NCBI GenBank assembly: GCA_947259705.1
Contig: CAMYNL010000009.1
Location: forward strand, 2,197-66,196
Reading direction: 5' to 3'
DNA from: an uncultured Gammaproteobacteria bacterium
GTDB lineage: Bacteria; Pseudomonadota; Gammaproteobacteria; Arenicellales; JAANXG01
DNA: 64,000 nucleotides
Numbering within the stretch: the stretch's first letter is position 1; each line of letters opens with the position of its first letter. A program made the translations under genes and the position numbers. The notes below the pieces were generated by a model. That model was given only the letters and a program-made list of their open reading frames with translations, was not told where the DNA came from and did no database searches. This document shows positions 1 to 64,000 of this stretch, one piece after another.

Positions 1-2568
<2,568 letters not shown>

Positions 2569-2615
2569 GAACGGGGATCAGTCCGGAATATGGCGGAATT
2601 ATGGCGTGGATGTGC

Positions 2616-2903
2616 CTATTCGATGACCTTGGGCACCAGGTACAGCCCGGCCTCGACCGCCGGCGCGATGCCCTGAAAGGCCTCTCGCTGGTCCGCCTCG
2701 GTGATCTCGTCCTCGCGCAGGCGCAGGCTGCGCTCCTGCGGATGGGCCAGCGGTTCCACCCGTTCCGTGTCCGCGGCGTTCATCTGCTCGACGAGGTCCA
2801 GGATGCGCGACAACTCGTCCGCGTAGCGGTCCGCTTCCTCGTCGCCGACGTGGATGCGTGCCAGGCGGCCGATACGATAAACGGTGTCTTTTGCCAGCGC
2901 CAT
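2616..2903 (-). CDS. gatC: Glu-tRNA(Gln) amidotransferase subunit C
   Basis: 95 aa small acidic protein directly upstream of gatA, in gatCAB order. Confidence 0.9.
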   Translation of the reverse strand: MALAKDTVYRIGRLARIHVGDEEADRYADELSRILDLVEQMNAADTERVEPLAHPQERSLRLREDEITEADQREAFQGIAPAVEAGLYLVPKVIE

Positions 2904-3004
2904 GCGTGAGGGGGAGTCCTTGGGCTAAACTGGCAACTTATCATATTCAACACGCAGGTTGAACACGGTAACACCCGTTGTTAGAGTACCGCGTCTTTGT
3001 CTAA

Positions 3005-4069
<1,065 letters not shown>

Positions 4070-4139
4070 CGGACCACGTCGGCAAATGGGCCACGGCGCA
4101 GGTGCCGCGGTTCGGCATAGTCGGTAGTCGGCGGCGATA

Positions 4140-5039
4140 ATGGCGACCCGGGCCGGGCGTAGCGAGACCCTCTTTCTGCGATTACTGCTGTTGGCCGGCC
4201 TTTCGGTGACAATCATGGTCGCCGATCACCGCACTGACTATCTGCAATCCCTGCGATCCATTTTGGCGGCCGCTATTGTGCCGGTACAGTGGGTGGCGGC
4301 GGTGCCCAGCAGGGTAGTCGACTCGGTCAACTCCTGGCTGGAGTCGGAAGAAGACGTGCGCGCCAGGCTTGACCGGTTGCGCAACGAGCATGTCCAGTTG
4401 AAGGCGCAGCTGCAGCGGCTGCAGGCCATGGAATCCGAGAACGCCAGCCTGCGGCGACTGCTGGCGGCGGCGGAGCAGGTCCCGGACAAGGTGTTGATGG
4501 CGGAACTGGTCGAGGTCAGCCTGGATCCCTACACCCACAAGATCCTGGTCAACCGGGGTTTCCGTGATGGCATATACGTAGGGCAGCCGGTGCTGGACCA
4601 GGAGGGGGTGATGGGGCAGGTCACCGAGATCATGCCGTTCTCCAGCGCGGTCACGCTGATCACCGACCCCAGCCACGGACTGCCGGTACAGGTGCGCCGC
4701 AATGGGTTGCGCGCGATCGCCCTCGGTACCGGCCAGTCGGACGAGTTGAAGATCTCCTACCTGACCCCGAACGCCGACATCCAGGTCGGCGACATCTTGG
4801 TGACGTCTGGCCTCGGCGGCCGCTTCCCGCGCGGATACCCGGTGGCGGAGGTGAAGGAGTTGATCAGCGACGCCAGCGAGGCCTTCCTTCGCATAGCCGC
4901 CGACCCGGTGGCGCGGCTGGATCGCACCAATCAGGTGCTGCTGGTGTGGCATGGGCTGGCCAAGCAAGCCGACCCCGCGCAGCAGCCGGATCCGGCGGCG
5001 CAGACAGAACCACCGGAGCCGGCCGCGGCCGGGCAGTGA
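4140..5039 (+). CDS. mreC: Rod-shape protein MreC
   Basis: 299 aa; N-terminal TM helix, coiled coil (LKAQLQRLQAMESENASLRRLL), Pro/Ala/Gln-rich tail; lies between mreB and mreD. Confidence 0.9.
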   Translation: MATRAGRSETLFLRLLLLAGLSVTIMVADHRTDYLQSLRSILAAAIVPVQWVAAVPSRVVDSVNSWLESEEDVRARLDRLRNEHVQLKAQLQRLQAMESENASLRRLLAAAEQVPDKVLMAELVEVSLDPYTHKILVNRGFRDGIYVGQPVLDQEGVMGQVTEIMPFSSAVTLITDPSHGLPVQVRRNGLRAIALGTGQSDELKISYLTPNADIQVGDILVTSGLGGRFPRGYPVAEVKELISDASEAFLRIAADPVARLDRTNQVLLVWHGLAKQADPAQQPDPAAQTEPPEPAAAGQ

Positions 5040-5041
5040 GC

Positions 5042-5503
5042 ATGGTCGTTCTCCTGAGCTTCCTGATCTCCTTCGTCCTGGTCATGCTGCGCCTGCCGGA
5101 CTGGGCGATGCCGTATCAACCCGACTGGGTCGCGCTGGTATTGATTTACTGGGTGCTGGCGATGCCCCAACGCATGGGTCCGGGCATCGCCTGGGTCACC
5201 GGCCTGCTGGTGGACGTCATGCATGCCAACCTGCTGGGGATCCACGCCCTGGGGATGGCACTGCTGGCATACCTGACCTTTCGAGTACACTTGCGCATGC
5301 GGGTGTTTCCCTGGTGGCAGCAGGCGGTCGCGGTGTTCGTGCTGCTGATGATTTATCGCGCCAGTACCGGCTGGATCCGCGGCCTCGTCACGCCGCTGCA
5401 ACTAGACTACAGTTACTGGCTGCCGTGCATCGTCGGTGCGCTCATCTGGCCGTTCCTGTTTGCCGTGCTGCGCGACGCAGGGCGTTTTGCGCGGCATCTC
5501 TGA
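5042..5503 (+). CDS. mreD: Rod-shape protein MreD
   Basis: The 4946..5503 ORF is trimmed to ATG 5042 (MVVLLSFLISFVLVMLRLPDW...), just after the mreC stop. Small polytopic membrane protein. Confidence 0.8.
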   Translation: MVVLLSFLISFVLVMLRLPDWAMPYQPDWVALVLIYWVLAMPQRMGPGIAWVTGLLVDVMHANLLGIHALGMALLAYLTFRVHLRMRVFPWWQQAVAVFVLLMIYRASTGWIRGLVTPLQLDYSYWLPCIVGALIWPFLFAVLRDAGRFARHL

Positions 5504-5516
5504 ATCGACGGCGGCC

Positions 5517-7388
5517 ATGCTCAAACTCAAGGACTATATTCGTGAAACCAGCCTCATCCAGTCACGACTGATCGCGGCCTCGGTGGTCATGGTGGTGCTG
5601 TCGCTGTCACTGCTTCTTCGTCTCTACTACCTGCAGGTGACTCAGCACCAGCACTATGCGACCTTGTCCCAGGACAATCGTATCCGCTTAGTGCCGATTC
5701 CGCCGGTTCGTGGTCAGATATACGACCGCCACGGCACGATCCTGGCGGAAAATCTACCGGTCTATACGCTGGAGGTCACGCCCGACCGGGTCAGCGACAT
5801 GGACGGCCTGCTGGACCGGGTAGGACGCCTGGTGGAACTCACCGACGCCGATCTGGAACGCTTTGCCGACATGCTGCGCACGCGGCCAAGCTTCGAGACT
5901 CAGACCCTGAAGGCGGGGCTCAGTGATGACGAGGTGGCGCGGTTTGCCGTCAATCAGCACCTGTTCGATGGCGTCGATTTGCGCGCGCGGTTGCAGCGTT
6001 ACTATCCGCTGGGCGAGGACATGGTACATGTCCTGGGTTATGTCGGACGCATCAGCGAGGCCGATCTGGATACCATCGACCGCTCCGCCTATCGCGGTAC
6101 GGATTACATCGGCAAACTGGGTATCGAGGCCCGCTACGAAGAGCGGCTGCTGGGTAAGGTCGGCTATGAAAAGGTCGAGACCAACGCGCACGGCAGGATT
6201 GTGCGCACCCTGGAGCGCACCAGCCCCAGGGCCGGCAGGCATGTGTACCTCAACATCGACTCCGGCCTGCAGCGGGCGGCACGGGACTACCTCGGCGAAT
6301 TCGAAGGTTCCGTGGTGGCAATGGAGCCCGCCACTGGCGCCGTATTGGCCTTCGTCAGCAATCCGGTGTACGACCCCAATCCCTTCGTCAACGGCATCGA
6401 TACAAAGTCTTATCGGGCGCTGCGGGAGTCCGATTCGCGCCCGTTGTTGAACCGTGCTCTGAACGGGCGTTACGCCCCCGGCTCGACCATCAAGCCAGTG
6501 TTCGGCCTGGCGGCGCTGGAACATCAGCGGCACCCGGGCCACGGCACGTTCTGCCCCGGTTTCTTTCGACTCAAGGGCAGCACCCACCGCTACCGCTGCT
6601 GGAAGCGGCAGGGTCACGGCACCGTCGCCCTGCGTGATGCCATCGTGCAGTCCTGCGACGTGTATTTCTACCAGCTCTCCCACTCGCTGGGTATCGACAA
6701 CGTCAGCGAGTTCATGCTGCGTTTCGGGTTCGGCAAACCCACCGGGGTAGACCTCGATGGCGAACCGGGCGGGCTGGTGCCGTCGCGGCAGTGGAAACGG
6801 AGAGTGCGCCGGCAGCCCTGGTACCCGGGGGAAACCGTGATCACAGGAATTGGTCAGGGTTATACCCTGGCCACGCCAATTCAGATGGCTACGATAACCG
6901 CCACGCTCGCGAACCGGGGGCTGCGCATGCGCCCCCGCCTGGTGGCGGTGCTGGAGGATCCCCAAAGTCGGGAGCGCGACGTGCTGGAGCCGGAAGTGCT
7001 CGAACAGGTGCTCCTGCGCAGCGACGGGTTCTACGATCTGGTGATTTCCGCGATGCGCGACGTCGTGCATAGCCGGCGTGGCACCGCACGCGCTTCGGGA
7101 CGGGGTGCGGAGTATGAATTTGCCGGCAAGACCGGTACCGCCCAGGTCATAGGCATCGCCCAGGGCGCCCGTTACGACGAAGAGAAGATCGCCAAGAAGT
7201 TTCGCGACCATTCCTTGTTCATCGCCTTCGCACCGGTCGAAAACCCGAAGATCGCGGTGGTGGTTATCGCCGAGAACGGTGGCGGCGGCAGCCGCACCGC
7301 GGCGCCCATTGCACGCAAGGTAATGGATTACTACCTGGTCGGGCCCCCGCCACCCCCACCTCCGGAGGACAACAACGATGAAGCGTGA
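5517..7388 (+). CDS. mrdA: Penicillin-binding protein 2 (elongasome transpeptidase)
   Basis: The 5436..7388 ORF is trimmed to ATG 5517 (MLKLKDYIRE). Transpeptidase motifs GSTIKP (SxxK), SCDVYF and KTGTA. C-terminus carries a PPPPPPP run. Confidence 0.93.
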   Translation: MLKLKDYIRETSLIQSRLIAASVVMVVLSLSLLLRLYYLQVTQHQHYATLSQDNRIRLVPIPPVRGQIYDRHGTILAENLPVYTLEVTPDRVSDMDGLLDRVGRLVELTDADLERFADMLRTRPSFETQTLKAGLSDDEVARFAVNQHLFDGVDLRARLQRYYPLGEDMVHVLGYVGRISEADLDTIDRSAYRGTDYIGKLGIEARYEERLLGKVGYEKVETNAHGRIVRTLERTSPRAGRHVYLNIDSGLQRAARDYLGEFEGSVVAMEPATGAVLAFVSNPVYDPNPFVNGIDTKSYRALRESDSRPLLNRALNGRYAPGSTIKPVFGLAALEHQRHPGHGTFCPGFFRLKGSTHRYRCWKRQGHGTVALRDAIVQSCDVYFYQLSHSLGIDNVSEFMLRFGFGKPTGVDLDGEPGGLVPSRQWKRRVRRQPWYPGETVITGIGQGYTLATPIQMATITATLANRGLRMRPRLVAVLEDPQSRERDVLEPEVLEQVLLRSDGFYDLVISAMRDVVHSRRGTARASGRGAEYEFAGKTGTAQVIGIAQGARYDEEKIAKKFRDHSLFIAFAPVENPKIAVVVIAENGGGGSRTAAPIARKVMDYYLVGPPPPPPPEDNNDEA

Positions 7389-8463
7389 AGAACTCTGGCA
7401 CCTGGACCCGCCGCTGTTGACCGGCGTGTTGACGCTTTGTGCCCTCAGCCTGGTGATCCTTTACAGTGCCGGGGGTGAGAACTGGTCGCTGCTGCTGCGC
7501 CAGGGCATGCGCATGGTGCTGGCGGTGATGGTGATGGTGGCGCTGGCCCAGGTCACGCCGGAGACCTTGTCGCGCTGGGCGCCGTGGGTGTTCGGGATCG
7601 GCCTGGCGCTGCTGCTGCTGGTGCTGCTGGTGGGAATCGTCGGCAAGGGTGCGCAGCGCTGGCTGAACCTGGGCCTGTTCCGGTTCCAACCGGCGGAGAT
7701 CATGAAACTAGGCGTACCGATGATGGTGGCCTGGGCGTTGACGCGCAACCCGCTGCCGCCGCGATTGCGGGATCTGTCACTGGCAGCGGTCGTCGTTGCG
7801 GTGCCCTCGGCACTGGTGGTACTGCAGCCCGACCTCGGCACCGCCCTGCTGATCGCCTCGTCCGGCGTGCTGGTGATTTTTCTCGCCGGGATCCGCTGGC
7901 GCTGGCTGGGGCTGTTGGCACTGGGAGCAGCCGCGGCGGCCCCCTTGATGTGGTTCTACGTACTGCGCGATTATCAGCGCAGTCGCATCATCACGCTGTT
8001 CGATCCCTGGTCGGACCCGCTGGGCGCCGGCTACCACACCATCCAGTCCATCATCGCGGTGGGCTCCGGGGGTGTCAACGGCAAGGGCTGGCTGAACGGC
8101 AGCCAGTCACAGCTCGAGTTCATACCGGAGCGGGGTACGGACTTCATCTTCGCGGTCTATGCCGAGGAGTTTGGTTTGATCGGCGCCAGCATCATACTAG
8201 GGCTTTACCTGTTCGTGGTGGGGAGAGGTCTGTACATCTCTTTTTACGCCCAGGATACCTTCTCGCGCCTGGTGGCGGGCAGCCTGTCGCTGACGTTTTT
8301 CTTCTATCTATTTGTGAACATGGGCATGGTATCCGGTATCCTGCCGGTGGTCGGCGTGCCGCTCCCATTGATCAGCTACGGGGGAACGTCGATGGTCACC
8401 TTGCTGGCCGGATTCGGCATACTCATGAGCATCCAAACCCATCGCAAACTGATGCCGCAATGA
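7378..8463 (+). CDS. rodA: SEDS peptidoglycan polymerase RodA
   Basis: 361 aa polytopic membrane protein; SEDS-typical segment GSGGVNGKGWLNGSQSQLEFIPERGTDFIFAVYAEEFG; overlaps the mrdA end by 11 nt. Confidence 0.95.
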   Translation: MKREELWHLDPPLLTGVLTLCALSLVILYSAGGENWSLLLRQGMRMVLAVMVMVALAQVTPETLSRWAPWVFGIGLALLLLVLLVGIVGKGAQRWLNLGLFRFQPAEIMKLGVPMMVAWALTRNPLPPRLRDLSLAAVVVAVPSALVVLQPDLGTALLIASSGVLVIFLAGIRWRWLGLLALGAAAAAPLMWFYVLRDYQRSRIITLFDPWSDPLGAGYHTIQSIIAVGSGGVNGKGWLNGSQSQLEFIPERGTDFIFAVYAEEFGLIGASIILGLYLFVVGRGLYISFYAQDTFSRLVAGSLSLTFFFYLFVNMGMVSGILPVVGVPLPLISYGGTSMVTLLAGFGILMSIQTHRKLMPQ

Positions 8464-8464
8464 T

Positions 8465-9451
8465 ATGATGAGAATTTTGATCAGCCTTTTGGCATTCACG
8501 CTGACGGCGGCATGGCGCCCGGCACTGGCACTGGAGGTCGCCAAGCACGAGGACATCGTGCGGCTTATCGACGAGCTGGTCAGCGAGCAACGGTTCTCCG
8601 AGCAGGAACTGCGTGACATCTTTGCCCGGGTGCGGTTGCGTCCCAACGTGGTCAAGGTGATGTCCAAGCCGTCCGAGCGGCTGCCGTGGCACCGTTACCG
8701 TAAGTTGTTCATCACGCCGGTGCAGATCGACGACGGCGTCGACTTCTGGCGCGCCCACGATCAGACCCTGCAGCGGGCCGAGCAGGACTTTGGCGTGCCC
8801 GCGGAGGTCATTGTCGCCATCATCGGTGTCGAGACGCGTTATGGGCGCAACCGCGGCAGCTACCCCGTCATCGATTCATTGACCACGTTGACCCTGCAGT
8901 ATCCGCGCCGCAGCAACTTCTTCCGCAGCGAGCTGCGACACTTCCTGGTGCTGACCCGGGACGAGGGACTGGACCCGCTGGGCATTACCGGGTCCTATGC
9001 TGGCGCCATCGGTATTCCCCAGTTCATGCCTAGCAGCTACCGGGACTACGCGGTCGATTTCAGCGGCAACGGGCGGCGGGACCTGGTCAACGAGACCGAG
9101 GACGCCATCGGCAGCGTGGCCAACTACCTGAAGCGTTATCGCTGGCAGGCTAACGCCCCGATCGTCGCCGACGCGCGTACGACGGCGACCGTCGCCGCGC
9201 CGCTGATACACAAGAAGCTGCGTCCGAACACTACGGTGGCGGCGCTGCGCAAGGCCGGGGTGAAGACCGCAGACGATGTCGACGGCAGCCTGCAGGCCGC
9301 ACTGGTGCAGCTGGACGGCGCGGAATCGCCCATCTGGCGCGTGGCGTTCGCGAACTTCTACGCCATCACGCGGTATAACCCAAGTGTGAACTACGCAATG
9401 GCGGTGTATGAACTCAGCGTGGCGGTGGCGCGTCGCAGGGCGGCGGATTGA
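8465..9451 (+). CDS. mltB: Lytic murein transglycosylase B family
   Basis: 328 aa; signal peptide; IIGVETRYG catalytic-Glu region and GIPQFMPSSY motif; lies after rodA as in Pseudomonas sltB1. Confidence 0.85.
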   Translation: MMRILISLLAFTLTAAWRPALALEVAKHEDIVRLIDELVSEQRFSEQELRDIFARVRLRPNVVKVMSKPSERLPWHRYRKLFITPVQIDDGVDFWRAHDQTLQRAEQDFGVPAEVIVAIIGVETRYGRNRGSYPVIDSLTTLTLQYPRRSNFFRSELRHFLVLTRDEGLDPLGITGSYAGAIGIPQFMPSSYRDYAVDFSGNGRRDLVNETEDAIGSVANYLKRYRWQANAPIVADARTTATVAAPLIHKKLRPNTTVAALRKAGVKTADDVDGSLQAALVQLDGAESPIWRVAFANFYAITRYNPSVNYAMAVYELSVAVARRRAAD

Positions 9452-9454
9452 GTC

Positions 9455-10279
9455 ATGGCGCGTATGCCGGTCACAACACCGGTGAGCGCGCAGCGGCTGC
9501 TGCTGAGCCTGGTGCTGGCAGTGTTGCTGGCGGCATGCGGGTCCCGTGGCGGCTATTACCAGGACGATGGACCGCCGCGCCGGCCGCAAGTGGACCCGGA
9601 CACCGTGCCCGACGCCGTGCCGCGTCGCGAACCCCACAGCCGTACCGGCAACAGGCCCTATCAAGCGCTGGGCAAGACCTACTATCCCATGTCCGTTGCC
9701 GACGGCTACCGGGAGCGCGGTGTGGCGTCGTGGTACGGGCGTAAGTTCCACGGCAAGCGGACCTCCAGTGGCGAGACCTACAACATGTACGCCATGACCG
9801 CCGCTCACCGCACGCTGCCGCTGCCGTCGTATGTGCGCGTGCAGAACCTTCGCAATGGCCGCGAGGTGATAGTGAAGGTGAATGATCGCGGTCCGTTTCT
9901 GCACAACCGCGTGATTGATCTGTCCTACGTGGCCGCCCACAAGCTAGGCATCGTCGCTACCGGCACCGGCCTGGTAGAAGTGAACGTGGTACCGCCGGGT
10001 GGACCGACGTCGATATCGCGCGCGACCACCGTGGCGGCGTCGCCCCGGGGCGACGATCCGCTGCTGTATGTGCAGTTCGGCGCCTTCGCCCTGCGCGATA
10101 ATGCCGAGTCCATGCGGCGTAGGCTGCGCGGGCTTTACACCCAGCCGGTGCGGGTGACCACCGACCGTGACCGACTCTATCGAGTGCGCCTGGGCCCAAT
10201 GTCGTCGGTCGAGGCTGCCGACGACGCCATCGGCCGCGCACAGCATTATGGTTATGATCCGCTGATGATTATCGAATGA
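9455..10279 (+). CDS. rlpA: Septal-ring lytic transglycosylase RlpA (lipoprotein with SPOR domain)
   Basis: 274 aa; lipobox LLAAC; DPBB region ASWYGRKFHGKRTSSGETYNMYAMTAAHRTLPLPSYVRVQNL...VNDRGPF; SPOR-like C-terminus (YVQFGAFALRDNAESM). Confidence 0.92.
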   Translation: MARMPVTTPVSAQRLLLSLVLAVLLAACGSRGGYYQDDGPPRRPQVDPDTVPDAVPRREPHSRTGNRPYQALGKTYYPMSVADGYRERGVASWYGRKFHGKRTSSGETYNMYAMTAAHRTLPLPSYVRVQNLRNGREVIVKVNDRGPFLHNRVIDLSYVAAHKLGIVATGTGLVEVNVVPPGGPTSISRATTVAASPRGDDPLLYVQFGAFALRDNAESMRRRLRGLYTQPVRVTTDRDRLYRVRLGPMSSVEAADDAIGRAQHYGYDPLMIIE

Positions 10280-11466
10280 AATACGAAGCACACGTTCCGC
10301 CGATGTTTATCACCGTGATCCGCTTACTGACCATCTTCCTGTTGCTGCTTTCGCCGTTCCAGCACGCGCACGCCGGCGCCATGCCCGACCCAGTCAAGTC
10401 CTCGCTGCCTCCGCCTGCGTTGACCGCAAAGTCCTGGCTGTTGCTCGACTACAACACAGGCTGGGTGCTGGGCGAGAAGGAGGGCGATATGCGCATCGAG
10501 CCCGCCAGCCTGAGTAAGCTGATGACCGCGTACGTAGTGTTCAGGCAGATCAGCAAGGGCGCGCTGAAACTGGATGATCAGGTCCATATCAGCAAGAAGG
10601 CCTGGCGCACCGAGGGGTCGCGCATGTTTGTCGAAGTCAACACCCAGGTGCCGGTGAAGGAACTGATGCAGGGTCTGATCATTCAATCCGGCAACGATGC
10701 AGCCGTGGCGCTGGCAGAGCACGTCGCCGGTACCGAGGAGGCATTTGCCGCGCTGATGAACGAACACGCGCGCAGGCTGGGTCTCCGGGAGACCCAGTTC
10801 CGCAACGCTGCCGGCCTGCCCGACCCGGAGCATTACAGTTCGGCGCGCGATGTATCGCTGATCGCGGCGGCGATCATCCGCGAGTTCCCCGAGTTCTATA
10901 AGTGGTACTCGGTCCGTGAATACACCTACAACGACATCACCCAGCAGAACCGCAACATCCTGCTGTGGCGCGATCAGAGCGTGGACGGCGTGAAGACCGG
11001 TTATACGAGCGCGGCGGGTTATTGCCTGGTCGGTTCGGCCAGCAAGGACGGCATGCGCTTGATCGCCACCGTTACCGGCACCGACAGCAAAAAGCAGCGG
11101 GCAAAGGAAGTGCATGCCCTGCTGAAGTACGGTTTTGCCAGCTATGAGACCAAGAAGCTCTTCGATGCCGGTGCCGCGACCGCGCAGGTCAAGGTGTTCA
11201 AGGGCGAGACCGCCGACGTGCCGCTGGGTGTCACGGAACCACTGTTCGTCACCGTGCCCCGCGGTAAGGCAGCCGGGCTGCAGGCCGATCTGAACGTACC
11301 CGAGTCCTTCATCGCGCCGGTGGACAGCGGTCAGGCGCTGGGTACGGTAAAGGTCTCACTGGCGGGCGAGGAACTGATGCAGCGTCCGCTGGTGGCGCTG
11401 GCGGCGGTGCCGGAAGGCAGCTGGTGGCAACGGGCCATCGATACGGTGTTATTATGGTTTGAATAG
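10276..11466 (+). CDS. dacC: D-alanyl-D-alanine carboxypeptidase (PBP5/6 family)
   Basis: 396 aa; signal peptide; SxxK (ASLSKLMT), SxN (SGND) and KTG (VKTGYT) motifs; ATGA overlap with rlpA. Confidence 0.9.
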   Translation: MKYEAHVPPMFITVIRLLTIFLLLLSPFQHAHAGAMPDPVKSSLPPPALTAKSWLLLDYNTGWVLGEKEGDMRIEPASLSKLMTAYVVFRQISKGALKLDDQVHISKKAWRTEGSRMFVEVNTQVPVKELMQGLIIQSGNDAAVALAEHVAGTEEAFAALMNEHARRLGLRETQFRNAAGLPDPEHYSSARDVSLIAAAIIREFPEFYKWYSVREYTYNDITQQNRNILLWRDQSVDGVKTGYTSAAGYCLVGSASKDGMRLIATVTGTDSKKQRAKEVHALLKYGFASYETKKLFDAGAATAQVKVFKGETADVPLGVTEPLFVTVPRGKAAGLQADLNVPESFIAPVDSGQALGTVKVSLAGEELMQRPLVALAAVPEGSWWQRAIDTVLLWFE

Positions 11467-12357
11467 GTGATCGGCGTGTCGCAAATGTTCCAGCATGTCC
11501 AGCGTGTGTACTTAAACGGGGAGTTCACGGCCCCGGCGGAAGCCACGGTATCGGCCTTCGATCGCGGCTTCATTTTCGGCGACGGCATCTACGAGGTGAT
11601 ACCGGCATACGGCGGCAGGCCTTTCAGGTGGCACGAGCACCTGCAGCGACTGAACAGGAACCTGGCCGTGATGGGTATCCCGCGGCCCCTCGATACCGCC
11701 TGCTGGGAGGAAGTGGCCGCTGCGCTGCTTGATGTCCCGGGTCCAGCGGACCTCTACCTGTATCTGCAGGTGACGCGAGGCGTGGCGCCGCGCGACCACC
11801 TGTTCCCGGCGCGGACCGAACCCACAGTGTTTGCTTATTCCAACCTGCTGTCGCCAGTTCCCGCCGATCAGCTCGAGCAGGGTGTCGCCGTCATTACCCT
11901 GCCCGAGATCCGCTGGCAGCGCTGCGATTTGAAGACCACTTCCCTGATCGCCAACGTGTGGCTGCGGCAGCAGGCAGACGATGCCGGGGCCGCGGAGGCC
12001 ATCCTTGTGCGCGATGGCGAAGTCACCGAGGGTTCAGCGACCAACGTATTTGCCGTCATGGACGGCGAGGTCATCACCCCGCCGCTCAGTAACGCTCTGC
12101 TGCCAGGCATTACGCGCAACCTGGTGGTGGAGCTGATGCAAAGATTCGGTGTCAGCCACCGCGAACAGGCGTTGAGCAGGGAACAACTTCTGAGCGCCCG
12201 CGAATGCTGGATCACCAGCTCCACCAAGGAAGTGTTGCCGGTAACCAGGATCGACGGTGAACCGGTCGGGGAGGGTAGGCCGGGCCCATTGTTCCGGCGC
12301 GTTTACGACCTGTTTCAGCGCTACAAACAGGAGTGCCGGGCGGGCAAGACCGCATGA
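11467..12357 (+). CDS. Class IV aminotransferase (D-amino-acid or branched-chain type)
   Basis: 296 aa; VYLNGEF...FDRGFIFGDGIYEV N-terminal pattern of fold-type IV PLP enzymes. The true start may be ATG 11485. Confidence 0.8.
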   Translation: MIGVSQMFQHVQRVYLNGEFTAPAEATVSAFDRGFIFGDGIYEVIPAYGGRPFRWHEHLQRLNRNLAVMGIPRPLDTACWEEVAAALLDVPGPADLYLYLQVTRGVAPRDHLFPARTEPTVFAYSNLLSPVPADQLEQGVAVITLPEIRWQRCDLKTTSLIANVWLRQQADDAGAAEAILVRDGEVTEGSATNVFAVMDGEVITPPLSNALLPGITRNLVVELMQRFGVSHREQALSREQLLSARECWITSSTKEVLPVTRIDGEPVGEGRPGPLFRRVYDLFQRYKQECRAGKTA

Positions 12358-12680
12358 ACGGATCACGCGGGATGGATGGCGGTAATGGTAAGGGCAATGG
12401 CGGCGCGGGCGCGGATCACGATCCCTTTGACCTGCTGGAGTTCCCGTGCCGCTTCGAAATCAAGGCGATGGGACGCCATAGCAGTCGTTTCGACGCACTG
12501 GTCCACAACATCGTGTCCCGCCATATCGCCGGCGACGATCTACTGCACAGTCAGCGCCGCCCCAGCCGGCATGGCAAATACGTGTCGGTTACCTGCATCA
12601 TCCGCGCCTCCAGCAAGGGACAGATCCGGGCCATATACGCCGAGCTGGCCGAATGCCCAGACGTGCTGATGACCCTCTAG
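12354..12680 (+). CDS. ybeD: YbeD/DUF493 family protein
   Basis: FPCRFEIKAMG...YVSVTCIIRASSKGQIRAIYAEL pattern. Start trimmed to the ATG forming an ATGA overlap with the upstream stop. Conserved position before lipB. Confidence 0.8.
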   Translation: MNGSRGMDGGNGKGNGGAGADHDPFDLLEFPCRFEIKAMGRHSSRFDALVHNIVSRHIAGDDLLHSQRRPSRHGKYVSVTCIIRASSKGQIRAIYAELAECPDVLMTL

Positions 12681-13324
12681 GCGGTTTGCCGACGCAGGCG
12701 CGCCGGGGGCCGGCCATCAGGGTTCGGGATCTGGGTCTGGTGGAGTACGAACCCACCTGGCAGGCGATGAAGGCGTTCACCGCCCGGCGCCACGCCGACA
12801 CCGACGACGAAATCTGGCTGCTGCAGCATCCTCCGGTGTACACCCAGGGCCTGAGCTGTGACAGCCGGCCGCCCGCCGATTCTCGGATCCCGGTGGTTGC
12901 CACTGATCGCGGCGGTCAAATCACCTATCACGGACCGGGCCAGGTCGTAGCCTACGCGCTGATCGACATCAAGCGGCGTAGGCGCGGCCCGAAGTGGCTG
13001 GTCGAGCTGCTCGAGCAGGCGGTGATCGAGCTGCTCGCCAAGCATGGCATTGACGCCGGCCGGCGCCCGAGTGCCCCCGGCGTCTATGTGGCCGGGCGTA
13101 AGATCGCGGCGCTGGGTCTGCGGGTGCGTAAAGGGGCCGCCTACCACGGTGTCAGCCTCAACGTGGACATGGATCTGGCGCCGTTCCGCGTTATCGATCC
13201 CTGCGGATACCCGGGCCTGGAGGTCACCCAGGTCAAGGACCTGGTCGCCGGTGTACCGGTGGCGGCGGCCCAGCAGGCCTTGGCCGACAGGATCCTGGAT
13301 CTGCTGAGCCGGGACGAAGGCTAG
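12653..13324 (+). CDS. lipB: Octanoyltransferase LipB
   Basis: 223 aa; GGQITYHGPGQVVAY, KIAALGLRVRKGAAYHG and IDPCGY motifs. Start uncertain (alternative TTG near 12686). Confidence 0.92.
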   Translation: MPRRADDPLGGLPTQARRGPAIRVRDLGLVEYEPTWQAMKAFTARRHADTDDEIWLLQHPPVYTQGLSCDSRPPADSRIPVVATDRGGQITYHGPGQVVAYALIDIKRRRRGPKWLVELLEQAVIELLAKHGIDAGRRPSAPGVYVAGRKIAALGLRVRKGAAYHGVSLNVDMDLAPFRVIDPCGYPGLEVTQVKDLVAGVPVAAAQQALADRILDLLSRDEG

Positions 13325-13611
13325 CCCGCTGATGGCACCAAGGCGGCGAAAAGAGAAACGAAGAATCTGTTTGCATGTGGAAATTCGCGCAATGTCCGGT
13401 ATAACAGTTCGTATCCGGGTATAAGCGGGCTGGCGCGTCGCTGGTCGTGCGGGTCAGGTCGCCCGTGGAATGCGCCGGTATTGCTGAGGGCTCAGGTTGC
13501 GGCTGAAACGGCCCGGATCGGTCGCCGCCGTCCCCGCCCTGCTTCTCGTTTCGGGCCGGCACTTCCCGCTAGCGGCCGACAGTTTTCCAGGACCCTGGCG
13601 AGCCTTACCGG

Positions 13612-14466
13612 CTAGCGGCCGTGCAGCCGGGCCGCCTCCCAGCCGAGCAGGACACGTTTGCGGGTGACGCCGGCGTGGTAGCCGCCGAAGGCGCCGGTGT
13701 TGCGGATCACCCGGTGGCAGGGGATCAGGTAATGGATCGGATTGCGCGCCACGGCACCCGCCACCGCGCGACTGGCCCCGGCGCGACCGAGGCGCGCCGC
13801 GAGGTCACTGTAGGACAGCACGCCGCCGCCGGGGATCTTCAACAGGGCCTGCCAGACCTGGATCTGAAAATTGGTGCCCTTGACGTTCAAACACAGCGGC
13901 TTGTCCGCTTGCCAGGGTCGCGCAAAGATCCGCTCAACCAGTTCTCCGCTGCGCCGGTCATGCTTGCGGAGCTGTGCCCGGGGCCAGTCCTTACGCAGCT
14001 CGGCGAGCGCCGCGCTGCGGTCGCTGCCGACGAAGCGCAGGCAGCACAAACCGCGATCGGTGGCGGCCGCCAAGCACTCGCCGAAGGGCGTGGCATGGAA
14101 ACCGTAGTCTATCGCCAAACCGACGCCCCCGCGCCCGTACTGGTTCGGGCTGACGCCCTCGCAGCTGACATACAGGTCATGGATGCGGCTGACGCTGGAC
14201 AGGCCGGCGGCCGCACTGGCGGCGAGGACGGATTCACGGTTGCGCAACAGGTCCTTGGTGTAGTCCAGGGTCAGGTATTGCAGAAATCGCTTGGGGCTGA
14301 CCCCGGCCCAGCGGCTGAACACTCGCTGCAGGTGGGCCTGGCTCAGGTGCACATGGCGGGCCACGGACTGCAGGTCCGGTTGTTCCGGCAGCTGGTCATC
14401 GAGATATTCAATCGCCGCCGCGATGCGGCGGTAGTCGCGTGACAGCTCGCGCAGGGTGGTGTTCAT
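13612..14466 (-). CDS. AraC-type HTH fused to methylated-DNA-protein-cysteine methyltransferase (Ada-like)
   Basis: 284 aa; N-terminal AraC HTH (LSQAHLQRVFSRWAGVSPKRFLQY); C-terminal MGMT domain with PCHRV active site. Confidence 0.88.
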   Translation of the reverse strand: MNTTLRELSRDYRRIAAAIEYLDDQLPEQPDLQSVARHVHLSQAHLQRVFSRWAGVSPKRFLQYLTLDYTKDLLRNRESVLAASAAAGLSSVSRIHDLYVSCEGVSPNQYGRGGVGLAIDYGFHATPFGECLAAATDRGLCCLRFVGSDRSAALAELRKDWPRAQLRKHDRRSGELVERIFARPWQADKPLCLNVKGTNFQIQVWQALLKIPGGGVLSYSDLAARLGRAGASRAVAGAVARNPIHYLIPCHRVIRNTGAFGGYHAGVTRKRVLLGWEAARLHGR

Positions 14467-14516
14467 GGGTGCTGATTCTGGAATTTACTCGGCCGCGCGG
14501 CAATCCGTTTCTTGCG

Positions 14517-15194
14517 CTATGTCGCCGTCGCCAGACGCCGTTGCAGAGTCTCCAGCCGTGCCGGCGTTCCCACGTCGTACCAGGCGCCGGTGAAATGCAG
14601 CCCGTGCACCTCGCGGTTGGCGATGGCGCGGCGCAGGATCGGCGCCAGCGGAAATCTACCGGGCGCCAGGTCCGCGAACAGCGCCCGGCGGTACAGCCCG
14701 ACACCACTGAAGGTCAACGGGGTGCCCTGATCGGCGGCGAGGTCGAGGACCAGACCGTGATGCAGACGAAAATCGCCGCCGGGGTGGTGGGGAGGGTTGC
14801 TCACCAGCACCAGCCAGGCCTGCCCCGCAAACTCCCCGGGCAGCGTCCGGAAATCGAAATCGGTCCAGATATCGCCATTGACCACCAGGAACGGGTCGCT
14901 GCCCAGCAGCCGCAGCGCATTGACGATCCCACCGCCGGTCTCCAGGGCACCGGGGGGCTCCGGCGAGTAGCGGATGCTGGTGCCGAACCTGCGGCCAGTG
15001 CCGAGGTGCGCGATGATCTGCTCGCCGAGATGTGCATGGTTCACCACCAAACGCTTGATCCCGGCGCGGGTCAGCGCCTGCACATGACGTTCGATCAGGC
15101 TCTGGCCGCCGGCAGCGAGCAGCGGCTTCGGTGTGCGGTCGGTCAACGGCCGCATTCGCTCGCCGCGGCCGGCGGCAAGAATCAAGGCATCCAT
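14517..15194 (-). CDS. murU: N-acetylmuramate alpha-1-phosphate uridylyltransferase-like nucleotidyltransferase
   Basis: Trimmed to MDALILAAGRGERMRPLTDRTPKPLL (sugar-nucleotidyltransferase signature). ATGA-coupled to upstream amgK. Same pairing next to lptD as in Pseudomonas. Confidence 0.8.
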   Translation of the reverse strand: MDALILAAGRGERMRPLTDRTPKPLLAAGGQSLIERHVQALTRAGIKRLVVNHAHLGEQIIAHLGTGRRFGTSIRYSPEPPGALETGGGIVNALRLLGSDPFLVVNGDIWTDFDFRTLPGEFAGQAWLVLVSNPPHHPGGDFRLHHGLVLDLAADQGTPLTFSGVGLYRRALFADLAPGRFPLAPILRRAIANREVHGLHFTGAWYDVGTPARLETLQRRLATAT

Positions 15195-16225
15195 CAACCG
15201 GCGCCCCGCAGTCGAAGCAGCAGTTCGTAAAAGGGCCGCAGGTCGTCGTAGCGCCTGCAAACCCGCTGCACATAGTTGAACACCAGCGGCAGGTCATCGA
15301 GATAGGCGGATTTACCGTCCCGGTAGTAGAGCCGGGAGAAGATCCCCAGCACTTTGACATGCCGCTGCACTCCCATGCGGTCGAACCACCGGTGGAAAAC
15401 GTCTTCGTCCGCTTCCAGGGGCAGGCCGGACTGCCTTGCCAGCTGGAAATAGCCGTTCACCCACCCATCGACCCGTTGTTGCGGCCATTCGATGTAGCAG
15501 TCGCGCAACAGCGACGCCAGATCGTAGGTAACGGGGCCGGTCACCGCATCCTGAAAATCGAGGATGCCGGGGTTATTGCGCTCGGTAACCATCAGGTTGC
15601 GGGAGTGGTAGTCCCGGTGCACCCACACGCGCGGTTGAGACAGCGCTGAGGCGCACAGCAGGTCGAACGTATGGTCAATGACGGCATGTTCGGCCGCACT
15701 CAGTGTGTGACCCAGGCGGCGCGGGACGTACCACTCGCGAAACAGCTCCAGTTCCGCCCGCAGGCGCACTTCGTCATAGGGCGGGAAGAATTCGGGGTCG
15801 GTGAAAGTCCCGGCCTGCAGCACCACCAGCGCCCCGAGTGCATCGCCATACAGGCGATCAACGGTGTCGGGAGTGAGTCGTGACAAATAGGTGGTGTCGC
15901 CCAGGTCGCTCAGCAACAGGAATCCATTGCCGATATCCTGCTCCAATATCTCTGGAACATTCAGTCCTAACTGTAGGAATTTGCTCGCAGTTCTGATGAA
16001 CGGAGCGGTGTCTTCATGGGTCGGCGGGGCATCCATGACGATGAAACTGTCGGTACCGCCGGTGCGCACGCGGAAGTAACGTCGAAAGCTGGCATCTGCC
16101 GACGCCGGTGTGATACCGAGGTCGGTTCGACCCAGCACCTTGGCAGCCCATACCGTTAATGCCTGCAGCCTTTTATCCAAAAGTCGAGTACCTCTATAAT
16201 CGCGGCTGTCTGCGAACACGACCAT
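15194..16225 (-). CDS. amgK: Anomeric MurNAc/GlcNAc kinase (aminoglycoside phosphotransferase fold)
   Basis: 343 aa; kinase motifs VWVHRDYHSRNLMV and ILDFQDA; divergent from lptD. Confidence 0.8.
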   Translation of the reverse strand: MVVFADSRDYRGTRLLDKRLQALTVWAAKVLGRTDLGITPASADASFRRYFRVRTGGTDSFIVMDAPPTHEDTAPFIRTASKFLQLGLNVPEILEQDIGNGFLLLSDLGDTTYLSRLTPDTVDRLYGDALGALVVLQAGTFTDPEFFPPYDEVRLRAELELFREWYVPRRLGHTLSAAEHAVIDHTFDLLCASALSQPRVWVHRDYHSRNLMVTERNNPGILDFQDAVTGPVTYDLASLLRDCYIEWPQQRVDGWVNGYFQLARQSGLPLEADEDVFHRWFDRMGVQRHVKVLGIFSRLYYRDGKSAYLDDLPLVFNYVQRVCRRYDDLRPFYELLLRLRGAG

Positions 16226-16332
16226 ATATCAATCAAAACAATGGGACGCTCTTCAATTCAGGCTTCCCGGCTTGCGGGGGGCCTAACAGTCGGCTCGTCG
16301 GCAAGATCCACCACTAAGGGGCGGTAGATTCT

Positions 16333-18576
16333 ATGCGATTTTTTTGTCCGAGTAGAAAATCTCAACGTTTCTGCATGATGCGCGCGATCAGCAAGGGCCT
16401 GGCGGTCGGGGGTGTCTGCGCGCTGCCGTGGTTCGCGAGCGAGGCACGAGCGGCCGAGGCCTGTGTGCCGGACATCCTGATGCGGCCGCCGGCTGCCGAG
16501 GTTCCGCCCGGGGCGGAGGGCCTGCCCATTGAGCTGGAAGGCGACGAGGTCGAATCGGTGGGCAAGGACATCGTCACCATGCGCGGCAATGCGATGCTCA
16601 AGCGCGGGCGCGAGACCCTGACCGGTGACGAGATCAGCTATTACCGTGAGACCGATGAGGTGGAGGCCAGCGGCCAGATTCAGCTGCAGTCGGGGTTCGG
16701 TGACAAGATCACCGCGGACTATATCCGCTTTCAGGTGGAGACCCATATCGGCGAGGCGGAGAACGTGCAGTACCGACTGGCCAAGCGCGATCGCAAACCC
16801 AAGGATCCGGAGCAGGCTTATCTGCAGGCCCGTGGCGCAGCGGAGACGATGTACATGGAGGGTCACGATGTCGCCCGCTTCGAAAATGTCACTTATACCA
16901 CCTGCAACGAGGGCAACGACGACGTCATCGTCTCCGCCAAGGAACTGACCCTAGACCAGGGCACCGGTGAAGGGGTCGCCAAGAACGTGAAGGTGAAGTT
17001 CAAGAATGTGCCCATCTTTTACTTCCCGCGCATCAGCTTTCCCATCAGTGACGAGCGTAAGACCGGTTTCCTGTTCCCCATCTTCGGCGTACAGGAGAAT
17101 TCAGGATTCGTGCTTGCGATCCCCTGGTACTGGAATATCGCGCCCAATTACGACGCTACCATCATCCCGCGCGTGTATACCGACCGCGGCGTGCAGCTCG
17201 GAAGTGAATTCCGTTACCTTACGGAAGGGTCGGAGGGTTATGTCTACGGCGAGTATCTGCCCAAGGACAGCAAGTTCGATGACGACGATCGTGCCGCCTT
17301 CACCTACAAGCACCAGCAGCAGTTCACGCCGCGCTTGAGCGGCAACGTTGACGTGCAGTGGGTATCGGATGAACAGTACTTCGATGATTTCAGTAATGAC
17401 ATCCAGATATCCAGCTCCTCTTTCCTGCCGCAGAGGGCGGAGCTGCTCTACCTGGACAATATCTGGCGCGTGCAGGGGCGGGTGTTCGCCTACCAGAGCG
17501 TGGACGACAACGTCAGCTCATTCAGCGAACCCTATGATCGGTTGCCGCAGCTGCGGGCACGCGCCCGCGTGCCGTGGCGACCGTACGGCCTGCGCATGCA
17601 GGTGGACGGGGAATTGGTGAATTTCGCCCACGACGAGCGTATCGAAGGATGGCGTGCCGATCTCACGCCGGAGATCTACCGCGAGTTCGATACGGTATGG
17701 GGGTTTTTCACCCCCAGGGCGGCATTGCGGTATACCGGCTACAACCTGGACAATGTCGATGCGGGTGACGACGACAGCCCGTCCCGCGCATTGCCGGTGC
17801 TGAGCGTGGATACGGGCCTGTTCTTCGAGCGTCGTTCCAGCTGGCTGGGCAACCCGTTTACCCACACCCTGGAACCGCGGCTGTTCTATGTCTACATTCC
17901 CGAGAAAGACCAGGACGACCTGCCGGTGTTCGACACCAACGAAATCAATCTCAACAACTTTTCCAACGCCTTTCGTGAGAATCGCTTCTTCGGCGCCGAC
18001 CGGGTCGGCGACGCCAACCAGGTCACCGTCGGCCTGACCAGCCGCATGATCGACTCGCAAAATGGTGTGGAATGGATGCGTGGCAGCATCGGCCAGATCT
18101 TCTTCTTCGAGGACCGCGAGGTCACCCTGCCGCCTGGTCGGATCCGTACCGAGGACACCTCGGATTTTCTGGCCGAGGTGCAGGCCAGGTTGACGGCGCA
18201 CTGGACCACCTCAGGTTATCTTCAGTACAACGTGGAGGACAACAATGTCAGGGTGGGCAGGGTCAACCTGGACTACCGCATTGACCCGCGCCGCTTCGTT
18301 GACTTGGAATACCGGTTCACGCGCGATAGCATCGAGCAGGTCGGGCTGCGCGCCCAGTGGCCGATAGGCCCGCGCTGGCAGTTGCTGGTTGAAGAGCTCT
18401 ACTCGATCCAGGACTCGGAGAACCTGTTCACGGAACTGGGGGTCGAATATGACGGCTGTTGCTGGAAGGTGCGCGCATTCGGGCAGCGCCGGGTATTGTC
18501 TGACGAGAGCGTTCGCTATGCATTCATCATGGAACTTGAATTGACGGGATTGGCGCGGGTTCGCGCCGGGATCTAG
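16333..18576 (+). CDS. lptD: LPS-assembly outer-membrane protein LptD
   Basis: 747 aa; signal peptide, OstA N-domain, large beta-barrel, C-terminal CC pair (YDGCCWKV); followed by surA. Confidence 0.95.
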   Translation: MRFFCPSRKSQRFCMMRAISKGLAVGGVCALPWFASEARAAEACVPDILMRPPAAEVPPGAEGLPIELEGDEVESVGKDIVTMRGNAMLKRGRETLTGDEISYYRETDEVEASGQIQLQSGFGDKITADYIRFQVETHIGEAENVQYRLAKRDRKPKDPEQAYLQARGAAETMYMEGHDVARFENVTYTTCNEGNDDVIVSAKELTLDQGTGEGVAKNVKVKFKNVPIFYFPRISFPISDERKTGFLFPIFGVQENSGFVLAIPWYWNIAPNYDATIIPRVYTDRGVQLGSEFRYLTEGSEGYVYGEYLPKDSKFDDDDRAAFTYKHQQQFTPRLSGNVDVQWVSDEQYFDDFSNDIQISSSSFLPQRAELLYLDNIWRVQGRVFAYQSVDDNVSSFSEPYDRLPQLRARARVPWRPYGLRMQVDGELVNFAHDERIEGWRADLTPEIYREFDTVWGFFTPRAALRYTGYNLDNVDAGDDDSPSRALPVLSVDTGLFFERRSSWLGNPFTHTLEPRLFYVYIPEKDQDDLPVFDTNEINLNNFSNAFRENRFFGADRVGDANQVTVGLTSRMIDSQNGVEWMRGSIGQIFFFEDREVTLPPGRIRTEDTSDFLAEVQARLTAHWTTSGYLQYNVEDNNVRVGRVNLDYRIDPRRFVDLEYRFTRDSIEQVGLRAQWPIGPRWQLLVEELYSIQDSENLFTELGVEYDGCCWKVRAFGQRRVLSDESVRYAFIMELELTGLARVRAGI

Positions 18577-18662
18577 CCCGCGCTTCCGCCCCACCCGAAG
18601 GCGCCCCACGGGATGGTCGGCCGGGCGCGGCCGGCAGCCATCGTGGTGCCGCGGATCTGGCT

Positions 18663-19994
18663 TTGCAGAATTTGGTATCTATGAACACCTTGTTGCGTTA
18701 CTGGAAAGAGTGGACGGTGATCGCTGTCCTGCTGCTGGCGGGGGCGAACGGCCGCGCCGAGACCATCGACGGCATCCTGGCCATCGTCAACGACGACGTC
18801 ATCACGGATTCGGAGTTTCAGGATCGTTACCGGAACATTCTTCGGGACCTCGCGGCGCGCAATGCGGACCTGCCGCCCGCCGACATACTGCGGCGCCAGG
18901 TACTCGAACGCATGATCACGGAGAAGATTCAGCTGCAGGTGGCACAACGGCTGGGAATCCGCGTAGGCGAGGACACAGTGGACGACGCGGTACGCTCGCT
19001 GGCGCGTAATAACCGCATGGACCTGCCCCAGTTCCGCGCCGCGCTGGAGCGCGACGGTGTCGACATGGCCAACCTGCGCAATAATATCCGTAATCAGATA
19101 ACGATCCGCCGGTTGGTGGAGCGGGAAGTGGCGAGCAGGGTGACCATCAGCGACGAAGAGATCGAGACCTTTCTGGCCGGCCCCACGACCCGCACCGCGG
19201 CACGCGAATACGACATCTCACATGTCCTCGTCCGTATCCCCGAGCTGGCGTCGACCGACGCGCTCAACAGCGCGCGGGCCCGGGCGGATCAAGCCTACTC
19301 GCGGATATCCGAGGGCATGGCTTTCGAACAGGCCGCGGTGAGATACTCGCAGGCCGATGACGCGTTGGAGGGTGGCAGACTCGGCTGGCGCAAGCCGGGC
19401 CAGTTGCCGACCCTGTTCCTGGATGCGTTGAACGAACTGGAACCCGGGCAGGTCAGCGAGGTGCTGCGCAGCCCCAACGGGTTCCATATCCTCAGGCTCA
19501 ACGAGCTGCGTGGTGGCGGCGCGAAATCGATCACCCAGACCCACGCGCGACACATTTTGATCAAGACCGACGAGTTTATTACGCCCGCGGAGGCCACGCG
19601 GCGGCTGAGTGAAATCCGTGAACGCATTATCAATGGCGAGGATTTCGGCGCCCTGGCGCGCGTCCACTCCGATGACACGGTATCTGGCATACGCGGCGGC
19701 GACCTGGACTGGGTGTCGCCGGGCGAGGTGGTGCGTCCGTTCGAGCAGGCCATGGACCGCCTGCAGCCCGGCGAAATCAGTGAACCTGTACGGTCGCCGT
19801 TCGGTGTGCACATCATCCAGGTGCTGGAACGACGAGAACAGACCGTGGCGGAAGATATCGACCGCAGCAACGCCCGCGACCAGCTGCGGGCGCGCAAGAC
19901 CGATGAGCGCTACGAGCAGTGGCTGCGCAGATTGCGTGACGAGTCCTACGTCGAGGTGCTGCCCGCCGACCGAACTGCCGGCAGGCCGTCGTGA
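18663..19994 (+). CDS. surA: Periplasmic chaperone/PPIase SurA
   Basis: 443 aa; signal peptide; two parvulin-like repeats (...GFHILRL... and ...GVHIIQV...). Start may be ATG 18681. Confidence 0.93.
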   Translation: MQNLVSMNTLLRYWKEWTVIAVLLLAGANGRAETIDGILAIVNDDVITDSEFQDRYRNILRDLAARNADLPPADILRRQVLERMITEKIQLQVAQRLGIRVGEDTVDDAVRSLARNNRMDLPQFRAALERDGVDMANLRNNIRNQITIRRLVEREVASRVTISDEEIETFLAGPTTRTAAREYDISHVLVRIPELASTDALNSARARADQAYSRISEGMAFEQAAVRYSQADDALEGGRLGWRKPGQLPTLFLDALNELEPGQVSEVLRSPNGFHILRLNELRGGGAKSITQTHARHILIKTDEFITPAEATRRLSEIRERIINGEDFGALARVHSDDTVSGIRGGDLDWVSPGEVVRPFEQAMDRLQPGEISEPVRSPFGVHIIQVLERREQTVAEDIDRSNARDQLRARKTDERYEQWLRRLRDESYVEVLPADRTAGRPS

Positions 19995-20005
19995 GCTGAA
20001 ACAAA

Positions 20006-20027
20006 GAGGGCGCCCGCAGGCGCCCTC
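20006..20027. terminator. Bidirectional hairpin between convergent surA and amtB
   Basis: GAGGGCGCC-cgca-GGCGCCCTC: perfect 9-bp GC-rich stem with a 4-nt loop. Confidence 0.6.
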
Positions 20028-20055
20028 CGTGTTGGATGATCCGGTTATACCGACA

Positions 20056-21324
20056 TCACTTGTTTGCCGCGGTGGTGAACTCGGGATAGGCCTCCATGCC
20101 GCACTCGGCCACGTCCACGCCCTGGAATTCGTCCTCCTCACTGACGCGGATGCCGACTATGGCCTTTAGGATCGCCCACACGATGAGGCTGGAGACGAAC
20201 ACGAATACCAGTATCGTTACCAGTCCAATGAGCTGGGCGCTGAAGCTGGCATCGCCGTTGGTCAGCGGCACGGCCATGAGGCCCCACATGCCGACCGTGC
20301 CGTGGGCGGAGATTGCGCCCACCGGGTCGTCGATCTTGAGCCGGTCGAGCGCCAACACCGAGAACACGACCAACACGCCGCCCGCGGCGCCGATCAGGGT
20401 GGCGGCCAACGGCGAGGGTGCCAGCGGTTCCGCGGTGATTGCAACCAGGCCCGCGATGGCACCGTTCAAGGTCATGGTAAGGTCGGCCTTGCCCAAGAAC
20501 AGACGCGCGGTGATCAACGCCGCGGCCACGCCGCCTGCCGCGGCCGCGTTGGTGTTGACGAAAACCGCCGCCACCGCATTGGCCTCTCCCACGTTGGACA
20601 CGATGAGCTCCGAGCCGCCGTTGAACCCGAACCAGCCCAGCCAGAGGATGAAGGTCCCCAGGGTGGCCAGCGGCATGTTCGCGCCGGGGATGGCGTTGAT
20701 TCTGCCGTCCTTGCTGTATTTACCCTTGCGTGCGCCGAGCAACAGCACCCCGGCCAGCGCTGCGGAGGCGCCGGTCAGGTGCACCACGCCGGAGCCGGCA
20801 AAGTCATTGAAGCCGAGTTCATCAAGGAAACCGCCGCCCCATTTCCAGAAGCCCTGGATTGGATAGATGAAGCCGGTCAGCACGACGCAGAAGGCCAGGA
20901 ACGGCCATAGCTTCATGCGTTCCGCCACGGCGCCGGAGACGATCGACATGGCGGTGGCGACGAACACGACCTGGAAGAAAAAGTCGGCGCGGACGGAGTA
21001 ATACGAGCCGTCATACCAGGCCCCGGGATCGGTCTGCAGTACTTCCGCTGGGTTGTTGTCCGCCCCCAGCAAGAAACTCATCCCCGGCCAATACGCGCTT
21101 ACCGCCTCGCCGGGATACATGATGTTGTACCCGACCAGCATGTACATGATGCACGCGATGGCATACAAAGATATATTTTTGGTGAGGATCTCGGTTGTGT
21201 TCTTGGATCGCACCAGGCCCGCCTCCAGCATGGCAAAGCCCGCCGCCATCCACATCACCAGTGCTCCCGAGACCAGGAAATAAAATGTGTCTAAGGCATA
21301 GCGAAGATTAAGGATGTCTTCCAC
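20056..21324 (-). CDS. amtB: Ammonium transporter
   Basis: 422 aa polytopic; Amt-family segments AGFAMLEAGLVRSKN and DFAGSGVVHLTGA; downstream of glnK. Confidence 0.95.
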   Translation of the reverse strand: MEDILNLRYALDTFYFLVSGALVMWMAAGFAMLEAGLVRSKNTTEILTKNISLYAIACIMYMLVGYNIMYPGEAVSAYWPGMSFLLGADNNPAEVLQTDPGAWYDGSYYSVRADFFFQVVFVATAMSIVSGAVAERMKLWPFLAFCVVLTGFIYPIQGFWKWGGGFLDELGFNDFAGSGVVHLTGASAALAGVLLLGARKGKYSKDGRINAIPGANMPLATLGTFILWLGWFGFNGGSELIVSNVGEANAVAAVFVNTNAAAAGGVAAALITARLFLGKADLTMTLNGAIAGLVAITAEPLAPSPLAATLIGAAGGVLVVFSVLALDRLKIDDPVGAISAHGTVGMWGLMAVPLTNGDASFSAQLIGLVTILVFVFVSSLIVWAILKAIVGIRVSEEDEFQGVDVAECGMEAYPEFTTAANK

Positions 21325-21354
21325 TTGTTTTTCCTCCGAATGTCGGATCCCGAA

Positions 21355-21708
<354 letters not shown>

Positions 21709-21719
21709 TTAAAGGGTGC

Positions 21720-21747
21720 GCCCGTTCACCCCAGTCGGTGAACGGGC
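21720..21747 (-). terminator. Intercistronic hairpin between the porin gene and glnK
   Basis: GCCCGTTCACC-ccagtc-GGTGAACGGGC: perfect 11-bp stem. No clear U-tract, so it could be an attenuator, terminator or processing site. Confidence 0.4.
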
Positions 21748-21757
21748 AGTCATCCGA

Positions 21758-22453
21758 TTACAGTGATTTCGAGAGCGAGAACACGACGCGGTCCTTGGCT
21801 ACGTCGCCGAAAAGAGCCTCGCCGTCGCTGTTGGTATCGTAATAGGTCAGGTCCCAGGTGAGGCCGAAGTAGTCGACCGACGCACCCAGGCTCCAGCCGG
21901 TATACTTGTCATCGAAGTCATCCGACTCGAAGCGACCGACGGTAGCGGCGAGATTTACCGGGCCTACCGGGTAGTCGATGCCACCTTCCACCCAGATGTA
22001 ATTGTCGGTGTCACCCGCAATGCCGAGGCCATTGTCGACGCTGTAATAGAGCTTGGCGCTGAGGAACCGCCAGTTTGCGCCACCGTAGATTTCCGTGATG
22101 CTGTCGTTGGCCTGGTCGTCGAAGTACTTGTAGTAGATGATGCCCAGATCAATGCCCCAGCCATTGTCCCATTCCCTGGCGTAGCCGCCGTACAGGTCGA
22201 TCTCGATGGTGGCGTCGTCTCCGAAATCGACGTTGGATGCCCAGGTGCCGACGTATAAGCCCATGCCGGAATCCACGTCAAAACCGCCCTGGATGGCCGG
22301 TTCTTCATTGGTCTGGGATATGTATCGAAAGACGTAATCCGAGGCCAGGGTGACGTTACCGGACACGGATGCCTGCGCCAGTGCTGTGGTCGTGGTGGCG
22401 ACCATGCCGCACATCGCCAAAACCTGACCCACCTTGCGTGTTGAAATCTTCAT
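21758..22453 (-). CDS. Outer-membrane beta-barrel protein (TIGR02001/TorF-like family as I recall it)
   Basis: Trimmed to MKISTRK (GGAG RBS); signal peptide ending ALAQA; GNVTLASDYVFRYISQT...PAIQGGFD...GTWASNVDF...EIDLYGGY pattern. Confidence 0.7.
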   Translation of the reverse strand: MKISTRKVGQVLAMCGMVATTTTALAQASVSGNVTLASDYVFRYISQTNEEPAIQGGFDVDSGMGLYVGTWASNVDFGDDATIEIDLYGGYAREWDNGWGIDLGIIYYKYFDDQANDSITEIYGGANWRFLSAKLYYSVDNGLGIAGDTDNYIWVEGGIDYPVGPVNLAATVGRFESDDFDDKYTGWSLGASVDYFGLTWDLTYYDTNSDGEALFGDVAKDRVVFSLSKSL

Positions 22454-22524
22454 TTGTCGTATCTCCGAGTTGTATTGGCTCAAATGTCAGTCGAGTCGTT
22501 ATAAGTCGCTGCTGACAGCGCCTT

Positions 22525-22541
22525 AAGCAGAAACCGTGCCA
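22525..22541 (-). promoter_or_regulatory. Candidate sigma-54 (-24/-12) promoter for porin-glnK-amtB
   Basis: The minus strand reads TGGCACGGTTTCTGCTT, with GG and GC at canonical spacing (consensus TGGCAC-N5-TTGCW). About 70 nt upstream of the porin start. Confidence 0.6.
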
Positions 22542-22636
22542 ACTCAATTTGTTGTAGAAATAACAACAAGTTGTTACCTGTTGTGGCGATGGCACGACAG
22601 CTCCGTGCACCGTGCGGGAGCGCGTCCGGTGGCGCT

Positions 22637-22651
22637 CGCACCGTTATCGTG
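22637..22651. promoter_or_regulatory. Candidate NtrC-type enhancer half-site pair
   Basis: GCACCGTTATCGTGC (GCAC-N7-GTGC dyad), about 100 bp upstream of the sigma-54 element. Confidence 0.35.
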
Positions 22652-22689
22652 CGGTGGCGGCGCGGGCCCGCCATCGCTACAATCGAGCC

Positions 22690-22941
22690 ATGTCGGCGAA
22701 GCAAAAAGACGTCTTTGATCAGCTTGCCGCGGCCCTGCGTAGTGCGTTGCCGAACGGGTTGACGGACGAGGTGAGCATGAACCTGCATGCCGCCCTGCGC
22801 AGCGTCTGTGAACGCCTCGAACTGGTGACGCGGGAGGAACTGGAGGTCCAGGAGGCCGTGCTGCAGCGGACGCGGGCCAAGGTCGAGCAGCTGGAGGAAC
22901 AGCTTTCCGCGCTGGAACGGGAAATCAGGCCGAAAGCCTGA
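22690..22941 (+). CDS. ubiK: UbiK/YqiC family accessory factor
   Basis: Trimmed to MSAKQKDVFDQL...; LELVTREELEVQEAVLQRTRAKVEQLEEQLSALE coiled coil typical of the family. Confidence 0.75.
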   Translation: MSAKQKDVFDQLAAALRSALPNGLTDEVSMNLHAALRSVCERLELVTREELEVQEAVLQRTRAKVEQLEEQLSALEREIRPKA

Positions 22942-22982
22942 ACCAAGGAGGGATGGATCAATGAAACCAGGGATCGGTTCAA

Positions 22983-24497
22983 GTGTCGCTCGCCATCGTC
23001 CATAGCCGCGCCCAGCTGGGCATCACCGCTCCGCCGGTGGCGGTCGAAGTGCACCTGGGCAACGGCCTGCCCGGCCTTTCCATGGTCGGGCTTCCCGAGA
23101 CTGCGGTGAGAGAGAGCAAGGATCGTGTGCGCAGCGCCCTGCTGACGTCGCGGTTCGAATTCCCCTCGCGCCGGATCACCGTCAACCTGGCCCCCGCGGA
23201 CCTGCCCAAATATGGCGGACGCTTCGACCTGCCCATTGCGGTCGGCATACTCGCGGCCTCCGGTCAGCTCCCCGCCACCATGCTGGACCGATTCGAGTTC
23301 TACGGTGAGCTGGCCCTGAACGGGAGACTGCGCGGCGTCCGCGGCATCCTGCCCTCGGCTCAGGCCGCGATGCGTGACGGCCGTGCGGTTATCCTCGCGG
23401 CGGAAGACGCCGACGAGGCCGCGTTGCTGATCGACGCGGAGGTCTACGCCGCTGAGCGCCTGCTGGCGGTGACCGCGCATCTGAATGGGCAGCAGCGGCT
23501 GGCGCGGGCCGCGCGCACGTCACCGGACGCCACGCCCGCCGACCGGTTGGACCTCGCCGACGTGCGCGGACAGCAGACGGCCAAACGGGGGCTTGAAATC
23601 GCAGCCGCCGGCGGACACAGCGTGCTCCTGATCGGACCACCGGGTACCGGGAAGACCATGCTGGCATCGCGACTGGCCGGCATACTACCGCCGCTTACCG
23701 ATGAGGAGGCGCTGGAAACCGCTGCGGTGCATTCCGTCTATGATGGCTGGGCAGCGTCCCGTGGCTGGCGCGAACGGCCGTTTCGGGCCCCCCATCACGG
23801 TGCCTCCATGGCGGCGGTGGTGGGCGGCGGCAGCCACCCGCGGCCGGGGGAGATCTCACTGGCGCATCACGGCGTCCTGTTCCTGGACGAACTGCCTGAG
23901 TTCGACCGCCGAGTGCTGGAGTCGCTGCGAGAGCCCGTCGAATCGGGGCATATCCACATCTCGCGGGCGGCGCAGCGGATCAGCTTTCCGGCGCGCTTCC
24001 AGTTGGTCGCGGCAATGAACCCCTGTCCCTGCGGTTATCTCGGCGACCCTGCCGGACGCTGCCGCTGCAGTGGCGAGCAGGTACAGAGGTATCGAACGAG
24101 GGTCTCCGGGCCGTTGCTCGACCGAATCGACATGCATATTCAAGTACCGCCGGTGCCGCATCAGCTGCTGCGCGATACGGGCGGCGAAGAAGAGACCAGC
24201 GAGCAGGTTCAGGCGCGGGTGGCCGCGGCGCGCGGGCGCCAGTACCGCCGCCAGGGGGCGTTGAACCGGGAGCTGCGTGGGGGCTCACTGTCCGATGTCT
24301 GTGGGCTTGACGCAGACGGCCAGTCGCTGCTGGACCAGGCCATGGGCAGGCTGGGGCTTTCTGCGCGTTCCTATCACCGCATACTGCGCATCGCCAGGAC
24401 CATCGCCGATCTGGAAGCAAGACCGACCATCGCGTCGGGCCATATTGCCGAGGCGGTAGGCTTGCGCTGCCTGGACCGGAGGATGCCGAATTCCTGA
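22983..24497 (+). CDS. comM: YifB/ComM Mg-chelatase-like AAA+ protein
   Basis: 504 aa, GTG start; Lon-like N-domain, Walker A GPPGTGKTM, GVLFLDELPEF Walker B, C-terminal ...YHRILRIARTIADL. Confidence 0.92.
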   Translation: MSLAIVHSRAQLGITAPPVAVEVHLGNGLPGLSMVGLPETAVRESKDRVRSALLTSRFEFPSRRITVNLAPADLPKYGGRFDLPIAVGILAASGQLPATMLDRFEFYGELALNGRLRGVRGILPSAQAAMRDGRAVILAAEDADEAALLIDAEVYAAERLLAVTAHLNGQQRLARAARTSPDATPADRLDLADVRGQQTAKRGLEIAAAGGHSVLLIGPPGTGKTMLASRLAGILPPLTDEEALETAAVHSVYDGWAASRGWRERPFRAPHHGASMAAVVGGGSHPRPGEISLAHHGVLFLDELPEFDRRVLESLREPVESGHIHISRAAQRISFPARFQLVAAMNPCPCGYLGDPAGRCRCSGEQVQRYRTRVSGPLLDRIDMHIQVPPVPHQLLRDTGGEEETSEQVQARVAAARGRQYRRQGALNRELRGGSLSDVCGLDADGQSLLDQAMGRLGLSARSYHRILRIARTIADLEARPTIASGHIAEAVGLRCLDRRMPNS

Positions 24498-24744
24498 TGC
24501 CGAACGACTGAACGGGCAAGCGCCTGTGACGGCCGGTGGAATCGGGCCGAGGCCGCCGTCGGCACGCTGGTTGCGACCGACGTGGGCATCAATACGGCGT
24601 GGTTCGTTCGGCTCACGGTGGCGACTTGGCGGCGCGACGGCAAACAGCCCGACGCCGCGGAGAACTGACCTGCGGCAGCCGGCGCCCCAGGCCGCCGCAG
24701 CTATCCGCCGTGGCCACGGGCCCGATGCGGAGACCCGCCCCGCC

Positions 24745-25221
24745 TCACTGGGCCAGTGCGGTCAGGGAGCCGGACACCGTGACCGGCACATTCAGGTTCT
24801 GTCCTGTACAGTTACCGGAACCAGACAGGTTGGCGTTGACGACGCTGTCGGTCACGGTTCCGGTTACGGTCGCTACGCCGGCGCAGCTGATCCCGTCCTG
24901 GGATTCCGACACCGGTACGGGTACGCTGAAAGAGTCGCCGTTGATGGTGGCGCTTACGCTCTCGCCACCCACGATGACGGTCAGTGTGGGGCCCTGCCGT
25001 ATAAGGGTCACCGCTGCAGTTTCGCTGATGGGCAGAAGTCCCGGAGCCGTGAGTGTTATCGTGCCGGTACCGGTGTAAGTGACGCTGGGGGCCGGGGCGC
25101 TGGTCCCGCTGCTGCCTGGCGCCGTGCTTTCGGCGGCGGTACCGCCGCCGCCACTGGTGTCATTGCCACCGCCGCATGCGGCGAGAATCAAGACCAATGC
25201 CATGGCAAGAATCTGTTTCAA
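24745..25221 (-). CDS. Small hypothetical lipoprotein
   Basis: Lipobox LILAAC. With a TTG start it reads MKQILAMALVLILAACGGG. Gly/Ser/Thr-rich linker, then a beta-rich domain with two Cys. No family recognised. Confidence 0.55.
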   Translation of the reverse strand: MKQILAMALVLILAACGGGNDTSGGGGTAAESTAPGSSGTSAPAPSVTYTGTGTITLTAPGLLPISETAAVTLIRQGPTLTVIVGGESVSATINGDSFSVPVPVSESQDGISCAGVATVTGTVTDSVVNANLSGSGNCTGQNLNVPVTVSGSLTALAQ

Positions 25222-25407
25222 TGCCTCGTCTCCGTGTTCCGTTAAACCATGAGGTGAGTGTGTCGTTACGGCGACCAAGGATCAATGCCGCGCGCCGCGA
25301 CGGCATACGCACGTCGTTGTTTGCGCGACGAACTATACGGCCTCGGCCGGCAGGGTGAAACTCGTGTGTTTGCCGACGGCGATTACACCGTGGTAGGTTC
25401 TTCGCGT

Positions 25408-26493
25408 ATGCATGATTCGATCTCGCGACTGGCGGCGGGCCGTTTCATGGTTACCCGGACCGATCGTTTGGGTGACATGATCCTCACCGGTCCGCTGTTC
25501 GATGGCATCAAACAGTCGTTCCCGCGATCCCATTTGACGGTGCTGGCGTCGGCAGTGAATGCCGCTGTTGCGGGCATGCATCCCGCCGTCGATGAAGTGA
25601 TCGTGGACGGTGTCGAGGCCCGCGATTCGGGCTGGCGCGGCACCCTGGCGTTGGCCCGGGTCCTGCGCCGTCACCGGCCCGATGTCATCATGTTCGCCAA
25701 CGCCAAGCACCGTCTCGCCGTGGCCGCGTTGCTGGCCCGCATACCTATTCGTATCGGCAGTGCTCGCCGCCTCTACTCGATTCTGTACACGCAGCGGATG
25801 CCCGCTTCCGCTGAGCCGGATGTCGTGCACGAGACCGACTTGACACTGAGCATGCTGGGGGCGCTTGGCGTGGACTGTAAGCCTGGTGCCGCCGGTCGAT
25901 TACAGGTGCCCGAGGCGGATCGCGGGTTCGTGGACACCTTGCTTGCCGGGCTGGCGGCGCCAGGCAACAAGGGACTTGCGGTGGTACACCCCAGCAACAG
26001 TGGCAATGCGCTGAATGCCTCGACAAGCTGGTATGCGCGGCTGGTTGACGAACTCGCGGAGGCTGGCTACACGGTCGTGTTGACGGGAACGGAGGCCGAT
26101 CGCGAGCATGCCGCGGCGGTCGTCGAGTCTGCACACTATGTGCCGTTGGATCTGTCGGGACGGCTGTCGGTCGGCCAGTTGGCGGCACTGCACACGCGCA
26201 GTTCACTGTGCGTCGGAAGTTCTACCGGGCCCACTCATCTCGCGGCCGCGGTCGGCGCGCCCACCGTCGGCTTGTACGCCCCGTTGTCAAAGCAGCAAAA
26301 GTGGCTGCCCCGCGGTGCAGCCGTCGCTGTGCTGCAGCCAGAGGTGGGCATGACCTGTCCGTCATGCCTGGGACCCCGCTGCCGTCACTACAACTGCATG
26401 GAGCTGATCCCGACTCGGGACGTAGTGGCCGCAGGAACAGCCCTCACCGAAAAAATGGGGTCAGATCCCACTCAATCATGTCAAAAAGTGTGA
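25408..26493 (+). CDS. Glycosyltransferase family 9 (LPS heptosyltransferase-like)
   Basis: The 25258..26493 ORF; likely start MHDSIS...FMVTRTDRLGDMILTGPLF. GT9 pattern (RLGD..., VVHPSNSGNA..., GSSTGPTHLAAAVGAPTVGLY). Confidence 0.8.
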   Translation: MHDSISRLAAGRFMVTRTDRLGDMILTGPLFDGIKQSFPRSHLTVLASAVNAAVAGMHPAVDEVIVDGVEARDSGWRGTLALARVLRRHRPDVIMFANAKHRLAVAALLARIPIRIGSARRLYSILYTQRMPASAEPDVVHETDLTLSMLGALGVDCKPGAAGRLQVPEADRGFVDTLLAGLAAPGNKGLAVVHPSNSGNALNASTSWYARLVDELAEAGYTVVLTGTEADREHAAAVVESAHYVPLDLSGRLSVGQLAALHTRSSLCVGSSTGPTHLAAAVGAPTVGLYAPLSKQQKWLPRGAAVAVLQPEVGMTCPSCLGPRCRHYNCMELIPTRDVVAAGTALTEKMGSDPTQSCQKV

Positions 26494-26525
26494 TCTGACC
26501 CCATTTTTCGGTAGACCCCATTTTT
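26451..26525. repeat. REP-like palindromic element
   Basis: Perfect 17-bp inverted repeat AAAAATGGGGTCAGATC (26451-26467) / GATCTGACCCCATTTTT (26492-26508). A third direct copy of GACCCCATTTTT lies at 26514-26525. Confidence 0.7.
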
Positions 26526-26941
26526 CAGGTAGCCAGTTCGATGAAGTCTGTTTCGGTGACAATCCCCACCAGCTTACCGTTGTCCGTCACCGGCAGGCAG
26601 CCGATCTTGTGTTCCAGCAACAGGCGCGCGGCGTCGCTGACCGGCGTCTCGGGCGAGGTGCTGATGACCTCGTCGGTCATCGCCTCCTTGACAGGCAGTG
26701 ATTCGAATAACTTGTCCGCAAGTCTGGAACCGTAGCCGAGCGCCCGCAACAGGGCACCGCGAAACAGGTCGCGTTGGGTGACGATGCCGCAGAGCTTACC
26801 GTCTTCGTCGAGCACCGGGATGTGGCGAATGCGCTCCTGCTGCAGCAGGTCTTCCGCCATCGACAACCGATCGTTGCGGCCGAGGGCGAGTACCGGCTGT
26901 TTCATAATGTCTCTGACCATTCTTGTCGCTGGTTCTATCAT
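26525..26941 (-). CDS. CBS-domain pair protein
   Basis: 138 aa; two CBS repeats (...HIPVLDEDGKLCGIVTQRDL... and ...GCLPVTDNGKLVGIVTETDF...). Confidence 0.85.
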   Translation of the reverse strand: MIEPATRMVRDIMKQPVLALGRNDRLSMAEDLLQQERIRHIPVLDEDGKLCGIVTQRDLFRGALLRALGYGSRLADKLFESLPVKEAMTDEVISTSPETPVSDAARLLLEHKIGCLPVTDNGKLVGIVTETDFIELAT

Positions 26942-27334
26942 GTCGCAGTCTCGATCGACGATATGTTGGCGCTCCGTGAACCGAGCGTCTATATGCCCCG
27001 CTCCTGGCCACGATGATCAGCGTCCTTTTAACATATTCTGGTCTCGCGTAGTTTCCGAATGTCAAATATCGGCTGCCGAGATGTTGTCACCGCCGGCCCT
27101 TGGCTGGACGACGACAGTATACCCGTTGCATTGTTGAGGCGGGCTGTTCCGTCTTTACCCGTGATGAGATGATGTTGTTGGCGTGTTACCCGGTCCGTTG
27201 ATCCCGGGGCCGGGCCAAGCCGGGGGCAGGGCGTGGATCCGGGTCGGGGCACCCAGCGCCGGAAACGCGAGGGGTCCGTGAGGCATGCGATCTCTGTTAA
27301 GCTTGTGATAGACGTGATTTAAGCAAACGAGGGA

Positions 27335-28246
27335 ATGAGAACGCTAAAAACGATCCTCGTCGGCTCCGTGCTCATACTGGTGTCGGCCTGCTCGGTGAAA
27401 AGGTACGCAGTGGATACCATCGGTGACCTGTTGGCATCGGGTGATTCGGTATACGAGAGCGATGATGACATCGTATTAATCGGTGAAGCACTGCCGTTCA
27501 GTCTCAAGCTCGTGGAGAGCCTGCTGAACGAGTCTCCCCACCATGTCGGCCTGCTGCTTTCCGCAGCGCGTGGCTACGTCCTGTATGCTTATGCCTATGT
27601 TCATCACGAGGCCGATGTCGTCGCCCTGGACGATATCGATCGGGCACGGGAGTTGCGGGCGCGGGCGGGCAAGCTCTATTTGCGGGCGCATGGATATGCC
27701 GTGAGGGCCATGGAGGAGGCATATCCCGGGCTGGCCCCGGCCATCGAGGAACAACCTCAGCGTGCGGTGGCCATGGTTGCCGGTAACAACGCGCGAAATC
27801 ACGTGCCACTGCTTTACTGGACAGCCGCCAGCCTGGGGCTGGCCATCGCGGTTTCCAAGCAGGATGCGTCAATGCTGGCGCGCCTGCCTGAAGTGGAGGC
27901 GTTGCTGGAGCGTGCCCTGGTGCTCGACGAGTCCTGGGATGAGGGGGCGTTGCACGAGTTCATGGTGACATGGTCGGCGGCGCAGTTACGCCGAAGTAAC
28001 GTGGAACGGATCCGGCACCACTACGAGCGGGCGCTCGCGCTGTCGTCGGGGCGCCGGGCCAGCCTGTTCGTGGGTTACGCCGAGGCCGTGCCCTTGCCCG
28101 GCCAGGACCGGGCTGGCTTCCGCGAACTGCTGGAAAAGGCACTGGCAGTCGATCTGGACGCAGACCCGGGGCATCGATTGATGAACGTCATTGCACAGCG
28201 ACGTGCAAGCTGGTTACTTGGCCGCATCGACGAGCTGTTTCTGTAG
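27335..28246 (+). CDS. TRAP-transporter TatT-component family lipoprotein (TPR-like)
   Basis: 303 aa; lipobox LVSAC; SVYESDDDIVLIGEALPFSLKLVESLL, LLYWTAASLG, LDESWDEGALHEF, ALALSSGRRAS, RRASWLLGRIDELF. Directly upstream of the TRAP SBP and permease. Confidence 0.75.
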   Translation: MRTLKTILVGSVLILVSACSVKRYAVDTIGDLLASGDSVYESDDDIVLIGEALPFSLKLVESLLNESPHHVGLLLSAARGYVLYAYAYVHHEADVVALDDIDRARELRARAGKLYLRAHGYAVRAMEEAYPGLAPAIEEQPQRAVAMVAGNNARNHVPLLYWTAASLGLAIAVSKQDASMLARLPEVEALLERALVLDESWDEGALHEFMVTWSAAQLRRSNVERIRHHYERALALSSGRRASLFVGYAEAVPLPGQDRAGFRELLEKALAVDLDADPGHRLMNVIAQRRASWLLGRIDELFL

Positions 28247-28251
28247 CACAC

Positions 28252-29307
28252 TTGATCATGGGGACTACAATGCACGGTTTCGTTAGTTTTCCATTACTGC
28301 TGCGACTGCTCGTGGCATTGTTGCTGACTGCTTCGGTCGGCACCGCCGAGACCCGGGAGAGCATCGTGATCAAGACAGGGACCATCGCGCCCGAGGGCTC
28401 GGTCTGGCACGACGCGCTGCTGGAGATCCGCCAGCGGTGGGCGCAGATTTCTCAAGGCCGGGTTGAGTTGAGGATCTATGCCGGCGGCGTGCTCGGCGAT
28501 GAAACCGAGATGATTCGCAAGGTACAGCGCCAGGGCCTGGACGCCATTGCCATCTCGGGATCAGGCCTGCCGCGGGTCGATGAGAGCGTAAGCTGCCTCA
28601 ACATACCCATGCTGTTCGAGACCTATGACGAACTCGATTACGTCCGTGACCGGATAGCGTCGAGGCTGGAGCGGCGCATCGAGCAGCGCGGCTTCAGGGT
28701 GTTGACCTGGGGAGAGGCGGGATGGCTCTACTTCTTTACCAAGCGCCCGGTGCGGACGCCCGCTGATCTGCGGCAGCTCAGGTTATGGATCAGTCCCGGT
28801 TTTCCCGAGCACGAAAGGATCTTCAAGGGTTTCGGATTCCAGGTGGTGCCGCTGCCTGCCACCGACATGCTGACTTCGCTGCAGACCGGACTGATCGAGG
28901 CGGTCGATGTCCCACCCCTGTTTGCCCTCATCGATAGGTCGTACCAGATCGCCAATCATATGACCGACTTGCGATGGGCGCCGCTCAACGCCGCCATGGT
29001 GATCAGCAACCGGAGCTGGGAGCGCATCCCGGAGCAGATTCGGGACCCGTTGCTGGCCGTAGTCAGAGAGATCGGCGGGAAGCTGCGGCAGACCATACGC
29101 AGCGCCGAGTCGGACGCCATCAGGGAAATGATTTCCCGCGGCCTCAACGTGGTGCAACTGGACGGCGCGGACCTCAATGCATGGCGTAGCGAGGTCAACG
29201 CCGCATATGACCGCTTGCCGTGCCGGCAATCCCAGCCTGAACTCCTGCAGGAGGTACTGCGGCTTCACGAGGAGTATTCCCGAGGTCCCGGTGCCTCTAT
29301 TCGTTGA
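28252..29307 (+). CDS. TRAP transporter solute-binding protein (DctP family)
   Basis: 351 aa; signal peptide; lies between the TatT-like and fused DctQM genes. Confidence 0.8.
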   Translation: MIMGTTMHGFVSFPLLLRLLVALLLTASVGTAETRESIVIKTGTIAPEGSVWHDALLEIRQRWAQISQGRVELRIYAGGVLGDETEMIRKVQRQGLDAIAISGSGLPRVDESVSCLNIPMLFETYDELDYVRDRIASRLERRIEQRGFRVLTWGEAGWLYFFTKRPVRTPADLRQLRLWISPGFPEHERIFKGFGFQVVPLPATDMLTSLQTGLIEAVDVPPLFALIDRSYQIANHMTDLRWAPLNAAMVISNRSWERIPEQIRDPLLAVVREIGGKLRQTIRSAESDAIREMISRGLNVVQLDGADLNAWRSEVNAAYDRLPCRQSQPELLQEVLRLHEEYSRGPGASIR

Positions 29308-29358
29308 TGTGGGGCCCGCCGCCCGCTCAGCGGTCCGATCAGTACCCGTCCCGACGGC

Positions 29359-31167
29359 ATGACCACCGCCGGCAATAGCCCCTGGCATCGTGCGGAGGAC
29401 TGGCTCGCCGTCGCCTTGCTGGCGGTCATGTCGGTGACTCCGCTGCTGGAGGTATTTGGTCGTGAGCTGATTGGGCGCAGCATAGCCGGCTCCATTCCGG
29501 TGGTACAGCATCTCACGCTGACCATCACCTTCGTCGGCGCAGTGCTGGCGGCGCGGACCGAGCGTAATCTCGCGCTGTCTACGGCCAGTTTCCTCAAACA
29601 GCCGTGGCGCCAGGGGGTACGGATCAGCACCGCTTACCTGGCGGTAGCGGTCATCGCTTGTCTGTTCATGGCCAGTGTGCAGTTGGTGCAGGTGGACTAT
29701 CAGTGGAGTGAAGTGGTCGCCTGGGGCATCCCGGTTTGGGTTTTCAGCAGCGTCATGCCTGTCGCCTTCGCCATCATCACCGCGCGGCTCATCTATCACG
29801 CGTCTCCCGCCTGGAGCGGGCGCATGATCGCCGCTTGCGGCATCGCGGTGCCGGTGCTGCTGGGACTGGTACCTGATCTGCAGCACAGCGGCCTGCTGCT
29901 GCCGTTGGGGATACTGGTTCTGATCGGTACCGCGTTGGGCATGCCCATTTTCGCCGGCATCGCCGGCGCCGCGCTGCTGCTATTCGTTTACGAAGGCACA
30001 CCGATCTCGGCGGTTCCGGGTGAGGCGTACCGCATGAGTACCTCGCCCATGCTGCCTGCGATACCGCTGTTTACCCTGGCTGGATATATACTGGCGGAAG
30101 GCGGTTCCAGCAAACGCCTGCTGGGATTTTTCAGCGCGTTGGTGGGGTGGATGCCGGGCGGGGTCGCCGTGGTGACCACGCTCATCCTGGCGTTTTTCAC
30201 CCCGCTAACCGGCGCCTCCGGCATTACCATCCTCGCCATGGGCGGCCTGCTGCTGCCGATGCTGCTGAAGGCCAACTACCGAGAAGGCAACGCGGTGGGA
30301 CTGGTGACCGTCTCCGGATCCATCGGCGTGCTGTTCCCCCCCAGTCTGCCGGTCATCCTCTACGCCTATTATGCCGAGCTGACTCTGGACCGGCTGTTCG
30401 TGGCCGGCCTCCTGCCCGGCATTCTGCTGGTGACCGTGGTGGCCGCGTGGGGCGCCTGGCGGGGCTGGTTCGAGGGGGCAACGCGCACGCCTTTCCAGGC
30501 CCGCGAGCTGCTGCTGAAGATCCGTGAAGCAAAGTGGGAACTGGCGCTGCCGGTGGTCATCCTGCTTGGTATCTTCGGCGGTTTCGCCACTCTCGTGGAG
30601 GCGGCGGCGCTGACGGTGATGTACGCCATGGTAGTGGAATGCCTGGTGCACCGCGAACTCAGCATAGTGCGCGATATGCCGCGCATTGCCGCGGAAAGCG
30701 TCACCATGGTCGGTGGCTTCATGATCATACTGGGCGTGGCGCTCGGTTTTACCAACTACCTGATCATCGCCGAAATACCCATGCAGGCGCTTGACTGGGT
30801 CCGCTCAATGATCGATTCGCCCCTCTGGTTCCTGCTGGCGTTGAATGTATTTCTCATCGTCGTGGGCGCGCTGATGGATATCTATTCGGCAATCATCGTC
30901 ATCGTCCCGCTGATTGTCCCCATGGCCGCCGCCTATGACATCGATCCGGTGCATCTGGGGATCATATTTCTCGCCAACATGCAGTTGGGCTACCTGATGC
31001 CCCCAATGGGAGAGAACCTGTTCCTGTCCGCATATCGCTTCGAGCAGCCGCTGACCCGAATTTACCGCTACACGTTACCTTACATCGTCATCCTGCTGAT
31101 CACGGTGCTCGTGATCACCTACTGGCCGCCTTTGACATTGGCGCTCCCGAACTGGCTCGCTCTGTAG
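29359..31167 (+). CDS. TRAP transporter fused small/large permease (DctQ-DctM)
   Basis: 602 aa, highly hydrophobic; a DctQ-like first ~150 aa followed by a DctM-like 12-TM body. Confidence 0.85.
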   Translation: MTTAGNSPWHRAEDWLAVALLAVMSVTPLLEVFGRELIGRSIAGSIPVVQHLTLTITFVGAVLAARTERNLALSTASFLKQPWRQGVRISTAYLAVAVIACLFMASVQLVQVDYQWSEVVAWGIPVWVFSSVMPVAFAIITARLIYHASPAWSGRMIAACGIAVPVLLGLVPDLQHSGLLLPLGILVLIGTALGMPIFAGIAGAALLLFVYEGTPISAVPGEAYRMSTSPMLPAIPLFTLAGYILAEGGSSKRLLGFFSALVGWMPGGVAVVTTLILAFFTPLTGASGITILAMGGLLLPMLLKANYREGNAVGLVTVSGSIGVLFPPSLPVILYAYYAELTLDRLFVAGLLPGILLVTVVAAWGAWRGWFEGATRTPFQARELLLKIREAKWELALPVVILLGIFGGFATLVEAAALTVMYAMVVECLVHRELSIVRDMPRIAAESVTMVGGFMIILGVALGFTNYLIIAEIPMQALDWVRSMIDSPLWFLLALNVFLIVVGALMDIYSAIIVIVPLIVPMAAAYDIDPVHLGIIFLANMQLGYLMPPMGENLFLSAYRFEQPLTRIYRYTLPYIVILLITVLVITYWPPLTLALPNWLAL

Positions 31168-31465
31168 AGCCGCCGCGCGGCGCGAATAAGCACCCCGCGG
31201 GCTCCTGAGGACGGGCGCGCAGGGGGCCGCTCGACGGTGCACCGCCGCGGCCCCGGCCCCGGTGATCCAGGTCACTCAATGACTTGGGCCATGAGCGTGA
31301 GAAATACTCGTCTTTTTCGAAAAATTGTCTAGATTTAACCAATGGAAGGTAATTCGTCGGAATGACCCGGTCGCCGCGGATACACTTGTTAACGATCCCG
31401 TCACATCAACGCAGAGTCATCGCGCGCCTCGGGGTGTGGCGGAGCGAGCAGGTGACTGATACAGC

Positions 31466-33487
31466 ATGTTCAAGCTGACACGCTATTTTTCCATTGCCAG
31501 CCTGATTGGCATGACCATAGTGGTCGCGTCCCTGTCCTGGTTTTATCACCACCTGTCCTATCGCACCATCGTCAAACACGGTGCCGGTGAGAACCAGGTG
31601 TTGACCACCATTTTCGCCAATTCGGTATGGGACACCGTCCATCCGTATCTGCAGAAGGCATCCAGCATGACGCGCGATGAGCTGCTCAGCCTCGCGCAGA
31701 CCGAGGCGCTTCTCGAACAGCTGACGCAGAAGATTCGGGGCACGCCGGTGGTGAAGGTGAAGATCTACAACAGGGACGGGGTGACGGTGTTCTCCACTGA
31801 CCCTGCCCAGATCGGTGAAGATGACTCCGACAATCCGGGCGTGAAGGGTGCACTGGCCGGCCAGATCATCGACGAGATCGCCTATCGCAACGAAATCGAT
31901 TCCTTTCACGGAACGTTGTCGCACCGAAACCTGATCTCCTCCTATACGCCAATCCGCTCCGCCTCAACCGGGGAGGTCGAGGCGGTGTTCGAGATATACT
32001 CCGACATCACCGAGTTGTTGACCGACTTGCGACTGTCCACCTGGCAGATCCTCGCCGCGGCGATGGCAAGCCTGACGGTTTTGTACATATTGCTCTACCT
32101 GATCGTACGCCGCGCTGACCGCATCATCAGGCATCACGATAGTGAGCGGGAGGCCAGCGAGGCCAGGATGCGGTACCAGGCCTATCACGATCCGCTCACC
32201 GACCTGCCCAACAGGACCAGCTTCACTGAACGCCTGGCAGAAATTGTCAAGGCGACCGACCGGGGAGGACGGCTCTTCGCCGTCATGTTCATTGACCTGG
32301 ACCGGTTCAAGCTGATCAATGACGGCCTCGGCCACGATGCCGGTGATCACCTGTTGCGCGTGGTGGCACAACGCATCAGCAGCTGTGTACGAGAGGCTGA
32401 CCAGGTGTTCCGCATGGGCGGCGATGAGTTTACCGTGGTGCTGAACACGCTTGAGCGCCCGGAAAGCGCGGCCTTCGTCGCCCGCAGGATCATAGAAGCC
32501 TTGTCCGAGCCGATCAGGGTGTATGACCACGAGTTGATCGTGGGCGCCAGTATCGGGATTACCATATCGCCGACCGACAGCAACGTGCCCGAACGGTTGG
32601 TGAAGAATGCGGATACTGCCATGTACACCGCAAAGGAAAACGGCGGTCGGCGCTATGAATTCTTTACCAAGAAAATGAACATCATCGCCAACGAGCGGCT
32701 GGAGATGGAAAGTGCGCTGCAAAAGGCGGTGCGGGAAGGCGAGTTCGAGCTTTTTTACCAGCCCCGCATCGATACTGCCACGGGCACCACCGTCGCCATG
32801 GAGGCATTGCTTCGCTGGCACCATCCCCGCGATGGTCTGGTGGAGCCGGCCAGGTTTATCTCGCTGTTGGAGGAAACCGGTTTGATCATACCGGTCGGCG
32901 AATGGGTATTACGGGAGGCCTGCCGACAGTTGAAGGTGTGGCACGGTGACGGAATGAACCGTCTTCGCATATCCGTCAATATTTCATCGCGCCAGTTCAG
33001 CGCCGGAACACTGGTAGACGACGTTGCCGCCGTGCTGGCCGATACCGGTTTGCCGCCGCAGTCACTGGAACTGGAGGTCACCGAGACGCTGCTGGTGGAC
33101 AATGCGGAAGTCGCGCTGGAAACGCTTACCCGGTTGAAGGAGATTGGCGTCTGTCTTTCCATCGACGACTTTGGTTCGGGTTACTCATCGCTCAACTACC
33201 TGAAGCAGTTTCCAGTGGACTACCTGAAGATAGACCGTCACTTCGTCGTTGACTCGGAGTATGACGAGAAAGGGGCGGCCATCGCCACAGCCATCACCAT
33301 GCTTGCCGAAAGCCTACGTATCAAGGTGGTCGCGGAGGGGGTGGAGAACCAGCGCCAGTTCGACTTCATGACCGCCCACTACTGCGACGAAATGCAGGGG
33401 TTTCTATTCTCGAGACCGCGACCCGCCAGGGAAATCAAGGCTTGGCTGACTTCCCAGGCGTCCGCCAAGGTTCTGGTGTTGAAGTGA
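31466..33487 (+). CDS. Membrane sensor diguanylate cyclase/phosphodiesterase (GGDEF-EAL)
   Basis: 673 aa; two TM helices flanking a periplasmic domain; RMGGDEFTVV; EALLRW, DDFGSGYSSL, EGVE motifs. Confidence 0.92.
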   Translation: MFKLTRYFSIASLIGMTIVVASLSWFYHHLSYRTIVKHGAGENQVLTTIFANSVWDTVHPYLQKASSMTRDELLSLAQTEALLEQLTQKIRGTPVVKVKIYNRDGVTVFSTDPAQIGEDDSDNPGVKGALAGQIIDEIAYRNEIDSFHGTLSHRNLISSYTPIRSASTGEVEAVFEIYSDITELLTDLRLSTWQILAAAMASLTVLYILLYLIVRRADRIIRHHDSEREASEARMRYQAYHDPLTDLPNRTSFTERLAEIVKATDRGGRLFAVMFIDLDRFKLINDGLGHDAGDHLLRVVAQRISSCVREADQVFRMGGDEFTVVLNTLERPESAAFVARRIIEALSEPIRVYDHELIVGASIGITISPTDSNVPERLVKNADTAMYTAKENGGRRYEFFTKKMNIIANERLEMESALQKAVREGEFELFYQPRIDTATGTTVAMEALLRWHHPRDGLVEPARFISLLEETGLIIPVGEWVLREACRQLKVWHGDGMNRLRISVNISSRQFSAGTLVDDVAAVLADTGLPPQSLELEVTETLLVDNAEVALETLTRLKEIGVCLSIDDFGSGYSSLNYLKQFPVDYLKIDRHFVVDSEYDEKGAAIATAITMLAESLRIKVVAEGVENQRQFDFMTAHYCDEMQGFLFSRPRPAREIKAWLTSQASAKVLVLK

Positions 33488-33563
33488 CCGCCGGCTAGCG
33501 CGAGGTTGTCGTCACTGCCGCTCCAACGCGGTCTTCCCGACTACGTTTGCCACAAACTGAAAT

Positions 33564-33579
33564 TCACCCAAGTGGGTGA
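33564..33579. repeat. 16-bp palindrome TCACCCAAGTGGGTGA
   Basis: Perfect 7-bp arms with a 2-bp centre, in the 650-bp gap upstream of the oxidoreductase operon. Confidence 0.5.
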
Positions 33580-33630
33580 TGTATCCGCCTTGCTGTTTCT
33601 CTACACTTCACATTGTCACGGACGACCCTC

Positions 33631-33720
33631 GAACCAGGGATGGTTCACCTGCATCGTCAAGGTCAAGGAAGACGTCCGTACCGCCGGAGGCGGGGAAAAC
33701 CAGGGATGGTTTTTCCCCGC
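33631..33720. repeat. Two hairpins sharing the core AACCAGGGATGGTT
   Basis: GAACCA-ggga-TGGTTC (33631-33646) and GCGGGGAAAACCA-ggga-TGGTTTTTCCCCGC (33690-33720, one bulge). The cores are 66 bp apart. Confidence 0.6.
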
Positions 33721-34138
33721 GTTCGCCGTGTCGGTTCCGCCGGCCCTCGGTTTGGCCATCGGCGCCTTCCGCGGTGACCGCGACACGGTCGGGCGCACAC
33801 GCATGCCGCGCTCCGGCTGGGCCGCAGACCGCCACGCCATGTTTCCCCGGAGCAGCCAATAACCCTGCTTGATCTGTGTCAATGACCCCGACGCAGTGAT
33901 ATGTTTTCATTATCCGGTATAGTCGCCCCATGAAGGGTATACGTGGCGACAGCCGTGGTAGTGTTTGCTCCACCGACCGTGCGTGGTCAGTTCCCGGATT
34001 CATGGCCGACGATAATCGAGCCCACAGCAGTTTTGATACAGCATCTACGGAGAACCGTGCGCAGCAGCTGGTGATCAGGTGCCACGCGACCGGCCCGGGC
34101 AGACGCTCGGTCGCCGGGTCACCCAGGAGGTAGATCAC

Positions 34139-34699
34139 ATGTTCCAGGTTCGGATCCACGGGCGCGGTGGACAGGGGGTCGTCTCGGCGGCCGAGATGCT
34201 GTCCGTGGCGGCCTTCGAGGAAGGAAAATTTGCCCAGGCGATGCCCAGTTTCGGCTCCGAACGCATGGGTGCGCCCGTGGTTTCCTTCTGTCGCATCGAC
34301 GACAAGGAGATCCGGCTACGTGAACCGGTGCTGCACCCTGACGCGCTCATCATCCAGGACCCCACGCTGTTCCACGCTATTGATGTCTTCGCGGGCTTGT
34401 CTTCGTCAGGCTACATCCTCATAAACACCCGCCGCAGCGTGGAGGAACTGGGAATCGCCGAGGTCGCGGATCGGCTGCCGGCGGGACATGTCCGCACCGT
34501 AGCCGCGACCGAACTTGCCATGATGTATGTCAAGAGGCCGGTCCCCAATGCCGCGCTGCTCGGTGCGCTGGCGGCGATCAGCGATGTCATCGCGCTGGAA
34601 TCCGTGGCCAAGGCCATCACCGATAAGTTCCCCGGCGCCGTTGCCGAAGCCAATATCAAGGCGGCCACCGCGGCCCACGAGAGTGCCCGCAGCCAGTGA
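34139..34699 (+). CDS. 2-oxoacid:ferredoxin oxidoreductase gamma subunit
   Basis: Trimmed to MFQVRIHGRGGQGVVSAAEML with an AGGAGG RBS; gamma-subunit signature GRGGQG. Confidence 0.88.
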   Translation: MFQVRIHGRGGQGVVSAAEMLSVAAFEEGKFAQAMPSFGSERMGAPVVSFCRIDDKEIRLREPVLHPDALIIQDPTLFHAIDVFAGLSSSGYILINTRRSVEELGIAEVADRLPAGHVRTVAATELAMMYVKRPVPNAALLGALAAISDVIALESVAKAITDKFPGAVAEANIKAATAAHESARSQ

Positions 34700-34715
34700 G
34701 GGAGGTTTAGATCTT

Positions 34716-35972
34716 ATGCTGAAACAAGTCGAGGGCTCCCAGGCGGTGGCCGAGGCTATTGCCATGTGCCGCCCCGAGGTGATATGCGCATACCCGATAA
34801 CGCCTCAGACCCACATCGTGGAAGACCTGGGCGCGAAGGTGAAAAGCGGTGCGCTCGCACCGTGCGAGTTCATCAACGTCGAGTCCGAGTTTGCCGCCCT
34901 GAGCGTGGCCATCGGATCATCCGCGGCCGGCGCCCGCAGCTACACCGCGACCGCCAGCCAGGGGCTGTTGTTCATGGCGGAGGCGGTCTACAACGCATCT
35001 GGGCTCGGACTGCCTATCGTCATGACCGTGGGAAATCGCGCCATTGGTGCCCCCATCAACATCTGGAACGACCAGAGCGACTCGATGTCCATGCGCGATG
35101 CCGGTTGGATACAGTTGTATGCCGAATCCAACCAGGAAGCCGTGGACCTGCACATCCAGGCCTTTCGCATCGCCGAGTTGCTCAGCGTGCCGGTGATGGT
35201 ATGCATGGACGGCTTCATCCTCACCCATGCCTACGAGCGTGTGGAGATACCGTCCCAGGAACAGGTCGACGCCTTCCTGCCGGCATTCGAACCACGCCAG
35301 GTCCTGGACCCGGCGAACCCCAAGACCATCGGTGCCATGGTTGGTCCCGAGGCGTTCACCGAGGTCCGCTACCTGGCCCACCACAAGCAGATGCAGGCCT
35401 TGGACCTGATCCCGAACGTGGCGGAGGAGTTCCGGCAGATTTTTGGCCGCGACGCCGGCGGCCTGGTGTCCGGATACCGTCACCAGGATGCCGAAACCAT
35501 CGTGGTGACACTCGGCTCGGTGATCGGCACCATGCAGGAGGTGATCGACGAACTGCGGCAAGCCGGTCACAGCATAGGCGCAGTGGCACTGCGCTCGTTC
35601 CGGCCGTTTCCGCTGGAAGCACTGCGCCAGCTGATCGCGCCGGCGAAACGGGTGGTGGTATTCGAGAAATGCCTGGCGGTGGGGCTGGGCGGTGTGGTGG
35701 CCAGCAATGTGCGCATGGCGTCCCATGGATTGTCCGTACCGGTATACTCGGTGATCGGCGGTCTCGGAGGTCGGCCGATCACCAGGGCTTCGCTGACAAA
35801 GTTGTTTACCGAGGCCATGCAGGACTCGTTGGAGGGCCTGCATTTCCTCGACCTCAATCAAGAGGTCGTCAACCGGCAGATCGAACGTGAGGAGGGGTCC
35901 CGGCGTTCCGGGTCGGTGGCCGAGAACATCCTGCGCGATATCGGCTTGGTGGCGACTGCGAAGGTGAGCTAG
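34716..35972 (+). CDS. 2-oxoacid:ferredoxin oxidoreductase alpha subunit
   Basis: Trimmed to MLKQVEGSQAVAEAIAMCRPEVICAYPITPQTHIVE (typical alpha-subunit N-terminus); GGAGG RBS. Confidence 0.88.
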   Translation: MLKQVEGSQAVAEAIAMCRPEVICAYPITPQTHIVEDLGAKVKSGALAPCEFINVESEFAALSVAIGSSAAGARSYTATASQGLLFMAEAVYNASGLGLPIVMTVGNRAIGAPINIWNDQSDSMSMRDAGWIQLYAESNQEAVDLHIQAFRIAELLSVPVMVCMDGFILTHAYERVEIPSQEQVDAFLPAFEPRQVLDPANPKTIGAMVGPEAFTEVRYLAHHKQMQALDLIPNVAEEFRQIFGRDAGGLVSGYRHQDAETIVVTLGSVIGTMQEVIDELRQAGHSIGAVALRSFRPFPLEALRQLIAPAKRVVVFEKCLAVGLGGVVASNVRMASHGLSVPVYSVIGGLGGRPITRASLTKLFTEAMQDSLEGLHFLDLNQEVVNRQIEREEGSRRSGSVAENILRDIGLVATAKVS

Positions 35973-35984
35973 GAGGGCAACAGC

Positions 35985-36986
35985 GTGAGCTATCAGCAAG
36001 TCAAGTTCTACCAGACCGGTACCCTGACCGTCGGCAACCGGCTGCTCGATGAGCAACAGCGCACGGTACAGGCCACGTTGGACCGGTCCAATTCACTGGA
36101 TTCCGGACACCGCGCCTGCCAGGGATGCGGTGAGGCGCTGGGTGCCCGCTACGCCATCGACGCCGCTATGCGGGCCGCGGACAACCAACTGGTCGCCACC
36201 AACGCGACCGGGTGTCTGGAGGTGTTTACCACGCCGTACCCGGAATCGGCCTGGCGCATACCCTGGATACACTCCCTGTTCGGCAACGCGGCGGCGGTGG
36301 CCACCGGGGTCGCGGCGGCACTCAAGGTGAAGGGCAGGGAGGGGATCCGAGTGATCGCCCAGGGCGGCGACGGCGGCACCACCGACATCGGTTTCGGTTG
36401 CCTGTCGGGTATGTTCGAGCGCAACGACGACGTGCTCTATATCTGCTATGACAACCAGGCCTATATGAACACCGGTGTGCAGCGCTCCAGCGCCACGCCG
36501 GGCGCGGCGCGAACGGCCACCACGCAGCCGCTGGGGCCGCAGCCGGGGGCGGAGTTCGGCAAGGGCAAGAACGTGCCCCTGATTGCGATGGCGCACATGA
36601 TCCCCTACGTGGCCACCGCCAGCGTGCATGATCTGCACGACCTGGAGGCGAAAGTCACCCGGGCCATGTTGCTGCATGGCGCCCGCTACATACAGGTCTT
36701 CGTTCCCTGTCCGCTGGGTTGGGGCGCGCGGCCGGCGGATACCATGAAGATTGCCAGGCTGGCGGTGGAGTCCGGCCTCTATCCGCTGTTCGAGGCCGAG
36801 CATGGTGAGATCGTCAACGTGACCCGCCTGCGGCACCGCGCCGACGTGGAGGAATACCTGACACTGCAGCGACGGTTCGCCCACGTCTTCAAGCACCCGG
36901 AACAGTTGCAGCACATCCGGGCCATCGCGGACCAGAACATCAGGAAGTTCGGACTGCTCGATGCGCAGGAGGGCGTTGCACGATGA
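35985..36986 (+). CDS. 2-oxoacid:ferredoxin oxidoreductase beta (TPP-binding) subunit
   Basis: 333 aa, GTG start; CQGCGE Cys motif; GGDGGTTDIGF TPP-binding motif. Confidence 0.88.
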   Translation: MSYQQVKFYQTGTLTVGNRLLDEQQRTVQATLDRSNSLDSGHRACQGCGEALGARYAIDAAMRAADNQLVATNATGCLEVFTTPYPESAWRIPWIHSLFGNAAAVATGVAAALKVKGREGIRVIAQGGDGGTTDIGFGCLSGMFERNDDVLYICYDNQAYMNTGVQRSSATPGAARTATTQPLGPQPGAEFGKGKNVPLIAMAHMIPYVATASVHDLHDLEAKVTRAMLLHGARYIQVFVPCPLGWGARPADTMKIARLAVESGLYPLFEAEHGEIVNVTRLRHRADVEEYLTLQRRFAHVFKHPEQLQHIRAIADQNIRKFGLLDAQEGVAR

Positions 36987-38614
36987 AGACGCCATTTGCC
37001 ATCACGCTCGATGTGGGCAGCAGCCTGCTGAACAAGACCGGATCCTGGCGCACCGAGCGACCTGTCTATGTAGACCGCCTGCCGCCGTGCAACAATGCCT
37101 GCCCCGCCGGCGAAAACATCCAGCAATGGCTGTTCCACGCCGAAGAGGGCGACTACGAACAGGCCTGGCGGGAGATCATGCGCAACAATCCCATGCCCGC
37201 GATCATGGGGCGGGCCTGTTACCATCCATGCGAGTCCTCCTGTAACCGCGCCCAGCTAGATCAGGCAGTGAATATCCATGCGGTGGAACGTTTTCTTGGC
37301 GACCAGGCGCTGCGCCACGGATGGCAGGTGGAAGTCAGCGCCCAGTCCAGCGGTAAGCGGGTACTGGTTATCGGCGCCGGTCCGAGCGGATTGTCGGCGG
37401 CCTATCATCTCGCCCTGGCCGGACACGACGTCGTTATCCACGAGGCCGGCCCCCTGCCCGGCGGCATGATGCGTTTCGGCATACCGAAATACCGCCTGCC
37501 CCGGGACGTCGTGGATGGAGAGATACAGCGCATCGTCGACCTGGGAGTCACGCTGAGATTGAACACCAAGGTGGAGGACATACCCGCGACCATGCAGGAC
37601 GAGGGATACGACGCCTGCTTCGTTGCCATTGGCGCGCATGTGGCCAAGCGGGTTGATATCCCCACGCCGGATGCCAGCCGCATACTGGACGCGGTGAGCG
37701 TGCTCCGGGACATGGAAACCGAGTCGGAACCGCCCATGCTGGGGCGGCGGGTGGTGGTTTACGGCGGCGGCAACACCGCGGTGGATGTCGCCCGCACCGC
37801 CAAGCGGCTGGGCGCCGCGGAGGCCGTAATCGTTTACCGCCGCACCCGCGATCAGATGCCCGCCCACGACTTCGAGATGGATGATGCGATGGAAGAAGGC
37901 GTGGTGGTCAACTGGCTGCGGACCATCACCTCAATGGACGACACAGGATTCACCATCGAGAAGATGGAACTGGACGAGGACGGCTGGCCGCAGCCAACCG
38001 GCGAGTTCGAGACCATCGAGGCGGATACCCTGGTGATGGCGCTGGGACAGAACGTGGATACGAGCATCCTGGAAAACCTGCCGGGAGCCAGTGTCAAAAA
38101 AGACGGTGTGGTGGAAGTTGGATCGGACATGATGACCGGCCATCCCGGAATATTCGCCGGCGGCGACATGGTCCCGTCGGAGCGCACCGTTACGGTGGCT
38201 GCCGGCCACGGCAAGAAGGCGGCCCGCCACATCGACGCTTACCTGCGCGGCGGCAAATATACGCCGGCGCCAAAGCACGAGCTTGCGGACCACGGCCTGC
38301 TCAACACCTGGTATTACACCGATGCCGAACAAACCGTGCAGCCGTTGCTGGACGACATTCGTCGTCAGACGACCTTCGAAGAGGTGACGGGGGGGCTCGA
38401 CGAGTCCAATGCGCTATACGAGGCCCGTCGCTGTCTGTCATGCGGAAACTGCTTCGAATGCGACAATTGCTACGGCGTTTGTCCCGACAACTCCATCACC
38501 AAGCTTGGACCCGGCAAACGGTTCGAATTCAAATACGACTACTGCAAGGGGTGCGGTCTGTGCGCTGCCGAGTGTCCCTGCGGCGCCATCAAGATGGTGC
38601 CGGAGGAGATCTGA
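36983..38614 (+). CDS. GltD-like NAD(P)H flavoprotein fused to a 2x[4Fe-4S] ferredoxin domain
   Basis: 543 aa; ATGA-coupled to the beta subunit. N-terminal Cys cluster (CNNACPAGEN...CYHPCESSCNR), two Rossmann motifs (VLVIGAGPSGLSAA; VVVYGGGNTAVDVA). C-terminal CLSCGNCFECDNCYGVCP and CKGCGLCAAECPCGA. Confidence 0.85.
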   Translation: MKTPFAITLDVGSSLLNKTGSWRTERPVYVDRLPPCNNACPAGENIQQWLFHAEEGDYEQAWREIMRNNPMPAIMGRACYHPCESSCNRAQLDQAVNIHAVERFLGDQALRHGWQVEVSAQSSGKRVLVIGAGPSGLSAAYHLALAGHDVVIHEAGPLPGGMMRFGIPKYRLPRDVVDGEIQRIVDLGVTLRLNTKVEDIPATMQDEGYDACFVAIGAHVAKRVDIPTPDASRILDAVSVLRDMETESEPPMLGRRVVVYGGGNTAVDVARTAKRLGAAEAVIVYRRTRDQMPAHDFEMDDAMEEGVVVNWLRTITSMDDTGFTIEKMELDEDGWPQPTGEFETIEADTLVMALGQNVDTSILENLPGASVKKDGVVEVGSDMMTGHPGIFAGGDMVPSERTVTVAAGHGKKAARHIDAYLRGGKYTPAPKHELADHGLLNTWYYTDAEQTVQPLLDDIRRQTTFEEVTGGLDESNALYEARRCLSCGNCFECDNCYGVCPDNSITKLGPGKRFEFKYDYCKGCGLCAAECPCGAIKMVPEEI

Positions 38615-38727
38615 CGAGGGTAAACAAGCGCGGACCTTCGGGTGCTGCGTGGGCGTCACGGTCCCGGCCGTGCCGGTATGTGGCGCGGGCTGCGCGCCGG
38701 GAGCCCCCGAGCAACCGCTGCAGCTGA

Positions 38728-39249
38728 CTACTGGGAATTCTGCAGTATATGGTCTACCGCCGCTTTCACGGCGTCATCGCTGAGAGCGGCGTTGCCGCCC
38801 TTGGCGGGCATGTAGCCGGCCTTGCCCTGAAAGCCCTTGAGGGCGTGTTCGTAGAGCGTATCTTTACCCTGGCCGATGCGTTCCTGCCAAGCGCCCGGGT
38901 CGCCCATCTTCGGCGCGCCGGCGACCCCCGCGGCGTGACAGGCTGCGCAGTTGGCGCTATATACGGATTCACCGGTAGGCGCTTCTGCACCGGCTGCTGC
39001 CGGGGGTGCAGCCGTAGCGGCGGCGACCTCCACCGGCTGGCCGACCTTTATGGTGCCGATCGGCTCGATGCGACTCGCCAGCGCGGCGGCGCGCTGCTTC
39101 ATCTGAACCTCGGACTCCGCGCTGCTCATTGATCCGCCCATAATGTACGCGAGAATGATTAGCACGATGGTGAGCGCCACCAGCCCGCCTATCATGGTCG
39201 CGAAGATCTTTCCGAACTGGGCATCGGTCAACTCGTTTTCTTCGCTCAT
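38728..39249 (-). CDS. Membrane-anchored cytochrome c5-type monohaem cytochrome
   Basis: 173 aa; N-terminal TM helix, Ala/Pro linker, CAACH haem motif, GYMPAKGG distal Met region. Confidence 0.85.
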   Translation of the reverse strand: MSEENELTDAQFGKIFATMIGGLVALTIVLIILAYIMGGSMSSAESEVQMKQRAAALASRIEPIGTIKVGQPVEVAAATAAPPAAAGAEAPTGESVYSANCAACHAAGVAGAPKMGDPGAWQERIGQGKDTLYEHALKGFQGKAGYMPAKGGNAALSDDAVKAAVDHILQNSQ

Positions 39250-39372
39250 TGGCAGTACCTAGATTGATTTCTGCGATTCGGCCCGGCCCGGCACGGATAC
39301 CGTCTTGCGTGACCCCGTGACCGGAACTGACAAAGCAGCGGAGTATACCCTAAAATAAGCGCCCCTCTTCAA

Positions 39373-39449
<77 letters not shown>

Positions 39450-39577
39450 GTTTTTTCAAAGACTTACGTATTAGTGTTCGGCGTTGACGATGCGGCCGCT
39501 CGTGTCTGCGGGCGATCGCAGTCGGAGCACCACGCGGATCTCCCGGCGGCCGGCCGCATGCGGGCAATGTCCCGGGG

Positions 39578-40405
39578 TCAATCCCGAACAGGCCTCGTGC
39601 CGTCGCCATTGATAGAGGGTTCAGCGCAAGCCGGTTGGGACGTCGGTGTTCGCTTACGCAACATGTCATAGATGAACCAAGCCCCCAGGGCGGCCATCAG
39701 GTGTTTCAGCGCGTGGCCACCCAGCCACCCCCGTGTCAAAGCGAATACCGCGTGGTCGGAGAATTCCAATGCCTTGGACAGCAGGTAACAGATCAGCGCG
39801 TAGGGGAGGTAGCGCCGGTGTGTGAATCCGTTGTTAAAAAACAGTATCAGAAACGGGATCACGAGCATCGGGATGCCCTGAACCCAGATGTACAAACGGA
39901 GGTCTCCCCCCTGTTGCCAAAGGAAAACGCTGAACATGCCCAGGCCTACGGCCGGCAGCAGCAGGAATCTCTCCAGCCTCGGCGTCACGAATTCACTGAG
40001 CACGGCCACAAAGACTCCCGTGAACCCGAGCGTCATGGGTAGTCGATCCAAGACCAATGTCTGGTCACTGGGCTCCCAGTGATAGTACATCGAGCCGAGG
40101 CACGTCAGGCCGACCCCGATGAAAAACACGCACCACGACAGGCGGGGTGGTCGGTGCGATGTCTTCAGGGCATGACCCAGACCAGCGCCGCCTACGAACA
40201 GAAATGGAAGGTTCGACAAGACGTTCTGCCAGTTCGGTATACCCAACAGGCTGCGTTGATCCGCAAACTGATGATAGAAGGGGTCCTGCGCGATGGGGTC
40301 CAGCCAGAACACCGCCACAAAAGACCCGGCTGTTATGATAAGCAACAGCCGGTGGCGCCAATCGGTTGTGCCTTCTCTACCCACGACGAGCGCGGTTGCG
40401 CACAC
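39578..40405 (-). CDS. Ceramidase (alkaline phytoceramidase-like) family membrane protein
   Basis: 275 aa, 7-TM-like; N-terminal pattern DPFYHQFADQRSLLGIPNWQNVLSNLPFLFVG that I associate with bacterial ceramidase-domain proteins. GTG start. Confidence 0.6.
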   Translation of the reverse strand: MCATALVVGREGTTDWRHRLLLIITAGSFVAVFWLDPIAQDPFYHQFADQRSLLGIPNWQNVLSNLPFLFVGGAGLGHALKTSHRPPRLSWCVFFIGVGLTCLGSMYYHWEPSDQTLVLDRLPMTLGFTGVFVAVLSEFVTPRLERFLLLPAVGLGMFSVFLWQQGGDLRLYIWVQGIPMLVIPFLILFFNNGFTHRRYLPYALICYLLSKALEFSDHAVFALTRGWLGGHALKHLMAALGAWFIYDMLRKRTPTSQPACAEPSINGDGTRPVRD

Positions 40406-40459
40406 CCGGCCAACCGGGGCATCGCCTGCTTGGTCGGCGCTGGTAAGTGAGAATGAGAA

Positions 40460-41140
40460 TCATTTGTCACCGACCCCTTTTTGTTTACGGGATGCCAGGT
40501 GTGCGCCGACGAGGCTGGCAACCAGTATGGCGATGTAAAGCTGACCCACGATGGCCTCCATGAAGGCGAGGAAGCGGACCAGCGGCAAGGCCGGACTGAT
40601 GTCGCCGTAACCCAGCGTGGTGAGGGTGACGAAGCTGAAGTAGGTCAGGTCCGGAAAATGGTCTTGCCACTCGCCGTGTCCGAGGCCGCTGAAGGAGTCC
40701 GGTAACAGGGCCGCCACCAACAGGTACAGCATCGTCCAGATCATGCCGAACAACAGGAAGATGCAGATGGCGCCCATCAGTTTATTGCCGTCAACCGGAC
40801 CGCTGAACAGCACCTGACGCATCGCTATCCAGGCCGTCAGGACGAAAAAGAGCAGCATGATAACTATATGTAGGTACTGCAGGGCGGCCCAATCCAGCAC
40901 CAGTTTGGCCATGACGATCAAGAATATCGACGTGGCCAGCCCCAGTCCGGTACGGAACCAAATCGGCCTGGACGTGATACTCCACACGCCTACGATCAGC
41001 GTCAACACCGTGAGTACGTCGAGAAGCAGTTGGCCGGCACCGCTTAGAAAATGCTCCGTCAGCGACCCTGTCAGCATCAACATAACCAGGGCCAAGACCA
41101 GGAAAGCGAAGTTGTTCTCTTCGTGGATGCGTTTACTCAT
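40460..41140 (-). CDS. Potassium channel family protein
   Basis: 226 aa; multi-TM; pore/selectivity filter FVTLTTLGYGDISP. Confidence 0.85.
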   Translation of the reverse strand: MSKRIHEENNFAFLVLALVMLMLTGSLTEHFLSGAGQLLLDVLTVLTLIVGVWSITSRPIWFRTGLGLATSIFLIVMAKLVLDWAALQYLHIVIMLLFFVLTAWIAMRQVLFSGPVDGNKLMGAICIFLLFGMIWTMLYLLVAALLPDSFSGLGHGEWQDHFPDLTYFSFVTLTTLGYGDISPALPLVRFLAFMEAIVGQLYIAILVASLVGAHLASRKQKGVGDK

Positions 41141-41196
41141 GGTCGATCAAAACGGACGCGGGTGACGTTTTCGTTCATACGAGTCCTTGGTGATGA

Positions 41197-41218
41197 CATT
41201 GATCAAGGCAGATCAATG
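41197..41218. promoter_or_regulatory. Inverted repeat upstream of the K+ channel gene
   Basis: CATTGATC-aaggca-GATCAATG: perfect 8-bp arms, 57-78 nt upstream of the start codon in an AT-richer gap. Confidence 0.3.
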
Positions 41219-41434
41219 AACTCTACGTCCACGAATGAGTCTTGCCTGTGTGAGCGCGGTTGCGACCCGTAGCTTTGAGAACACGGAGCGTGAATGGACA
41301 GCCTGCATGTTGATTCAGCATCGACAGGTAAGCTGTTCGCGATGCCTGACGGCCCACCTCGAACAGACAGTGCACGATGCTTGTCGCCAGTGATGGAACC
41401 ACGGCCGCAGGCGGGGGGATCGTTGCAAACGTTC

Positions 41435-43855
41435 TCAGCTCCAAGCGGCGGTGAGCTCGCCACCGGATTGCTGGTAATAAGGCGCCCAGGCGATACCGAA
41501 AAGCTCGATCCGGATATCGCTGCTCTGGGCGCGAATCGCAATGGTTTCAAGCTCCTCAGACTGCGCATCCATGGCTGACTCGATGTTCGCTACTTCCTCG
41601 TCAAACTCCTCGCTGAGTTCCTCGAGCTGCTGCTTCACCGAGGTAACGATCTCCCGTGCGCGACCCACGTCACCGGCCTGCTTGCCGATGCGTCCGGCAC
41701 GCCGTGCCGCGGTGCCCACCTGCCGGGTGGAGGTGGCCGTCACGCGCTTGCGGCCGAGGAACGCACCCAGCACCGCGGTGCCCAGCGCAATGGCGGTATC
41801 CACCTTGCTTTGGGTTGCCTGCTCCTGCTCGGTCGCGAGCCGCTGTTCCGCCCGCAGCAGTCGTTGCTCAAGGCGCGACACCTTGGTTTCGTACTTACGG
41901 CGCAGTTTGCCGATCTGCATGTCCCGTTTTTCATGGGCGAGCAACTGCAGGCGGGCGCGGAACTCACCCTCAGATTCGCCGACCTCGGAAACTGCCTTGA
42001 AAGTCGGGCTCTTGAATAGTTCAAGCGTCCGATGGTTGCGGATCCAGCGCGCAAAGTCCTTGCTCCATCGGGCGTAACTCCTGGGATCTGCGGCCGCAGC
42101 CGCCGGCTCTGCGTAAGCGGCTTCCTCATGAGCTTCCTTTTCGACGTCCTCGGCGCGTACAGGGACGATCTCCGCGTGCTGCCAGTCCACCGGCACCGGT
42201 GCATCCCCTATCTCGGTCAGCGCCGTCAATACCCGCTGTGCATGAACGTCGAACTTCGCGCTGTTGTAGACCACTGACGCTGCCCCGAGGAGATAAGGGT
42301 GGTAGATCAGAGTGGCGCCGGCGGGCTGCGGGCGGGTCAACGGAAGATAGTATGCCGGTGTCTCCGGCGGCAGCATCGGCCGCTGCACGGTGCTGCTTGA
42401 GGCCGGTTGTTTCGGCAGCGGAGGCGGTACCTCATCTGCGGCGGCCGTGGTTCGCGAGCTGGAAACCAGGGTCTTGATCTGATCGCGCGTGAACGGCCCG
42501 GCCAGGTAGGACAGCACCCAGCGGGTGCTGAACACCACCGGCCGGTTTTCGTGCACGCTGTGCAACAGAAAGCGGCGCTTGCCCAATCCGGCGAGGATAC
42601 GCTCCATGCGTTGGCGATCGAAGTTCTCGCTGGCGGCGCCTTCGAGGCCTTCCATGACGCGGGACTTGTCGCGCTCGGTCTGCAGGCGGCCGATGAACCA
42701 GGTGCCGGCGTTGGACAGGGCCTTGTAGTCCAGGTCCACCGGGTTCTGGGTCGCCAGCGCCAGGCCCAGGCCGTAGGCGCGCGCCTGCTTCAGCAGCGTG
42801 AGGAACAGGGCCTTGCTCGGGGGGTTGGCCGTGGGCGGCAGGTAGCCGAAGATCTCGTCCATGTAGAGGATGGCGCGCAGGCTGCCGGTGCCGGGCTGCC
42901 GCCGCATCCAGCTCACGATCTCGTTGAGCAGCATGGTGACGAAGAACATGCGTTCACTGTCTGACAAATGGGCGATGGACACCACCGACACCCGTGGTTG
43001 TCCCGACTGCGTGTACAGCAGCTTCGCGGCGTCCAGCGCCTCACCCTCCATCCAGACGTCGAAGCCCGGGGCAGCGAGAAGGTTGTTGAACCGCATGGCC
43101 AGCGCATAGCGCTCCTTGGGAGGGTAAAAGGCGTCCAGGGTCATGACGCCGACGCGCTCCATGGCCGGTTGCTGTATGGCCGCGATCAGGCCCCCTATGT
43201 CCAGGTCCCCGCCCTGGTCCCACGTGTGCTGCAGGATGTTCGACAACAGGATGTGATCGCGGCTGGTCAGCGGATCAGCGTCCAGGTCCAGCAGCGCCAG
43301 GATGCTGGTGGCGGTGGCCCCGATGCGTTCGCGGAAAAGGTCCTTGTCCTCGCGGATGTATTGGGGCGGGGCATTGAACGAACGCAGTACGGATATAGGC
43401 AGGCCGGCCGAACTGCCCGGTGTGTAGATGGCCATGTCCACGGTGTCCCGCAGCCTGCCGATGCGCTCCGCGTCCTGTCCCCATTGCTTGAGTCCCTTGG
43501 CCCACAGGGCGGCCTGGTCCCGCGCATATTCCGCTACCGTCCTTCCCTGGTTGGCGGCGTCCTGGGCATTGACCCAGGGTTCGAAATCCGCCGGTGCCAG
43601 GCGCGGAAAAGTGAGCAGGATGTTGCCGAGATCACCCTTGGGGTCGATGGCGATGACCGGGATCTTGTCGATAGCGGCCTCCTCCAGCAGACCGATACCG
43701 AGGCCGGTCTTGCCGCTGCCGGTCATGCCGATAATGACGGCATGGGTGGTCAGGTCCTTGGAGTCGTAGAGAACGAGCTCCTCGGTGGCCCGGTCCTTGT
43801 CGATATCGTAAACCTTGCCGAGGTAGAACGCGCCGAGCTTCTCGAAATCTTCCAT
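41435..43855 (-). CDS. Large HerA/FtsK-like P-loop ATPase with C-terminal coiled coil
   Basis: Trimmed to MEDFEKLGAFYLGKVYD (806 aa). Walker A GMTGSGKTG, Walker B ILYMDEIFGY, ATQNPVDLDYKALSNAGTWFIGRLQTERDK. Long coiled-coil and TM-like C-terminal third. Confidence 0.75.
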   Translation of the reverse strand: MEDFEKLGAFYLGKVYDIDKDRATEELVLYDSKDLTTHAVIIGMTGSGKTGLGIGLLEEAAIDKIPVIAIDPKGDLGNILLTFPRLAPADFEPWVNAQDAANQGRTVAEYARDQAALWAKGLKQWGQDAERIGRLRDTVDMAIYTPGSSAGLPISVLRSFNAPPQYIREDKDLFRERIGATATSILALLDLDADPLTSRDHILLSNILQHTWDQGGDLDIGGLIAAIQQPAMERVGVMTLDAFYPPKERYALAMRFNNLLAAPGFDVWMEGEALDAAKLLYTQSGQPRVSVVSIAHLSDSERMFFVTMLLNEIVSWMRRQPGTGSLRAILYMDEIFGYLPPTANPPSKALFLTLLKQARAYGLGLALATQNPVDLDYKALSNAGTWFIGRLQTERDKSRVMEGLEGAASENFDRQRMERILAGLGKRRFLLHSVHENRPVVFSTRWVLSYLAGPFTRDQIKTLVSSSRTTAAADEVPPPLPKQPASSSTVQRPMLPPETPAYYLPLTRPQPAGATLIYHPYLLGAASVVYNSAKFDVHAQRVLTALTEIGDAPVPVDWQHAEIVPVRAEDVEKEAHEEAAYAEPAAAAADPRSYARWSKDFARWIRNHRTLELFKSPTFKAVSEVGESEGEFRARLQLLAHEKRDMQIGKLRRKYETKVSRLEQRLLRAEQRLATEQEQATQSKVDTAIALGTAVLGAFLGRKRVTATSTRQVGTAARRAGRIGKQAGDVGRAREIVTSVKQQLEELSEEFDEEVANIESAMDAQSEELETIAIRAQSSDIRIELFGIAWAPYYQQSGGELTAAWS

Positions 43856-43995
43856 CGGATATCTTCGCCATGGGGAGACAGGGGCATTGTAATCCACCGC
43901 CGGGGACCGTTGAACACGGATGCACCGGCTGCGTCGGGTCGTGTCGTCGCGCCGCCACCCGTCAATCACCCTGCTGACGGCGACGGCTTCAGCGG

Positions 43996-44553
43996 CTAGA
44001 AAAGCTTGCGCGCCATGTCGAACAGGTCATCGGCCACTGACCCGTCCCCGTCCATGTCCAGAAAGGAAGAAAGTCCGCCGAGCGCATCGCTGCCGCTCCC
44101 GGCACCCGGGCCGGACTGCAAGTCGCTGGCGCTACCGCGCTTGCTGAGGGCGCCCATGGCCATCCCCGCGATGATGGGCAGCATCTGCCTGAGGACGCCC
44201 GGATCGACTCCGCTCGTGGTCGACGCCCGCCCGGCAACCTCGCGGCTGACGTCCTTGCTGCCGAAGATGTGGCCGAGGATACCGTTACCATTCTCTACCG
44301 CCTGCGGGTCGCGCAGGATCGCCAGGTCATCGATGTAACGGCCATGGTCGCCGCTGGCCAGCGCCCCGGCCAGCGATTCCCTGCCCGCGCGCGAAGCCAT
44401 CTCGCGCTTCAGGCCCTGCGAGACCGCAGGGAGCAGGCTGCCCACCGCGCCACCCGCCTGAGCCTTGCTCAAGCCGAACTGGTTCGCCAGTCCCTCCAGC
44501 AGCTGGCCGTTTTGTGCACCAAGGATCTCTTCCAGTATGTTCATGAGAGTCAT
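43996..44553 (-). CDS. DUF937 family protein
   Basis: 185 aa; MNILEEILGAQNGQLLEGLANQFGLSKAQAGGAVGSLLPAV... and ILGHIFG... pattern recalled for DUF937/YidB-like proteins. Confidence 0.65.
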   Translation of the reverse strand: MTLMNILEEILGAQNGQLLEGLANQFGLSKAQAGGAVGSLLPAVSQGLKREMASRAGRESLAGALASGDHGRYIDDLAILRDPQAVENGNGILGHIFGSKDVSREVAGRASTTSGVDPGVLRQMLPIIAGMAMGALSKRGSASDLQSGPGAGSGSDALGGLSSFLDMDGDGSVADDLFDMARKLF

Positions 44554-44820
44554 GTCTCCGGTATTGATCGAGGTTCGGGAGGCGTAAGGTCCGTCGCAGA
44601 TGGAATCGATCCGGGTCCGTGACGACCTTGCGCTCGGCCTCGAGGTTCGTAGGGCGTTTCACGACGTCGCCGCGAAACGATTTGGCGGTCTTGGACAGAC
44701 TGTCGCTGCTGTCGACCGCTCGGAACTGCGTCTCCCGGGGATGAAATCGGTCGCCGATTCGACACCCGGGGCTTGCCGCACCGTCAGGCTGGTCGCCGCT
44801 GCCGCTGTGCCTGGGGGTAT

Positions 44821-45111
44821 TCAAGCGGTCCGGGTCCGATGCGCGCGCTTTTGTTGTTTCCAGCCGGCAGTGCCGACTCCCGCGTCTGGCGGCCCGGGCG
44901 TCGCGTTTCCCCCACCGGGCAGTGCAGTGCTCGAAGCCCGGCTCAGGCCGGTGATCCGGTCGAAAAGCACCTTCCGCAGGTGTTTTCGAACATCGCTCAC
45001 CGGCCAACCGCCAACCATGCTGCCGCCGACGTCACCGGTAAAGTCGAACGTCCCCGTCGCCGATCCAATGCCTGCAGCGGGTGTAGAGGGTGCGGCGGCA
45101 ACGGCAGCCAA
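44821..45111 (-). CDS. Hypothetical small protein (weak call)
   Basis: 96-aa ORF with TTG start, 10 nt after the DUF4332 stop. Third-position GC is only about 68% by hand count, and the C-terminal half is low-complexity. Confidence 0.25.
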   Translation of the reverse strand: MAAVAAAPSTPAAGIGSATGTFDFTGDVGGSMVGGWPVSDVRKHLRKVLFDRITGLSRASSTALPGGGNATPGPPDAGVGTAGWKQQKRAHRTRTA

Positions 45112-45120
45112 GACGCGGGA

Positions 45121-45528
45121 TCAGTAGCTGATCACGGGTTGCAGCTTCTTGGCCTGGGCGACCCAATCCGCCACCATCTTTTCGCTGGGGACCTGGCGCA
45201 CCAGTCGCTTCCTGGTGTTGGTATCTCGCATCGCCGCGACAAGCTTGTCAGGCCGTCGGTTGCGCAGTTCCTTGACCGTGTCGACGCCCGCGGCCTCCAG
45301 CAGTTCGGCGTACTGGGTGGCGACGCCCTTGATGCGGAACAGGTCCGCCATATTGACACAGCGCAGTACGATGGATTCGTTGATGCCGGCCCTGGCCGCG
45401 ATATCCTTACGCGTTTTTCGGGTGGCGGCGTCCTGAAGCAACTTCGCCGGACTGCCGCAGCCGATGGCCCGGAGCTTGGCGCCATACTTTGGCCCAATGC
45501 CTTCTATTGCCTCGATCGATTTTGCCAT
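45121..45528 (-). CDS. DUF4332 family protein
   Basis: 135 aa; MAKSIEAIEGIGPKYGAKL...IKGVATQYAELLEAAGVDTVKELR: two helix-hairpin-helix-like repeats typical of DUF4332. Confidence 0.7.
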   Translation of the reverse strand: MAKSIEAIEGIGPKYGAKLRAIGCGSPAKLLQDAATRKTRKDIAARAGINESIVLRCVNMADLFRIKGVATQYAELLEAAGVDTVKELRNRRPDKLVAAMRDTNTRKRLVRQVPSEKMVADWVAQAKKLQPVISY

Positions 45529-45872
45529 GGTTGGATCCCCGTTGGTTGTTTCAGCACTGTTATTGTGGTTCGTTCACGGCGCATGCCGCCGCTGACTCCA
45601 AAGCGCATGGTACCGCCTTTTTCTATGACTGGCGATGGTTCCCATGGTCCGTATCGCCCGCCGTCGCCGCGGCCACGCTGGCTTGCCATGGCAGGCGCCG
45701 CGGGGTAGAGGGCGATAACGCAGCAGTTTCATATTTCCATGGCAGTTGCTACAGTCGATTATGCTGCGGCACCGGACTTGTCGCGGGCGGTTCGTGGCCA
45801 CGGGCCACGCCACCGGGGCGCAGCGGAGACCAGCCGATGCAGCCGGCCTGACAATTATCAGGATGCACGACC

Positions 45873-46427
45873 ATGACCAGCGAGCAAATGGCGCGGCACT
45901 TTGCCGCCATCATTGAAGGAATCGGGGAGAACCTGGAACGCGACGGATTGCGTGACACTCCCTTGCGTGCCTCCAAGGCGCTTCATTATCTTACCCGCGG
46001 CTATCAGCAGACCGTGGACAGCGTGGTGAACAACGCGATCTTCGAGTCGAAGGATGCGCAGATGGTGCTGGTGAAAGACATAGAGCTTTACTCCCTGTGC
46101 GAACATCACCTACTGCCTTTCATAGGCCGCTGTCATGTGGCGTATATACCCGACGGCAAGGTCATCGGCCTGTCGAAGATTGCCCGTATCGTAGACATGT
46201 TCGCACGCCGACTGCAGATCCAGGAGTCCCTGACCACCCAGATTGCGGATGTGATCATGAACATCACCGGGGCCAAGGGGGTCGGTGTGGTGATCGAGGC
46301 AAAGCACCTGTGCATGATGATGCGCGGCGTCGAGAAGCAGAACTCGACCATGAAGACTTCCATGATGCTGGGAATATTCAGGGAGGATCACCGCACCCGG
46401 ACCGAGTTCCTGCGGCTGATCGACTGA
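45873..46427 (+). CDS. folE: GTP cyclohydrolase I
   Basis: 184 aa; [12 protein letters not shown] and LQIQESLT motifs. Confidence 0.95.
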
Positions 46428-46705
46428 GCGGCCGTAGAGGCTGGCCAGGGTGAGAAAGGGCGGAATTCGGCAACTGGGGGCGCGCCAATCCAACCCGCAC
46501 CCCTGTGTCGCGGCGGTGGCGGTACGTGCCCCGACCAAGCTTTGACGCCCCGCGCCGACCGCTCGAGGCCGCCCGGCAGGTGTCCGTAACCGTGCTTGTT
46601 GATTGGTAAGTCTTCGGTGGCCTGCTATTCTTGTACCGATAAGGTCCCGCGCAGGAATTGCCGGAGATGGCAATGGTTTCCCGGCTGCAATTTTAGGAGT
46701 AAGGG

Positions 46706-48001
46706 GTGTTGCTACCGAGTTTAGTATCAGAGGTTGCTGAGTCGCTGTTATGCGCGTTGCCCGAGGAGTTTGACCAGCGAATCCGCGACGTAATGTACCA
46801 GGTTGCCTCCGCGACCCAGGATCAGGGCGTGTTTCTTGTCCACTTTCAAGGAGAAACCGGCCGCTCGTTGTTCCTCGAGTGTCGCGGTGGCGCGGACAAC
46901 AGCCGGGATCCGATCGAACTCAGTCTCCCGCACACCACCTTCTCGACCTGGCTGCCTCGTGTCTATGCTTTGGAGCCGATCTACATCGAGGACGCGGCAA
47001 AGCACCATATCCATTCCAAGCCGACGCAGCGCTTCCTACGCCAGAATCAGTTCAAGTCCCTGATGATAGTGCCCCTCAACTGCCGGGGCTTCGCGGTGGG
47101 ATTCTTCGGCCTGGCGACGCGCGAGCATACCAAGGTCTGGGACGAGCCCGTCCGGGACGAACTGATGCGTCTTGGGGGGGTGCTCGGAAATGTATTCGAC
47201 CGGGACCACATGGAGCGTCATTTTGGGCGCCTCATCCGGTCGCGGCGCGAGACCCGCAGGCGCGAGGTGGAAGTGCAGGAACAGGAGCGGCGATACCTGG
47301 CGCGCGAACTGCATGACCAGATCGGGCAGCTTCTGACCGCAATAAAGACTGAGGCAGCCTTGATTGCCGGCAAACGCGATGTCGAGGAGCCTATACTCAA
47401 GCACGCGCAGGCCATACAGCAGCAGGTGAACCAGATTTATGATTCCATTCACGATCTCATCAGCCGGCTGCGCTCGACGGTACTGGATCAGCTCGGACTG
47501 GAAGGCGCGGTACGCAGCTACCTGATGGACTCCACCGTGGCTAAACTGGGGATCAGGTATGACGTCGATATGAGCGGCGACATGGAAGGCGTGGAGGACG
47601 CAGTGGAGATGACATTGTTTCGTATCTTCCAGGAATGCATTACCAATGTGGCGCGCCACTCTCGGGCGAAAAACGTGTCAGTCATCCTGGAACGCGGATG
47701 CGTACCGATCGAGGATCGTCGCACTCGCTACCGGGGTATCGACGGGGAGCGCAAGAAGGAGATACTTAGGCAGGATTTCGTGCGCCTGGTGGTGCGTGAC
47801 GATGGCTGCGGATTTGACGCGGAGAACATGGCGCCGGGAATGGGAATCATGGGAATGGCAGAACGCATACAGGCGATAGGGGGCCACTTGGACGTCAAGT
47901 CCGAGCCGGGATTCGGAACGACGGTCACTTCGATGGTGAACCTTGCGGTGATTGTACAAACAGAGATCGAGCGGGGAGCTGAAAATGAACATCATGGCTG
48001 A
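46706..48001 (+). CDS. GAF-domain sensor histidine kinase (HisKA_3, NarX/LiaS type)
   Basis: 431 aa, GTG start with AGGAG RBS; GAF-like N-half; H-box ARELHDQIGQLLTA; HATPase N/G boxes (ECITNVARHS; DDGCGFD; GMGIMGMAERI). Confidence 0.88.
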   Translation: MLLPSLVSEVAESLLCALPEEFDQRIRDVMYQVASATQDQGVFLVHFQGETGRSLFLECRGGADNSRDPIELSLPHTTFSTWLPRVYALEPIYIEDAAKHHIHSKPTQRFLRQNQFKSLMIVPLNCRGFAVGFFGLATREHTKVWDEPVRDELMRLGGVLGNVFDRDHMERHFGRLIRSRRETRRREVEVQEQERRYLARELHDQIGQLLTAIKTEAALIAGKRDVEEPILKHAQAIQQQVNQIYDSIHDLISRLRSTVLDQLGLEGAVRSYLMDSTVAKLGIRYDVDMSGDMEGVEDAVEMTLFRIFQECITNVARHSRAKNVSVILERGCVPIEDRRTRYRGIDGERKKEILRQDFVRLVVRDDGCGFDAENMAPGMGIMGMAERIQAIGGHLDVKSEPGFGTTVTSMVNLAVIVQTEIERGAENEHHG

Positions 48002-48653
48002 GTCAGCCGAAAACTCACGGGTGTTGTTGGTCGACGACCACAGTGTGGTGCGAGCGGGCTTTCGCATGTTGCTGGACGAACAGACGGATTTTGAAGTTGC
48101 CGAGGCGGAAAGCGGCGAGGAGGCCTGTGAGTGGATCCGGAACAACGACGCCGACGTAGTGGTGATGGATATCGCCATGCCGGGTATGGGAGGACTGGAA
48201 GCCATGCGTCGCATCCTGGTGCACAAACCGGAGACCCACATCCTGGTCCTGAGCATGTTCGAGGATGACGTATTCCCTATGCGGGCGCTGTCCGCGGGTG
48301 CAAGCGGGTTCATCAGCAAGCGGGTGGCGCCCGATGTGCTGATCGAGGCGATCAACACGGTGCTGCGCGGAGAGAAATACCTGACGCCGGAGACGGCCAC
48401 TCGTCTCGCCTCCAAGCGTTTTTCCAAGTCCGACGACCCGATCTCAGAACTGTCCGAGCGTGAATTCGAGATCGGCTTCCGCCTGTCAGAAGGAGAAAGT
48501 GTCTCCGAGATAGCGGATGTGCTCAGCCTGAGCGTTAAAACAGTGTCCAACCACCGCTTGAATATCCTGCGCAAACTGGGCGCAAAAAACGCGGTGGAGC
48601 TGGCGCACCTGTTTATGAGCCACGGAATCGCTAACAAGAAGCCCGCGGACTGA
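47985..48653 (+). CDS. LuxR/NarL-family response regulator
   Basis: Trimmed to MNIMAESAENSRVLLVDDHSVVRAGF; receiver Asp (VVVMDIAMPGMGG); C-terminal LuxR HTH (LSEREFEI...SVKTVSNHRLNILRKLG). Confidence 0.9.
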   Translation: MNIMAESAENSRVLLVDDHSVVRAGFRMLLDEQTDFEVAEAESGEEACEWIRNNDADVVVMDIAMPGMGGLEAMRRILVHKPETHILVLSMFEDDVFPMRALSAGASGFISKRVAPDVLIEAINTVLRGEKYLTPETATRLASKRFSKSDDPISELSEREFEIGFRLSEGESVSEIADVLSLSVKTVSNHRLNILRKLGAKNAVELAHLFMSHGIANKKPAD

Positions 48654-48662
48654 AGCGGCGGA

Positions 48663-49298
48663 TCAGGTGCCGCGCTCCGCCGCCGCCTTGTCAACGAGGA
48701 AATTCACCAGCTCCATCAGCGCCTGTGGGCCGCCGGCGCTCGACATTGAAGCACGATATCGACCGTCCACCACGAAGGTCGGCACACCGGTGGCGTCATA
48801 TCGCCCTGATACCAGTTGCGAGTGGCGCGTCTTGCTGTCCACGGCAAAGGAGTTATAGGCACTGTCGAACCTATCCCGCGGGATATTGTAGCGCCCCGCA
48901 AACTCGGCTACCTGGTCCAGGTTGCGCATTGGTTTTCTGCGGACGTGAATCTCGTCAAAAAACGTCGAATGCAGCGAGTCCACGGCGCCAAGCGCTTCGA
49001 AGGTGTAGTAGACCCGGGCGTGGAATCCCCAGCTGGGATTGAGCACCGCGGGCAGCCGGACGTACTCCGCGTTGTCGGGTATACCGTTTTCGAGCCAGCG
49101 CTCGATCACCGGTTCCAGCCTGAAACAGTGGGGGCAGCCGTACCAGAACAGTTCCAGCACTTCGATCTTGTCACCGGTCTGCACCGGTTGCGGTGACATG
49201 ACCTCGAAGTAATGCACTCCCTGCTCGAAGTTTGCGGCTCGAACCGCGCCGGTGATCACCGACGTCGCCATGATCAGTGCCAAAACTGCCTTCTTCAT
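48663..49298 (-). CDS. dsbA: Thiol:disulfide interchange protein DsbA
   Basis: 211 aa; signal peptide; FWYGCPHCF active site. Confidence 0.92.
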   Translation of the reverse strand: MKKAVLALIMATSVITGAVRAANFEQGVHYFEVMSPQPVQTGDKIEVLELFWYGCPHCFRLEPVIERWLENGIPDNAEYVRLPAVLNPSWGFHARVYYTFEALGAVDSLHSTFFDEIHVRRKPMRNLDQVAEFAGRYNIPRDRFDSAYNSFAVDSKTRHSQLVSGRYDATGVPTFVVDGRYRASMSSAGGPQALMELVNFLVDKAAAERGT

Positions 49299-49349
49299 TT
49301 CAATTTCTCCTGCAATACATGATGTTCAGACTATCGGAAACGCTTGTGT

Positions 49350-50741
49350 TCACGCAACCGGCTGTTTGCAATCCTGTCGCAGTCGCTGCAGCAACCGCTG
49401 ATGAATGCCGCCGAATGCGCCGTTGCTCATGATGACTATGTGGTCACCGCGTCGCGTTATGCGGATCGCTTGCTCGATCAGATCCGGCACCGAGTCAAGC
49501 ACCTGCGTTCGGTCGTCATTCAAAGATTCTGCGTCCCACTGCAGGCTTTCGGGCCGGTAGATCAGCACACGGTCCGCTTCCGCGAGTGAACCGGCGAGCG
49601 ATTCCCGATGCGCACCCATCCTCATGGAATTGGAACGGGGCTCCAGGAGGCAGACGATCCGGGACCCGTCCACGCGGGCCCTGAGCGCCGCCAGTGTCTC
49701 CTTGATCGCGGTCGGGTGGTGCGCGAAGTCGTCATAGACCTTGATTCCCCTCACGTCTCCGATCAGTTCCAACCTCCGTTTAACCGAGGCGAACCCCGGC
49801 AGCGCCGCCACCGCAGCGCCGGGACTGACGCCGGCATGATGGGCGGCCGCAATGGCGGCCAGCGCGTTCAACATGTTGTGGCGTCCGACCAACCGCCAGT
49901 CGGCCTGCCAGCTTCGACCTGCGCCGTTGGAGATATCGAAGCGGGAACAGTCCGCAGCACGCGGGATGCCCAGCCATGTGGACTTCCCGATGTCGATGAT
50001 AGCGGAATCCGCGGCGAAGTAGATCACGTCGCTCCAGTACCCCATGCCCATGACCTCGGCCAGGTTCGCGTCCTCGCCGTTCACAATGAGACACCCGCGA
50101 CCGGGGACGGTTCTCACCAGGTGGTGAAACTGGGTCTTGATCTCGTCTAGATCCTTGAATATGTCAGCATGGTCGAACTCGAGATTGTTCAACACCAGGG
50201 TGCGCGGATGGTAATGCACGAACTTGGAGCGTTTGTCGAAGAATGCAGTGTCGTACTCATCGGCCTCGACCACGAACGCAGGCCCCGATCCAAGCCGCGC
50301 CGAATGGCCGAAGTTCTCCGGCACGCCGCCGATCAGAAAACCGGGCTCCAGCCCGGCGTGATCCAGGATCCAGGCCAGCAGGCTCGCGGTGGTGGTCTTG
50401 CCGTGGGTTCCGGATACCGCCAGGACCCAGCGGCGCTGCAGTACCCGCTCCGCCAGCCACTGCGCTCCGGAGGTATACGGCAAATCGTTGTTCAGCACAG
50501 CCTCCACGCAGGGGTTTCCCCGCGACAGCGCATTGCCGATGATCACCAGGTCCGGGCCGAAGCGCAGCATCTGCTCCGCCGCATAGCCTTCGTGCAGCTC
50601 GACGTCCAGCTCGGCCAGCTGGGTACTCATGGGTGGGTACACCTGCGCGTCACAGCCGCCGACGGTGAACTCCAGCTGCCGCGCCAGGCGCGCGATGCCG
50701 CCCATGAAGGTGCCGCAGATCCCGAGTATGTACAAGCGCAT
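49350..50741 (-). CDS. mpl: UDP-MurNAc:L-Ala-gamma-D-Glu-meso-DAP ligase (murein peptide ligase)
   Basis: Trimmed to MRLYILGICGTFMGGIARLARQL; Mur ligase P-loop SGTHGKTTT; ATGA overlap with the upstream gene. Confidence 0.88.
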   Translation of the reverse strand: MRLYILGICGTFMGGIARLARQLEFTVGGCDAQVYPPMSTQLAELDVELHEGYAAEQMLRFGPDLVIIGNALSRGNPCVEAVLNNDLPYTSGAQWLAERVLQRRWVLAVSGTHGKTTTASLLAWILDHAGLEPGFLIGGVPENFGHSARLGSGPAFVVEADEYDTAFFDKRSKFVHYHPRTLVLNNLEFDHADIFKDLDEIKTQFHHLVRTVPGRGCLIVNGEDANLAEVMGMGYWSDVIYFAADSAIIDIGKSTWLGIPRAADCSRFDISNGAGRSWQADWRLVGRHNMLNALAAIAAAHHAGVSPGAAVAALPGFASVKRRLELIGDVRGIKVYDDFAHHPTAIKETLAALRARVDGSRIVCLLEPRSNSMRMGAHRESLAGSLAEADRVLIYRPESLQWDAESLNDDRTQVLDSVPDLIEQAIRITRRGDHIVIMSNGAFGGIHQRLLQRLRQDCKQPVA

Positions 50742-51274
50742 CAGCCGAGGAAGCTCAGAAACAGGAGCAGCAGCACGGAAGTGAAAATCCAGCAACCGAT
50801 GGTAAACAGTACCCCGAGGCCCATACGTACCTCCAGCGCCTCCTTGAATATGTGCGCGAAAATCAGCAGCAGCCAGACCCGCAGGCCAAGAAGTAACAGG
50901 GTCGGGGTATTGGCGGCGGCGGTCCCCTGGGCATTCACCATCCACTGAGATACCGGCCACATGGCCAACTGCACCAGGGTGTTGCCTGCGAACATCGCGG
51001 AAAGGGTCTGACAAAAGCGTTCGGATTTGAGGGCCAGGCGCAGAATCAGCCAGATGGTCAGCGCAAAGAAAGCATGCTCTGCGATGGCCAGGGGCACGAT
51101 GGGAATCTCCTGTCCGACGACCTGGGTAAGTTGCGAACCCACAACCTCCAGAGCCAGCACGTAGGAGAGCGTGGAGGCGCTCGCCAGCAGCCCGAGCAGC
51201 GCCCAGGAGTATGGCAGGTCCTGCGGTTTGGCCTGTAACAGCGCCAGGTCCACGATGGTCTTCAAGGGATTCAC
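50741..51274 (-). CDS. Hypothetical integral membrane protein
   Basis: Hydrophobic 4-5 TM ORF coupled to mpl. Start uncertain (GTG 51274 proposed; the ORF-track start at 51373 would collide with rnd). Confidence 0.5.
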   Translation of the reverse strand: MNPLKTIVDLALLQAKPQDLPYSWALLGLLASASTLSYVLALEVVGSQLTQVVGQEIPIVPLAIAEHAFFALTIWLILRLALKSERFCQTLSAMFAGNTLVQLAMWPVSQWMVNAQGTAAANTPTLLLLGLRVWLLLIFAHIFKEALEVRMGLGVLFTIGCWIFTSVLLLLFLSFLG

Positions 51275-51372
51275 GGATCGGTTCCGCCGCGGCGATGCAT
51301 GGGGTACGAGGGCCGGATCATAGCAATCGTTGCGATCCCGCTCCAATACGGCGCCGGGGCCGAATTGGTACA

Positions 51373-52533
51373 ATGCGGGATATGGATAAACATGTCATCA
51401 CCACCCAGCCGGAGCTGGAGAAGCTTTGCCGGTCCGGTGCGGGTTGCGAGTGGATCGCCCTGGACACCGAGTTCATGCGCGTTCGGACCTACTACGCGCG
51501 GCTTTGTCTGGTCCAGATAGCCGATGAACGCGAGATCGCCTGTATTGATCCGCTGGCAGCCGGACTGGATCTTGCCCCGCTGCAGGCGCTGCTGTCGGAT
51601 GGCGGGGTAACCAAGATCATCCATGCCGCCCGGCAGGACCTGGAAGTGCTCTTGCAGGCGCTCGGGGTTGTGCCCACACCGGTGTTCGATACCCAGGTCG
51701 CCGCGGCCCTGCTGGGCCATGGCGATCAAATCGGCTACGCAGCGCTGGTCGAGGCTATCGTTGGGAAGGCACTGGACAAGGCCCACACGCGAACGGACTG
51801 GTGCGAGCGTCCGCTCTCTCGCGAGCAGGTGGAGTATGCGCTCGACGACGTGCGCTACCTGGGTGAACTCTGTCTGGAGCTGCGCTCCCGGCTCGCCGCC
51901 GCGAGACGACTGGATTGGGCACGCGCAGAGTGCGCGCTGTTGACCGAGCCGAGGCTCTACGAGCAGGACCCGCAGCAGGCGTATCTGCGCATGGGGCAGG
52001 GACACCGCCTCTTGCCCACGCAGCAGCATATCCTCAAGCAACTGGCTATCTGGCGGGAATCGGTAGCGCAAAGACGTAACCTGCCCCGCAACTGGGTTGC
52101 CAGGGACAAGCTGCTGGTGAACATTGCCTTGGCGATGCCCGTCGATGCGGGCGGTTTGGGCCAGCTCGACGAGATGCCGCCACAGTTCCTGCGGCGCCAT
52201 GGAAAGGAAGTGCTGGACTTGGTGACAGGGGTGCTCCGGCGGCAGCCGGCGGAACCGGTGTGGCAGCGGCGTGAAAAACTGACCACCATCCAGCGGCGGA
52301 CCGCTGATCAACTGATGGCTGCACTGACCGCCGTGGCGGCACGGCAGCACATTGCCGCGCCAATGCTCGGTACCCGTCGTGACATGGAAAAGCTCGCCCG
52401 CGGCGACACCGGCGTGCCCCAGTTCCATGGGTGGAGACGGGAGCTGCTGCAGGACGCCCTTTCGCGGGTACTGCGGGACACGGGTCCCATCGACGACGCA
52501 CAGCCGGGCCGCTCCGTGTCCAGTCCCGGCTAG
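51373..52533 (+). CDS. rnd: Ribonuclease D
   Basis: Trimmed to MRDMDKHVITTQPELEKL...; DEDD exonuclease motifs (ALDTEFMR; HAARQDLEVL; YALDDVRYL); HRDC-like C-terminus. Confidence 0.9.
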   Translation: MRDMDKHVITTQPELEKLCRSGAGCEWIALDTEFMRVRTYYARLCLVQIADEREIACIDPLAAGLDLAPLQALLSDGGVTKIIHAARQDLEVLLQALGVVPTPVFDTQVAAALLGHGDQIGYAALVEAIVGKALDKAHTRTDWCERPLSREQVEYALDDVRYLGELCLELRSRLAAARRLDWARAECALLTEPRLYEQDPQQAYLRMGQGHRLLPTQQHILKQLAIWRESVAQRRNLPRNWVARDKLLVNIALAMPVDAGGLGQLDEMPPQFLRRHGKEVLDLVTGVLRRQPAEPVWQRREKLTTIQRRTADQLMAALTAVAARQHIAAPMLGTRRDMEKLARGDTGVPQFHGWRRELLQDALSRVLRDTGPIDDAQPGRSVSSPG

Positions 52534-52590
52534 CCGGATGTTCGGTTCCGCCGAGCACAGCCTGTTCAGCCGACCCGCGTTACGCTGGGC

Positions 52591-53571
52591 ATGACGGACC
52601 TGGTCACCGGCGCCAGTGGATTTATCGGCAGCCATCTGGTAGAGGCCTTGGTGTCGCAGCGACGCCCCGTGCGCTGCCTGGTGCGCGACCGGCAGCGATT
52701 GCGGTGGCTGGCGGGACAACCTGTTGAAATCGTCGAGGGAGACTGCGCAAGGCGGGAGACCCTGACGGAGGCCACGTACGGGGTTGATCGAGTGTTCCAT
52801 ATTGCCGGAGCGTCCTGGGCCGCCACCGCAACCGAGTTCTACCGACAGAACGCAACCGGCACCCGCAATCTGCTGCAGGCCTGTGCGTCCAACGCGCCCC
52901 AACTGCGGCGGTTCGTACTGGTGTCCAGCCAGGCCGCCAGCGGACCAGCGAGCGGTCGCGGGACAGTTGGGGAAAACGATCCGCCGCGGCCCGTCAGTGC
53001 CTACGGTGAGAGTAAACTGGCTGCGGAGCGTTATGCACAACAATACCGTGATCGGATCCCGATCACTATAATCCGCCCTTCAACGGTGTACGGACCTAGG
53101 GATCGGGCGTTTTTGCCCTATTTTCGCTTGGTTCGTCGCGGTTTCCTGTTAGAATTTGGCGCTGGCGCGCGCGATGTCAGCTTGTGTCACGTTTCCGATC
53201 TGGTCGCGGGCTTGATGCAGGCGGCCGATAGCCAATCGGCCTCGGGATCGGTATATTTTGTTGCGGACTCAGAACCGTATTCCTGGCAAAGGGTCGAAGA
53301 GATGGTGTGCGGCATCCTGGGGGTCAGCGCAAAACGGTTGATCCTCCCGGGGTGGATGCTCTATGTAATTGGCAGCCTGGGCCAGGTTTTCAGCGCGGTA
53401 AGCCGCGTACCGGTGCAACTTAATCGTGCCCGAGCCGCGGAATTGCTAGAGCGCAGATGGGTGTGCGACACCAGTCTGGCGCGGCGAGAATTGGGCTACG
53501 AGTCAAGAACGACATTAGAGGCTGGACTTCGGCAATTAGTCCGCTGGTATGAACAAGAAAATTGGTTATGA
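52591..53571 (+). CDS. NAD(P)-dependent extended SDR (epimerase/dehydratase/reductase family)
   Basis: 326 aa; TGASGFIGSHL Rossmann motif; catalytic YGESK; ATGA-coupled to the downstream alpha-oxoamine synthase. Confidence 0.85.
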   Translation: MTDLVTGASGFIGSHLVEALVSQRRPVRCLVRDRQRLRWLAGQPVEIVEGDCARRETLTEATYGVDRVFHIAGASWAATATEFYRQNATGTRNLLQACASNAPQLRRFVLVSSQAASGPASGRGTVGENDPPRPVSAYGESKLAAERYAQQYRDRIPITIIRPSTVYGPRDRAFLPYFRLVRRGFLLEFGAGARDVSLCHVSDLVAGLMQAADSQSASGSVYFVADSEPYSWQRVEEMVCGILGVSAKRLILPGWMLYVIGSLGQVFSAVSRVPVQLNRARAAELLERRWVCDTSLARRELGYESRTTLEAGLRQLVRWYEQENWL

Positions 53572-54824
53572 CACACCGGTCACTCGCTAAGCAGGACATT
53601 GTCGGTCGGGTAGATGGTCTCTTGGAAGTTCCGGCGAAGCGCGCCGGCATCTTTGACAAGTGCCGCAAATTCACGCGTGCGCAGGAACTGATGGCGGTCG
53701 GCCTTTATCCGTATTTCCACAAGGTCGAGTCGGCGCAGGAGCCCGAGGTCGTTTGCGACGGGCGCCCGATGATCATGATGAGTTCCAACAATTACCTCGG
53801 GCTCACCAACCATCCCAGAGTCAAGGAAGCGGCGATCGACGCCGTGAGGCGTTATGGCACTGGCTGCGCGGGTTCCCGATTTCTCAACGGCACTCTGGCC
53901 ATACACGAGGAGCTGGAAGACCGTCTGGCAACATTTCTCGGCAAGCAAGCGGCGATCGTCTTCCCGACGGGGTTTCAGGCCAACCTTGGTGCTATTTCCG
54001 CCCTGGTCGGGAAGAATGAACTGATCGTGATCGACAAGATGAATCACGCCAGTATCTTCGACGGTTGCCGTCTGTCTTTCGGCCAGATAAGGAAGTTCCG
54101 GCACAACGACATGCAGGACCTGGAGCGCATCCTGGCCAGCAACGAGGGACGCGGTGCCCTGGTGGTGGTGGATGGCGTGTTCAGTATGGAGGGAGATATC
54201 GCGGATCTGCCGGGGCTGGTCGACGTGTGCGGCCGATATGGCGCCGGCATCATGGTGGATGATGCCCATGGCTTGGGTGTGCTGGGCGAGAACGGGCGCG
54301 GGACCGGCGAGCATTTCGGCATGGAAGATGACATTGATCTCGTCATGGGCACCTACAGCAAGTCCCTGGCAACAATCGGCGGATGCCTGGCGGCAGACAG
54401 TGACGTCATCGATTACCTGAAACACCATGCAAGGTCCCTCATGTTCTCAGCCAGTCTGCCCCCGGCACCGGTGGCGGCTGCGCTGACGGCGCTGGACATC
54501 ATCGAAAGCGAACCTGAACGGCGCGAAAGGTTGTGGCGCAATGCACGTTACCTGGCAGAGGGTTATCGCCAGCTGGGGTTCGATATCGGTACCAGCGAAA
54601 CACCGATCATCCCGGTGATGGTCGGGGACGAGGAGAAGGTGCTGGTGATGTGGCGCCGACTTTTTGATGCCGGAGTTTTCGCCAGCCCGGTGCTCTATCC
54701 GGCGGTACCACCCGGCATGGCACTGATTCGCACGAGCTGCATGGCTACCCACACCGTGACCCATCTGGATCAGGTCCTGGACGTATTCGGCCGGGTCGGT
54801 CGTGACATGGGCCTGCTCAGTTAG
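53568..54824 (+). CDS. Alpha-oxoamine synthase, serine-palmitoyltransferase-like
   Basis: N-terminal FTRAQELMAVGLYPYFHKVES...MMSSNNYLGL; PLP-lysine motif GTYSKSLATIGG (SPT-like rather than BioF/KBL GTxGKA); DDAHGLG; RTSCMATHT. Confidence 0.8.
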   Translation: MTHRSLAKQDIVGRVDGLLEVPAKRAGIFDKCRKFTRAQELMAVGLYPYFHKVESAQEPEVVCDGRPMIMMSSNNYLGLTNHPRVKEAAIDAVRRYGTGCAGSRFLNGTLAIHEELEDRLATFLGKQAAIVFPTGFQANLGAISALVGKNELIVIDKMNHASIFDGCRLSFGQIRKFRHNDMQDLERILASNEGRGALVVVDGVFSMEGDIADLPGLVDVCGRYGAGIMVDDAHGLGVLGENGRGTGEHFGMEDDIDLVMGTYSKSLATIGGCLAADSDVIDYLKHHARSLMFSASLPPAPVAAALTALDIIESEPERRERLWRNARYLAEGYRQLGFDIGTSETPIIPVMVGDEEKVLVMWRRLFDAGVFASPVLYPAVPPGMALIRTSCMATHTVTHLDQVLDVFGRVGRDMGLLS

Positions 54825-54934
54825 CCGATCATCATTGGGCTGGCCTCCTCTCAATTCCCTGCCTTGAAGCGCTGCTCCCGGCCGAGGAGATGGCTTCGGG
54901 CTTGCAGCTTCTCCACCGACCAGGAGGGCGCGTA

Positions 54935-55990
54935 ATGGTCCGGCGCAGCTTCCTATCGTGTGCGGTAATAGTTCTGCTCGCGGTCTGCGGACCGTTGCCG
55001 GCCTCGGAGGACGATCTCCGTCCGCAGTTGCTTCAGGACGAGCTCTATACCGAGGGCTGGGACTACTATTTTCTCTTCGACGACGGCACCTGGGTCACCG
55101 TGCAGACCTTTATCAGCAACTTCGGCCCCGGGAATCATCGCGGGCTGGTGATCGGCACGATCACGAAAGCTGATGACGAATCCATAGTTATCAAGAACGG
55201 GCGCCCGAGGGAAAAATGGCAGTTCTCCGAGTCCGGATATGACTTCAAACTCGCCCGACATCATCTGATGGGCGAGTTCCCCGACTACCGGCTGCGGCTC
55301 CGCAACCGTCGTGGTGAGCTGGAGATTGATCTGACCGCTACGGCCCCGCCATGGCGGCCGATGACTGGACAGGTCTCGGAGGAACGGCACTACGTATCCA
55401 TGTTTCTGACCCAGCTGCGTGCCGAGGGGCGCTACCGTTCGGGGGGCGATGGCGATGCTGAAGCGCCCTGGCGACGTTTGCAGGGGGGGGTGGGTTACGC
55501 AGTGCGTTACCTCAACGCTAAGTCGTTGTCGAAGGTCGCATCCGGGTGGCTGAGGCTGGCGCCTTGGCAGGCCGAGGGGGATGACAAGCCTCTATTGCTG
55601 CTGCTCACACAACCCGATGGACAGCAAACCAATCATATGGCCCTGCTCACCGGAGACGTCATCCGCTGGCAAGGCAGTGGATTTTCGGTAAGTTACGAGG
55701 AAGCCGTCAGCATGGTGCCCAACGGTCACCTGATCCCGCAGACAATATCACTGGACGTGGAGCATGGAGGAACCTCCATCTCGGGCACGGTCCGGGTGCG
55801 GCAACTGTTGCAGCGATTTGATTTCGTTGGTGAACTTAAGAACCTGGAGCGGATTTTCGTTCGCTTCATTAATACGCCCATCCACTATCGCTACCTTGCC
55901 GACTACGATTTCCAGGTAAGAGACAGCGGGGGCGTGCGCCGCTTGACGGGAAGCGGCTTTGCGGAGTACATGACCCTGAAATACCAGTGA
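54935..55990 (+). CDS. Secreted hypothetical protein (beta-rich; possibly AttH/CrtC lipocalin-like)
   Basis: Trimmed to MVRRSFLSCAVIVLLAVCGPLPASE (signal peptide) with an AGGAGG RBS. EGWDYYFLFDDGTWVTVQTFISNFG is reminiscent of the AttH-like fold; the family call is tentative. Confidence 0.55.
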   Translation: MVRRSFLSCAVIVLLAVCGPLPASEDDLRPQLLQDELYTEGWDYYFLFDDGTWVTVQTFISNFGPGNHRGLVIGTITKADDESIVIKNGRPREKWQFSESGYDFKLARHHLMGEFPDYRLRLRNRRGELEIDLTATAPPWRPMTGQVSEERHYVSMFLTQLRAEGRYRSGGDGDAEAPWRRLQGGVGYAVRYLNAKSLSKVASGWLRLAPWQAEGDDKPLLLLLTQPDGQQTNHMALLTGDVIRWQGSGFSVSYEEAVSMVPNGHLIPQTISLDVEHGGTSISGTVRVRQLLQRFDFVGELKNLERIFVRFINTPIHYRYLADYDFQVRDSGGVRRLTGSGFAEYMTLKYQ

Positions 55991-56035
55991 TGGCCGCGCC
56001 GCTGGTCGAAACAACGGGCTGTTGAAGACCTCGAA

Positions 56036-58495
56036 GTGAGTACATTCGACGACGATTCCATCTCCGACAGGCCACGATGGGCCGGTGCCGTCGCAAGCGG
56101 CGTCATCCGCGGCTACCTGTTAATACTGCTCGCAACCGGGGTTTCCGGATACTACAGCTTCGATCTGGCCAAGTCGCTGAAACTGAACACTGACATCGTT
56201 TCTTTGATGCCGGAGGGTGTGCCCAGCGTCGACAACCTGCAGCGGGTAATCGAGAAGACCGGCGGTTATGCGAATGTCATGGTGCTGGTGGAGTCCACGG
56301 ATCCGGACGCCGCGCTGCGATTTCTGGATGACCTGCGCGACGAGCTGCTGCAATTGGATTGGGTAAGCAGTGCTGAGTACGCGGAGGACACGGCGGTTTT
56401 TCAGCGTAATCGGCTGCTCTATGTCGATGTGGAAGACCTTCGGGTAATCAACGAGCGACTGGCCGCGCGTATAGACTACGAAAAGAAGAACATCACTTTC
56501 AGCGTAGAGGACACGCCGGTTGAAATCACCATACGTGGCGCTGAGAGAAGGCTACCTTCGCTGGATTTCCAGGACATCAAGAAGAAGTACGAAGGCGAGC
56601 AAACCGATACGAAAAAGCAACATGTATTCCGTAACGAGTCTGGAGACCTGACCATCATGGTCGTGCTCCCGCGAGGCAGCACGACGAACGTTTCATATTC
56701 GCGCGAGGTGATCGCTGACATCGACCGACTGGCCAGACAAGTCGATCCGGCGAGTTATCACCCAGAAATGACGGTACTCATCGGCGGTCGTGTCAAGAAC
56801 CTGGTCGCCAAGTTCGATGCCATCATGTCTGATATCCGCGGCAGCGGCCTGTGGTCAATCGCCAGCATCCTGCTGGTGGTGGTGATCTATTACCGCCGTC
56901 TGATGGCGATCTTGTACATAGGGTTGCCGCTTGTGATCGCGTTCCTCTGGACCTTCGGGATAACCCAGGTCTACCTCGGCGGCCTTAATCTCATCACTAT
57001 TTTTTTGGTGCTTATCCTGTTCGGCCTGGGTATAGATTTCGGTATACACAACCTGGCTCGATACGATGAGGTGCGCCGTGATGGCGGCACCATGCGGGAC
57101 GCGCTGGAAACGGTGTACTCGCGCACCGGTCGCGCATCCCTGCTCGCGGGCGTCACCACCGTGGTCGGCTTTTATTCCCTGATGACGACGGACTTCAGGG
57201 CATTTTATGAGTTCGGATTCATCGCCGGCACCGGCGTGGCACTGGCACTGGTCTCCATGTATCTGGTTTTCCCGTCCCTCATGGTGCTGGCGGAGAAGAC
57301 ACGGATCTACCGGGTAATGCGCCGCGATGACGAGAACGCGGGCAAGACCGCCGGCCCGATGCCTTTTGCGCTTCCAATCATTATTGTGGGCACAATCTTG
57401 TGTCTCGTGAGCATCATGCTGGTACCGCAGCTCCGGTTCGAGGATGATTTCGACAAGATCAACACCCAGGTACGGGAGATAAGCAGCCTGAACGGGAAGA
57501 TCAAGCAGGTTTTTCCGCTGAGGTCGGACCGCGCGGTCGTATTTGTGGACACCCTGGAGGACGTCAGCGCCGTGGTGCAGGAAGTCGAAAGAATAAAGCA
57601 GCAGCGCCCCCCGGAAGAAGCCACCATCGAGAAGGTCAAGTCTATCTACAGTGTGGTCCCCAGCTCTGCGGACCAGGAAGACAGATTGCGGGAGATCGAA
57701 CGAATCGATGAGCAGATCCGCGAGGCTGTGGAGATGCTGGAGCAGTTCGGCGAAAAAGACGACGATCGCAAGAAGGAGCTGCAGGAACTGCGCGAGAACT
57801 TCGGAGTGTCTGCACTGCAGCCGAAGGATCTGCCCCCGGCCCTGCAACAGATCTATACAGGTGTGCCGGGATCGGGTGGATACCTGGTCTACATATTCAA
57901 CCTCAAACCGACCTCGAAACTGGAGGACGCACAGGCATTCGTCGATGACATCCGCGAGATTAGGATCAACGGCAAGACCTATCATCCCGCTACCGAGGCG
58001 ATGGTATTCGTCGATATGCTGAATCTGATGAAGGATGATGCCACAGGGGCCGTTGCAGCGGTGCTCGCCGCGATATGCCTGGTCCTGCTGCTCGCTACGC
58101 GGGAATTCAAGAGCGCCGTTTTGGTGCTGATACCGGTGCTGGTGGGGATGTTGTGGATGCTCGCAATCATGGCCGCCCTCGGCATCCGGCTCAACATATT
58201 CAACATGGTCGTGCTGCCCACCGTCCTCGGTATCGGAATCGACAACGGCATCCATATCTATCATCGATTTTGCGAAGAAGGACGTCACCATGTACGGCAT
58301 GTAATCAGGACCACTGGCGGCGCTGCCTTCCTGACCACTTTGACCACCATGCTTGGATTCGCCGGGACCCTCACTGCCTCCAACCAGGGCCTGCAGTCGC
58401 TCGGCCTGGTGGCTTGCATAGGCCTGTTTGCCTGTATGATCAGCTCGCTGACGGTGTTTCCGGCGCTCCTGCAGTCCATCGAAAGGCGTTCCTGA
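56036..58495 (+). CDS. MMPL/HpnN-like RND-superfamily lipid exporter
   Basis: 819 aa; two 6-TM bundles, each after a large soluble loop. Duplicated signature LFGLGIDFGIHNLARY / VLGIGIDNGIHIYHRF. Confidence 0.82.
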   Translation: MSTFDDDSISDRPRWAGAVASGVIRGYLLILLATGVSGYYSFDLAKSLKLNTDIVSLMPEGVPSVDNLQRVIEKTGGYANVMVLVESTDPDAALRFLDDLRDELLQLDWVSSAEYAEDTAVFQRNRLLYVDVEDLRVINERLAARIDYEKKNITFSVEDTPVEITIRGAERRLPSLDFQDIKKKYEGEQTDTKKQHVFRNESGDLTIMVVLPRGSTTNVSYSREVIADIDRLARQVDPASYHPEMTVLIGGRVKNLVAKFDAIMSDIRGSGLWSIASILLVVVIYYRRLMAILYIGLPLVIAFLWTFGITQVYLGGLNLITIFLVLILFGLGIDFGIHNLARYDEVRRDGGTMRDALETVYSRTGRASLLAGVTTVVGFYSLMTTDFRAFYEFGFIAGTGVALALVSMYLVFPSLMVLAEKTRIYRVMRRDDENAGKTAGPMPFALPIIIVGTILCLVSIMLVPQLRFEDDFDKINTQVREISSLNGKIKQVFPLRSDRAVVFVDTLEDVSAVVQEVERIKQQRPPEEATIEKVKSIYSVVPSSADQEDRLREIERIDEQIREAVEMLEQFGEKDDDRKKELQELRENFGVSALQPKDLPPALQQIYTGVPGSGGYLVYIFNLKPTSKLEDAQAFVDDIREIRINGKTYHPATEAMVFVDMLNLMKDDATGAVAAVLAAICLVLLLATREFKSAVLVLIPVLVGMLWMLAIMAALGIRLNIFNMVVLPTVLGIGIDNGIHIYHRFCEEGRHHVRHVIRTTGGAAFLTTLTTMLGFAGTLTASNQGLQSLGLVACIGLFACMISSLTVFPALLQSIERRS

Positions 58496-58525
58496 GGGTC
58501 GCCCGGATCGGTTGGGTGGCCGCCC

Positions 58526-59794
58526 ATGGCAAGAAGCAGACAGAGAGTGAGACAAATTTCCGGAGATCATCGCGCCACCCGCGTGCTTTTTCTGAACAGC
58601 TGTGTGAATGGCGGCGGAGCCGGCCGCAGTCTCGCGGCGCTTCTGAGCGTGCCGCAAGAAGGAATGGAATCCTGGGTGGTGATGCCCGAACCCGGAGTCG
58701 TTGCCGCACACCTGCGAGGGGTTGCCCATATCGAGTATGTGCCGGAATTCGTCGAGCGACTCGGACGGTCGCCCTATGCATGGCCGGACCGGCTCCGGAT
58801 GCAATGGCTGCACGGGCCCGCCAGTGCGTATGCACTGGCGCTTGCGACCCGCAAGATCATTGCGCTGGCGCGGCGCATCAAGCCCGACGTGATTCACTGC
58901 AACCATATGCTCGCCAAGCCGATCGGTACAATGGTCGGCGCTGCCGTGGGCATTCCGGTGGTGTTTCATTCCCGCGCCGTCCATCAGATCCCCATTGACG
59001 GCGCCTTTTACAGCTGGTTGGGAGCCCGCAAGGCGGTGAGCCGGATCATCTGTAATTCGGCAGCCAGCGCGGAGGTGTACCGGCGGCGCAGCGCCGAGAA
59101 GATTACGATCATCCCGAACAGTATCGATGTCTCTGTCTTCAGCCGGCGGCAGACGGCGCCGCGCCTGCGCTTGGAGTGCGGACTCGCCGCTGACGATTTC
59201 GTGGTGGGGTTCGTGGGCCGCTTGCACCCGAAAAAGGGGCTGGACTGGCTATTGCGGTCGTTCGCTTCTCTTTGTCGCGGACATCGCAATTCGGTGTTGG
59301 TGGTGCTGGGTGATAATGATGGCGGCCTGCACTATGACGCCGGGAAGGGCAGCCGGGATCTTGCCGCGGCGCTGGGGATCGGTGAGCGGGTGATCTTCAC
59401 CGGGTTTCGCGATGATGTCCGTCCCTACATGGCCGACTTCGACGTTCTGGCCTTTCCGTCGCGACTGCCGGAGTCTTTCGGCCGGGTGATCCTCGAGGCG
59501 ATGGCACTGGAGGTGCCAGTCGTGGTCGCGGCTCATGGCGGCGCGATCGAGGTGGTGGAAGATGGCCGACAGGGCCTGTGGGTGGAGGTAGAGGACGAGC
59601 CAGGGTTGGCCGACGCGCTCGAGCAGCTGGCCAAAGACGCAGAGCTGCGCCGGCGCATGGGCAGGGCGGGCCGCGAGCGCGTTGCGGCGCTTTACGATGT
59701 CGCGCCGGTCGCCAGGCGGGTGTTCGGGGTGCTGGCGAATGCGGCCCGGGACTGCGGCCCCTTGCGGCGCAGCCTCCCCGCCAGCGAAGGTTAG
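58526..59794 (+). CDS. Glycosyltransferase family 4 (GT-B, Glycos_transf_1)
   Basis: 422 aa; E-x7-E region PSRLPESFGRVILEAMALEVPVV; GRLHPKKG motif. Confidence 0.85.
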   Translation: MARSRQRVRQISGDHRATRVLFLNSCVNGGGAGRSLAALLSVPQEGMESWVVMPEPGVVAAHLRGVAHIEYVPEFVERLGRSPYAWPDRLRMQWLHGPASAYALALATRKIIALARRIKPDVIHCNHMLAKPIGTMVGAAVGIPVVFHSRAVHQIPIDGAFYSWLGARKAVSRIICNSAASAEVYRRRSAEKITIIPNSIDVSVFSRRQTAPRLRLECGLAADDFVVGFVGRLHPKKGLDWLLRSFASLCRGHRNSVLVVLGDNDGGLHYDAGKGSRDLAAALGIGERVIFTGFRDDVRPYMADFDVLAFPSRLPESFGRVILEAMALEVPVVVAAHGGAIEVVEDGRQGLWVEVEDEPGLADALEQLAKDAELRRRMGRAGRERVAALYDVAPVARRVFGVLANAARDCGPLRRSLPASEG

Positions 59795-60606
59795 ATCCGA
59801 CCCGCCATACTGCCCAGGGAAACAGGTGTCAGGCCGCGCGCCCGCAGCCCCTCGAGCATGGCGGGGAGCGCCGTCACCAGGCTGTCCCGGGAACCCATTG
59901 CGCCGGGCGGATAGCCGTCGTGCATCACCACCACGTCGCCGCTCGCGGCCCTCGACAGCAGGCGTTCCAACAGTTCTTCGGGGGGGGGGTTCTGGACGTC
60001 CCAGATCGGGTAACCGTACCCGACCAGGCGCAGCGAGCGCCGCCGCAACTCCGCGTGCAGCATTGGGTTTTTGTATCCCTTGGGACAGCGAAAAAACCGC
60101 GGGCTCACCTGGGTCGCATCCTCGATGCTGTGTTGACAGCGGTCCAGTTCCTCGGCGATCTGCCGACGGGACGCGAACATCAGGTTGCGGTGGGTTTGGG
60201 TATGATTGCCGAGTGTATGGCCCCTGGCCACGATGGCCCTGGCCAGTTCAGGCGCCCGGACTACGTTTTCGCCGATACAAAAGAAACTCGCCTTGGCCCC
60301 GTATTGCTCCAGGATCTCCAGTATCTCCCGCGTGTAGGGCTCCACCGGTCCGTCGTCGAAGGTCAACGCAATCGGAGAACGGTTGTCACTCCCGGGCGGG
60401 ATGCGGACGATAGCGGGGGCGAACAGATTCACCCGGGGATGGAACGCGTCCAACGCCAGTACGGCCAGGATCGCAGAGAACGATCCCATCACTGCGAGCA
60501 CCCAGCCGGGAGCGCCCACGATACCGGTAAGCACGATTATCGCCGCCCAACCCGACAGATAAAGGGCGACGTAAACAAGTATCTTTAGTCGCGCGGCGAA
60601 GGGCAT
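59791..60606 (-). CDS. Membrane-anchored NodB-type polysaccharide/carbohydrate deacetylase
   Basis: Trimmed to MPFAARLKILVYVALYLSGW... (two TM helices); NodB motifs TFDDGP and NHTQTH. Its stop overlaps the GT4 stop by 4 nt (convergent). Confidence 0.82.
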   Translation of the reverse strand: MPFAARLKILVYVALYLSGWAAIIVLTGIVGAPGWVLAVMGSFSAILAVLALDAFHPRVNLFAPAIVRIPPGSDNRSPIALTFDDGPVEPYTREILEILEQYGAKASFFCIGENVVRAPELARAIVARGHTLGNHTQTHRNLMFASRRQIAEELDRCQHSIEDATQVSPRFFRCPKGYKNPMLHAELRRRSLRLVGYGYPIWDVQNPPPEELLERLLSRAASGDVVVMHDGYPPGAMGSRDSLVTALPAMLEGLRARGLTPVSLGSMAGRI

Positions 60607-60655
60607 ATCGGAATGGTGCGGGCGCGAAGGCCGGATGCAAAGGGTAGAGCGTGTC

Positions 60656-61732
60656 CTATGGTCTGGCACCGGGGTCGGGCAGCAGCTGGGGACCACGCCA
60701 GCGATCGAACATGCTCATCTGATGGACGCACGCCAGGGTACAGGTCGGGCTGCATTCCTTGCGGGTCTTGTACTCCCGGTTCAGGTCAGCGGGCGTGTAC
60801 TCGGTGACAGGAATATTTGGATAGCCACGGCGCTGGGAGCACCAGTGTACCCTGCCTTCCTCACAGATATAGAGGTACCTGGCGCCCGCGCGGCACTGCC
60901 AGTCGTTGGATCGACCGAAGATAAGATTACGCTGGTAAAGACGATAATTCAGCCTGTGAGTCAGGGATTTCGAGACCCGGGTGACCCTGCGATATACAGC
61001 TAGCTGCCTGTCGTTGAGCGGTTTGAGCAGCCCGTTGTGATCATGCAGAACGCCAACCGAGTGGTAAAAGCCGTATCCGGCGGCCGTGTCGGCGACGGCC
61101 AGCGCATCTTCTGTACGTTCCTCGCTAACGCCCAGGACCGAGTTGATGTTCACCTTGAAGCGCGCGTGCTCCGCGAGCAGGGCCAGTTTTTTGTCCACCG
61201 AATTGAGACTTTTCATGGACACCTCGTCCGGCTCGAGATTATCGATGCTGATCTGCATCTCCTGCAGACCGGCGTCGTTCAGCGCTTCAATGCGCTCCTG
61301 GTTGAGTCGGAAGCCGTTGGTGATCATGGTGGCGATCATTTTTCGTCGGCGGATCGCCCGCACCACCTCCGCCAACTGCGGATGCAGCAGCGGTTCGCCG
61401 CCCGTCAGCGTGACTGCGGCCGTATTCAGGGCGGCCAGTGCGTCCACCTGGCGCAGCAACTGGTCCGTGGCCACCGGGGGTGAGAAATCGTCGTACTCGT
61501 TGCAGTAGCCGCAGGCCAGGTTGCAGCGTCGGGTAACGACCACCTGAGCCAGCAGGGGCGTGTGCCTGGTAAGGGTCGCGCGGCGCAGAAAGCGTGCCGC
61601 AGACATCGCATTGTCGACTCTGCGTGAGAGGCTGGATCGCGTCATGAAATCAAATAACTCCGTAGGTCCGACGGCGCGGGTCGCCGGGATGTCTGGTTTC
61701 GAAGGCTTGAAAAATCTTGCTTCGGCCCCCAT
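60656..61732 (-). CDS. Radical SAM protein with Cys-rich (SPASM-like) C-terminus
   Basis: CNLACGYCNEY (CxxxCxxC), GGEPLLHP; C-terminal cysteines CRAGARYLYICEEGRVHWC...CSPTCTLAC. Start may be an internal Met (61645 or later). Confidence 0.85.
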   Translation of the reverse strand: MGAEARFFKPSKPDIPATRAVGPTELFDFMTRSSLSRRVDNAMSAARFLRRATLTRHTPLLAQVVVTRRCNLACGYCNEYDDFSPPVATDQLLRQVDALAALNTAAVTLTGGEPLLHPQLAEVVRAIRRRKMIATMITNGFRLNQERIEALNDAGLQEMQISIDNLEPDEVSMKSLNSVDKKLALLAEHARFKVNINSVLGVSEERTEDALAVADTAAGYGFYHSVGVLHDHNGLLKPLNDRQLAVYRRVTRVSKSLTHRLNYRLYQRNLIFGRSNDWQCRAGARYLYICEEGRVHWCSQRRGYPNIPVTEYTPADLNREYKTRKECSPTCTLACVHQMSMFDRWRGPQLLPDPGARP

Positions 61733-61787
61733 GTGACAAGGGCGCGTATTATCGGTGAGGGGATCGGGACGCGCAAGCTCAACTCGT

Positions 61788-61824
61788 TGGAAAACTTGGG
61801 TTTTCCAGGAAAATTTGTTATAAT
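61788..61824. promoter_or_regulatory. Overlapping palindromes plus TATAAT box in an AT-rich divergent promoter region
   Basis: TGGAAAA-cttggg-TTTTCCA overlapping TTTTCCAGGAAAA (61788-61813), then TATAAT at 61819-61824. Confidence 0.4.
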
Positions 61825-61943
61825 TTTCTATTGGTCTGAAGCTCGATCCCCGCGCGCAGGGCTGAGCGACGAAATCGAGTGGGCCGGTTTGTAGCAGGGC
61901 GATTGCAAACGAACAGATTTAACTATCGCGGCATCGGGGACTT

Positions 61944-62600
61944 ATGACTAACATTCTGAAAATGTTGCCTGTTTTGATTATCGGCGCAAGTTTTGCCGGC
62001 GCCGCCGCCGGCTCGGAATGCGCGACGCGACCCGTCGCCATGACGGAAGACGGCGTGGCCGTGGTTGACGCCAAGCAGAAGGTGGAGATCGAGGCCGACG
62101 AAATCACCTTCCCGCGCCGGAACGTGGTCAAGCTGCGGGGTTATACCCAGTTGATTCGCGGCGGCCAGCGCGTCTACGCCGACGAACTGGTTTACGACAA
62201 GGCGCACGGTGAGGTCGAGGCCCGGGGCGTGGTGAAGTTCCAGTCACCCCAGGGCGACGAGATCCGGACCTCGGTGCTCCGTTACGACATCAATCAGAGC
62301 AGGGCCGTGTCCGGGCCGGCGAACTTCACCATCGCCGCGCGTAAGACGAGCACCCTCGGATCCGGTGACAGCGCAGTCAACGCCCACGGCACCGCCGATC
62401 GCGTTGTCTTCGAACGCGGCGACGTCATGAGGCTCGAGAACGCGGAGGTGACCACCTGTCTGGACGGCAAGGACGACATCACTTTTACCGCCCAGGACAT
62501 CAAGGTCGACCTGAACAAGGGTATACGCACCGCGCGCCGCGCCAAGGTGCAGATTCTAGTCCCCGAGCGCCATTCGAAACTGAAGGGGATGGTCAACTAA
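61944..62600 (+). CDS. Stand-alone paralogue of the LptD N-terminal (OstA beta-jellyroll) domain
   Basis: 218 aa; signal peptide. Aligns by eye (about 30-35% identity) to residues ~55-290 of the lptD product in this window, e.g. VEIEADEI/IELEGDEV, EVEARG/EVEASG, LENAEVTTCLDGKDD/FENVTYTTCNEGNDD. Ends where the LptD barrel would begin. Confidence 0.75.
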   Translation: MTNILKMLPVLIIGASFAGAAAGSECATRPVAMTEDGVAVVDAKQKVEIEADEITFPRRNVVKLRGYTQLIRGGQRVYADELVYDKAHGEVEARGVVKFQSPQGDEIRTSVLRYDINQSRAVSGPANFTIAARKTSTLGSGDSAVNAHGTADRVVFERGDVMRLENAEVTTCLDGKDDITFTAQDIKVDLNKGIRTARRAKVQILVPERHSKLKGMVN

Positions 62601-62735
62601 CCCCCGCCCGCAATGCTGCGGACGGTGCAGTGCCCCACACGCGGCCCGGGTGCCTCGCGCCCGTCGGGGCAAGATGGGTGCCGCACTGCAACGGGATCGG
62701 CACTCCCCCGCGGATTTCGTCACGACTGATCTGTT

Positions 62736-63794
62736 ATGGTAGACCATGTTGACGTATCCGCAGCCGCCCTGCGCAGGTCCGTCGCAGACCTGTTCGACCC
62801 CAAGCCCGCGATCTACTGGCTTGATCTTTGCTTGACCGGGGCCACGGGCTGGCTTGCATTCTCGTTGGCGGTCGCGGTGGCCCCGGGCAGTCCGGCGTGG
62901 GTCGTCTGGACCCTGCTGGCGATACTCGCCTTGTATCGGGCCGCGGTCTTCACCCACGAGCTGGTGCACATTCGCAAGGAGCGGCTACCCGGGTTCCGCA
63001 CCGCCTGGAACCTGATCTGCGGCGTACCGTTGCTGGCCCCCTCCTTCATGTACGACGGCGTGCACCAGGAACACCATTTTCGCAGCCGGTACGGTACCTC
63101 CCGCGACGGGGAATATCTGCCCTTTGGCACACCGCCGCGATCGCGCATCCTGGTTTATTTCGCCTCCCACCTGCTGCTGCCGCCGCTGGCCGTGATCAGG
63201 TTCGGCCTGCTGGCACCATTGTCGCTGTTATCCCAATCCTGGCGGCGGGCGCTGCTGGAACGGGCCTCATCCCTTTCTATCGATCCGGGTTATCATCGCT
63301 CGGTACCCGACCCTGTCCCGGCGAGTTGGGCGCGGCAGGAGTTTGCCTGCGCCGCGTTCGTGTGGGCGGTGGCGGTATCCGTGGTCTCTGGACAGCTGCC
63401 GTTGTCGGTGTTGATGCAGTATTACGTGACCTTGCTGGGAATACTGTTGTTCAACGCGATACGCACGCTGGCCGCCCACCGTTACCGTAATCGGGACCGA
63501 ACGCTCTCGTTTTCGGAGCAACTGGCGGATTCGATCAACGTCACCGGTGGTGGTCTGGCCACGGTCCTGCTGGCACCGGTGGGACTGCGCTACCACGCTC
63601 TGCACCACCTGTTTCCCACCATGCCATACCACAGCCTGGGTGCGGCGCATCGCCGGCTGCTTGAGAAACTCCCAGCGGGTTCCGCTTATCATGAGACCCT
63701 GCGCAGGAACATTCCTCAGGCATTGCGTGAACTGTGGCGCGCCGCGTCGACGATCAACCGCGCAGCGCAGCCTGAACCGCCCGCGGCCTCGTAG
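62736..63794 (+). CDS. Membrane fatty-acid/sphingolipid-type desaturase family protein
   Basis: 352 aa; three His boxes HELVH, HQEHH and HALHH; four or more TM segments. Confidence 0.85.
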   Translation: MVDHVDVSAAALRRSVADLFDPKPAIYWLDLCLTGATGWLAFSLAVAVAPGSPAWVVWTLLAILALYRAAVFTHELVHIRKERLPGFRTAWNLICGVPLLAPSFMYDGVHQEHHFRSRYGTSRDGEYLPFGTPPRSRILVYFASHLLLPPLAVIRFGLLAPLSLLSQSWRRALLERASSLSIDPGYHRSVPDPVPASWARQEFACAAFVWAVAVSVVSGQLPLSVLMQYYVTLLGILLFNAIRTLAAHRYRNRDRTLSFSEQLADSINVTGGGLATVLLAPVGLRYHALHHLFPTMPYHSLGAAHRRLLEKLPAGSAYHETLRRNIPQALRELWRAASTINRAAQPEPPAAS

Positions 63795-64000
63795 CTATGT
63801 CGCGGAACGGAGTTCGTTCACGAGTGCGCTGTTCACCGCTGTTTGCTGTCGTTGCAGATGCCAAAGCAGCATGTTGAGCACCACGAGTTCCAGTAGGAAA
63901 TAGACCAGCGGTACCTGGAGCAGGCATAGAGCGGACAACGCCAGCGTGCGTTTGTTGGCGCTCAACCACGACCAATTTCGCACCGCTGGCTGGTTGAACT
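63795..64000 (-). CDS. 3' end of a membrane protein gene continuing beyond the window
   Basis: The reverse frame is open from the window edge to the stop at 63795 (...FNQPAVRNWSWLSANKRTLALSALCLLQVPLVYFLLELVVLNMLLW...). The ORF track shows only the part from an internal GTG. Confidence 0.35.
   Translation of the reverse strand, partial: FNQPAVRNWSWLSANKRTLALSALCLLQVPLVYFLLELVVLNMLLWHLQRQQTAVNSALVNELRSAT

What the first reader, a model, noticed from the sequence alone, without database searches (positions are those of the whole stretch)
52591..63794. Candidate amino-lipid/sphingoid glycolipid synthesis and outer-membrane export locus
Nine adjacent genes have no housekeeping role and together form a coherent lipid pathway.
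- Entry: an extended SDR is ATGA-coupled to an SPT-like alpha-oxoamine synthase.
- Transport: a signal-peptide beta-rich protein and a 12-TM MMPL/HpnN-like exporter.
- Tailoring: a GT4 glycosyltransferase, a TM-anchored NodB deacetylase, a radical SAM enzyme and a three-His-box desaturase.
- Periplasmic step: a stand-alone LptD N-domain paralogue.

The glycosylate, de-N-acetylate, radical-SAM-remodel and RND-export logic parallels hopanoid side-chain tailoring (HpnI/HpnK/HpnJ/HpnN). Here, however, the enzyme families differ and the entry point is a long-chain-base module.

I know of no described pathway with this combination. By eye, parts of it (for example 53.1-53.6 kb and 56.4-57.6 kb) are less GC-rich than the housekeeping genes. 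No ACP, acyl-CoA ligase or N-acyltransferase is visible, so the locus may continue past 64000.
Basis: partly seen in the sequence, partly recalled or inferred. Interest (0 to 1): 0.82.

Follow-up and report, generated by a model that had tools for sequence, protein, structure and literature searches.

The report
Sphingolipid-type synthesis and export locus
An uncultured marine gammaproteobacterium carries a serine-palmitoyltransferase-like gene block that probably makes a sphingolipid-type lipid and also encodes three candidate carriers for moving it to the outer membrane, a step still unknown in bacteria.

Summary
All nine genes are real and belong to the predicted families. Two of them (NodB, radical SAM) lie on the minus strand, so there are three transcription units.

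**Conserved core.** The core is an SDR overlapping (ATGA) an alpha-oxoamine synthase, then protein X, then an MMPL/HAE3 RND pump.
- The synthase is 52% identical to the characterised Sphingobacterium serine palmitoyltransferase and much further from KBL and BioF.
- The SDR-synthase pair recurs in Nitrospirota. SDR-synthase-MMPL sits at the same rnd-flanked site in every Arenicellales-like relative retrieved.
- The "beta-rich" protein X is a secreted tandem lipocalin, remotely homologous to Svf1, the yeast ceramide-binding protein.
- The 218-aa protein is a true paralogue of the LptD N-terminal jellyroll. A full-length lptD lies 45 kb upstream.

**What is not supported.** The nine genes are not shown to be one pathway.
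- GT4 and NodB occur only in this species. Relatives carry CDP-alcohol phosphotransferases, a Wzx-like flippase and an OlsC-like hydroxylase in that slot.
- The radical SAM/LptD-N pair, sometimes with the desaturase, also occurs apart from the core.
- There is no island signature. No ACP, acyl ligase or N-acyltransferase was found in the window's larger ORFs or in relatives' blocks.

**Verdict:** partly supported. This is a new variant of bacterial sphingolipid loci with testable transport candidates.

The parts
52591..53571 (+). Extended SDR (NAD-dependent epimerase/dehydratase family). It has no signal peptide. Proposed role: 3-keto reductase for the synthase product.
   Evidence: PF01370 E 7.5e-38. 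The best NCBIfam hit is HpnA at 151 bits, below its cut-off of 367; OleD scores 97 bits. The N-terminal TGxxGxxG and the YGESK motif are visible in the translation. The stop codon overlaps the AOS start (ATGA). The pairing is conserved in all relatives and in Thermodesulfovibrio aggregans, where the SDR is 37% identical.
53568..54824 (+). Serine-palmitoyltransferase-like alpha-oxoamine synthase (PLP-dependent).
   Evidence: NF047600 (Bacteroidetes-type SPT) scores 548.8 bits, below its cut-off of 640. PDB scores: S. multivorum SPT 449 bits, Sphingomonas SPT 310, KBL 294, cysteate acyltransferase 281, BioF 231. Identity to 8guh is 52% over 384 aligned positions, with the equivalents of Lys244, His138 and the DDAH motif conserved. 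Identity to relatives is 76-86%.
54935..55990 (+). Protein X: a secreted tandem-lipocalin protein, Svf1/AttH/CrtC-like. Proposed role: periplasmic sphingolipid or ceramide binder.
   Evidence: It has a signal peptide and no direct Pfam hit. The AF2 model has pLDDT 81.6 and pTM 0.82. Foldseek finds AttH 2ich, CghA, Fsa2, kievitone hydratase and 25-phosphosteroid lyase at E about 1e-10. The family profile finds 507 representatives. Of 133 scanned, 50 hit PF17187 Svf1_C, with a best E of 8.4e-20. hhalign to one of these gives probability 99.3%.
56036..58495 (+). MMPL/HAE3-family RND transporter, HpnN-like. Proposed role: lipid exporter.
   Evidence: PF03176 E 2.4e-33 in two stretches, plus sterol-sensing domain hits. 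TIGR03480 HpnN scores 304.6 bits against a cut-off of 751.9, HAE3 208 bits and BstA 204.6 bits. The only PDB sequence matches are HpnN entries 6wu0 and 5khn. Identity to relatives is 58-64%, and the gene is always downstream of the AOS.
58526..59794 (+). GT4 glycosyltransferase, the last gene of the plus-strand operon. It is specific to this lineage.
   Evidence: PF00534 E 5e-37 and PF13439. No equivalog model is reached. It is found only in same-species contigs L001 and L002.
59791..60606 (-). NodB-family deacetylase with two N-terminal TM helices, downstream of the rSAM on the minus strand. It is specific to this lineage.
   Evidence: PF01522 E 4e-33. TM segments at residues 9-27 and 34-52. 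The gene call of 271 aa comes from L001. It is found only in L001 and L002.
60656..61732 (-). Radical SAM enzyme with a Cys-rich C-terminal auxiliary-cluster domain. Its chemistry is unknown.
   Evidence: PF04055 E 7.9e-21; only generic NCBIfam hits, and HpnH scores 46.9 against a cut-off of 225. The CX3CX2C motif and six C-terminal Cys are invariant. Identity is 57-74% where it lies beside LptDN in L013, L018, L020, L025, L027 and L028, and at the flank edge of L004, L006, L009, L011 and L012.
61944..62600 (+). Stand-alone paralogue of the LptD N-terminal beta-jellyroll (OstA fold), with a signal peptide.
   Evidence: PF03968 at 21.0 bits (cut-off 20.4) and the LptD model PRK03761 at E 3e-7. 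The AF2 model has pLDDT 78.8. The best Foldseek matches are LptD N-domains (E 7e-8, TM 0.58, rmsd 3.0 A), followed by LptA and LptC. It is 28% identical (E 7e-25) to residues 34-222 of the window's own LptD. C26 and C172 are invariant in 29 family members. All 62 homologues are short, 133-289 aa, and most are about 190-250 aa.
62736..63794 (+). Membrane fatty-acid-desaturase-family enzyme with three His boxes, downstream of the LptD-N paralogue.
   Evidence: PF00487 E 8.3e-25. His boxes at residues 74, 110 and 287, and five hydrophobic segments. Orthologues (58% and 56% identity) lie directly downstream of LptDN in L023 and L026.
16333..18576 (+). Canonical full-length LptD, followed by surA at 18663-19994. 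It is context showing that the 218-aa protein is a paralogue and not a split LptD.
   Evidence: PF04453 E 3.9e-97. The translation shows the N-domain Cys pair and the C-terminal CC.
39578..40405 (-). Alkaline-ceramidase-family membrane protein. It may be related and is not part of the block.
   Evidence: PF05875 at 35.2 bits (cut-off 32.5). At least 5 hydrophobic segments.

Best explanation
**Conserved core: making and exporting a sphingoid-type lipid.**
- The SPT-like PLP enzyme condenses serine, or a close analogue, with an acyl thioester to give a 3-keto long-chain base.
- The translationally coupled cytoplasmic SDR reduces the 3-keto group.
- N-acylation to ceramide, if it occurs, needs an enzyme encoded elsewhere.
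- The MMPL/HAE3 RND pump extracts the lipid from the inner membrane.
- Protein X, the secreted Svf1-like tandem lipocalin, binds the lipid in the periplasm. It acts either as a shuttle or to present the lipid to head-group enzymes.

**Lineage-variable slot.** A slot downstream of the pump holds head-group and tailoring genes. Here it holds GT4 plus NodB, which would add a HexNAc and de-N-acetylate it to an amino sugar. In relatives it holds inositol-type CDP-alcohol phosphotransferases, a Wzx-like flippase and an OlsC/LpxO-like acyl 2-hydroxylase.

**Second, separable module.** This is the radical SAM gene divergent from a stand-alone LptD N-domain paralogue, here with a desaturase. It probably tailors an envelope lipid and offers a jellyroll docking point toward the Lpt bridge or the outer membrane.

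**Shown versus inferred.** Shown: the families, folds, homologies and gene neighbourhoods. Inferred: every substrate, the order of steps, and the link between the two modules.
For: **SPT identity.**
- 449 bits and 52% identity to the characterised S. multivorum SPT, against 294 bits for KBL and 231 for BioF.
- The best NCBIfam model is the Bacteroidetes-type SPT.

**Reductase coupling.**
- ATGA overlap.
- The same overlapping pair occurs in Nitrospirota.
- An epimerase/dehydrogenase-family reductase next to spt is also the Caulobacter arrangement (PMC9386255).

**Pump.**
- SDR-AOS-MMPL is conserved at the mpl-rnd site in every gammaproteobacterial relative retrieved.
- M. xanthus has an MmpL gene directly downstream of spt (bioRxiv 10.64898/2026.04.12.717747).

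**Protein X.**
- Signal peptide and a tandem-lipocalin model.
- Homology to Svf1-domain proteins. Svf1 binds ceramide between its two lipocalin domains (PMC10038888).
- X-like domains are fused to CDP-alcohol phosphotransferases in P0305 and P0306.
- In Emcibacter, X sits beside a CDP-alcohol phosphotransferase, a Wzx-like flippase, an NTP transferase and an inositol-1-phosphate synthase.

**Variable slot holds lipid enzymes.**
- OlsC-like hydroxylase at 266.8 bits and IPCT/DIPPS-like phosphotransferases.

**LptD-N paralogue.**

**Ceramidase-family gene in the window.**
Against: - The AOS misses the curated equivalog cut-offs of all three NCBIfam SPT models (548.8 against 640). The amino-acid substrate is therefore unproven.
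- No N-acyltransferase (bCerS), ACP or acyl-ACP synthetase was seen among the roughly 50 larger ORFs scanned in the window or in relatives' blocks. Small genes such as an ACP were not scanned.
- The SDR's nearest solved relatives are sugar-nucleotide epimerases and a sterol dehydrogenase, not a known ketosphinganine reductase.
- X itself gives no direct Svf1 hit. Its fold family also contains enzymes (hydratases, lyases, cyclases).
- X is absent from one Arenicellales sub-lineage (L017, L022, L024) and decayed in L018.
- GT4 and NodB have no orthologues in any other locus.
- The rSAM/LptD-N module occurs without the SPT module, and 70 kb away from it on one contig.
- All close relatives belong to one order, so shared synteny is weak evidence of shared function.
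- No lipid data exist for these uncultured organisms.
Confidence: 0.6

Rival explanations
1. Three unrelated units lie side by side only because of shared ancestry. Unit 1 is the sphingoid-lipid operon (SDR-AOS-X-MMPL). Unit 2 is GT4 and NodB, serving a polysaccharide or LPS-type glycan. Unit 3 is rSAM, the LptD-N paralogue and the desaturase, serving a separate envelope or LPS-transport function.
For: - The modules separate in other genomes. L017, L022 and L024 have SDR-AOS-MMPL followed by an AraC-family gene.
- L020 has Wzx-rSAM-LptDN-MltA and no SPT module within 10 kb.
- On one 270-kb contig the two modules are 70 kb apart.
- GT4 and NodB are generic polysaccharide families with no orthologues in relatives.
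- rSAM-LptDN-...-mltA is a conserved frame in its own right.
Against: - GT4 is the last gene of the SPT operon, 30 bp after the MMPL gene. NodB is the last gene of the rSAM unit, 49 bp after it. A GT/deacetylase pair would therefore bridge both conserved units.
- The same slot in relatives holds lipid enzymes (an OlsC-like acyl hydroxylase and CDP-alcohol phosphotransferases).
- Homologues of X associate with exactly those enzyme types in an alphaproteobacterium and in fusion proteins.
Confidence: 0.28
2. The synthase makes a non-sphingolipid aminolipid or signal, which the pump then exports. Candidates are a capnine-like sulfonolipid base from cysteate, a 1-deoxy base from alanine or glycine, or an alpha-hydroxyketone-type molecule.
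For: - All three SPT equivalog cut-offs are missed.
- The cysteate acyltransferase (281 bits) and the autoinducer synthase CqsA (146 bits) are detectable homologues.
- No ceramide synthase lies nearby.
- The same SDR-AOS pair occurs in Thermodesulfovibrio, for which I know of no reported sphingolipids (own knowledge).
Against: - The score to characterised SPT (449 bits) is far above the scores to the cysteate acyltransferase, KBL, BioF and CqsA.
- Spt-like genes have been reported in MAGs of 38 phyla, often without linked bCerS or CerR genes (PMC11334938).
- The Svf1-like neighbour and a ceramidase-family gene fit a sphingolipid.
Confidence: 0.1
3. This is a hopanoid or sterol-like triterpenoid tailoring and export locus, as the first reader's HpnI/HpnK/HpnJ/HpnN analogy would suggest if read literally.
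For: The best NCBIfam names are HpnA for the SDR (151 bits) and HpnN for the pump (304.6 bits). The BstA sterol transporter scores 204.6 bits. The fold relatives of X include a 25-phosphosteroid lyase.
Against: - All of these scores are far below the model cut-offs of 367, 751.9 and 1400.
- The rSAM is not HpnH (46.9 against 225).
- No squalene-hopene cyclase or other Hpn gene was found among the window ORFs scanned or in relatives' gene tables.
- An SPT-like enzyme has no role in hopanoid synthesis (own knowledge).
Confidence: 0.02

Closest known systems
Bacteroidetes/delta-proteobacterial subgroup of bacterial serine palmitoyltransferase (e.g. Sphingobacterium multivorum SPT, PDB 3a2b/8guh; Myxococcus xanthus spt with a downstream MmpL gene)
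   Same: The AOS is 52% identical to the S. multivorum enzyme and keeps its catalytic residues. There is no dedicated ACP or acyl-ACP synthetase next to it. An MMPL-family pump lies downstream, as reported for M. xanthus (bioRxiv 10.64898/2026.04.12.717747).
   Different: The host is a gammaproteobacterium. Published surveys place gammaproteobacterial SPTs in the other subgroup, which always has AcpR/AasR alongside (PMC9386255). The AOS scores below the curated SPT cut-off. Its partners here (an overlapping SDR, an Svf1-like lipocalin and an LptD-N paralogue) were not found described for the known loci in my paper searches.
Caulobacter crescentus sphingolipid locus (spt, acpR, aasR, cerR, bCerS; LptF2/LptG2/LptC2 transport paralogues)
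   Same: An SPT sits next to an epimerase/dehydrogenase-family reductase. An Lpt-family paralogue lies in or near the sphingolipid locus, which fits the idea that sphingolipid export converges on the Lpt machinery (bioRxiv 10.64898/2026.04.12.717747; PMC9386255).
   Different: Here there is no ACP, synthetase, bCerS or LptFGC paralogue. The duplicated Lpt part is the LptD N-domain, and that preprint states that no duplication of LptA or LptD/E was found in any sphingolipid locus. Export here would use an RND pump rather than an ABC transporter. The SDR has no signal peptide, whereas CerR is reported to be periplasmic (PMC11087976).
Yeast Svf1, a tandem-lipocalin ceramide-binding protein (PMC10038888)
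   Same: Protein X has two lipocalin-like beta-barrels. Relatives of X carry the Pfam Svf1_C and Svf1 domains. X is encoded beside an SPT-like gene.
   Different: X has a signal peptide in place of Svf1's N-terminal amphipathic helix, so it would work in the periplasm. X gives no direct Pfam Svf1 hit. Ligand binding has not been tested. The same fold also supports enzymes such as CrtC, kievitone hydratase and Diels-Alderases.
HpnN / BstA lipid-exporting HAE3 RND transporters (hopanoid and sterol export)
   Same: Same transporter family, with two MMPL halves and sterol-sensing-domain-like helices. HpnN is the only solved homologue detectable by sequence. BstA works with periplasmic lipid-binding partners (own knowledge).
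   Different: Scores are far below the HpnN and BstA cut-offs. No triterpenoid synthesis genes are nearby. The predicted cargo is a sphingoid lipid.
Glycosyltransferase + NodB deacetylase routes to amino-sugar lipids (HpnI/HpnK in hopanoids; HexS/HexD in Clostridioides difficile; own knowledge)
   Same: A GT and a membrane-anchored NodB-family deacetylase are encoded tail to tail. This fits the logic of adding HexNAc and then de-N-acetylating it.
   Different: The enzyme families and sequences are not orthologous to those systems. No dedicated flippase lies beside them. The pair is restricted to this species among the loci examined.

Membership tests
Bacterial serine palmitoyltransferase (Bacteroidetes/delta subgroup) | Alpha-oxoamine synthase fold with the PLP lysine and the catalytic His/Asp residues. 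| tested here: met
   PF00155 E 4e-59. The equivalents of Lys244, His138 and the DDAH motif are conserved in the alignment to 8guh.
Bacterial serine palmitoyltransferase (Bacteroidetes/delta subgroup) | Closer to characterised SPT than to KBL, BioF, ALAS, CqsA or the cysteate acyltransferase. | tested here: met
   449 bits to SPT, against 294, 231, 199, 146 and 281 bits respectively. Identity to SPT is 52%.
Bacterial serine palmitoyltransferase (Bacteroidetes/delta subgroup) | Reaches the curated equivalog score of an NCBIfam SPT model. | tested here: not met
   NF047600 548.8 against 640; NF047599 417.3 against 500; NF047603 349.7 against 670.
Bacterial serine palmitoyltransferase (Bacteroidetes/delta subgroup) | Condenses L-serine with a long-chain acyl thioester. 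| not testable with these tools
   This needs an enzyme assay or lipidomics.
Complete bacterial ceramide pathway (Spt + bCerS + CerR) | A reductase of the epimerase/dehydrogenase SDR type linked to spt. | tested here: inconclusive
   An extended SDR overlaps the AOS and the pairing is conserved across phyla. Orthology to CerR or BT_0972 could not be tested because no reference sequences were available. The nearest solved proteins are sugar epimerases.
Complete bacterial ceramide pathway (Spt + bCerS + CerR) | An N-acyltransferase (bCerS) is present. | tested here: not met
   No acyltransferase or GNAT domain was found among the roughly 50 larger ORFs scanned in the window or in relatives' blocks. 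The rest of the genome was not available.
Rhodobacteria-type spt cluster (acpR-aasR-spt) | A dedicated ACP and acyl-ACP synthetase lie adjacent to spt. | tested here: not met
   The flanks are rnd upstream and X/MMPL downstream in all loci.
Svf1-like tandem lipocalin (PF08622 + PF17187) | Two lipocalin-like beta-barrels. | tested here: met
   The AF2 model has pLDDT 81.6. Foldseek finds AttH and other two-barrel proteins at TM about 0.6.
Svf1-like tandem lipocalin (PF08622 + PF17187) | Direct match to the Pfam Svf1 models. | tested here: not met
   No hit for X or its 9 close homologues, even at E up to 10.
Svf1-like tandem lipocalin (PF08622 + PF17187) | Homology through intermediate sequences. 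| tested here: met
   Of 133 profile hits, 50 carry Svf1_C (best E 8.4e-20) and 10 carry Svf1. hhalign of A1 against P0260 gives probability 99.3% and E 1.1e-20.
Svf1-like tandem lipocalin (PF08622 + PF17187) | Binds ceramide. | not testable with these tools
   This needs purification with lipid analysis, as was done for Svf1 (PMC10038888).
LptD (LPS-assembly outer-membrane protein) | N-terminal OstA beta-jellyroll with the two conserved cysteines. | tested here: met
LptD (LPS-assembly outer-membrane protein) | C-terminal 26-strand barrel (PF04453) with the CC motif. | tested here: not met
   The protein ends at 218 aa. All 62 homologues are 133-289 aa. The barrel is present only in the separate canonical LptD at 16333-18576. 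The protein is therefore a paralogue of one domain, not an LptD.
HpnN / hopanoid locus | Reaches the HpnN, HpnA and HpnH model cut-offs, and hopanoid synthesis genes are nearby. | tested here: not met
   304.6 against 751.9; 151.2 against 367.7; 46.9 against 225. No cyclase was found among the window ORFs scanned.
MMPL/HAE3 RND transporter | Two MMPL halves, each with a TM bundle and a large periplasmic loop. | tested here: met
   PF03176 matches in two stretches. HAE3 TIGR00921 scores 208 bits. Hydrophobic segments cluster at residues 267-463 and 669-807.

The most novel reading that the evidence does not exclude
These bacteria move a sphingolipid to the outer membrane by a route not yet described. 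An MMPL-type RND pump hands the lipid to a secreted Svf1-like tandem lipocalin, which would be the first bacterial counterpart of the yeast ceramide carrier. A stand-alone copy of the LptD N-terminal jellyroll then feeds it into, or alongside, the LPS bridge. The head group is swapped between lineages (amino sugar here, phospho-inositol-type in relatives) by a replaceable gene cassette.
Probability: 0.3. Interest if true: 0.82.

Novelty: new variant of a known kind. Interest (0 to 1): 0.6.

Why it matters
How Gram-negative bacteria carry sphingolipids across the periplasm and insert them into the outer membrane is an open problem. A 2026 Caulobacter study identified the inner-membrane LptF2/G2/C2 components. 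It stated that the periplasmic and outer-membrane steps remain unknown, that no LptA or LptD duplicates were found in any sphingolipid locus, and that MmpL pumps might serve in other taxa.

This locus brings three concrete candidates together next to an SPT-like gene:
- an MMPL pump;
- a secreted relative of the only known lipocalin-type ceramide carrier (yeast Svf1);
- an LptD N-domain paralogue.

Each can be tested by expression, lipid pull-down and interaction assays.

The locus also shows a gammaproteobacterial order using the Bacteroidetes/delta-type SPT without the ACP and synthetase said to accompany spt in alpha-, beta- and gammaproteobacteria. It further suggests that head groups are exchanged as cassettes.

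Tried and rejected
- **Horizontal island.** Rejected. GC and GC3 are within the window's range, and the core sits at one conserved site, mpl-rnd to mltA, across relatives.
- **Split LptD.** Rejected. A full-length lptD with all four cysteines is in the window.
- **Hopanoid locus.** Rejected. All model cut-offs are missed and no cyclase is present.
- **Seeing past 64000.** Not possible. The only contig carrying the identical desaturase is 1.7 kb long. The last 200 bases do not match the MltA C-termini of relatives, although L026 shows LptDN-desaturase-mltA.
- **Promoter and terminator scan.** It gave no more sites than shuffled sequence.
- **SDR against solved structures.** This did not reveal a ketosphinganine-reductase relative.
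- **LptD-N paralogue against PDB by sequence.** Nothing was found. Only the fold search was informative.
- **afdb50 fold search for X.** The library was unavailable.
- **Literature searches.** Searches for Arenicellales sphingolipids and for Arenicella polar lipids found nothing.
- **Metagenome scan with the LptD-N profile.** It returned only four short loci.
- **Thermodesulfovibrio neighbour.** The 276-aa gene after the AOS is an unrelated coiled-coil protein.

Full report
**1. What is in the sequence**

ORF listing and profile searches confirm nine genes of the predicted families:

| Gene | Coordinates | Strand |
|---|---|---|
| SDR | 52591-53571 | + |
| Alpha-oxoamine synthase (AOS) | 53568-54824 | + |
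| Protein X | 54935-55990 | + |
| MMPL-type RND pump | 56036-58495 | + |
| GT4 | 58526-59794 | + |
| NodB deacetylase | 59791-60606 | - |
| Radical SAM enzyme | 60656-61732 | - |
| LptD_N-like protein | 61944-62600 | + |
| Fatty-acid desaturase | 62736-63794 | + |

- The SDR stop codon overlaps the AOS start as ATGA.
- Spacings are 110, 45 and 30 bp along the plus-strand run. GT4 and NodB overlap tail to tail by 4 bp. NodB lies 49 bp after the rSAM. The rSAM and the LptD_N-like gene diverge across 211 bp.
- The block is therefore three transcription units, not one.
- The two N-terminal TM helices of NodB, the three His boxes of the desaturase (HELVH, HQEHH, HALHH) and the signal peptides of X and the LptD_N-like protein are all present.

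**2. Composition**

GC falls to 0.557-0.61 at 53-58 kb. Comparable values occur at 21-23 kb and 31-34 kb. GC3 of the locus genes (0.71-0.82) lies within the spread of the window's genes. Nothing marks an island.

**3. The entry module**

- The best curated model for the AOS is the Bacteroidetes-type serine palmitoyltransferase. It scores 548.8 bits, below the cut-off of 640.
- Against solved structures it scores 449 bits to Sphingobacterium multivorum SPT. It scores 310 to Sphingomonas SPT, 294 to KBL, 281 to the sulfonolipid cysteate acyltransferase, 231 to BioF and 146 to CqsA.
- Identity to the S. multivorum enzyme is 52% over 384 positions. The PLP lysine and the catalytic His and Asp residues are conserved.
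- Published work divides bacterial SPTs into two subgroups. One is a Bacteroidetes/delta-proteobacterial subgroup. The other covers alpha-, beta- and gammaproteobacteria and is always accompanied by a dedicated ACP and acyl-ACP synthetase (PMC9386255). This gammaproteobacterial enzyme belongs by similarity to the first subgroup and lacks those neighbours.
- The SDR is an extended SDR with an N-terminal Rossmann motif and a YxxxK motif, and it has no signal peptide. Its database names (HpnA-like, OleD-like, 3-beta-HSD-like) are all below cut-off.
- The strongest evidence for the SDR's role is its linkage. The same overlapping SDR-AOS pair is present in every relative and in Thermodesulfovibrio aggregans of the Nitrospirota, where the SDR is 37% and the AOS 64% identical.

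**4. Conservation of the block**

X has only ten homologues in the word-indexed search of 5.8 billion proteins. I traced the loci with X, the AOS and the LptD_N-like protein as anchors. These are uncultured Gammaproteobacteria and Arenicellales MAGs. The picture is as follows.

- (a) mpl-rnd-SDR-AOS-MMPL is conserved at one chromosomal site in every gammaproteobacterial relative. Identities are AOS 76-86%, MMPL 58-64% and SDR 52-57%.
- (b) X lies between the AOS and the pump in one set of lineages (37-43% identity). It is absent in another set, where an AraC-family gene follows the pump (L017, L022, L024). In L018 it has decayed to a 54-residue remnant.
- (c) The rSAM (57-74% identity) and the LptD_N-like gene (40-66%) form a conserved divergent pair, usually followed by mltA.
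  - The pair lies after the pump in the window, L013 and L018. By rSAM position and matching contig lengths, it probably does so in L004-L012 as well.
  - It also occurs with no SPT module within 10 kb (L020).
  - On one 270-kb contig, an LptD_N-like gene lies 70 kb from SDR-AOS-MMPL. There it has a desaturase downstream and an NTP-transferase gene upstream in place of the rSAM (L023, L024).
- (d) The desaturase follows the LptD_N-like gene in the window, L023 and L026 (58% and 56% identity).
- (e) GT4 and NodB have no orthologue outside same-species contigs.
- (f) Between the pump and the rSAM, relatives carry other genes:
  - CDP-alcohol phosphotransferases most like inositol-phosphate transferases;
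  - a Wzx-like flippase;
  - a second rSAM/SPASM enzyme;
  - an OlsC/LpxO-like lipid acyl 2-hydroxylase at 266.8 bits.

The nine genes are therefore not one conserved block. They comprise a conserved core, a conserved but separable second module, and a variable slot.

**5. Protein X**

- The AF2 model is confident (pLDDT 81.6, pTM 0.82). It consists of two beta-barrels.
- Its structural neighbours are AttH (2ich), the fungal decalin-forming cyclases CghA, Fsa2 and Phm7, kievitone hydratase and a 25-phosphosteroid lyase.
- A profile of the family finds 507 representatives among 1.84 billion proteins, 187 of them at E up to 1e-10.
- Of 133 representatives scanned, 50 carry Pfam Svf1_C (best E 8.4e-20), 10 carry the Svf1 N-terminal lipocalin domain and 17 carry CrtC.
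- A profile-sequence comparison of X's family with one Svf1_C-positive member gives 99.3% probability over 301 columns. X itself gives no direct Pfam hit, so the link runs through intermediate sequences.
- Two relatives of X are fusions with CDP-alcohol phosphotransferases.
- In an Emcibacter MAG, the X homologue (27% identity) lies between a CDP-alcohol phosphotransferase and a Wzx-like flippase. An NTP transferase and a myo-inositol-1-phosphate synthase are nearby. That gene set resembles the proposed CDP-inositol route to inositol lipids (PMC9246714).
- X therefore associates repeatedly with lipid head-group chemistry. It is best read as a periplasmic lipid-binding protein, although an enzymatic role is not excluded.

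**6. The LptD_N-like protein**

- The AF2 model (pLDDT 78.8) matches LptD N-terminal domains best (E 7e-8, TM 0.58, rmsd 3.0 A). LptA and LptC follow.
- The window also encodes a canonical 747-aa LptD followed by surA.
- The small protein aligns to LptD residues 34-222 at 28% identity (E 7e-25).
- Its two invariant cysteines (C26 and C172) correspond to the two N-domain cysteines of LptD. In LptD these pair with the barrel's CC motif, which the canonical copy has (the pairing is from my own knowledge of E. coli LptD).
- All 62 homologues are short, 133-289 aa.
- It is therefore a genuine stand-alone paralogue, not a fragment or a split gene.
- A 2026 preprint on Caulobacter reports LptF, LptG and LptC paralogues in the sphingolipid locus. 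It notes an MmpL gene downstream of spt in M. xanthus. It also states that no LptA or LptD/E duplication was found in any sphingolipid locus, and that the periplasmic and outer-membrane steps are unknown (bioRxiv 10.64898/2026.04.12.717747).

**7. Other parts**

- The pump is an HAE3/HpnN-like RND protein, well below the HpnN and BstA cut-offs.
- The rSAM has the CX3CX2C motif and six invariant C-terminal cysteines. It matches no specific family.
- Among the roughly 50 larger ORFs scanned in the window there is no ACP, acyl ligase or N-acyltransferase.
- The rest of the window holds cell-wall genes, lptD-surA, a TRAP transporter, a GGDEF-EAL protein, a 2-oxoacid:ferredoxin oxidoreductase and regulators.
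- One notable gene is an alkaline-ceramidase-family membrane protein at 39578-40405.

**8. Most likely mechanism, and its limits**

- The core most likely makes a 3-keto long-chain base and reduces it. It then exports the resulting sphingoid lipid, or a ceramide made with an unlinked acyltransferase, through the RND pump to the Svf1-like periplasmic binder.
- GT4 and NodB would give this species an amino-sugar head group. Relatives would instead install phospho-alcohol head groups.
- GT4 ends the SPT operon and NodB ends the rSAM unit. That is the best local argument that the two conserved modules cooperate. It rests on the unproven assumption that GT4 and NodB act as a pair.
- I put the core reading at about 0.6 and the single nine-gene pathway at about 0.3.
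- All substrates, the step order and the role of the LptD-N paralogue are inferences.

**9. Novelty**

- Spt-like genes are already predicted in MAGs of 38 phyla (PMC11334938), and spt next to MmpL has been noted before. The kind of system is therefore known.
- The partners are what is new here: an overlapping SDR conserved across phyla, a secreted Svf1-like lipocalin, an LptD N-domain paralogue, and a swappable head-group slot. My paper searches found no description of these.
- I rate this a new variant of a known kind, with moderate-to-high interest, because it turns an open transport question into specific experiments.

Noticed in passing
window 39578-40405 (-): A 275-aa multi-TM protein matches the alkaline ceramidase family (PF05875, 35.2 bits against a cut-off of 32.5). 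It lies 12 kb upstream of the SPT-like locus and may be a sphingolipid turnover enzyme in the same organism.
   Followed up: partly
window 16333-19994 (+): The canonical lptD (747 aa, with an N-domain Cys pair and a C-terminal CC) is followed by surA. This proves that the 218-aa LptD_N-like protein is a paralogue.
   Followed up: yes
P0305 (746 aa) and P0306 (774 aa), distant relatives of protein X: These are natural fusions of a CDP-alcohol phosphotransferase (with a GtrA-like TM domain in P0306) to an X/Svf1-like lipocalin domain. They tie this lipocalin family to head-group transfer.
   Followed up: partly
L014 7728-16593 (Emcibacter sp. MAG): An X homologue (27% identity) sits between a CDP-alcohol phosphotransferase and a Wzx-like flippase. 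An NTP transferase and a myo-inositol-1-phosphate synthase are nearby. No SPT, SDR or MMPL gene lies within 10 kb.
   Followed up: partly
L018 11597-11758: A 54-residue remnant of X (44% identity) lies in the 665-bp gap between the AOS and the MMPL gene. X appears to have decayed in that lineage while the rest of the block is intact.
   Followed up: no
L019 9078-11221 (Thermodesulfovibrio aggregans): The overlapping SDR-AOS pair is present in a cultured Nitrospirota species (AOS 64%, SDR 37% identity) without the pump, X or the Lpt paralogue. It is annotated there as 8-amino-7-oxononanoate synthase, which is probably a mis-annotation.
   Followed up: partly
window 50741-51373 (-) and its counterparts in L004, L005, L017, L018, L021: A conserved membrane protein of 169-232 aa with no Pfam family always lies between mpl and rnd, just upstream of the locus.
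   Followed up: no
L023 17325-20702: On the contig that carries the LptD_N-desaturase pair there is a second cluster: desaturase, amine-oxidase-like flavoprotein, DUF1365 and cyclopropane-fatty-acid-synthase-like methyltransferase. It looks like another lipid-tailoring set.
   Followed up: no
window 41435-43969 (-) and 43996-44553 (-): An 844-aa protein with a weak HerA/DUF87 ATPase hit lies beside a DUF937 protein. The DUF87-like gene recurs in the upstream flank in L017, L022 and L024, and the DUF937 gene in L004, L005 and L018. Their function is unknown.
   Followed up: no

Follow-up and report, generated by a model that had tools for sequence, protein, structure and literature searches.

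The question raised by this locus is whether two overlapping genes of an uncultured gammaproteobacterium encode the synthesis of a sphingoid backbone, and what the genes beside them might contribute. Sphingolipids are membrane lipids that are more familiar from animals. We have analyzed the pair in a window of 64 kb, which is the whole stretch of DNA under study, and have compared it with related loci. On the evidence presented below the pair is probably a module of the cerR-spt type that makes the backbone of a sphingoid lipid. A sequence-only reading of the same DNA had already proposed a gammaproteobacterial host. The host looks to be of the Arenicellales type within that class, the closest named homologs being those of Arenicellales MAGs. 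Core chromosomal genes (mreBC, PBP2, rodA, lptD-surA, mpl and rnd) are present in the window. The pair itself is a new example of an enzyme pairing that is already known; the neighbouring transport genes are the less familiar part of the locus.

Structure of the gene pair

Both genes are on the forward strand. The upstream gene, at 52591..53571, encodes an extended SDR of 326 aa (Pfam Epimerase, E=7.5e-38) that is a putative CerR-type 3-keto reductase. It is followed at 53568..54824 by a gene for an SPT-like alpha-oxoamine synthase (AOS) of 418 aa. The SDR stop codon (TGA, 53569-53571) and the AOS start codon (ATG, 53568-53570) share the four letters ATGA at 53568..53571 on the plus strand, exactly as first described; read from the sequence, this overlap is consistent with translational coupling. 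A mechanical list of ORFs includes an alternative AOS start at TTG 53562, and the start at ATG 53568 is backed by both the MAG gene call and the alignment of homologs. The same 4-nt overlap between SDR and AOS recurs in the relatives L083, L084, L086 and L091 (in L086 the SDR ends at 10004 and the AOS starts at 10001), and it is therefore not a one-off coincidence. Such stop/start overlaps of 4 nt are frequent within operons.

Identity of the alpha-oxoamine synthase

The AOS belongs to the fold-type I PLP family (PF00155, E=4e-59). Its best NCBIfam match is NF047600, SPT(CFB), with a score of 548.8 bits that is below the cut-off of 640, and it also falls under the cut-offs of the beta- and alpha-proteobacterial SPT models (NF047599, 417.3 vs 500; NF047603, 349.7 vs 670). 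The generic BioF/Kbl, KBL and BioF models gave 447, 416 and 415 bits, respectively. The cut-off was missed for the BioF model TIGR00858 (415.3 vs 426.45) and for the KBL models NF005394 (416 vs 460) and TIGR01822 (339 vs 493). Among PDB entries the top match was the S. multivorum SPT at 449 bits, more than 125 bits above any KBL or BioF. The remaining PDB scores were 322 for Thermus AOS/KBL, 294 for KBL, 281 for CapB, 249 for SulA and 231 for BioF, and models of the CqsA type scored lowest (235 bits in NCBIfam, 146 bits in PDB). The AOS shares 52% identity with the S. multivorum SPT over 382 residues, 40% with E. coli Kbl and 36% with E. coli BioF.

Residues of the active site agree with these scores. 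We took as a reference set the contacts to PLP, L-serine and the acyl chain in crystal structures of the S. multivorum SPT; 22 of these 26 active-site and acyl-pocket residues are identical in the AOS. Those kept include N74, G102, S103, F105, N107, H160, S206, D231, H234, T262, S264, K265, F293 and A295, as well as Y47, Y49 and F50, and four of them (S103, N107, S264 and A295) are as in SPT but differ in KBL and/or BioF. The GTYSKS motif that had been singled out at the PLP lysine is present at residues 261-266 (54348-54365), and its lysine K265 (AAG, 54360-54362) aligns with the PLP lysine Lys244 of the S. multivorum SPT. The segment FTRAQELMAVGLYPYFHKVES (residues 35-55, 53670-53732) had been described as an N-terminal extension typical of such enzymes. 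It is indeed of the SPT type, but it is not an additional extension, since it aligns with the normal N-terminus of the S. multivorum SPT. In that enzyme the N-terminal segment supplies Phe13, Tyr25, Tyr27 and Phe28 to the hydrophobic core that binds the acyl chain, according to the paper on the SPT crystal structure. KBL has a counterpart of the segment with different residues, and E. coli BioF is without most of it.

A phylogeny of the AOS family, which had been suggested as a check, was run as a neighbour-joining tree of 80 sequences in which E. coli BioF and Kbl, Coxiella KBL and Thermus AOS/KBL served as BioF/KBL references. Sphingomonas SPT, CapB, SulA, CqsA and ALAS were ranked against the AOS by PDB scores only, outside the tree. 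The split between SPT-like and KBL/BioF sequences had 100/100 bootstrap support. The AOS branches apart from BioF and KBL, inside the SPT-like clade and within an Arenicellales-type subclade that also received 100/100. Scores, identity, active-site residues and tree thus all uphold the original view that the AOS is SPT-like rather than a BioF or KBL. The 64-kb window contains no second AOS by tblastn (queries: the window AOS, E. coli BioF and Kbl, Thermus AOS/KBL, Coxiella KBL and S. multivorum SPT), and neither bioA, bioB, bioC, bioD nor tdh was found near the AOS in the window or in the neighbourhoods of L083, L084 and L086. A link to Tdh/KBL was considered for a Zn-ADH located near some Nitrospirota relatives, and was rejected: its score is 156 against a Tdh cut-off of 458, and it is equally like inosose dehydrogenase.

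The paired, putative reductase

The SDR has the motifs TGxxGFxG (residues 6-13), Ser112/113 and Y138xxxK142. When 30 Spt-adjacent SDRs were compared, 90% or more shared these Rossmann and catalytic motifs (T6-G13, S112/S113 and Y138-K142). The best NCBIfam match, to the uncharacterised HpnA, reaches 151 bits against a cut-off of 368. Motifs and synteny, compared among Spt-adjacent SDRs, suggest that the SDR is a putative CerR-type reductase. No signal peptide is visible in the window SDR, whereas the Caulobacter CerR is reported to be periplasmic, and this difference counts against the reading of the pair as a cerR-spt module.

Conservation of the pair and the putative ceramide synthase

The association of the two genes extends over several phyla. 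Of 80 loci with an SPT-like AOS, about 50 have an SDR homolog (tblastn, 28-57% identity) within 10 kb of it, mostly directly adjacent; these loci come from Nitrospirota, Acidobacteriota, Planctomycetota, Bacteroidota and others. In 37 loci the gene immediately after the AOS is GNAT-like and of ~375 aa, and 12 loci contain a PAP2 gene. We infer that the GNAT-like neighbour is the ceramide synthase bCerS; the SDR-AOS-GNAT arrangement of these relatives matches the published cerR-spt-bcerS ceramide cluster. The literature describes frequent clustering of Spt, CerR and bCerS and has used it to define Spt-like proteins. The proposal that an AOS and a ketoreductase together form a long-chain-base module is thus corroborated by the synteny of the pair across phyla and by its match to the published cerR-spt order.

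The third gene of that cluster is missing from the vicinity of the window pair. An HMM was made from the GNAT-like genes beside 38 related AOS genes; it detected nothing bCerS-like in the 64 kb of the window, nor in the five loci L003 and L083-L086 (best E=4.3). No bCerS-like gene was seen within 8-10 kb of the pair in the six relatives L003, L083, L084, L086, L091 and L095 either. Ceramide formation is left as putative because no such gene is near the pair in the window or in these six relatives. The ORF that follows the AOS was considered as a divergent bCerS and rejected, as its predicted structure is an all-beta, secreted double lipocalin with no GNAT fold.

Genes downstream of the pair

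The two genes are probably the first of an operon that also encodes a candidate carrier and a candidate exporter of lipid. The gaps between its successive genes are -4, 110, 45 and 30 nt without an intergenic terminator, and a promoter/terminator scan gave nothing above background. The first downstream gene, on the plus strand at 54935..55990, encodes a secreted protein of 351 aa with an N-terminal signal peptide that resembles the tandem lipocalins Svf1, AttH and CrtC. The protein has no Pfam or NCBIfam match of its own, while among 50 of its homologs 14 match Svf1_C (best 5e-16), 4 match CrtC and 2 match Svf1. Its AF2 model (pLDDT 91.7) consists of two consecutive lipocalin-like beta-barrels. 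Foldseek searches with this model retrieved CghA, Fsa2, AttH (2ich) and kievitone hydratase with E values from 4e-12 to 5e-9; the matches to CghA, Fsa2 and AttH had probability 1.00 and TM values of 0.53-0.62. The lipocalin gene sits between the AOS and MMPL genes in L003, L083, L091 and L095 as well, and its family includes members fused to, or encoded beside, CDP-alcohol phosphotransferases, lipid kinases, desaturases and flippases. The protein is a candidate for carrying lipid through the periplasm, or it may be an enzyme that modifies lipid. A catalytic role is possible because other members of this fold are enzymes (hydratases, pericyclases and a lyase).

The next gene (56036..58495, plus strand) encodes an 819-aa transporter of the MMPL/RND superfamily (Pfam MMPL, E=2.4e-33), a candidate lipid exporter. 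Its NCBIfam matches are to HpnN-like (304.6 bits vs a cut-off of 752), HAE3 (208) and BstA (205 vs 1400). An MMPL gene is kept downstream of SDR-AOS in all loci of the Arenicellales type. HpnA and HpnN being the best curated matches of the SDR and the transporter, a link to hopanoids was examined; it was rejected on the scores (151 vs 368 and 305 vs 752), and neither shc nor hpnH is present in the window.

A GT4 glycosyltransferase of 422 aa follows at 58526..59794 on the plus strand (Pfam Glycos_transf_1, E=5e-37) and is a possible head-group transferase. It resembles GlcNAc-transferring enzymes (MshA, BshA and GlcNAc-PG synthase), all under their cut-offs. This gene is variable among relatives, being absent from L003, L083, L084 and L086. 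Convergent with it on the minus strand (59791..60606, MAG gene call) is a CE4 polysaccharide/GlcNAc deacetylase (Pfam Polysacc_deac_1, E=4e-33), possibly a partner of the GT4 that would convert GlcNAc to GlcN; its link to the cluster is inferred only. The order in the Arenicellales-type clade is thus the pair, a lipocalin, an MMPL/RND transporter and then a variable head-group cassette, which departs from the cerR-spt-bcerS cluster.

Proposed pathway

From what is observed at the locus (the layout of the genes, their homologies, the retained active-site residues, the position of the AOS in the tree and the synteny shared with relatives), the following pathway can be proposed. A literature search on the lipids of Arenicella yielded nothing relevant. 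The AOS would act as a soluble PLP-dependent SPT of the Bacteroidota/Nitrospirota ('CFB') type and would join L-serine to a long-chain acyl thioester, yielding 3-ketosphinganine. The acyl donor is probably acyl-CoA or the acyl-ACP of housekeeping metabolism, since neither a dedicated ACP nor an acyl-ACP synthetase is encoded nearby; a strict regular expression for the ACP-like phosphopantetheine motif, which makes for a weak negative, found none in the six frames of the window. The coupled SDR would then reduce the 3-keto group, either of the free base, as in the eukaryote-like order of steps, or of the N-acylated product, as in the Caulobacter-like order. N-acylation itself would fall to an enzyme encoded elsewhere. 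Decoration of the head group may be performed by the GT4 and the CE4 deacetylase in the window and by CDP-alcohol phosphotransferases in relatives. The MMPL/RND transporter would export the lipid from the inner membrane, and the Svf1/AttH-like double lipocalin may bind or carry it in the periplasm.

A bolder proposal is that these genes form a self-contained system for making and exporting the lipid. The Svf1-like lipocalin would take the sphingoid lipid from the MMPL/RND transporter across the periplasm, along a route to the outer membrane that is distinct from the Caulobacter LptF2/G2, and would be the first bacterial counterpart of eukaryotic ceramide transfer by Svf1. An extra LptA/LptD-N-like protein encoded nearby might assist, and a canonical bCerS might not be needed to make the lipid. 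We put this forward tentatively, as an idea that is on balance doubtful.

Alternative interpretations

A first alternative concerns the amino acid substrate. The pair might make a related amino-lipid from alanine or glycine (giving 1-deoxy bases), from cysteate (giving capnine or a sulfonolipid) or from threonine. The AOS is under the SPT family cut-off, the S. multivorum SPT can itself use Ala, Gly, Thr and homoserine, though inefficiently, and CapB and SulA are homologous AOS enzymes that are likewise paired with reductases. Such a product is nevertheless unlikely, given that the AOS keeps every residue found around the side chain of serine in the crystal complex of SPT with this substrate. 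The sequence-only reading had likened the enzyme to SPT and cysteate acyltransferase alike; the former likeness stands, while a sulfonolipid is disfavoured by scores for CapB (281 bits) and SulA (249 bits) that are far under the 449 bits of SPT. Moreover, all large ORFs between 51 and 64 kb are accounted for, with no cysteate synthase look-alike among them. It is also conceivable that only a long-chain base is formed, free or modified by a head group and exported as a single-chain amino-lipid or signal without any ceramide synthase step. A bCerS is adjacent in sister clades and is missing beside the pair in 7 of 7 loci of this clade (the window, L003, L083, L084, L086, L091 and L095), as this would predict. 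We consider it quite unlikely all the same: the three ceramide genes are often unlinked in Bacteroidota, so that absence from the neighbourhood is weak evidence, and the search covered 64 kb of the genome.

Current annotations point elsewhere. Members of the cluster are named '8-amino-7-oxononanoate synthase' and 'nucleoside-diphosphate-sugar epimerase' in IMG, and the BioF model falls just short of its cut-off (415 vs 426 bits), as might be expected if the AOS were a housekeeping BioF or KBL lying by chance next to an unrelated sugar epimerase. Placement with SPT and away from BioF/KBL by both tree and scores, the lack of adjacent bio genes or tdh, and the retention of the SDR-AOS pairing across phyla together with the GNAT gene make this very improbable. 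An autoinducer synthase of the CqsA/LqsA type, producing an alpha-hydroxyketone signal, is less credible still: CqsA is in the same AOS superfamily and a two-component system is located about 4 kb upstream (46706-48653), but the CqsA-type models gave the lowest scores of all, the kinase is not kept beside the cluster in L083, L084 and L086, and a membrane lipid is the better match for the MMPL, lipocalin and head-group genes. A serine-derived sphingoid backbone accordingly is the interpretation we prefer.

Significance

Dozens of bacterial phyla are now predicted to have sphingolipids, and a 2026 preprint described the transit of these lipids to the outer membrane as 'a mystery'. For an MmpL route there is so far only a guess, based on a single gene neighbourhood in Myxococcus. 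The present locus and its relatives in a gammaproteobacterial clade tie a CFB-type Spt and CerR to an MMPL transporter, a secreted Svf1-like lipocalin and swappable head-group enzymes, and so offer a compact, testable candidate system for sphingolipid export. They also suggest that a second type of sphingolipid cluster, of independent derivation, exists in gammaproteobacteria and has been masked by the public annotations 'BioF', 'sugar epimerase' and 'hypothetical'.

Comparison with known systems

In Caulobacter crescentus spt, cerR and bcerS are CCNA_01220, CCNA_01222 and CCNA_01212 (Stankeviciute et al. 2022, as cited in PMC11334938 and PMC11087976). The window resembles this system in pairing a PLP-dependent Spt with an adjacent extended SDR of the NDUFA9/epimerase type, and the multi-phylum relatives of the window AOS carry the full SDR-AOS-GNAT trio. 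It differs in having no nearby bCerS-like gene, dedicated AcpR/AasR or LptF2/G2, and in an Spt of the CFB/Nitrospirota sequence type (350 bits with the alpha-proteobacterial SPT model vs 549 with the CFB model). The sequence-only reading took such lipids to be atypical of gammaproteobacteria. Sphingolipid clusters have already been documented in a few members of this class (Azotobacter vinelandii, Pseudomonas luteola and E. coli UTI89), and these are of another, Caulobacter-like type; they contain aasR, acpR, cerS and lptF2/G2 and are thought to derive from alphaproteobacteria. The window shares with them the bacterial class and the clustering of sphingolipid genes; in place of aasR, acpR, cerS and lptF2/G2 it has a CFB-type Spt with MMPL and lipocalin genes.

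The closest enzyme of known structure is the S. multivorum SPT (PDB 3A2B, 8GUH), whose PLP lysine, His138, Asp210, His213, Ser81, Asn85, Ser243, Ala274 and acyl-pocket aromatics all have equivalents in the window AOS. The latter has some 23 additional N-terminal residues, scores under the family cut-off and lies in another genomic context. HpnA/HpnN and BstA, as the best or near-best curated matches, share the logic of a lipid pathway joined to an RND exporter to the outer membrane; the scores are far under the cut-offs and the window is without hopanoid or sterol biosynthesis genes. Yeast Svf1 is a double lipocalin that binds ceramide. The window lipocalin is similar to Svf1, AttH and CrtC in its two-barrel fold, in the Pfam matches of its family members and in its sphingolipid-related context; unlike Svf1, it has no significant Pfam match itself and is predicted to be secreted by a signal peptide rather than to carry an amphipathic helix. 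Finally, an MmpL-family gene downstream of spt in Myxococcus xanthus has been hypothesised to be a sphingolipid exporter (bioRxiv 10.64898/2026.04.12.717747). The window also has an MMPL gene downstream of spt, a likeness drawn from the description of a gene whose role is a remark in that preprint. In the window, unlike in Myxococcus, a gene for a Svf1-like lipocalin is placed between spt and the MMPL gene.

The SDR-AOS gene pair

A short-chain dehydrogenase ORF of the window (SDR, 52591-53571; 326 aa) overlaps that of an alpha-oxoamine synthase (AOS; 418 aa), which runs from an ATG at 53568 to a stop at 54824. The ATGA shared by the SDR stop and the AOS start, claimed in a sequence-only reading, was read in the window with the ATG at 53568-53570 and the TGA at 53569-53571. 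The same two genes are called on an identical MAG contig (GCA_945787095.1, locus L001), and the 4-nt overlap is also present in the homologous loci L083, L084, L086 and L091. The claimed GTYSKS motif was likewise located, at residues 261-266 of AOS, with K265 encoded by AAG at 54360-54362.

AOS fell below every equivalog cut-off among the NCBIfam models scored, and by sequence score its closest family is clearly the CFB type of serine palmitoyltransferase (SPT; NF047600, 548.8 bits, cut-off 640). The other scores were 447 bits for generic BioF/Kbl (TIGR01825; cut-off 535.4), 417 for the beta-proteobacterial SPT type (500), 416 for KBL (NF005394; 460), 415 for BioF (TIGR00858; 426.45), 350 for the alpha-proteobacterial SPT type (670), 247.5 for ALAS (338.55) and 235 for the CqsA type (428). 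A PDB search gave 449 bits for S. multivorum SPT, 322 for Thermus AOS/KBL, about 310 for Sphingomonas SPT, 294 for KBL, 281 for CapB, 249 for SulA, 231 for BioF and 146 for CqsA. By BLASTP, AOS shares 52% identity with S. multivorum SPT; Thermus AOS/KBL reaches 44%, E. coli Kbl 40% and E. coli BioF 36%.

High-resolution SPT structures have assigned the residues that bind PLP, L-serine and the acyl chain (PMC10196870); 22 of 26 such residues, mapped from that work, are identical in AOS. Ser81, Asn85, Ser243 and Ala274 show little or no variation across the SPT-like clade and are different in KBL and/or BioF, and AOS is of the SPT type at all four equivalents. The supposed N-terminal extension, of which the stretch quoted was residues 35-55, is SPT-type but not an add-on: it aligns with the SPT segment bearing Phe13, Tyr25, Tyr27 and Phe28, part of the acyl-binding core (PMC10196870). 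In a bootstrapped NJ tree of 80 sequences, AOS lies within a monophyletic Arenicellales-type group (bootstrap 100/100), nested in a large clade with S. multivorum SPT and AOS genes of many phyla. This SPT-like clade is split from BioF, KBL and Thermus AOS/KBL at 100/100, so AOS does not branch inside BioF or KBL, the placement that the sequence-only reading had named as counting against its SPT-like assignment.

Synteny with ceramide-synthesis clusters

SDR is an extended SDR (PF01370) with TGxxGFxG, Ser112/113 and Y138xxxK142; its top curated match, the uncharacterised HpnA, is far under cut-off. The most telling evidence on SDR is synteny. Eighty genome loci were retrieved with the AOS alignment and a neighbouring SDR was sought by tblastn. 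About 50 of the 80 have an SDR homologue (28-57% identity) within 10 kb of AOS, mostly directly adjacent and upstream, in phyla that include Nitrospirota, Desulfobacterota, Acidobacteriota, Planctomycetota, Methylomirabilota, Gemmatimonadota and Bacteroidota. A protein of ~375 aa with a weak GNAT signature directly follows AOS in 37 of the 80 loci, and a PAP2_3 protein similar to sphingomyelin or IPC synthases is found near AOS in 12. Spt, the GNAT-type N-acyltransferase bCerS (bacterial ceramide synthase) and the NDUFA9-like reductase CerR are "often found clustered", and clustering with bCerS and CerR has been used to define Spt-like proteins (PMC11334938; PMC11087976; PMC11324152). The SDR-AOS-GNAT order is this published ceramide-synthesis arrangement, in agreement with the proposed pairing of AOS with a ketoreductase; we infer a bCerS identity for the GNAT-like neighbour and a CerR type for SDR.

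In L008 and four Nitrospirota loci like it, a Zn-dependent dehydrogenase gene (5650-6768 in L008) precedes the SDR-AOS-GNAT cluster by ~2 kb. Its product resembles scyllo-inosose dehydrogenase and Tdh equally, both far under cut-off, and may have to do with inositol head groups and not with threonine/KBL metabolism.

The Arenicellales-type locus

Seven loci represent the Arenicellales-type clade (the window, L003, L083, L084, L086, L091 and L095). The block common to them consists of SDR, AOS, an ORF without assigned function and an MMPL gene, in conserved surroundings of dsbA, mpl, a small membrane protein and rnd, with a radical-SAM gene and a small LptD-N-like gene downstream. The gaps between SDR, AOS, this ORF (54935-55990), the MMPL gene (56036-58495) and a GT4 gene (58526-59794) are -4, 110, 45 and 30 nt, with no terminator-like site between them, and the five genes probably form one operon. 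No GNAT-like (bCerS-type) gene occurs within 8-10 kb in any of the seven loci; in the 64-kb window there is no match to the GNAT-like family HMM, no second AOS and no ACP-like motif. Bacteroidetes Spts are reported to use acyl-CoA, while alpha-, beta- and gammaproteobacterial Spts prefer a dedicated acyl-AcpR (PMC11324152); for the window AOS we infer acyl-CoA or bulk acyl-ACP as donor.

A 210-aa ORF of the window (50741-51373, -) has no Pfam or NCBIfam match; the uncharacterised ORFs of 169-232 aa between mpl and rnd in L083, L084 and L086, also without a Pfam match, correspond to it in position. An 844-aa ORF (41435-43969, -) and a 263-aa ORF (14439-15230) have no Pfam match at E<=1e-8.

Lipocalin-fold, transporter and possible head-group genes

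The ORF at 54935-55990, between AOS and the MMPL gene, encodes a signal peptide, is annotated 'hypothetical' and has no Pfam or NCBIfam match. Its family comprises about 208 representatives (exhaustive HMMER search), 50 of which were input to an AlphaFold model that is confident (pLDDT 91.7) and all-beta. Foldseek matched the model to the two-barrel AttH/CrtC fold (E 4e-12 to 4e-8, TM 0.53-0.62), namely to the CghA, Fsa2 and Phm7 pericyclases, AttH NE1406, kievitone hydratase and 25-phosphosteroid lyase. Pfam matches among the 50 members were to Svf1_C (14; best 5e-16), CrtC (4) and Svf1 (2). As modelled, the protein is a predicted secreted two-barrel lipocalin of Svf1/AttH/CrtC fold. Yeast Svf1, whose two lipocalin domains bind ceramide between them, has been implicated in the transfer of ceramide from ER to Golgi (PMC10038888); a catalytic role, as an alternative to lipid binding, is conceivable.

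Three family members (P0222, P0245 and P0267) are fused to CDP-alcohol phosphotransferases. Distant members in L093, L096 and L097, loci without any AOS, recur beside CDP-alcohol phosphotransferases and MOP flippases, with inositol-1-phosphate synthase and nucleotidyltransferase genes near the set in L093 and L096; the set resembles an inositol-lipid module, so far uncharacterised.

The MMPL/RND protein is HpnN/BstA/HAE3-like, under all cut-offs. An MmpL gene downstream of Myxococcus spt has led to speculation about sphingolipid export (bioRxiv 10.64898/2026.04.12.717747). Head-group genes differ among relatives: the window has GT4 and a convergent CE4 deacetylase (59791-60606, -), L083 and L095 have CDP-alcohol phosphotransferases similar to inositol-phosphate transferases, and L084 and L086 have none. 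The long phosphotransferases replace the GT4/deacetylase pair (L083 14989-16314 and 18454-19743; L095 9303-10610). The predicted lipid thus seems to carry different head groups in close relatives.

The downstream radical-SAM protein (60656-61732, -) has a MoaA-like N-terminal core and no SPASM match. In L003, L083 and L086 its gene is likewise conserved beside that of the secreted 218-aa LptD/LptA-N-like protein (61944-62600), which matches only the N-terminal beta-jellyroll (E 3e-7). The latter is an extra paralog, since a genuine full-length lptD-surA pair is also in the window (compare 16333-18576), and recalls LptC2 of the Caulobacter sphingolipid locus. A fatty-acid-desaturase-family protein (62736-63794; PF00487, E=8e-25; no specific NCBIfam assignment) could be a sphingolipid desaturase or hydroxylase. 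A similar desaturase in L094 adjoins a CDP-alcohol-phosphotransferase/lipocalin fusion and a DAGK-type lipid kinase.

Proposed pathway and alternatives

Spt would condense L-serine with a long-chain acyl thioester to 3-ketosphinganine, and the coupled SDR would reduce C3; N-acylation, by an enzyme encoded elsewhere than the window cluster, could precede or follow this reduction. Homology, active-site conservation and synteny argue for the condensation and the reduction. Head-group enzymes would decorate C1, the MMPL transporter might extract the lipid from the inner membrane and the Svf1-like lipocalin might bind it in the periplasm, as gene neighbourhood and fold analogy suggest.

IMG names proteins identical or nearly identical to those of 52591-58495 '8-amino-7-oxononanoate synthase', 'nucleoside-diphosphate-sugar epimerase', 'hypothetical protein' and 'predicted RND superfamily exporter'; under such names, databases give no sign of the likely sphingolipid role. 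The housekeeping BioF/KBL function implied by the first of these names runs counter to the scores, the tree and the gene context. For a signal synthase like CqsA, similarity is lowest and there is no conserved sensor. Use of another amino acid, yielding 1-deoxy or sulfonolipid-type bases, is disfavoured by conservation of the serine-site residues in AOS and, for the sulfonolipid type, by low CapB/SulA scores. That the product ends at the free base would fit the missing bCerS, but this is weak evidence because unlinked bCerS genes are common in Bacteroidota (PMC11334938).

Relation to known sphingolipid clusters

As a pair, SDR and AOS belong to the known cerR-spt kind, and Spt-like proteins are predicted in about 40 phyla, a minority of Proteobacteria among them (PMC11334938). 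The searchable literature contains no description of an Spt/CerR pair of CFB type that is a fixed feature of a gammaproteobacterial clade, of such a pair without adjacent bCerS, AcpR or LptF2/G2, or of one linked to genes for a secreted Svf1-like lipocalin and an MMPL transporter and to interchangeable head-group cassettes. What the locus chiefly offers is a compact candidate system in which to approach the open question of how sphingolipids are exported. The known gammaproteobacterial clusters (A. vinelandii, P. luteola and E. coli UTI89) resemble that of Caulobacter and carry aasR, acpR, cerS and lptF2/G2, whereas the window cluster is without these genes and its Spt belongs by sequence to the CFB/Nitrospirota type.

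What the first reader, a model, noticed from the sequence alone, without database searches (positions are those of the whole stretch)
61944..62600. Orphan LptD N-terminal beta-jellyroll paralogue that keeps both LptD N-domain cysteines
The 218-aa product aligns along its whole length with the N-terminal domain of the bona fide LptD at 16333-18576. It stops (KVQILVPERH...) where LptD enters its barrel (KVKFKNVPIFYFP).

It retains a Cys just after the signal peptide (GSECATRP, compare AEACVPD) and the TTC Cys (TTCLDGKDD, compare TTCNEGNDD). In LptD these cysteines form disulfides with the barrel C-terminus, but this protein has no barrel.

It sits in a locus with an MMPL exporter. A soluble OstA-fold protein there could act as a dedicated periplasmic lipid bridge or acceptor for a non-LPS lipid, or could dock onto Lpt components.

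Alternatively, it may be a remnant of a duplicated lptD.
Basis: partly seen in the sequence, partly recalled or inferred. Interest (0 to 1): 0.68.

Follow-up and report, generated by a model that had tools for sequence, protein, structure and literature searches.

The report
Stand-alone LptD N-domain in sphingolipid island
A small secreted protein copied from the lipid-carrying front end of the outer-membrane LPS inserter LptD is conserved in a cluster of sphingolipid-type synthesis and export genes in uncultured marine-type Gammaproteobacteria, and probably helps carry that lipid across the periplasm, a step nobody has yet explained.

Summary
ORF 61944-62600 (+) encodes a 218-aa secreted protein. 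Residues 32-205 align without gaps to the N-terminal beta-jellyroll of the window's own LptD (hhalign 99.9%, E=9e-37). The AlphaFold model matches solved LptD N-domains best.

It is not a remnant:
- About 60 homologues of 205-250 aa share a family-specific tail (P-x-R-H...IN).
- dN/dS is 0.13.
- No barrel remnant lies downstream.
- Mature proteins keep exactly the two LptD N-domain cysteines.

Outside the family, the nearest relatives are full-length LptDs, not LptA.

It is a sphingolipid-type lipid island made of:
- an SDR;
- a serine palmitoyltransferase;
- a secreted AttH-like double lipocalin;
- an HpnN/BstA-like RND pump;
- a variable head-group cassette;
- a radical SAM gene, the orphan itself, and a desaturase.

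The orphan co-occurs with the Spt-RND module in every genome where this could be checked. All are uncultured Arenicellales-like Gammaproteobacteria.

Most likely it is a disulfide-stapled periplasmic lipid carrier or bridge for this lipid. That is inferred, not shown. A 2026 preprint reports that no LptA or LptD duplication had been found in any sphingolipid locus, so this is a new variant of a known kind.

The parts
61944..62600 (+). Orphan LptD N-domain (beta-jellyroll or 'beta-taco') gene, 218 aa. Residues 1-23 look like a Sec signal peptide, with AxA-type sites in homologues. C26 lies near the mature N-terminus. A variable linker spans 27-47, the beta-taco spans 48-204 and contains C172, and the family-specific tail P207-x-R-H210...N218 ends in a short helix.
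   Evidence: dN/dS 0.13
61788..61824 (+). Putative control region of the orphan gene. It holds a perfect palindrome TGGAAAAC-TTGG-GTTTTCCA (61788-61807), which overlaps the -35 position of an extended -10 element (TG at 61816-61817, TATAAT at 61819-61824).
   Evidence: Read from the sequence. The 14-mer AAAACTTGGGTTTT is unique in the window. Among 35 loci it is found only upstream of the orphan gene, in 5 of them. The upstream spacer is about 92% identical to L025, against about 78% identity at synonymous sites. The function is inferred.
60656..61732 (-). Radical SAM enzyme (MoaA/PqqE-like core, no family assignment). It is transcribed divergently from the orphan and is its most frequent neighbour in related loci.
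62736..63794 (+). Membrane fatty-acid desaturase or hydroxylase family protein with three His boxes (HELVH, HQEHH, HALHH). It lies 135 nt downstream on the same strand, with no terminator-like site between.
   Evidence: directly downstream of the orphan in L006-L009, L012, L013, L019, L031
56036..58495 (+). RND exporter of the MMPL/HAE3 type, with a sterol-sensing-like domain. Its best family matches are HpnN and BstA, both below their cut-offs. The best solved relative is HpnN.
54890..55990 (+). Secreted protein with an AttH-like double-lipocalin fold and no Pfam or NCBIfam match. It is encoded between Spt and the RND pump, and its start is probably Met16 (54935).
53562..54824 (+). Serine-palmitoyltransferase-like alpha-oxoamine synthase.
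   Evidence: NCBIfam SerpalmtaseCFB 549 bits, below its cut-off of 640. The best solved relatives are the Sphingobacterium Spt structures 3a2b and 8guh at 449 bits, against at most 323 bits for BioF/KBL-type chains.
52591..53571 (+). NAD-dependent SDR (HpnA/3-beta-HSD-like). It overlaps the Spt start, and is a candidate keto-reductase for the long-chain base or ceramide.
   Evidence: The assignment as reductase of the Spt product is inferred.
58526..60696 (.). Head-group cassette of this genome: a GT4 glycosyltransferase (58526-59794, +) and a membrane-anchored NodB-type deacetylase (59791-60696, -). Relatives carry instead CDP-alcohol phosphatidyltransferases, a Wzx-like flippase, a radical SAM/SPASM enzyme and an Asp/Arg-hydroxylase-family protein.
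16333..18576 (+). Bona fide lptD, 747 aa, with N-domain plus barrel and cysteines 44, 191, 709 and 710. It is followed by surA. This is the paralogue whose N-domain the orphan resembles.

Best explanation
The gene encodes a soluble periplasmic beta-jellyroll ('beta-taco') protein. It arose once, by duplication of the 5' part of lptD, in an Arenicellales-like gammaproteobacterial lineage.

**Proposed structure.**
- After signal-peptide cleavage, its only two cysteines most likely form one intramolecular disulfide. They are the equivalents of E. coli LptD C31 and C173.
- This disulfide would tie the flexible N-terminal segment to the C-terminal end of the taco.
- A new short C-terminal tail and helix replaces the barrel junction.

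**Proposed function.**
- The protein belongs functionally to an accessory envelope-lipid island. The island makes a serine-palmitoyltransferase-dependent (sphingolipid-type) lipid with variable head groups.
- The protein shields that lipid's acyl chains in its hydrophobic groove during periplasmic transit.
- It acts downstream of the island's HpnN/BstA-like RND pump, possibly together with the secreted AttH-like lipocalin.
- It could work as a self-associating bridge, or as an adaptor that docks edge-to-edge onto the native Lpt jellyrolls.

**Shown:** homology, fold, family conservation, purifying selection, cysteine pattern, and genomic association.

**Inferred:** secretion, the disulfide, lipid binding, substrate identity, partners, and direction of transport.
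For: **Homology and fold.**
- Gapless 175-column profile match to LptD N-domains.
- Solved LptD N-domains are the top fold matches.
- In an exhaustive search of 1.84 billion representatives, 11 short family representatives score at E<=1e-30. The next hits are full-length LptDs matched over their first ~230 residues.
- The family forms one clade among LptD N-domains in a neighbour-joining tree.

**It is a working gene.**
- dN/dS is 0.13.
- The tail P-x-R-H is conserved in 64-68 of 69 members. The distance from Cys2 to the C-terminus is fixed at 47-52 residues.
- GC3 is 0.82, against 0.79 for lptD, so composition is native.

**Lipid context.**
- Spt-like enzyme: 449 bits to a solved Spt.
- HpnN-like RND pump.
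- Secreted AttH-like double lipocalin.
- Head-group enzymes and a desaturase.

**Linkage to the Spt-RND module.**
- The RND gene lies within about 11 kb upstream of the orphan in the window and in L001, L002, L004, L005, L006, L008 (through L028), L010, L014, L016, L020 and L033. In L020 the two are directly adjacent.
- It is on the same contig 97 kb away in L009/L027, and in the same MAG in L011/L024.

**Precedent.**
- Lpt paralogues (LptF2, LptG2, LptC2) in the Caulobacter sphingolipid locus are needed when sphingolipids are made.
- An MmpL next to spt in Myxococcus has been proposed as an alternative route (bioRxiv 10.64898/2026.04.12.717747).
- LptD C31 and C173 pair with the adjacent C724 and C725, so they lie close together (bioRxiv 10.1101/2025.04.10.648201).
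Against: - There is no direct evidence of expression, secretion, disulfide formation, lipid binding or partners.
- All loci come from one clade of related MAGs. Conserved gene order may therefore reflect shared ancestry rather than selection for linkage.
- In L007, L012, L013, L018 and L019 no RND gene lies within 10 kb, and the rest of those genomes could not be read.
- In L009 the two are 97 kb apart, and that module lacks the AttH-like gene.
- RND pumps of this type have no jellyroll domain to dock a taco. A new interface would be needed.
- No outer-membrane acceptor is encoded in the island.
- No ceramide synthase (bCerS) was identified in the island, so the final lipid is not established.
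Confidence: 0.5

Rival explanations
1. It is an accessory of the LPS pathway itself. Having kept the edges of the LptD N-domain, it binds the C-terminal edge of LptA. It then either serves as an extra or alternative bridge unit for LPS, perhaps modified LPS, or caps LptA bridges to tune LPS flow. Its position in the lipid island is positional only, next to mltA.
For: - Both ends of the taco stay similar to LptD.
- The gene always sits at the mltA-proximal edge of the island, and stays there when the Spt-RND module is elsewhere.
- Some cassette genes (GT4, deacetylase, Wzx-like flippase, LpxO-family hydroxylase) are also typical of LPS modification.
Against: - The family is small and restricted to one clade: 11 representatives among 1.84 billion. 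That does not fit a core LPS function.
- Its immediate neighbours are always lipid or head-group genes of the island type: radical SAM, desaturase, CDP-alcohol transferases.
- It co-occurs with Spt-RND wherever that could be tested.
- Whether these genomes have a normal lptA could not be checked.
Confidence: 0.2
2. It is a periplasmic lipid-holding or lipid-sensing protein that is not part of a transport route. For example, it may present the lipid to periplasm-facing modifying enzymes, or report lipid load to a regulator.
For: - The tightest neighbours are enzymes (radical SAM, desaturase, CDP-alcohol transferases) rather than the pump.
- The orphan-desaturase pair persists without an adjacent pump.
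- A conserved operator-like palindrome upstream suggests dedicated regulation.
Against: - Every characterised protein with this fold (LptA, LptC, LptD-N, LptF/G domains) is a lipid conduit.
- Desaturases and radical SAM enzymes act on the cytoplasmic side of the membrane.
- No regulator is conserved next to the gene.
Confidence: 0.15
3. It is a decaying fragment left by a duplicated lptD and has no function.
For: It has only the N-domain, and its Pfam score is marginal (21.0 against the cut-off of 20.4).
Against: - About 60 intact homologues of constant length share a conserved tail of their own.
- dN/dS is 0.13 and 0.22.
- No barrel remnant is found at E<=10 in the window or E<=0.01 in the loci. 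Only 135 nt separate it from the next gene.
- The model is a well-folded taco.
Confidence: 0.02

Closest known systems
N-terminal beta-jellyroll ('beta-taco') domain of LptD (Pfam PF03968 region of the LPS-assembly protein)
   Same: - Sequence homology is clear: hhalign 99.9%, a gapless 175 columns.
- The fold is the same.
- The two cysteines sit at the same positions, and an N-terminal signal peptide is present.
- The nearest relatives in an exhaustive search are LptDs.
   Different: - There is no barrel and no C-terminal Cys-Cys pair to bond with.
- A family-specific 13-residue tail and helix stands in place of the hinge.
- It is encoded in a Spt-RND lipid island rather than next to surA.
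LptA (periplasmic LPS bridge protein, TIGR03002)
   Same: It is a small secreted stand-alone jellyroll. A free protein with both edges exposed could, like LptA, associate head-to-tail (inference from the fold).
   Different: - It scores 16.5 bits against a cut-off of 71.7.
- LptA structures cover only about a third of the model (TM on query 0.32).
- It is not in an lptC-lptA-lptB setting.
- Phylogenetically it falls among LptD N-domains.
- It has two conserved cysteines.
LptF2/LptG2/LptC2 paralogues in the Caulobacter crescentus sphingolipid locus (bioRxiv 10.64898/2026.04.12.717747)
   Same: These are Lpt-machinery paralogues encoded inside a sphingolipid locus and implicated in sphingolipid export.
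   Different: - Those are inner-membrane components that use LptB.
- The authors report no LptA or LptD/E duplication in any sphingolipid locus.
- Here the paralogue is of the LptD N-domain, and the energising component in the island is an RND pump, not an ABC transporter.
RND-based envelope lipid shuttles with periplasmic helpers: HpnN (hopanoids) and BstA-BstB-BstC (sterols)
   Same: - The island's pump gives its best family matches to HpnN and BstA, and its best solved relative is HpnN.
- Secreted proteins with hydrophobic-ligand folds are encoded beside it.
   Different: - Pump scores are far below both family cut-offs (305 against 752, and 205 against 1400).
- The helpers here have a jellyroll and an AttH-like double-lipocalin fold. 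I recall BstB/BstC as different folds, but this was not tested.
- The substrate implied by the locus is Spt-derived, not a triterpenoid.

Membership tests
LptD (LPS-assembly protein) | N-terminal beta-jellyroll homologous to LptD N-domain | tested here: met
   BLASTP E=7e-25; hhalign 99.94%; Foldseek top hits are LptD
LptD (LPS-assembly protein) | C-terminal 26-stranded beta-barrel (Pfam PF04453) | tested here: not met
   No PF04453 match. The protein ends 13 residues after the homology stops. No barrel remnant was found downstream by tblastn.
LptD (LPS-assembly protein) | Four cysteines giving two inter-domain disulfides (C31-C724 and C173-C725 in E. coli) | tested here: not met
   Only the two N-domain cysteines exist in the mature protein. 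The bona fide LptD in the window has all four.
LptD (LPS-assembly protein) | Whole-protein score at or above the NCBIfam equivalog cut-off | tested here: not met
   NF002997 28.9 bits against 683; NF003358 25.3 against 944
LptD (LPS-assembly protein) | Complex with the plug lipoprotein LptE | not testable with these tools
   No complex prediction or interaction data were available.
LptA (TIGR03002) | Score at or above the family cut-off | tested here: not met
   16.5 bits against 71.7
LptA (TIGR03002) | Secreted stand-alone jellyroll | tested here: met
   Signal-peptide-like N-terminus, read from the sequence. All-beta taco model. Cleavage was not tested.
LptA (TIGR03002) | Encoded in the lptC-lptA-lptB cluster | tested here: not met
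   The neighbours are a radical SAM enzyme and a desaturase. The window has no other OstA-like ORF.
OstA-like / LptD_N domain superfamily (Pfam PF03968) | Pfam gathering score | tested here: met
   21.0 bits against 20.4, which is marginal. The best stretch, residues 64-118, did not pass the E-value on its own.
OstA-like / LptD_N domain superfamily (Pfam PF03968) | Beta-jellyroll fold with a hydrophobic groove that binds lipid acyl chains | tested here: inconclusive
   The fold is met. Groove chemistry and lipid binding could not be examined because no coordinates were accessible.
Sphingolipid-locus Lpt paralogues (LptF2/G2/C2 type) | Encoded in a locus with serine palmitoyltransferase | tested here: met
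   Spt-like gene at 53562-54824. The linkage is conserved.
Sphingolipid-locus Lpt paralogues (LptF2/G2/C2 type) | Homology to LptF, LptG or LptC | tested here: not met
   The closest relatives are LptD N-domains. LptC structures rank below LptD and LptA.
Sphingolipid-locus Lpt paralogues (LptF2/G2/C2 type) | Required when sphingolipids are made | not testable with these tools
   Needs genetics.

The most novel reading that the evidence does not exclude
This is the missing periplasmic leg of a bacterial sphingolipid export route. [quoted passage not shown] The route would be either independent of the Lpt machine or would plug into LptD. It would be the first LptA/LptD-type duplication dedicated to a non-LPS lipid, and a hybrid of RND and Lpt-bridge architectures.
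Probability: 0.35. Interest if true: 0.82.

Novelty: new variant of a known kind. Interest (0 to 1): 0.66.

Why it matters
**The open question.** How bacterial sphingolipids cross the periplasm is unknown. The group that found LptF/G/C paralogues in the Caulobacter sphingolipid locus wrote in 2026 that no duplication of LptA or LptD/E had been found in any sphingolipid locus. They also predicted that other taxa use MmpL-type routes.

**What this family offers.** It supplies exactly such a duplication, sitting in a Spt-RND island. That gives a concrete and testable candidate for the periplasmic step.

**Wider points.**
- The lipid-conduit module of LptD can be detached from its barrel and reused.
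- The two 'inter-domain' cysteines are kept even without their barrel partners. This bears on how the LptD N-domain folds and oxidises.

**Limit.** All carriers seen so far are uncultured, so tests would need heterologous expression.

Tried and rejected
- **Pseudogene or remnant.** Rejected on family conservation, the conserved tail, dN/dS, and the absence of barrel remnants.
- **Lipoprotein or membrane-anchored form.** No lipobox precedes C26. Homologues have AxA-type signal-peptidase sites 3-5 residues before the cysteine. This was read by eye, with no predictor available.
- **ORF 54890-55990 as the bacterial ceramide synthase.** Rejected. It has a signal peptide and an AttH-like double-lipocalin fold. 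No reference bCerS sequence was available, so the acyltransferase of the pathway remains unidentified.
- **Sequence search of the PDB.** Neither the orphan nor its profile finds LptD. Only fold and profile-profile comparisons do.
- **Short sub-threshold hits in the representative search.** These turned out to be fragments of ordinary LptDs, not further orphan families.
- **A more distant homologue of the pump** (P0296, 49% identity). It stands alone, with no Spt or orphan nearby, so the module is clade-specific.
- **Rfam scan of 51000-64000.** Nothing found.
- **Spacer downstream of the orphan.** It folds no better than shuffled sequence.
- **PDB searches with the desaturase and the radical SAM enzyme.** Uninformative.
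- **Palindrome elsewhere in the island.** Not found upstream of any other island gene, so it gives no evidence of co-regulation with the Spt operon.

Full report
**1.

- ORF 61944-62600 (+) encodes 218 aa.
- BLASTP against the window's LptD (16333-18576) aligns residues 17-203 with LptD 34-222 at 28% identity, E=7e-25.
- A profile of the orphan family, compared with a profile of 16 full-length LptDs, gives 99.94% probability and E=8.6e-37. The match covers 175 columns with no gap, orphan 32-205 to LptD 51-224.
- Similarity stops exactly before LptD's 'NVPIFYFP' hinge into the barrel.
- Both cysteines are present: C26 (codon 62019-62021) and C172 (codon 62457-62459).
- The window's LptD has the canonical four mature cysteines at 44, 191, 709 and 710. 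In E. coli these form C31-C724 and C173-C725 (bioRxiv 10.1101/2025.04.10.648201).
- Pfam LptD_N scores just above threshold, 21.0 against 20.4 bits.
- NCBIfam LptD models score 28.9 and 25.3 bits, and LptA scores 16.5. All are far below their cut-offs.

**2. Fold**

- An AlphaFold2 model built on a 21-sequence alignment has mean pLDDT 77.7 and pTM 0.71.
- Residues 1-23 and 31-41 have low confidence. Strands run continuously from 48 to 204, and a short helix spans 211-217.
- Foldseek against the PDB puts LptD chains first (9ia0, 5iv9, 4q35, 8h1s; E 5e-8 to 4e-7; TM on the query 0.56-0.62).
- LptA follows (TM on the query about 0.32), then LptC.
- Plain sequence searches of the PDB do not find LptD.

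**3. It is a family, not a remnant**

- A word-indexed search found 62 homologues, nearly all 205-250 aa.
- An exhaustive profile search of 1.84 billion representatives found 11 representatives at E<=1e-30, all short. A score gap follows (144 to 119 bits), and then come full-length LptDs of 720-850 aa matched over their first ~230 residues.
- Short hits below the gap are fragments of ordinary LptDs.
- Family members share a tail absent from LptD. P207 is present in 68 of 69 and H210 in 64 of 69. The distance from the second cysteine to the C-terminus is 47-52 residues in the 60 members where it could be measured.
- Mature proteins carry exactly two cysteines. Any extra cysteines lie in signal peptides.
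- Against a 93%-identical homologue, dN/dS is 0.13 (dS 0.25). Against a 65%-identical homologue it is 0.22.
- tblastn with the LptD barrel finds nothing downstream of the orphan, in the window or in the related loci. Only 135 nt separate the stop codon from the next gene.
- GC and GC3 match lptD.
- In a neighbour-joining tree the orphans form one clade among LptD N-domains. They are about as similar to LptD N-domains (26%) as diverse LptD N-domains are to each other (30%) (no bootstrap).
- I conclude there was a single old duplication of the 5' part of lptD, followed by maintenance under selection.

**4. The locus is a sphingolipid-type lipid island**

Upstream to downstream, the window carries:

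| Gene | Coordinates | Evidence |
|---|---|---|
| RNase D | 51211-52533 | |
| NAD-dependent SDR | 52591-53571 | |
| Alpha-oxoamine synthase (Spt-like) | 53562-54824 | best family serine palmitoyltransferase, 549 bits, below its 640 cut-off. Best solved relatives are Sphingobacterium Spt at 449 bits, against at most 323 for BioF/KBL-type chains and 281 for cysteate acyltransferase |
| Secreted 351-366-aa protein, no family match | 54890-55990 | model pLDDT 81; matches the AttH double-lipocalin fold 2ich, E 5e-11 |
| MMPL/HAE3 RND pump | 56036-58495 | best matches HpnN and BstA; best solved relative HpnN |
| GT4 glycosyltransferase and NodB-type deacetylase | 58526-60696 | |
| Radical SAM enzyme | 60656-61732, minus strand | |
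| The orphan | 61944-62600 | this report |
| Membrane desaturase or hydroxylase | 62736-63794 | |

**5. Conservation of the neighbourhood**

- Sixteen loci from species-representative genomes are all uncultured Gammaproteobacteria or Arenicellales MAGs. Six more came from metagenomes.
- The full island has this order: RNase D | SDR-Spt-AttH-RND-[variable cassette]-radical SAM-orphan-[desaturase, or CDP-alcohol transferase plus rSAM/SPASM]-MltA-AAA-VWA.
- That arrangement recurs in the window and in L001, L002, L004, L005, L006, L010, L014, L016, L020 and L033. In L020 the pump is directly upstream of the orphan.
- The variable cassette holds CDP-alcohol phosphatidyltransferases, a Wzx-like flippase, rSAM/SPASM and an Asp/Arg-hydroxylase-family protein. 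In this window it holds GT4 plus a deacetylase instead.
- L008 at first seemed to lack the pump. It is 10.6 kb upstream, beyond unrelated inserted genes.
- In L009 the SDR-Spt-RND core, without the AttH-like gene, lies 97 kb from the orphan-desaturase pair on the same contig.
- In one MAG the two halves are on different contigs (L011 and L024).
- For L007, L012, L013, L018 and L019 no pump lies within 10 kb, and the rest of those genomes could not be read.
- So the orphan and the Spt-RND module co-occur in every genome where this could be tested. All of these genomes are related, so the cases are not independent.

**6. Mechanism**

Shown:
- It is a secreted-looking, well-conserved, LptD-derived beta-taco.
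- It has two conserved cysteines and its own C-terminal cap.
- It is genetically tied to a Spt-RND lipid island.

Inferred:
- **(a) Signal peptide.** It is cleaved. Homologues have AWA, AWS or AAA sites 3-5 residues before the first cysteine.
- **(b) Disulfide.**
  - The two cysteines form one intramolecular disulfide.
  - In LptD their partners are the adjacent C724 and C725, so C31 and C173 must lie close together.
  - From my own knowledge, a C31-C173 species is an early oxidation intermediate of E. coli LptD (Chng et al. 2012, not read here).
  - The 17-35-residue linker between Cys1 and the first strand is long enough to run back along the taco.
- **(c) Tail.** The tail and helix cap the end that abuts the barrel in LptD.
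- **(d) Groove.** The groove carries the acyl chains of the island's lipid after extraction by the RND pump, perhaps handed over by the AttH-like protein.
- **(e) Delivery.** Delivery is through self-association or through docking on native Lpt jellyrolls.

I give this overall reading 0.5.

Rival readings:
- An LPS-pathway accessory or cap: 0.2.
- A non-transport lipid holder or sensor: 0.15.
- A dead remnant: 0.02.

**7. Comparison with what is known**

- The protein is not an LptD. It has no barrel, only two of the four cysteines, and scores far below the cut-offs.
- It is not an LptA by score, context or phylogeny.
- It is a member of the OstA-like/LptD_N fold superfamily.
- The closest functional precedent is the set of LptF2/G2/C2 paralogues in the Caulobacter sphingolipid locus.
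  - That preprint states that no duplications of LptA or LptD/E were found in sphingolipid loci of any organism.
  - It also suggests MmpL-based routes in other taxa.
- Full-text searches found no description of a stand-alone LptD N-domain or of such an island.
- I therefore rate it a new variant of a known kind.

**8. Limits**

- No expression data exist.
- No model coordinates were accessible, so neither the cysteine distance nor the groove chemistry could be checked.
- No complex prediction was possible.
- Whole genomes could not be read, so the presence of canonical lptA and the full phyletic pattern remain untested.
- The acyltransferase of the pathway, and hence the lipid itself, remain unidentified.

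Noticed in passing
window 61788-61824 (also L010 9672, L011 217, L025 1292, L032 2398, L035 1558): A perfect palindrome TGGAAAAC-TTGG-GTTTTCCA overlaps the -35 position of an extended -10 element (TGtTATAAT) upstream of the orphan. The exact core AAAACTTGGGTTTT occurs nowhere else in the window or in 574 kb of related loci. It appears only upstream of orphan genes, always on their strand. It is probably an operator for an unknown regulator.
   Followed up: partly
window 54890-55990 (+): A secreted protein with no Pfam or NCBIfam match lies between Spt and the RND pump. Its model adopts the AttH-like double-lipocalin fold (top hit 2ich). The same fold is shared by CrtC-type hydratases, fungal Diels-Alderases and a 25-phosphosteroid lyase. 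The family is small (10 hits), and the gene is absent from the module in L027.
   Followed up: partly
window 58526-60696; L023 14098-20482; L001 7235-8560 and 10700-12995: The middle of the island is a swappable head-group cassette. This window has GT4 plus a NodB-type deacetylase, which suggests a glucosamine-type head group. Relatives have CDP-alcohol phosphatidyltransferases, a Wzx-like flippase, rSAM/SPASM and an Asp/Arg (LpxO-family) hydroxylase.
   Followed up: partly
window 60656-61732 (-): This radical SAM enzyme has only a generic MoaA/PqqE-like core and no family assignment. It is the most constant neighbour of the orphan (adjacent in about 17 loci) and is usually transcribed divergently from it. 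Its function is unknown.
   Followed up: no
window 62736-63794 (+): This membrane desaturase or hydroxylase has His boxes HELVH, HQEHH and HALHH and sits directly downstream of the orphan with no terminator-like site. As I recall, the box pattern resembles sphingolipid delta-4 desaturases, but this was not tested. No solved relative was found.
   Followed up: no
window 52591-54824: The SDR and Spt-like genes overlap by a few bases (53562-53571). The same overlap is seen in all related loci, which suggests translational coupling. No ceramide synthase candidate was recognised in the island.
   Followed up: no
window 41435-52533; L023, L024, L027, L028: The left flank of the island has conserved gene order. 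It runs HerA-like DUF87 ATPase, GTP cyclohydrolase I, (response regulator/Hpt), DsbA-like, Mur-ligase-family protein, RNase D. On the right the island ends at MltA-AAA-VWA. The island therefore looks like an insertion between RNase D and MltA.
   Followed up: partly
L029 (P0296): A 49%-identical homologue of the RND pump, in another gammaproteobacterial MAG, stands alone next to DNA polymerase I. It has no Spt, AttH-like or orphan gene within 10 kb.
   Followed up: no
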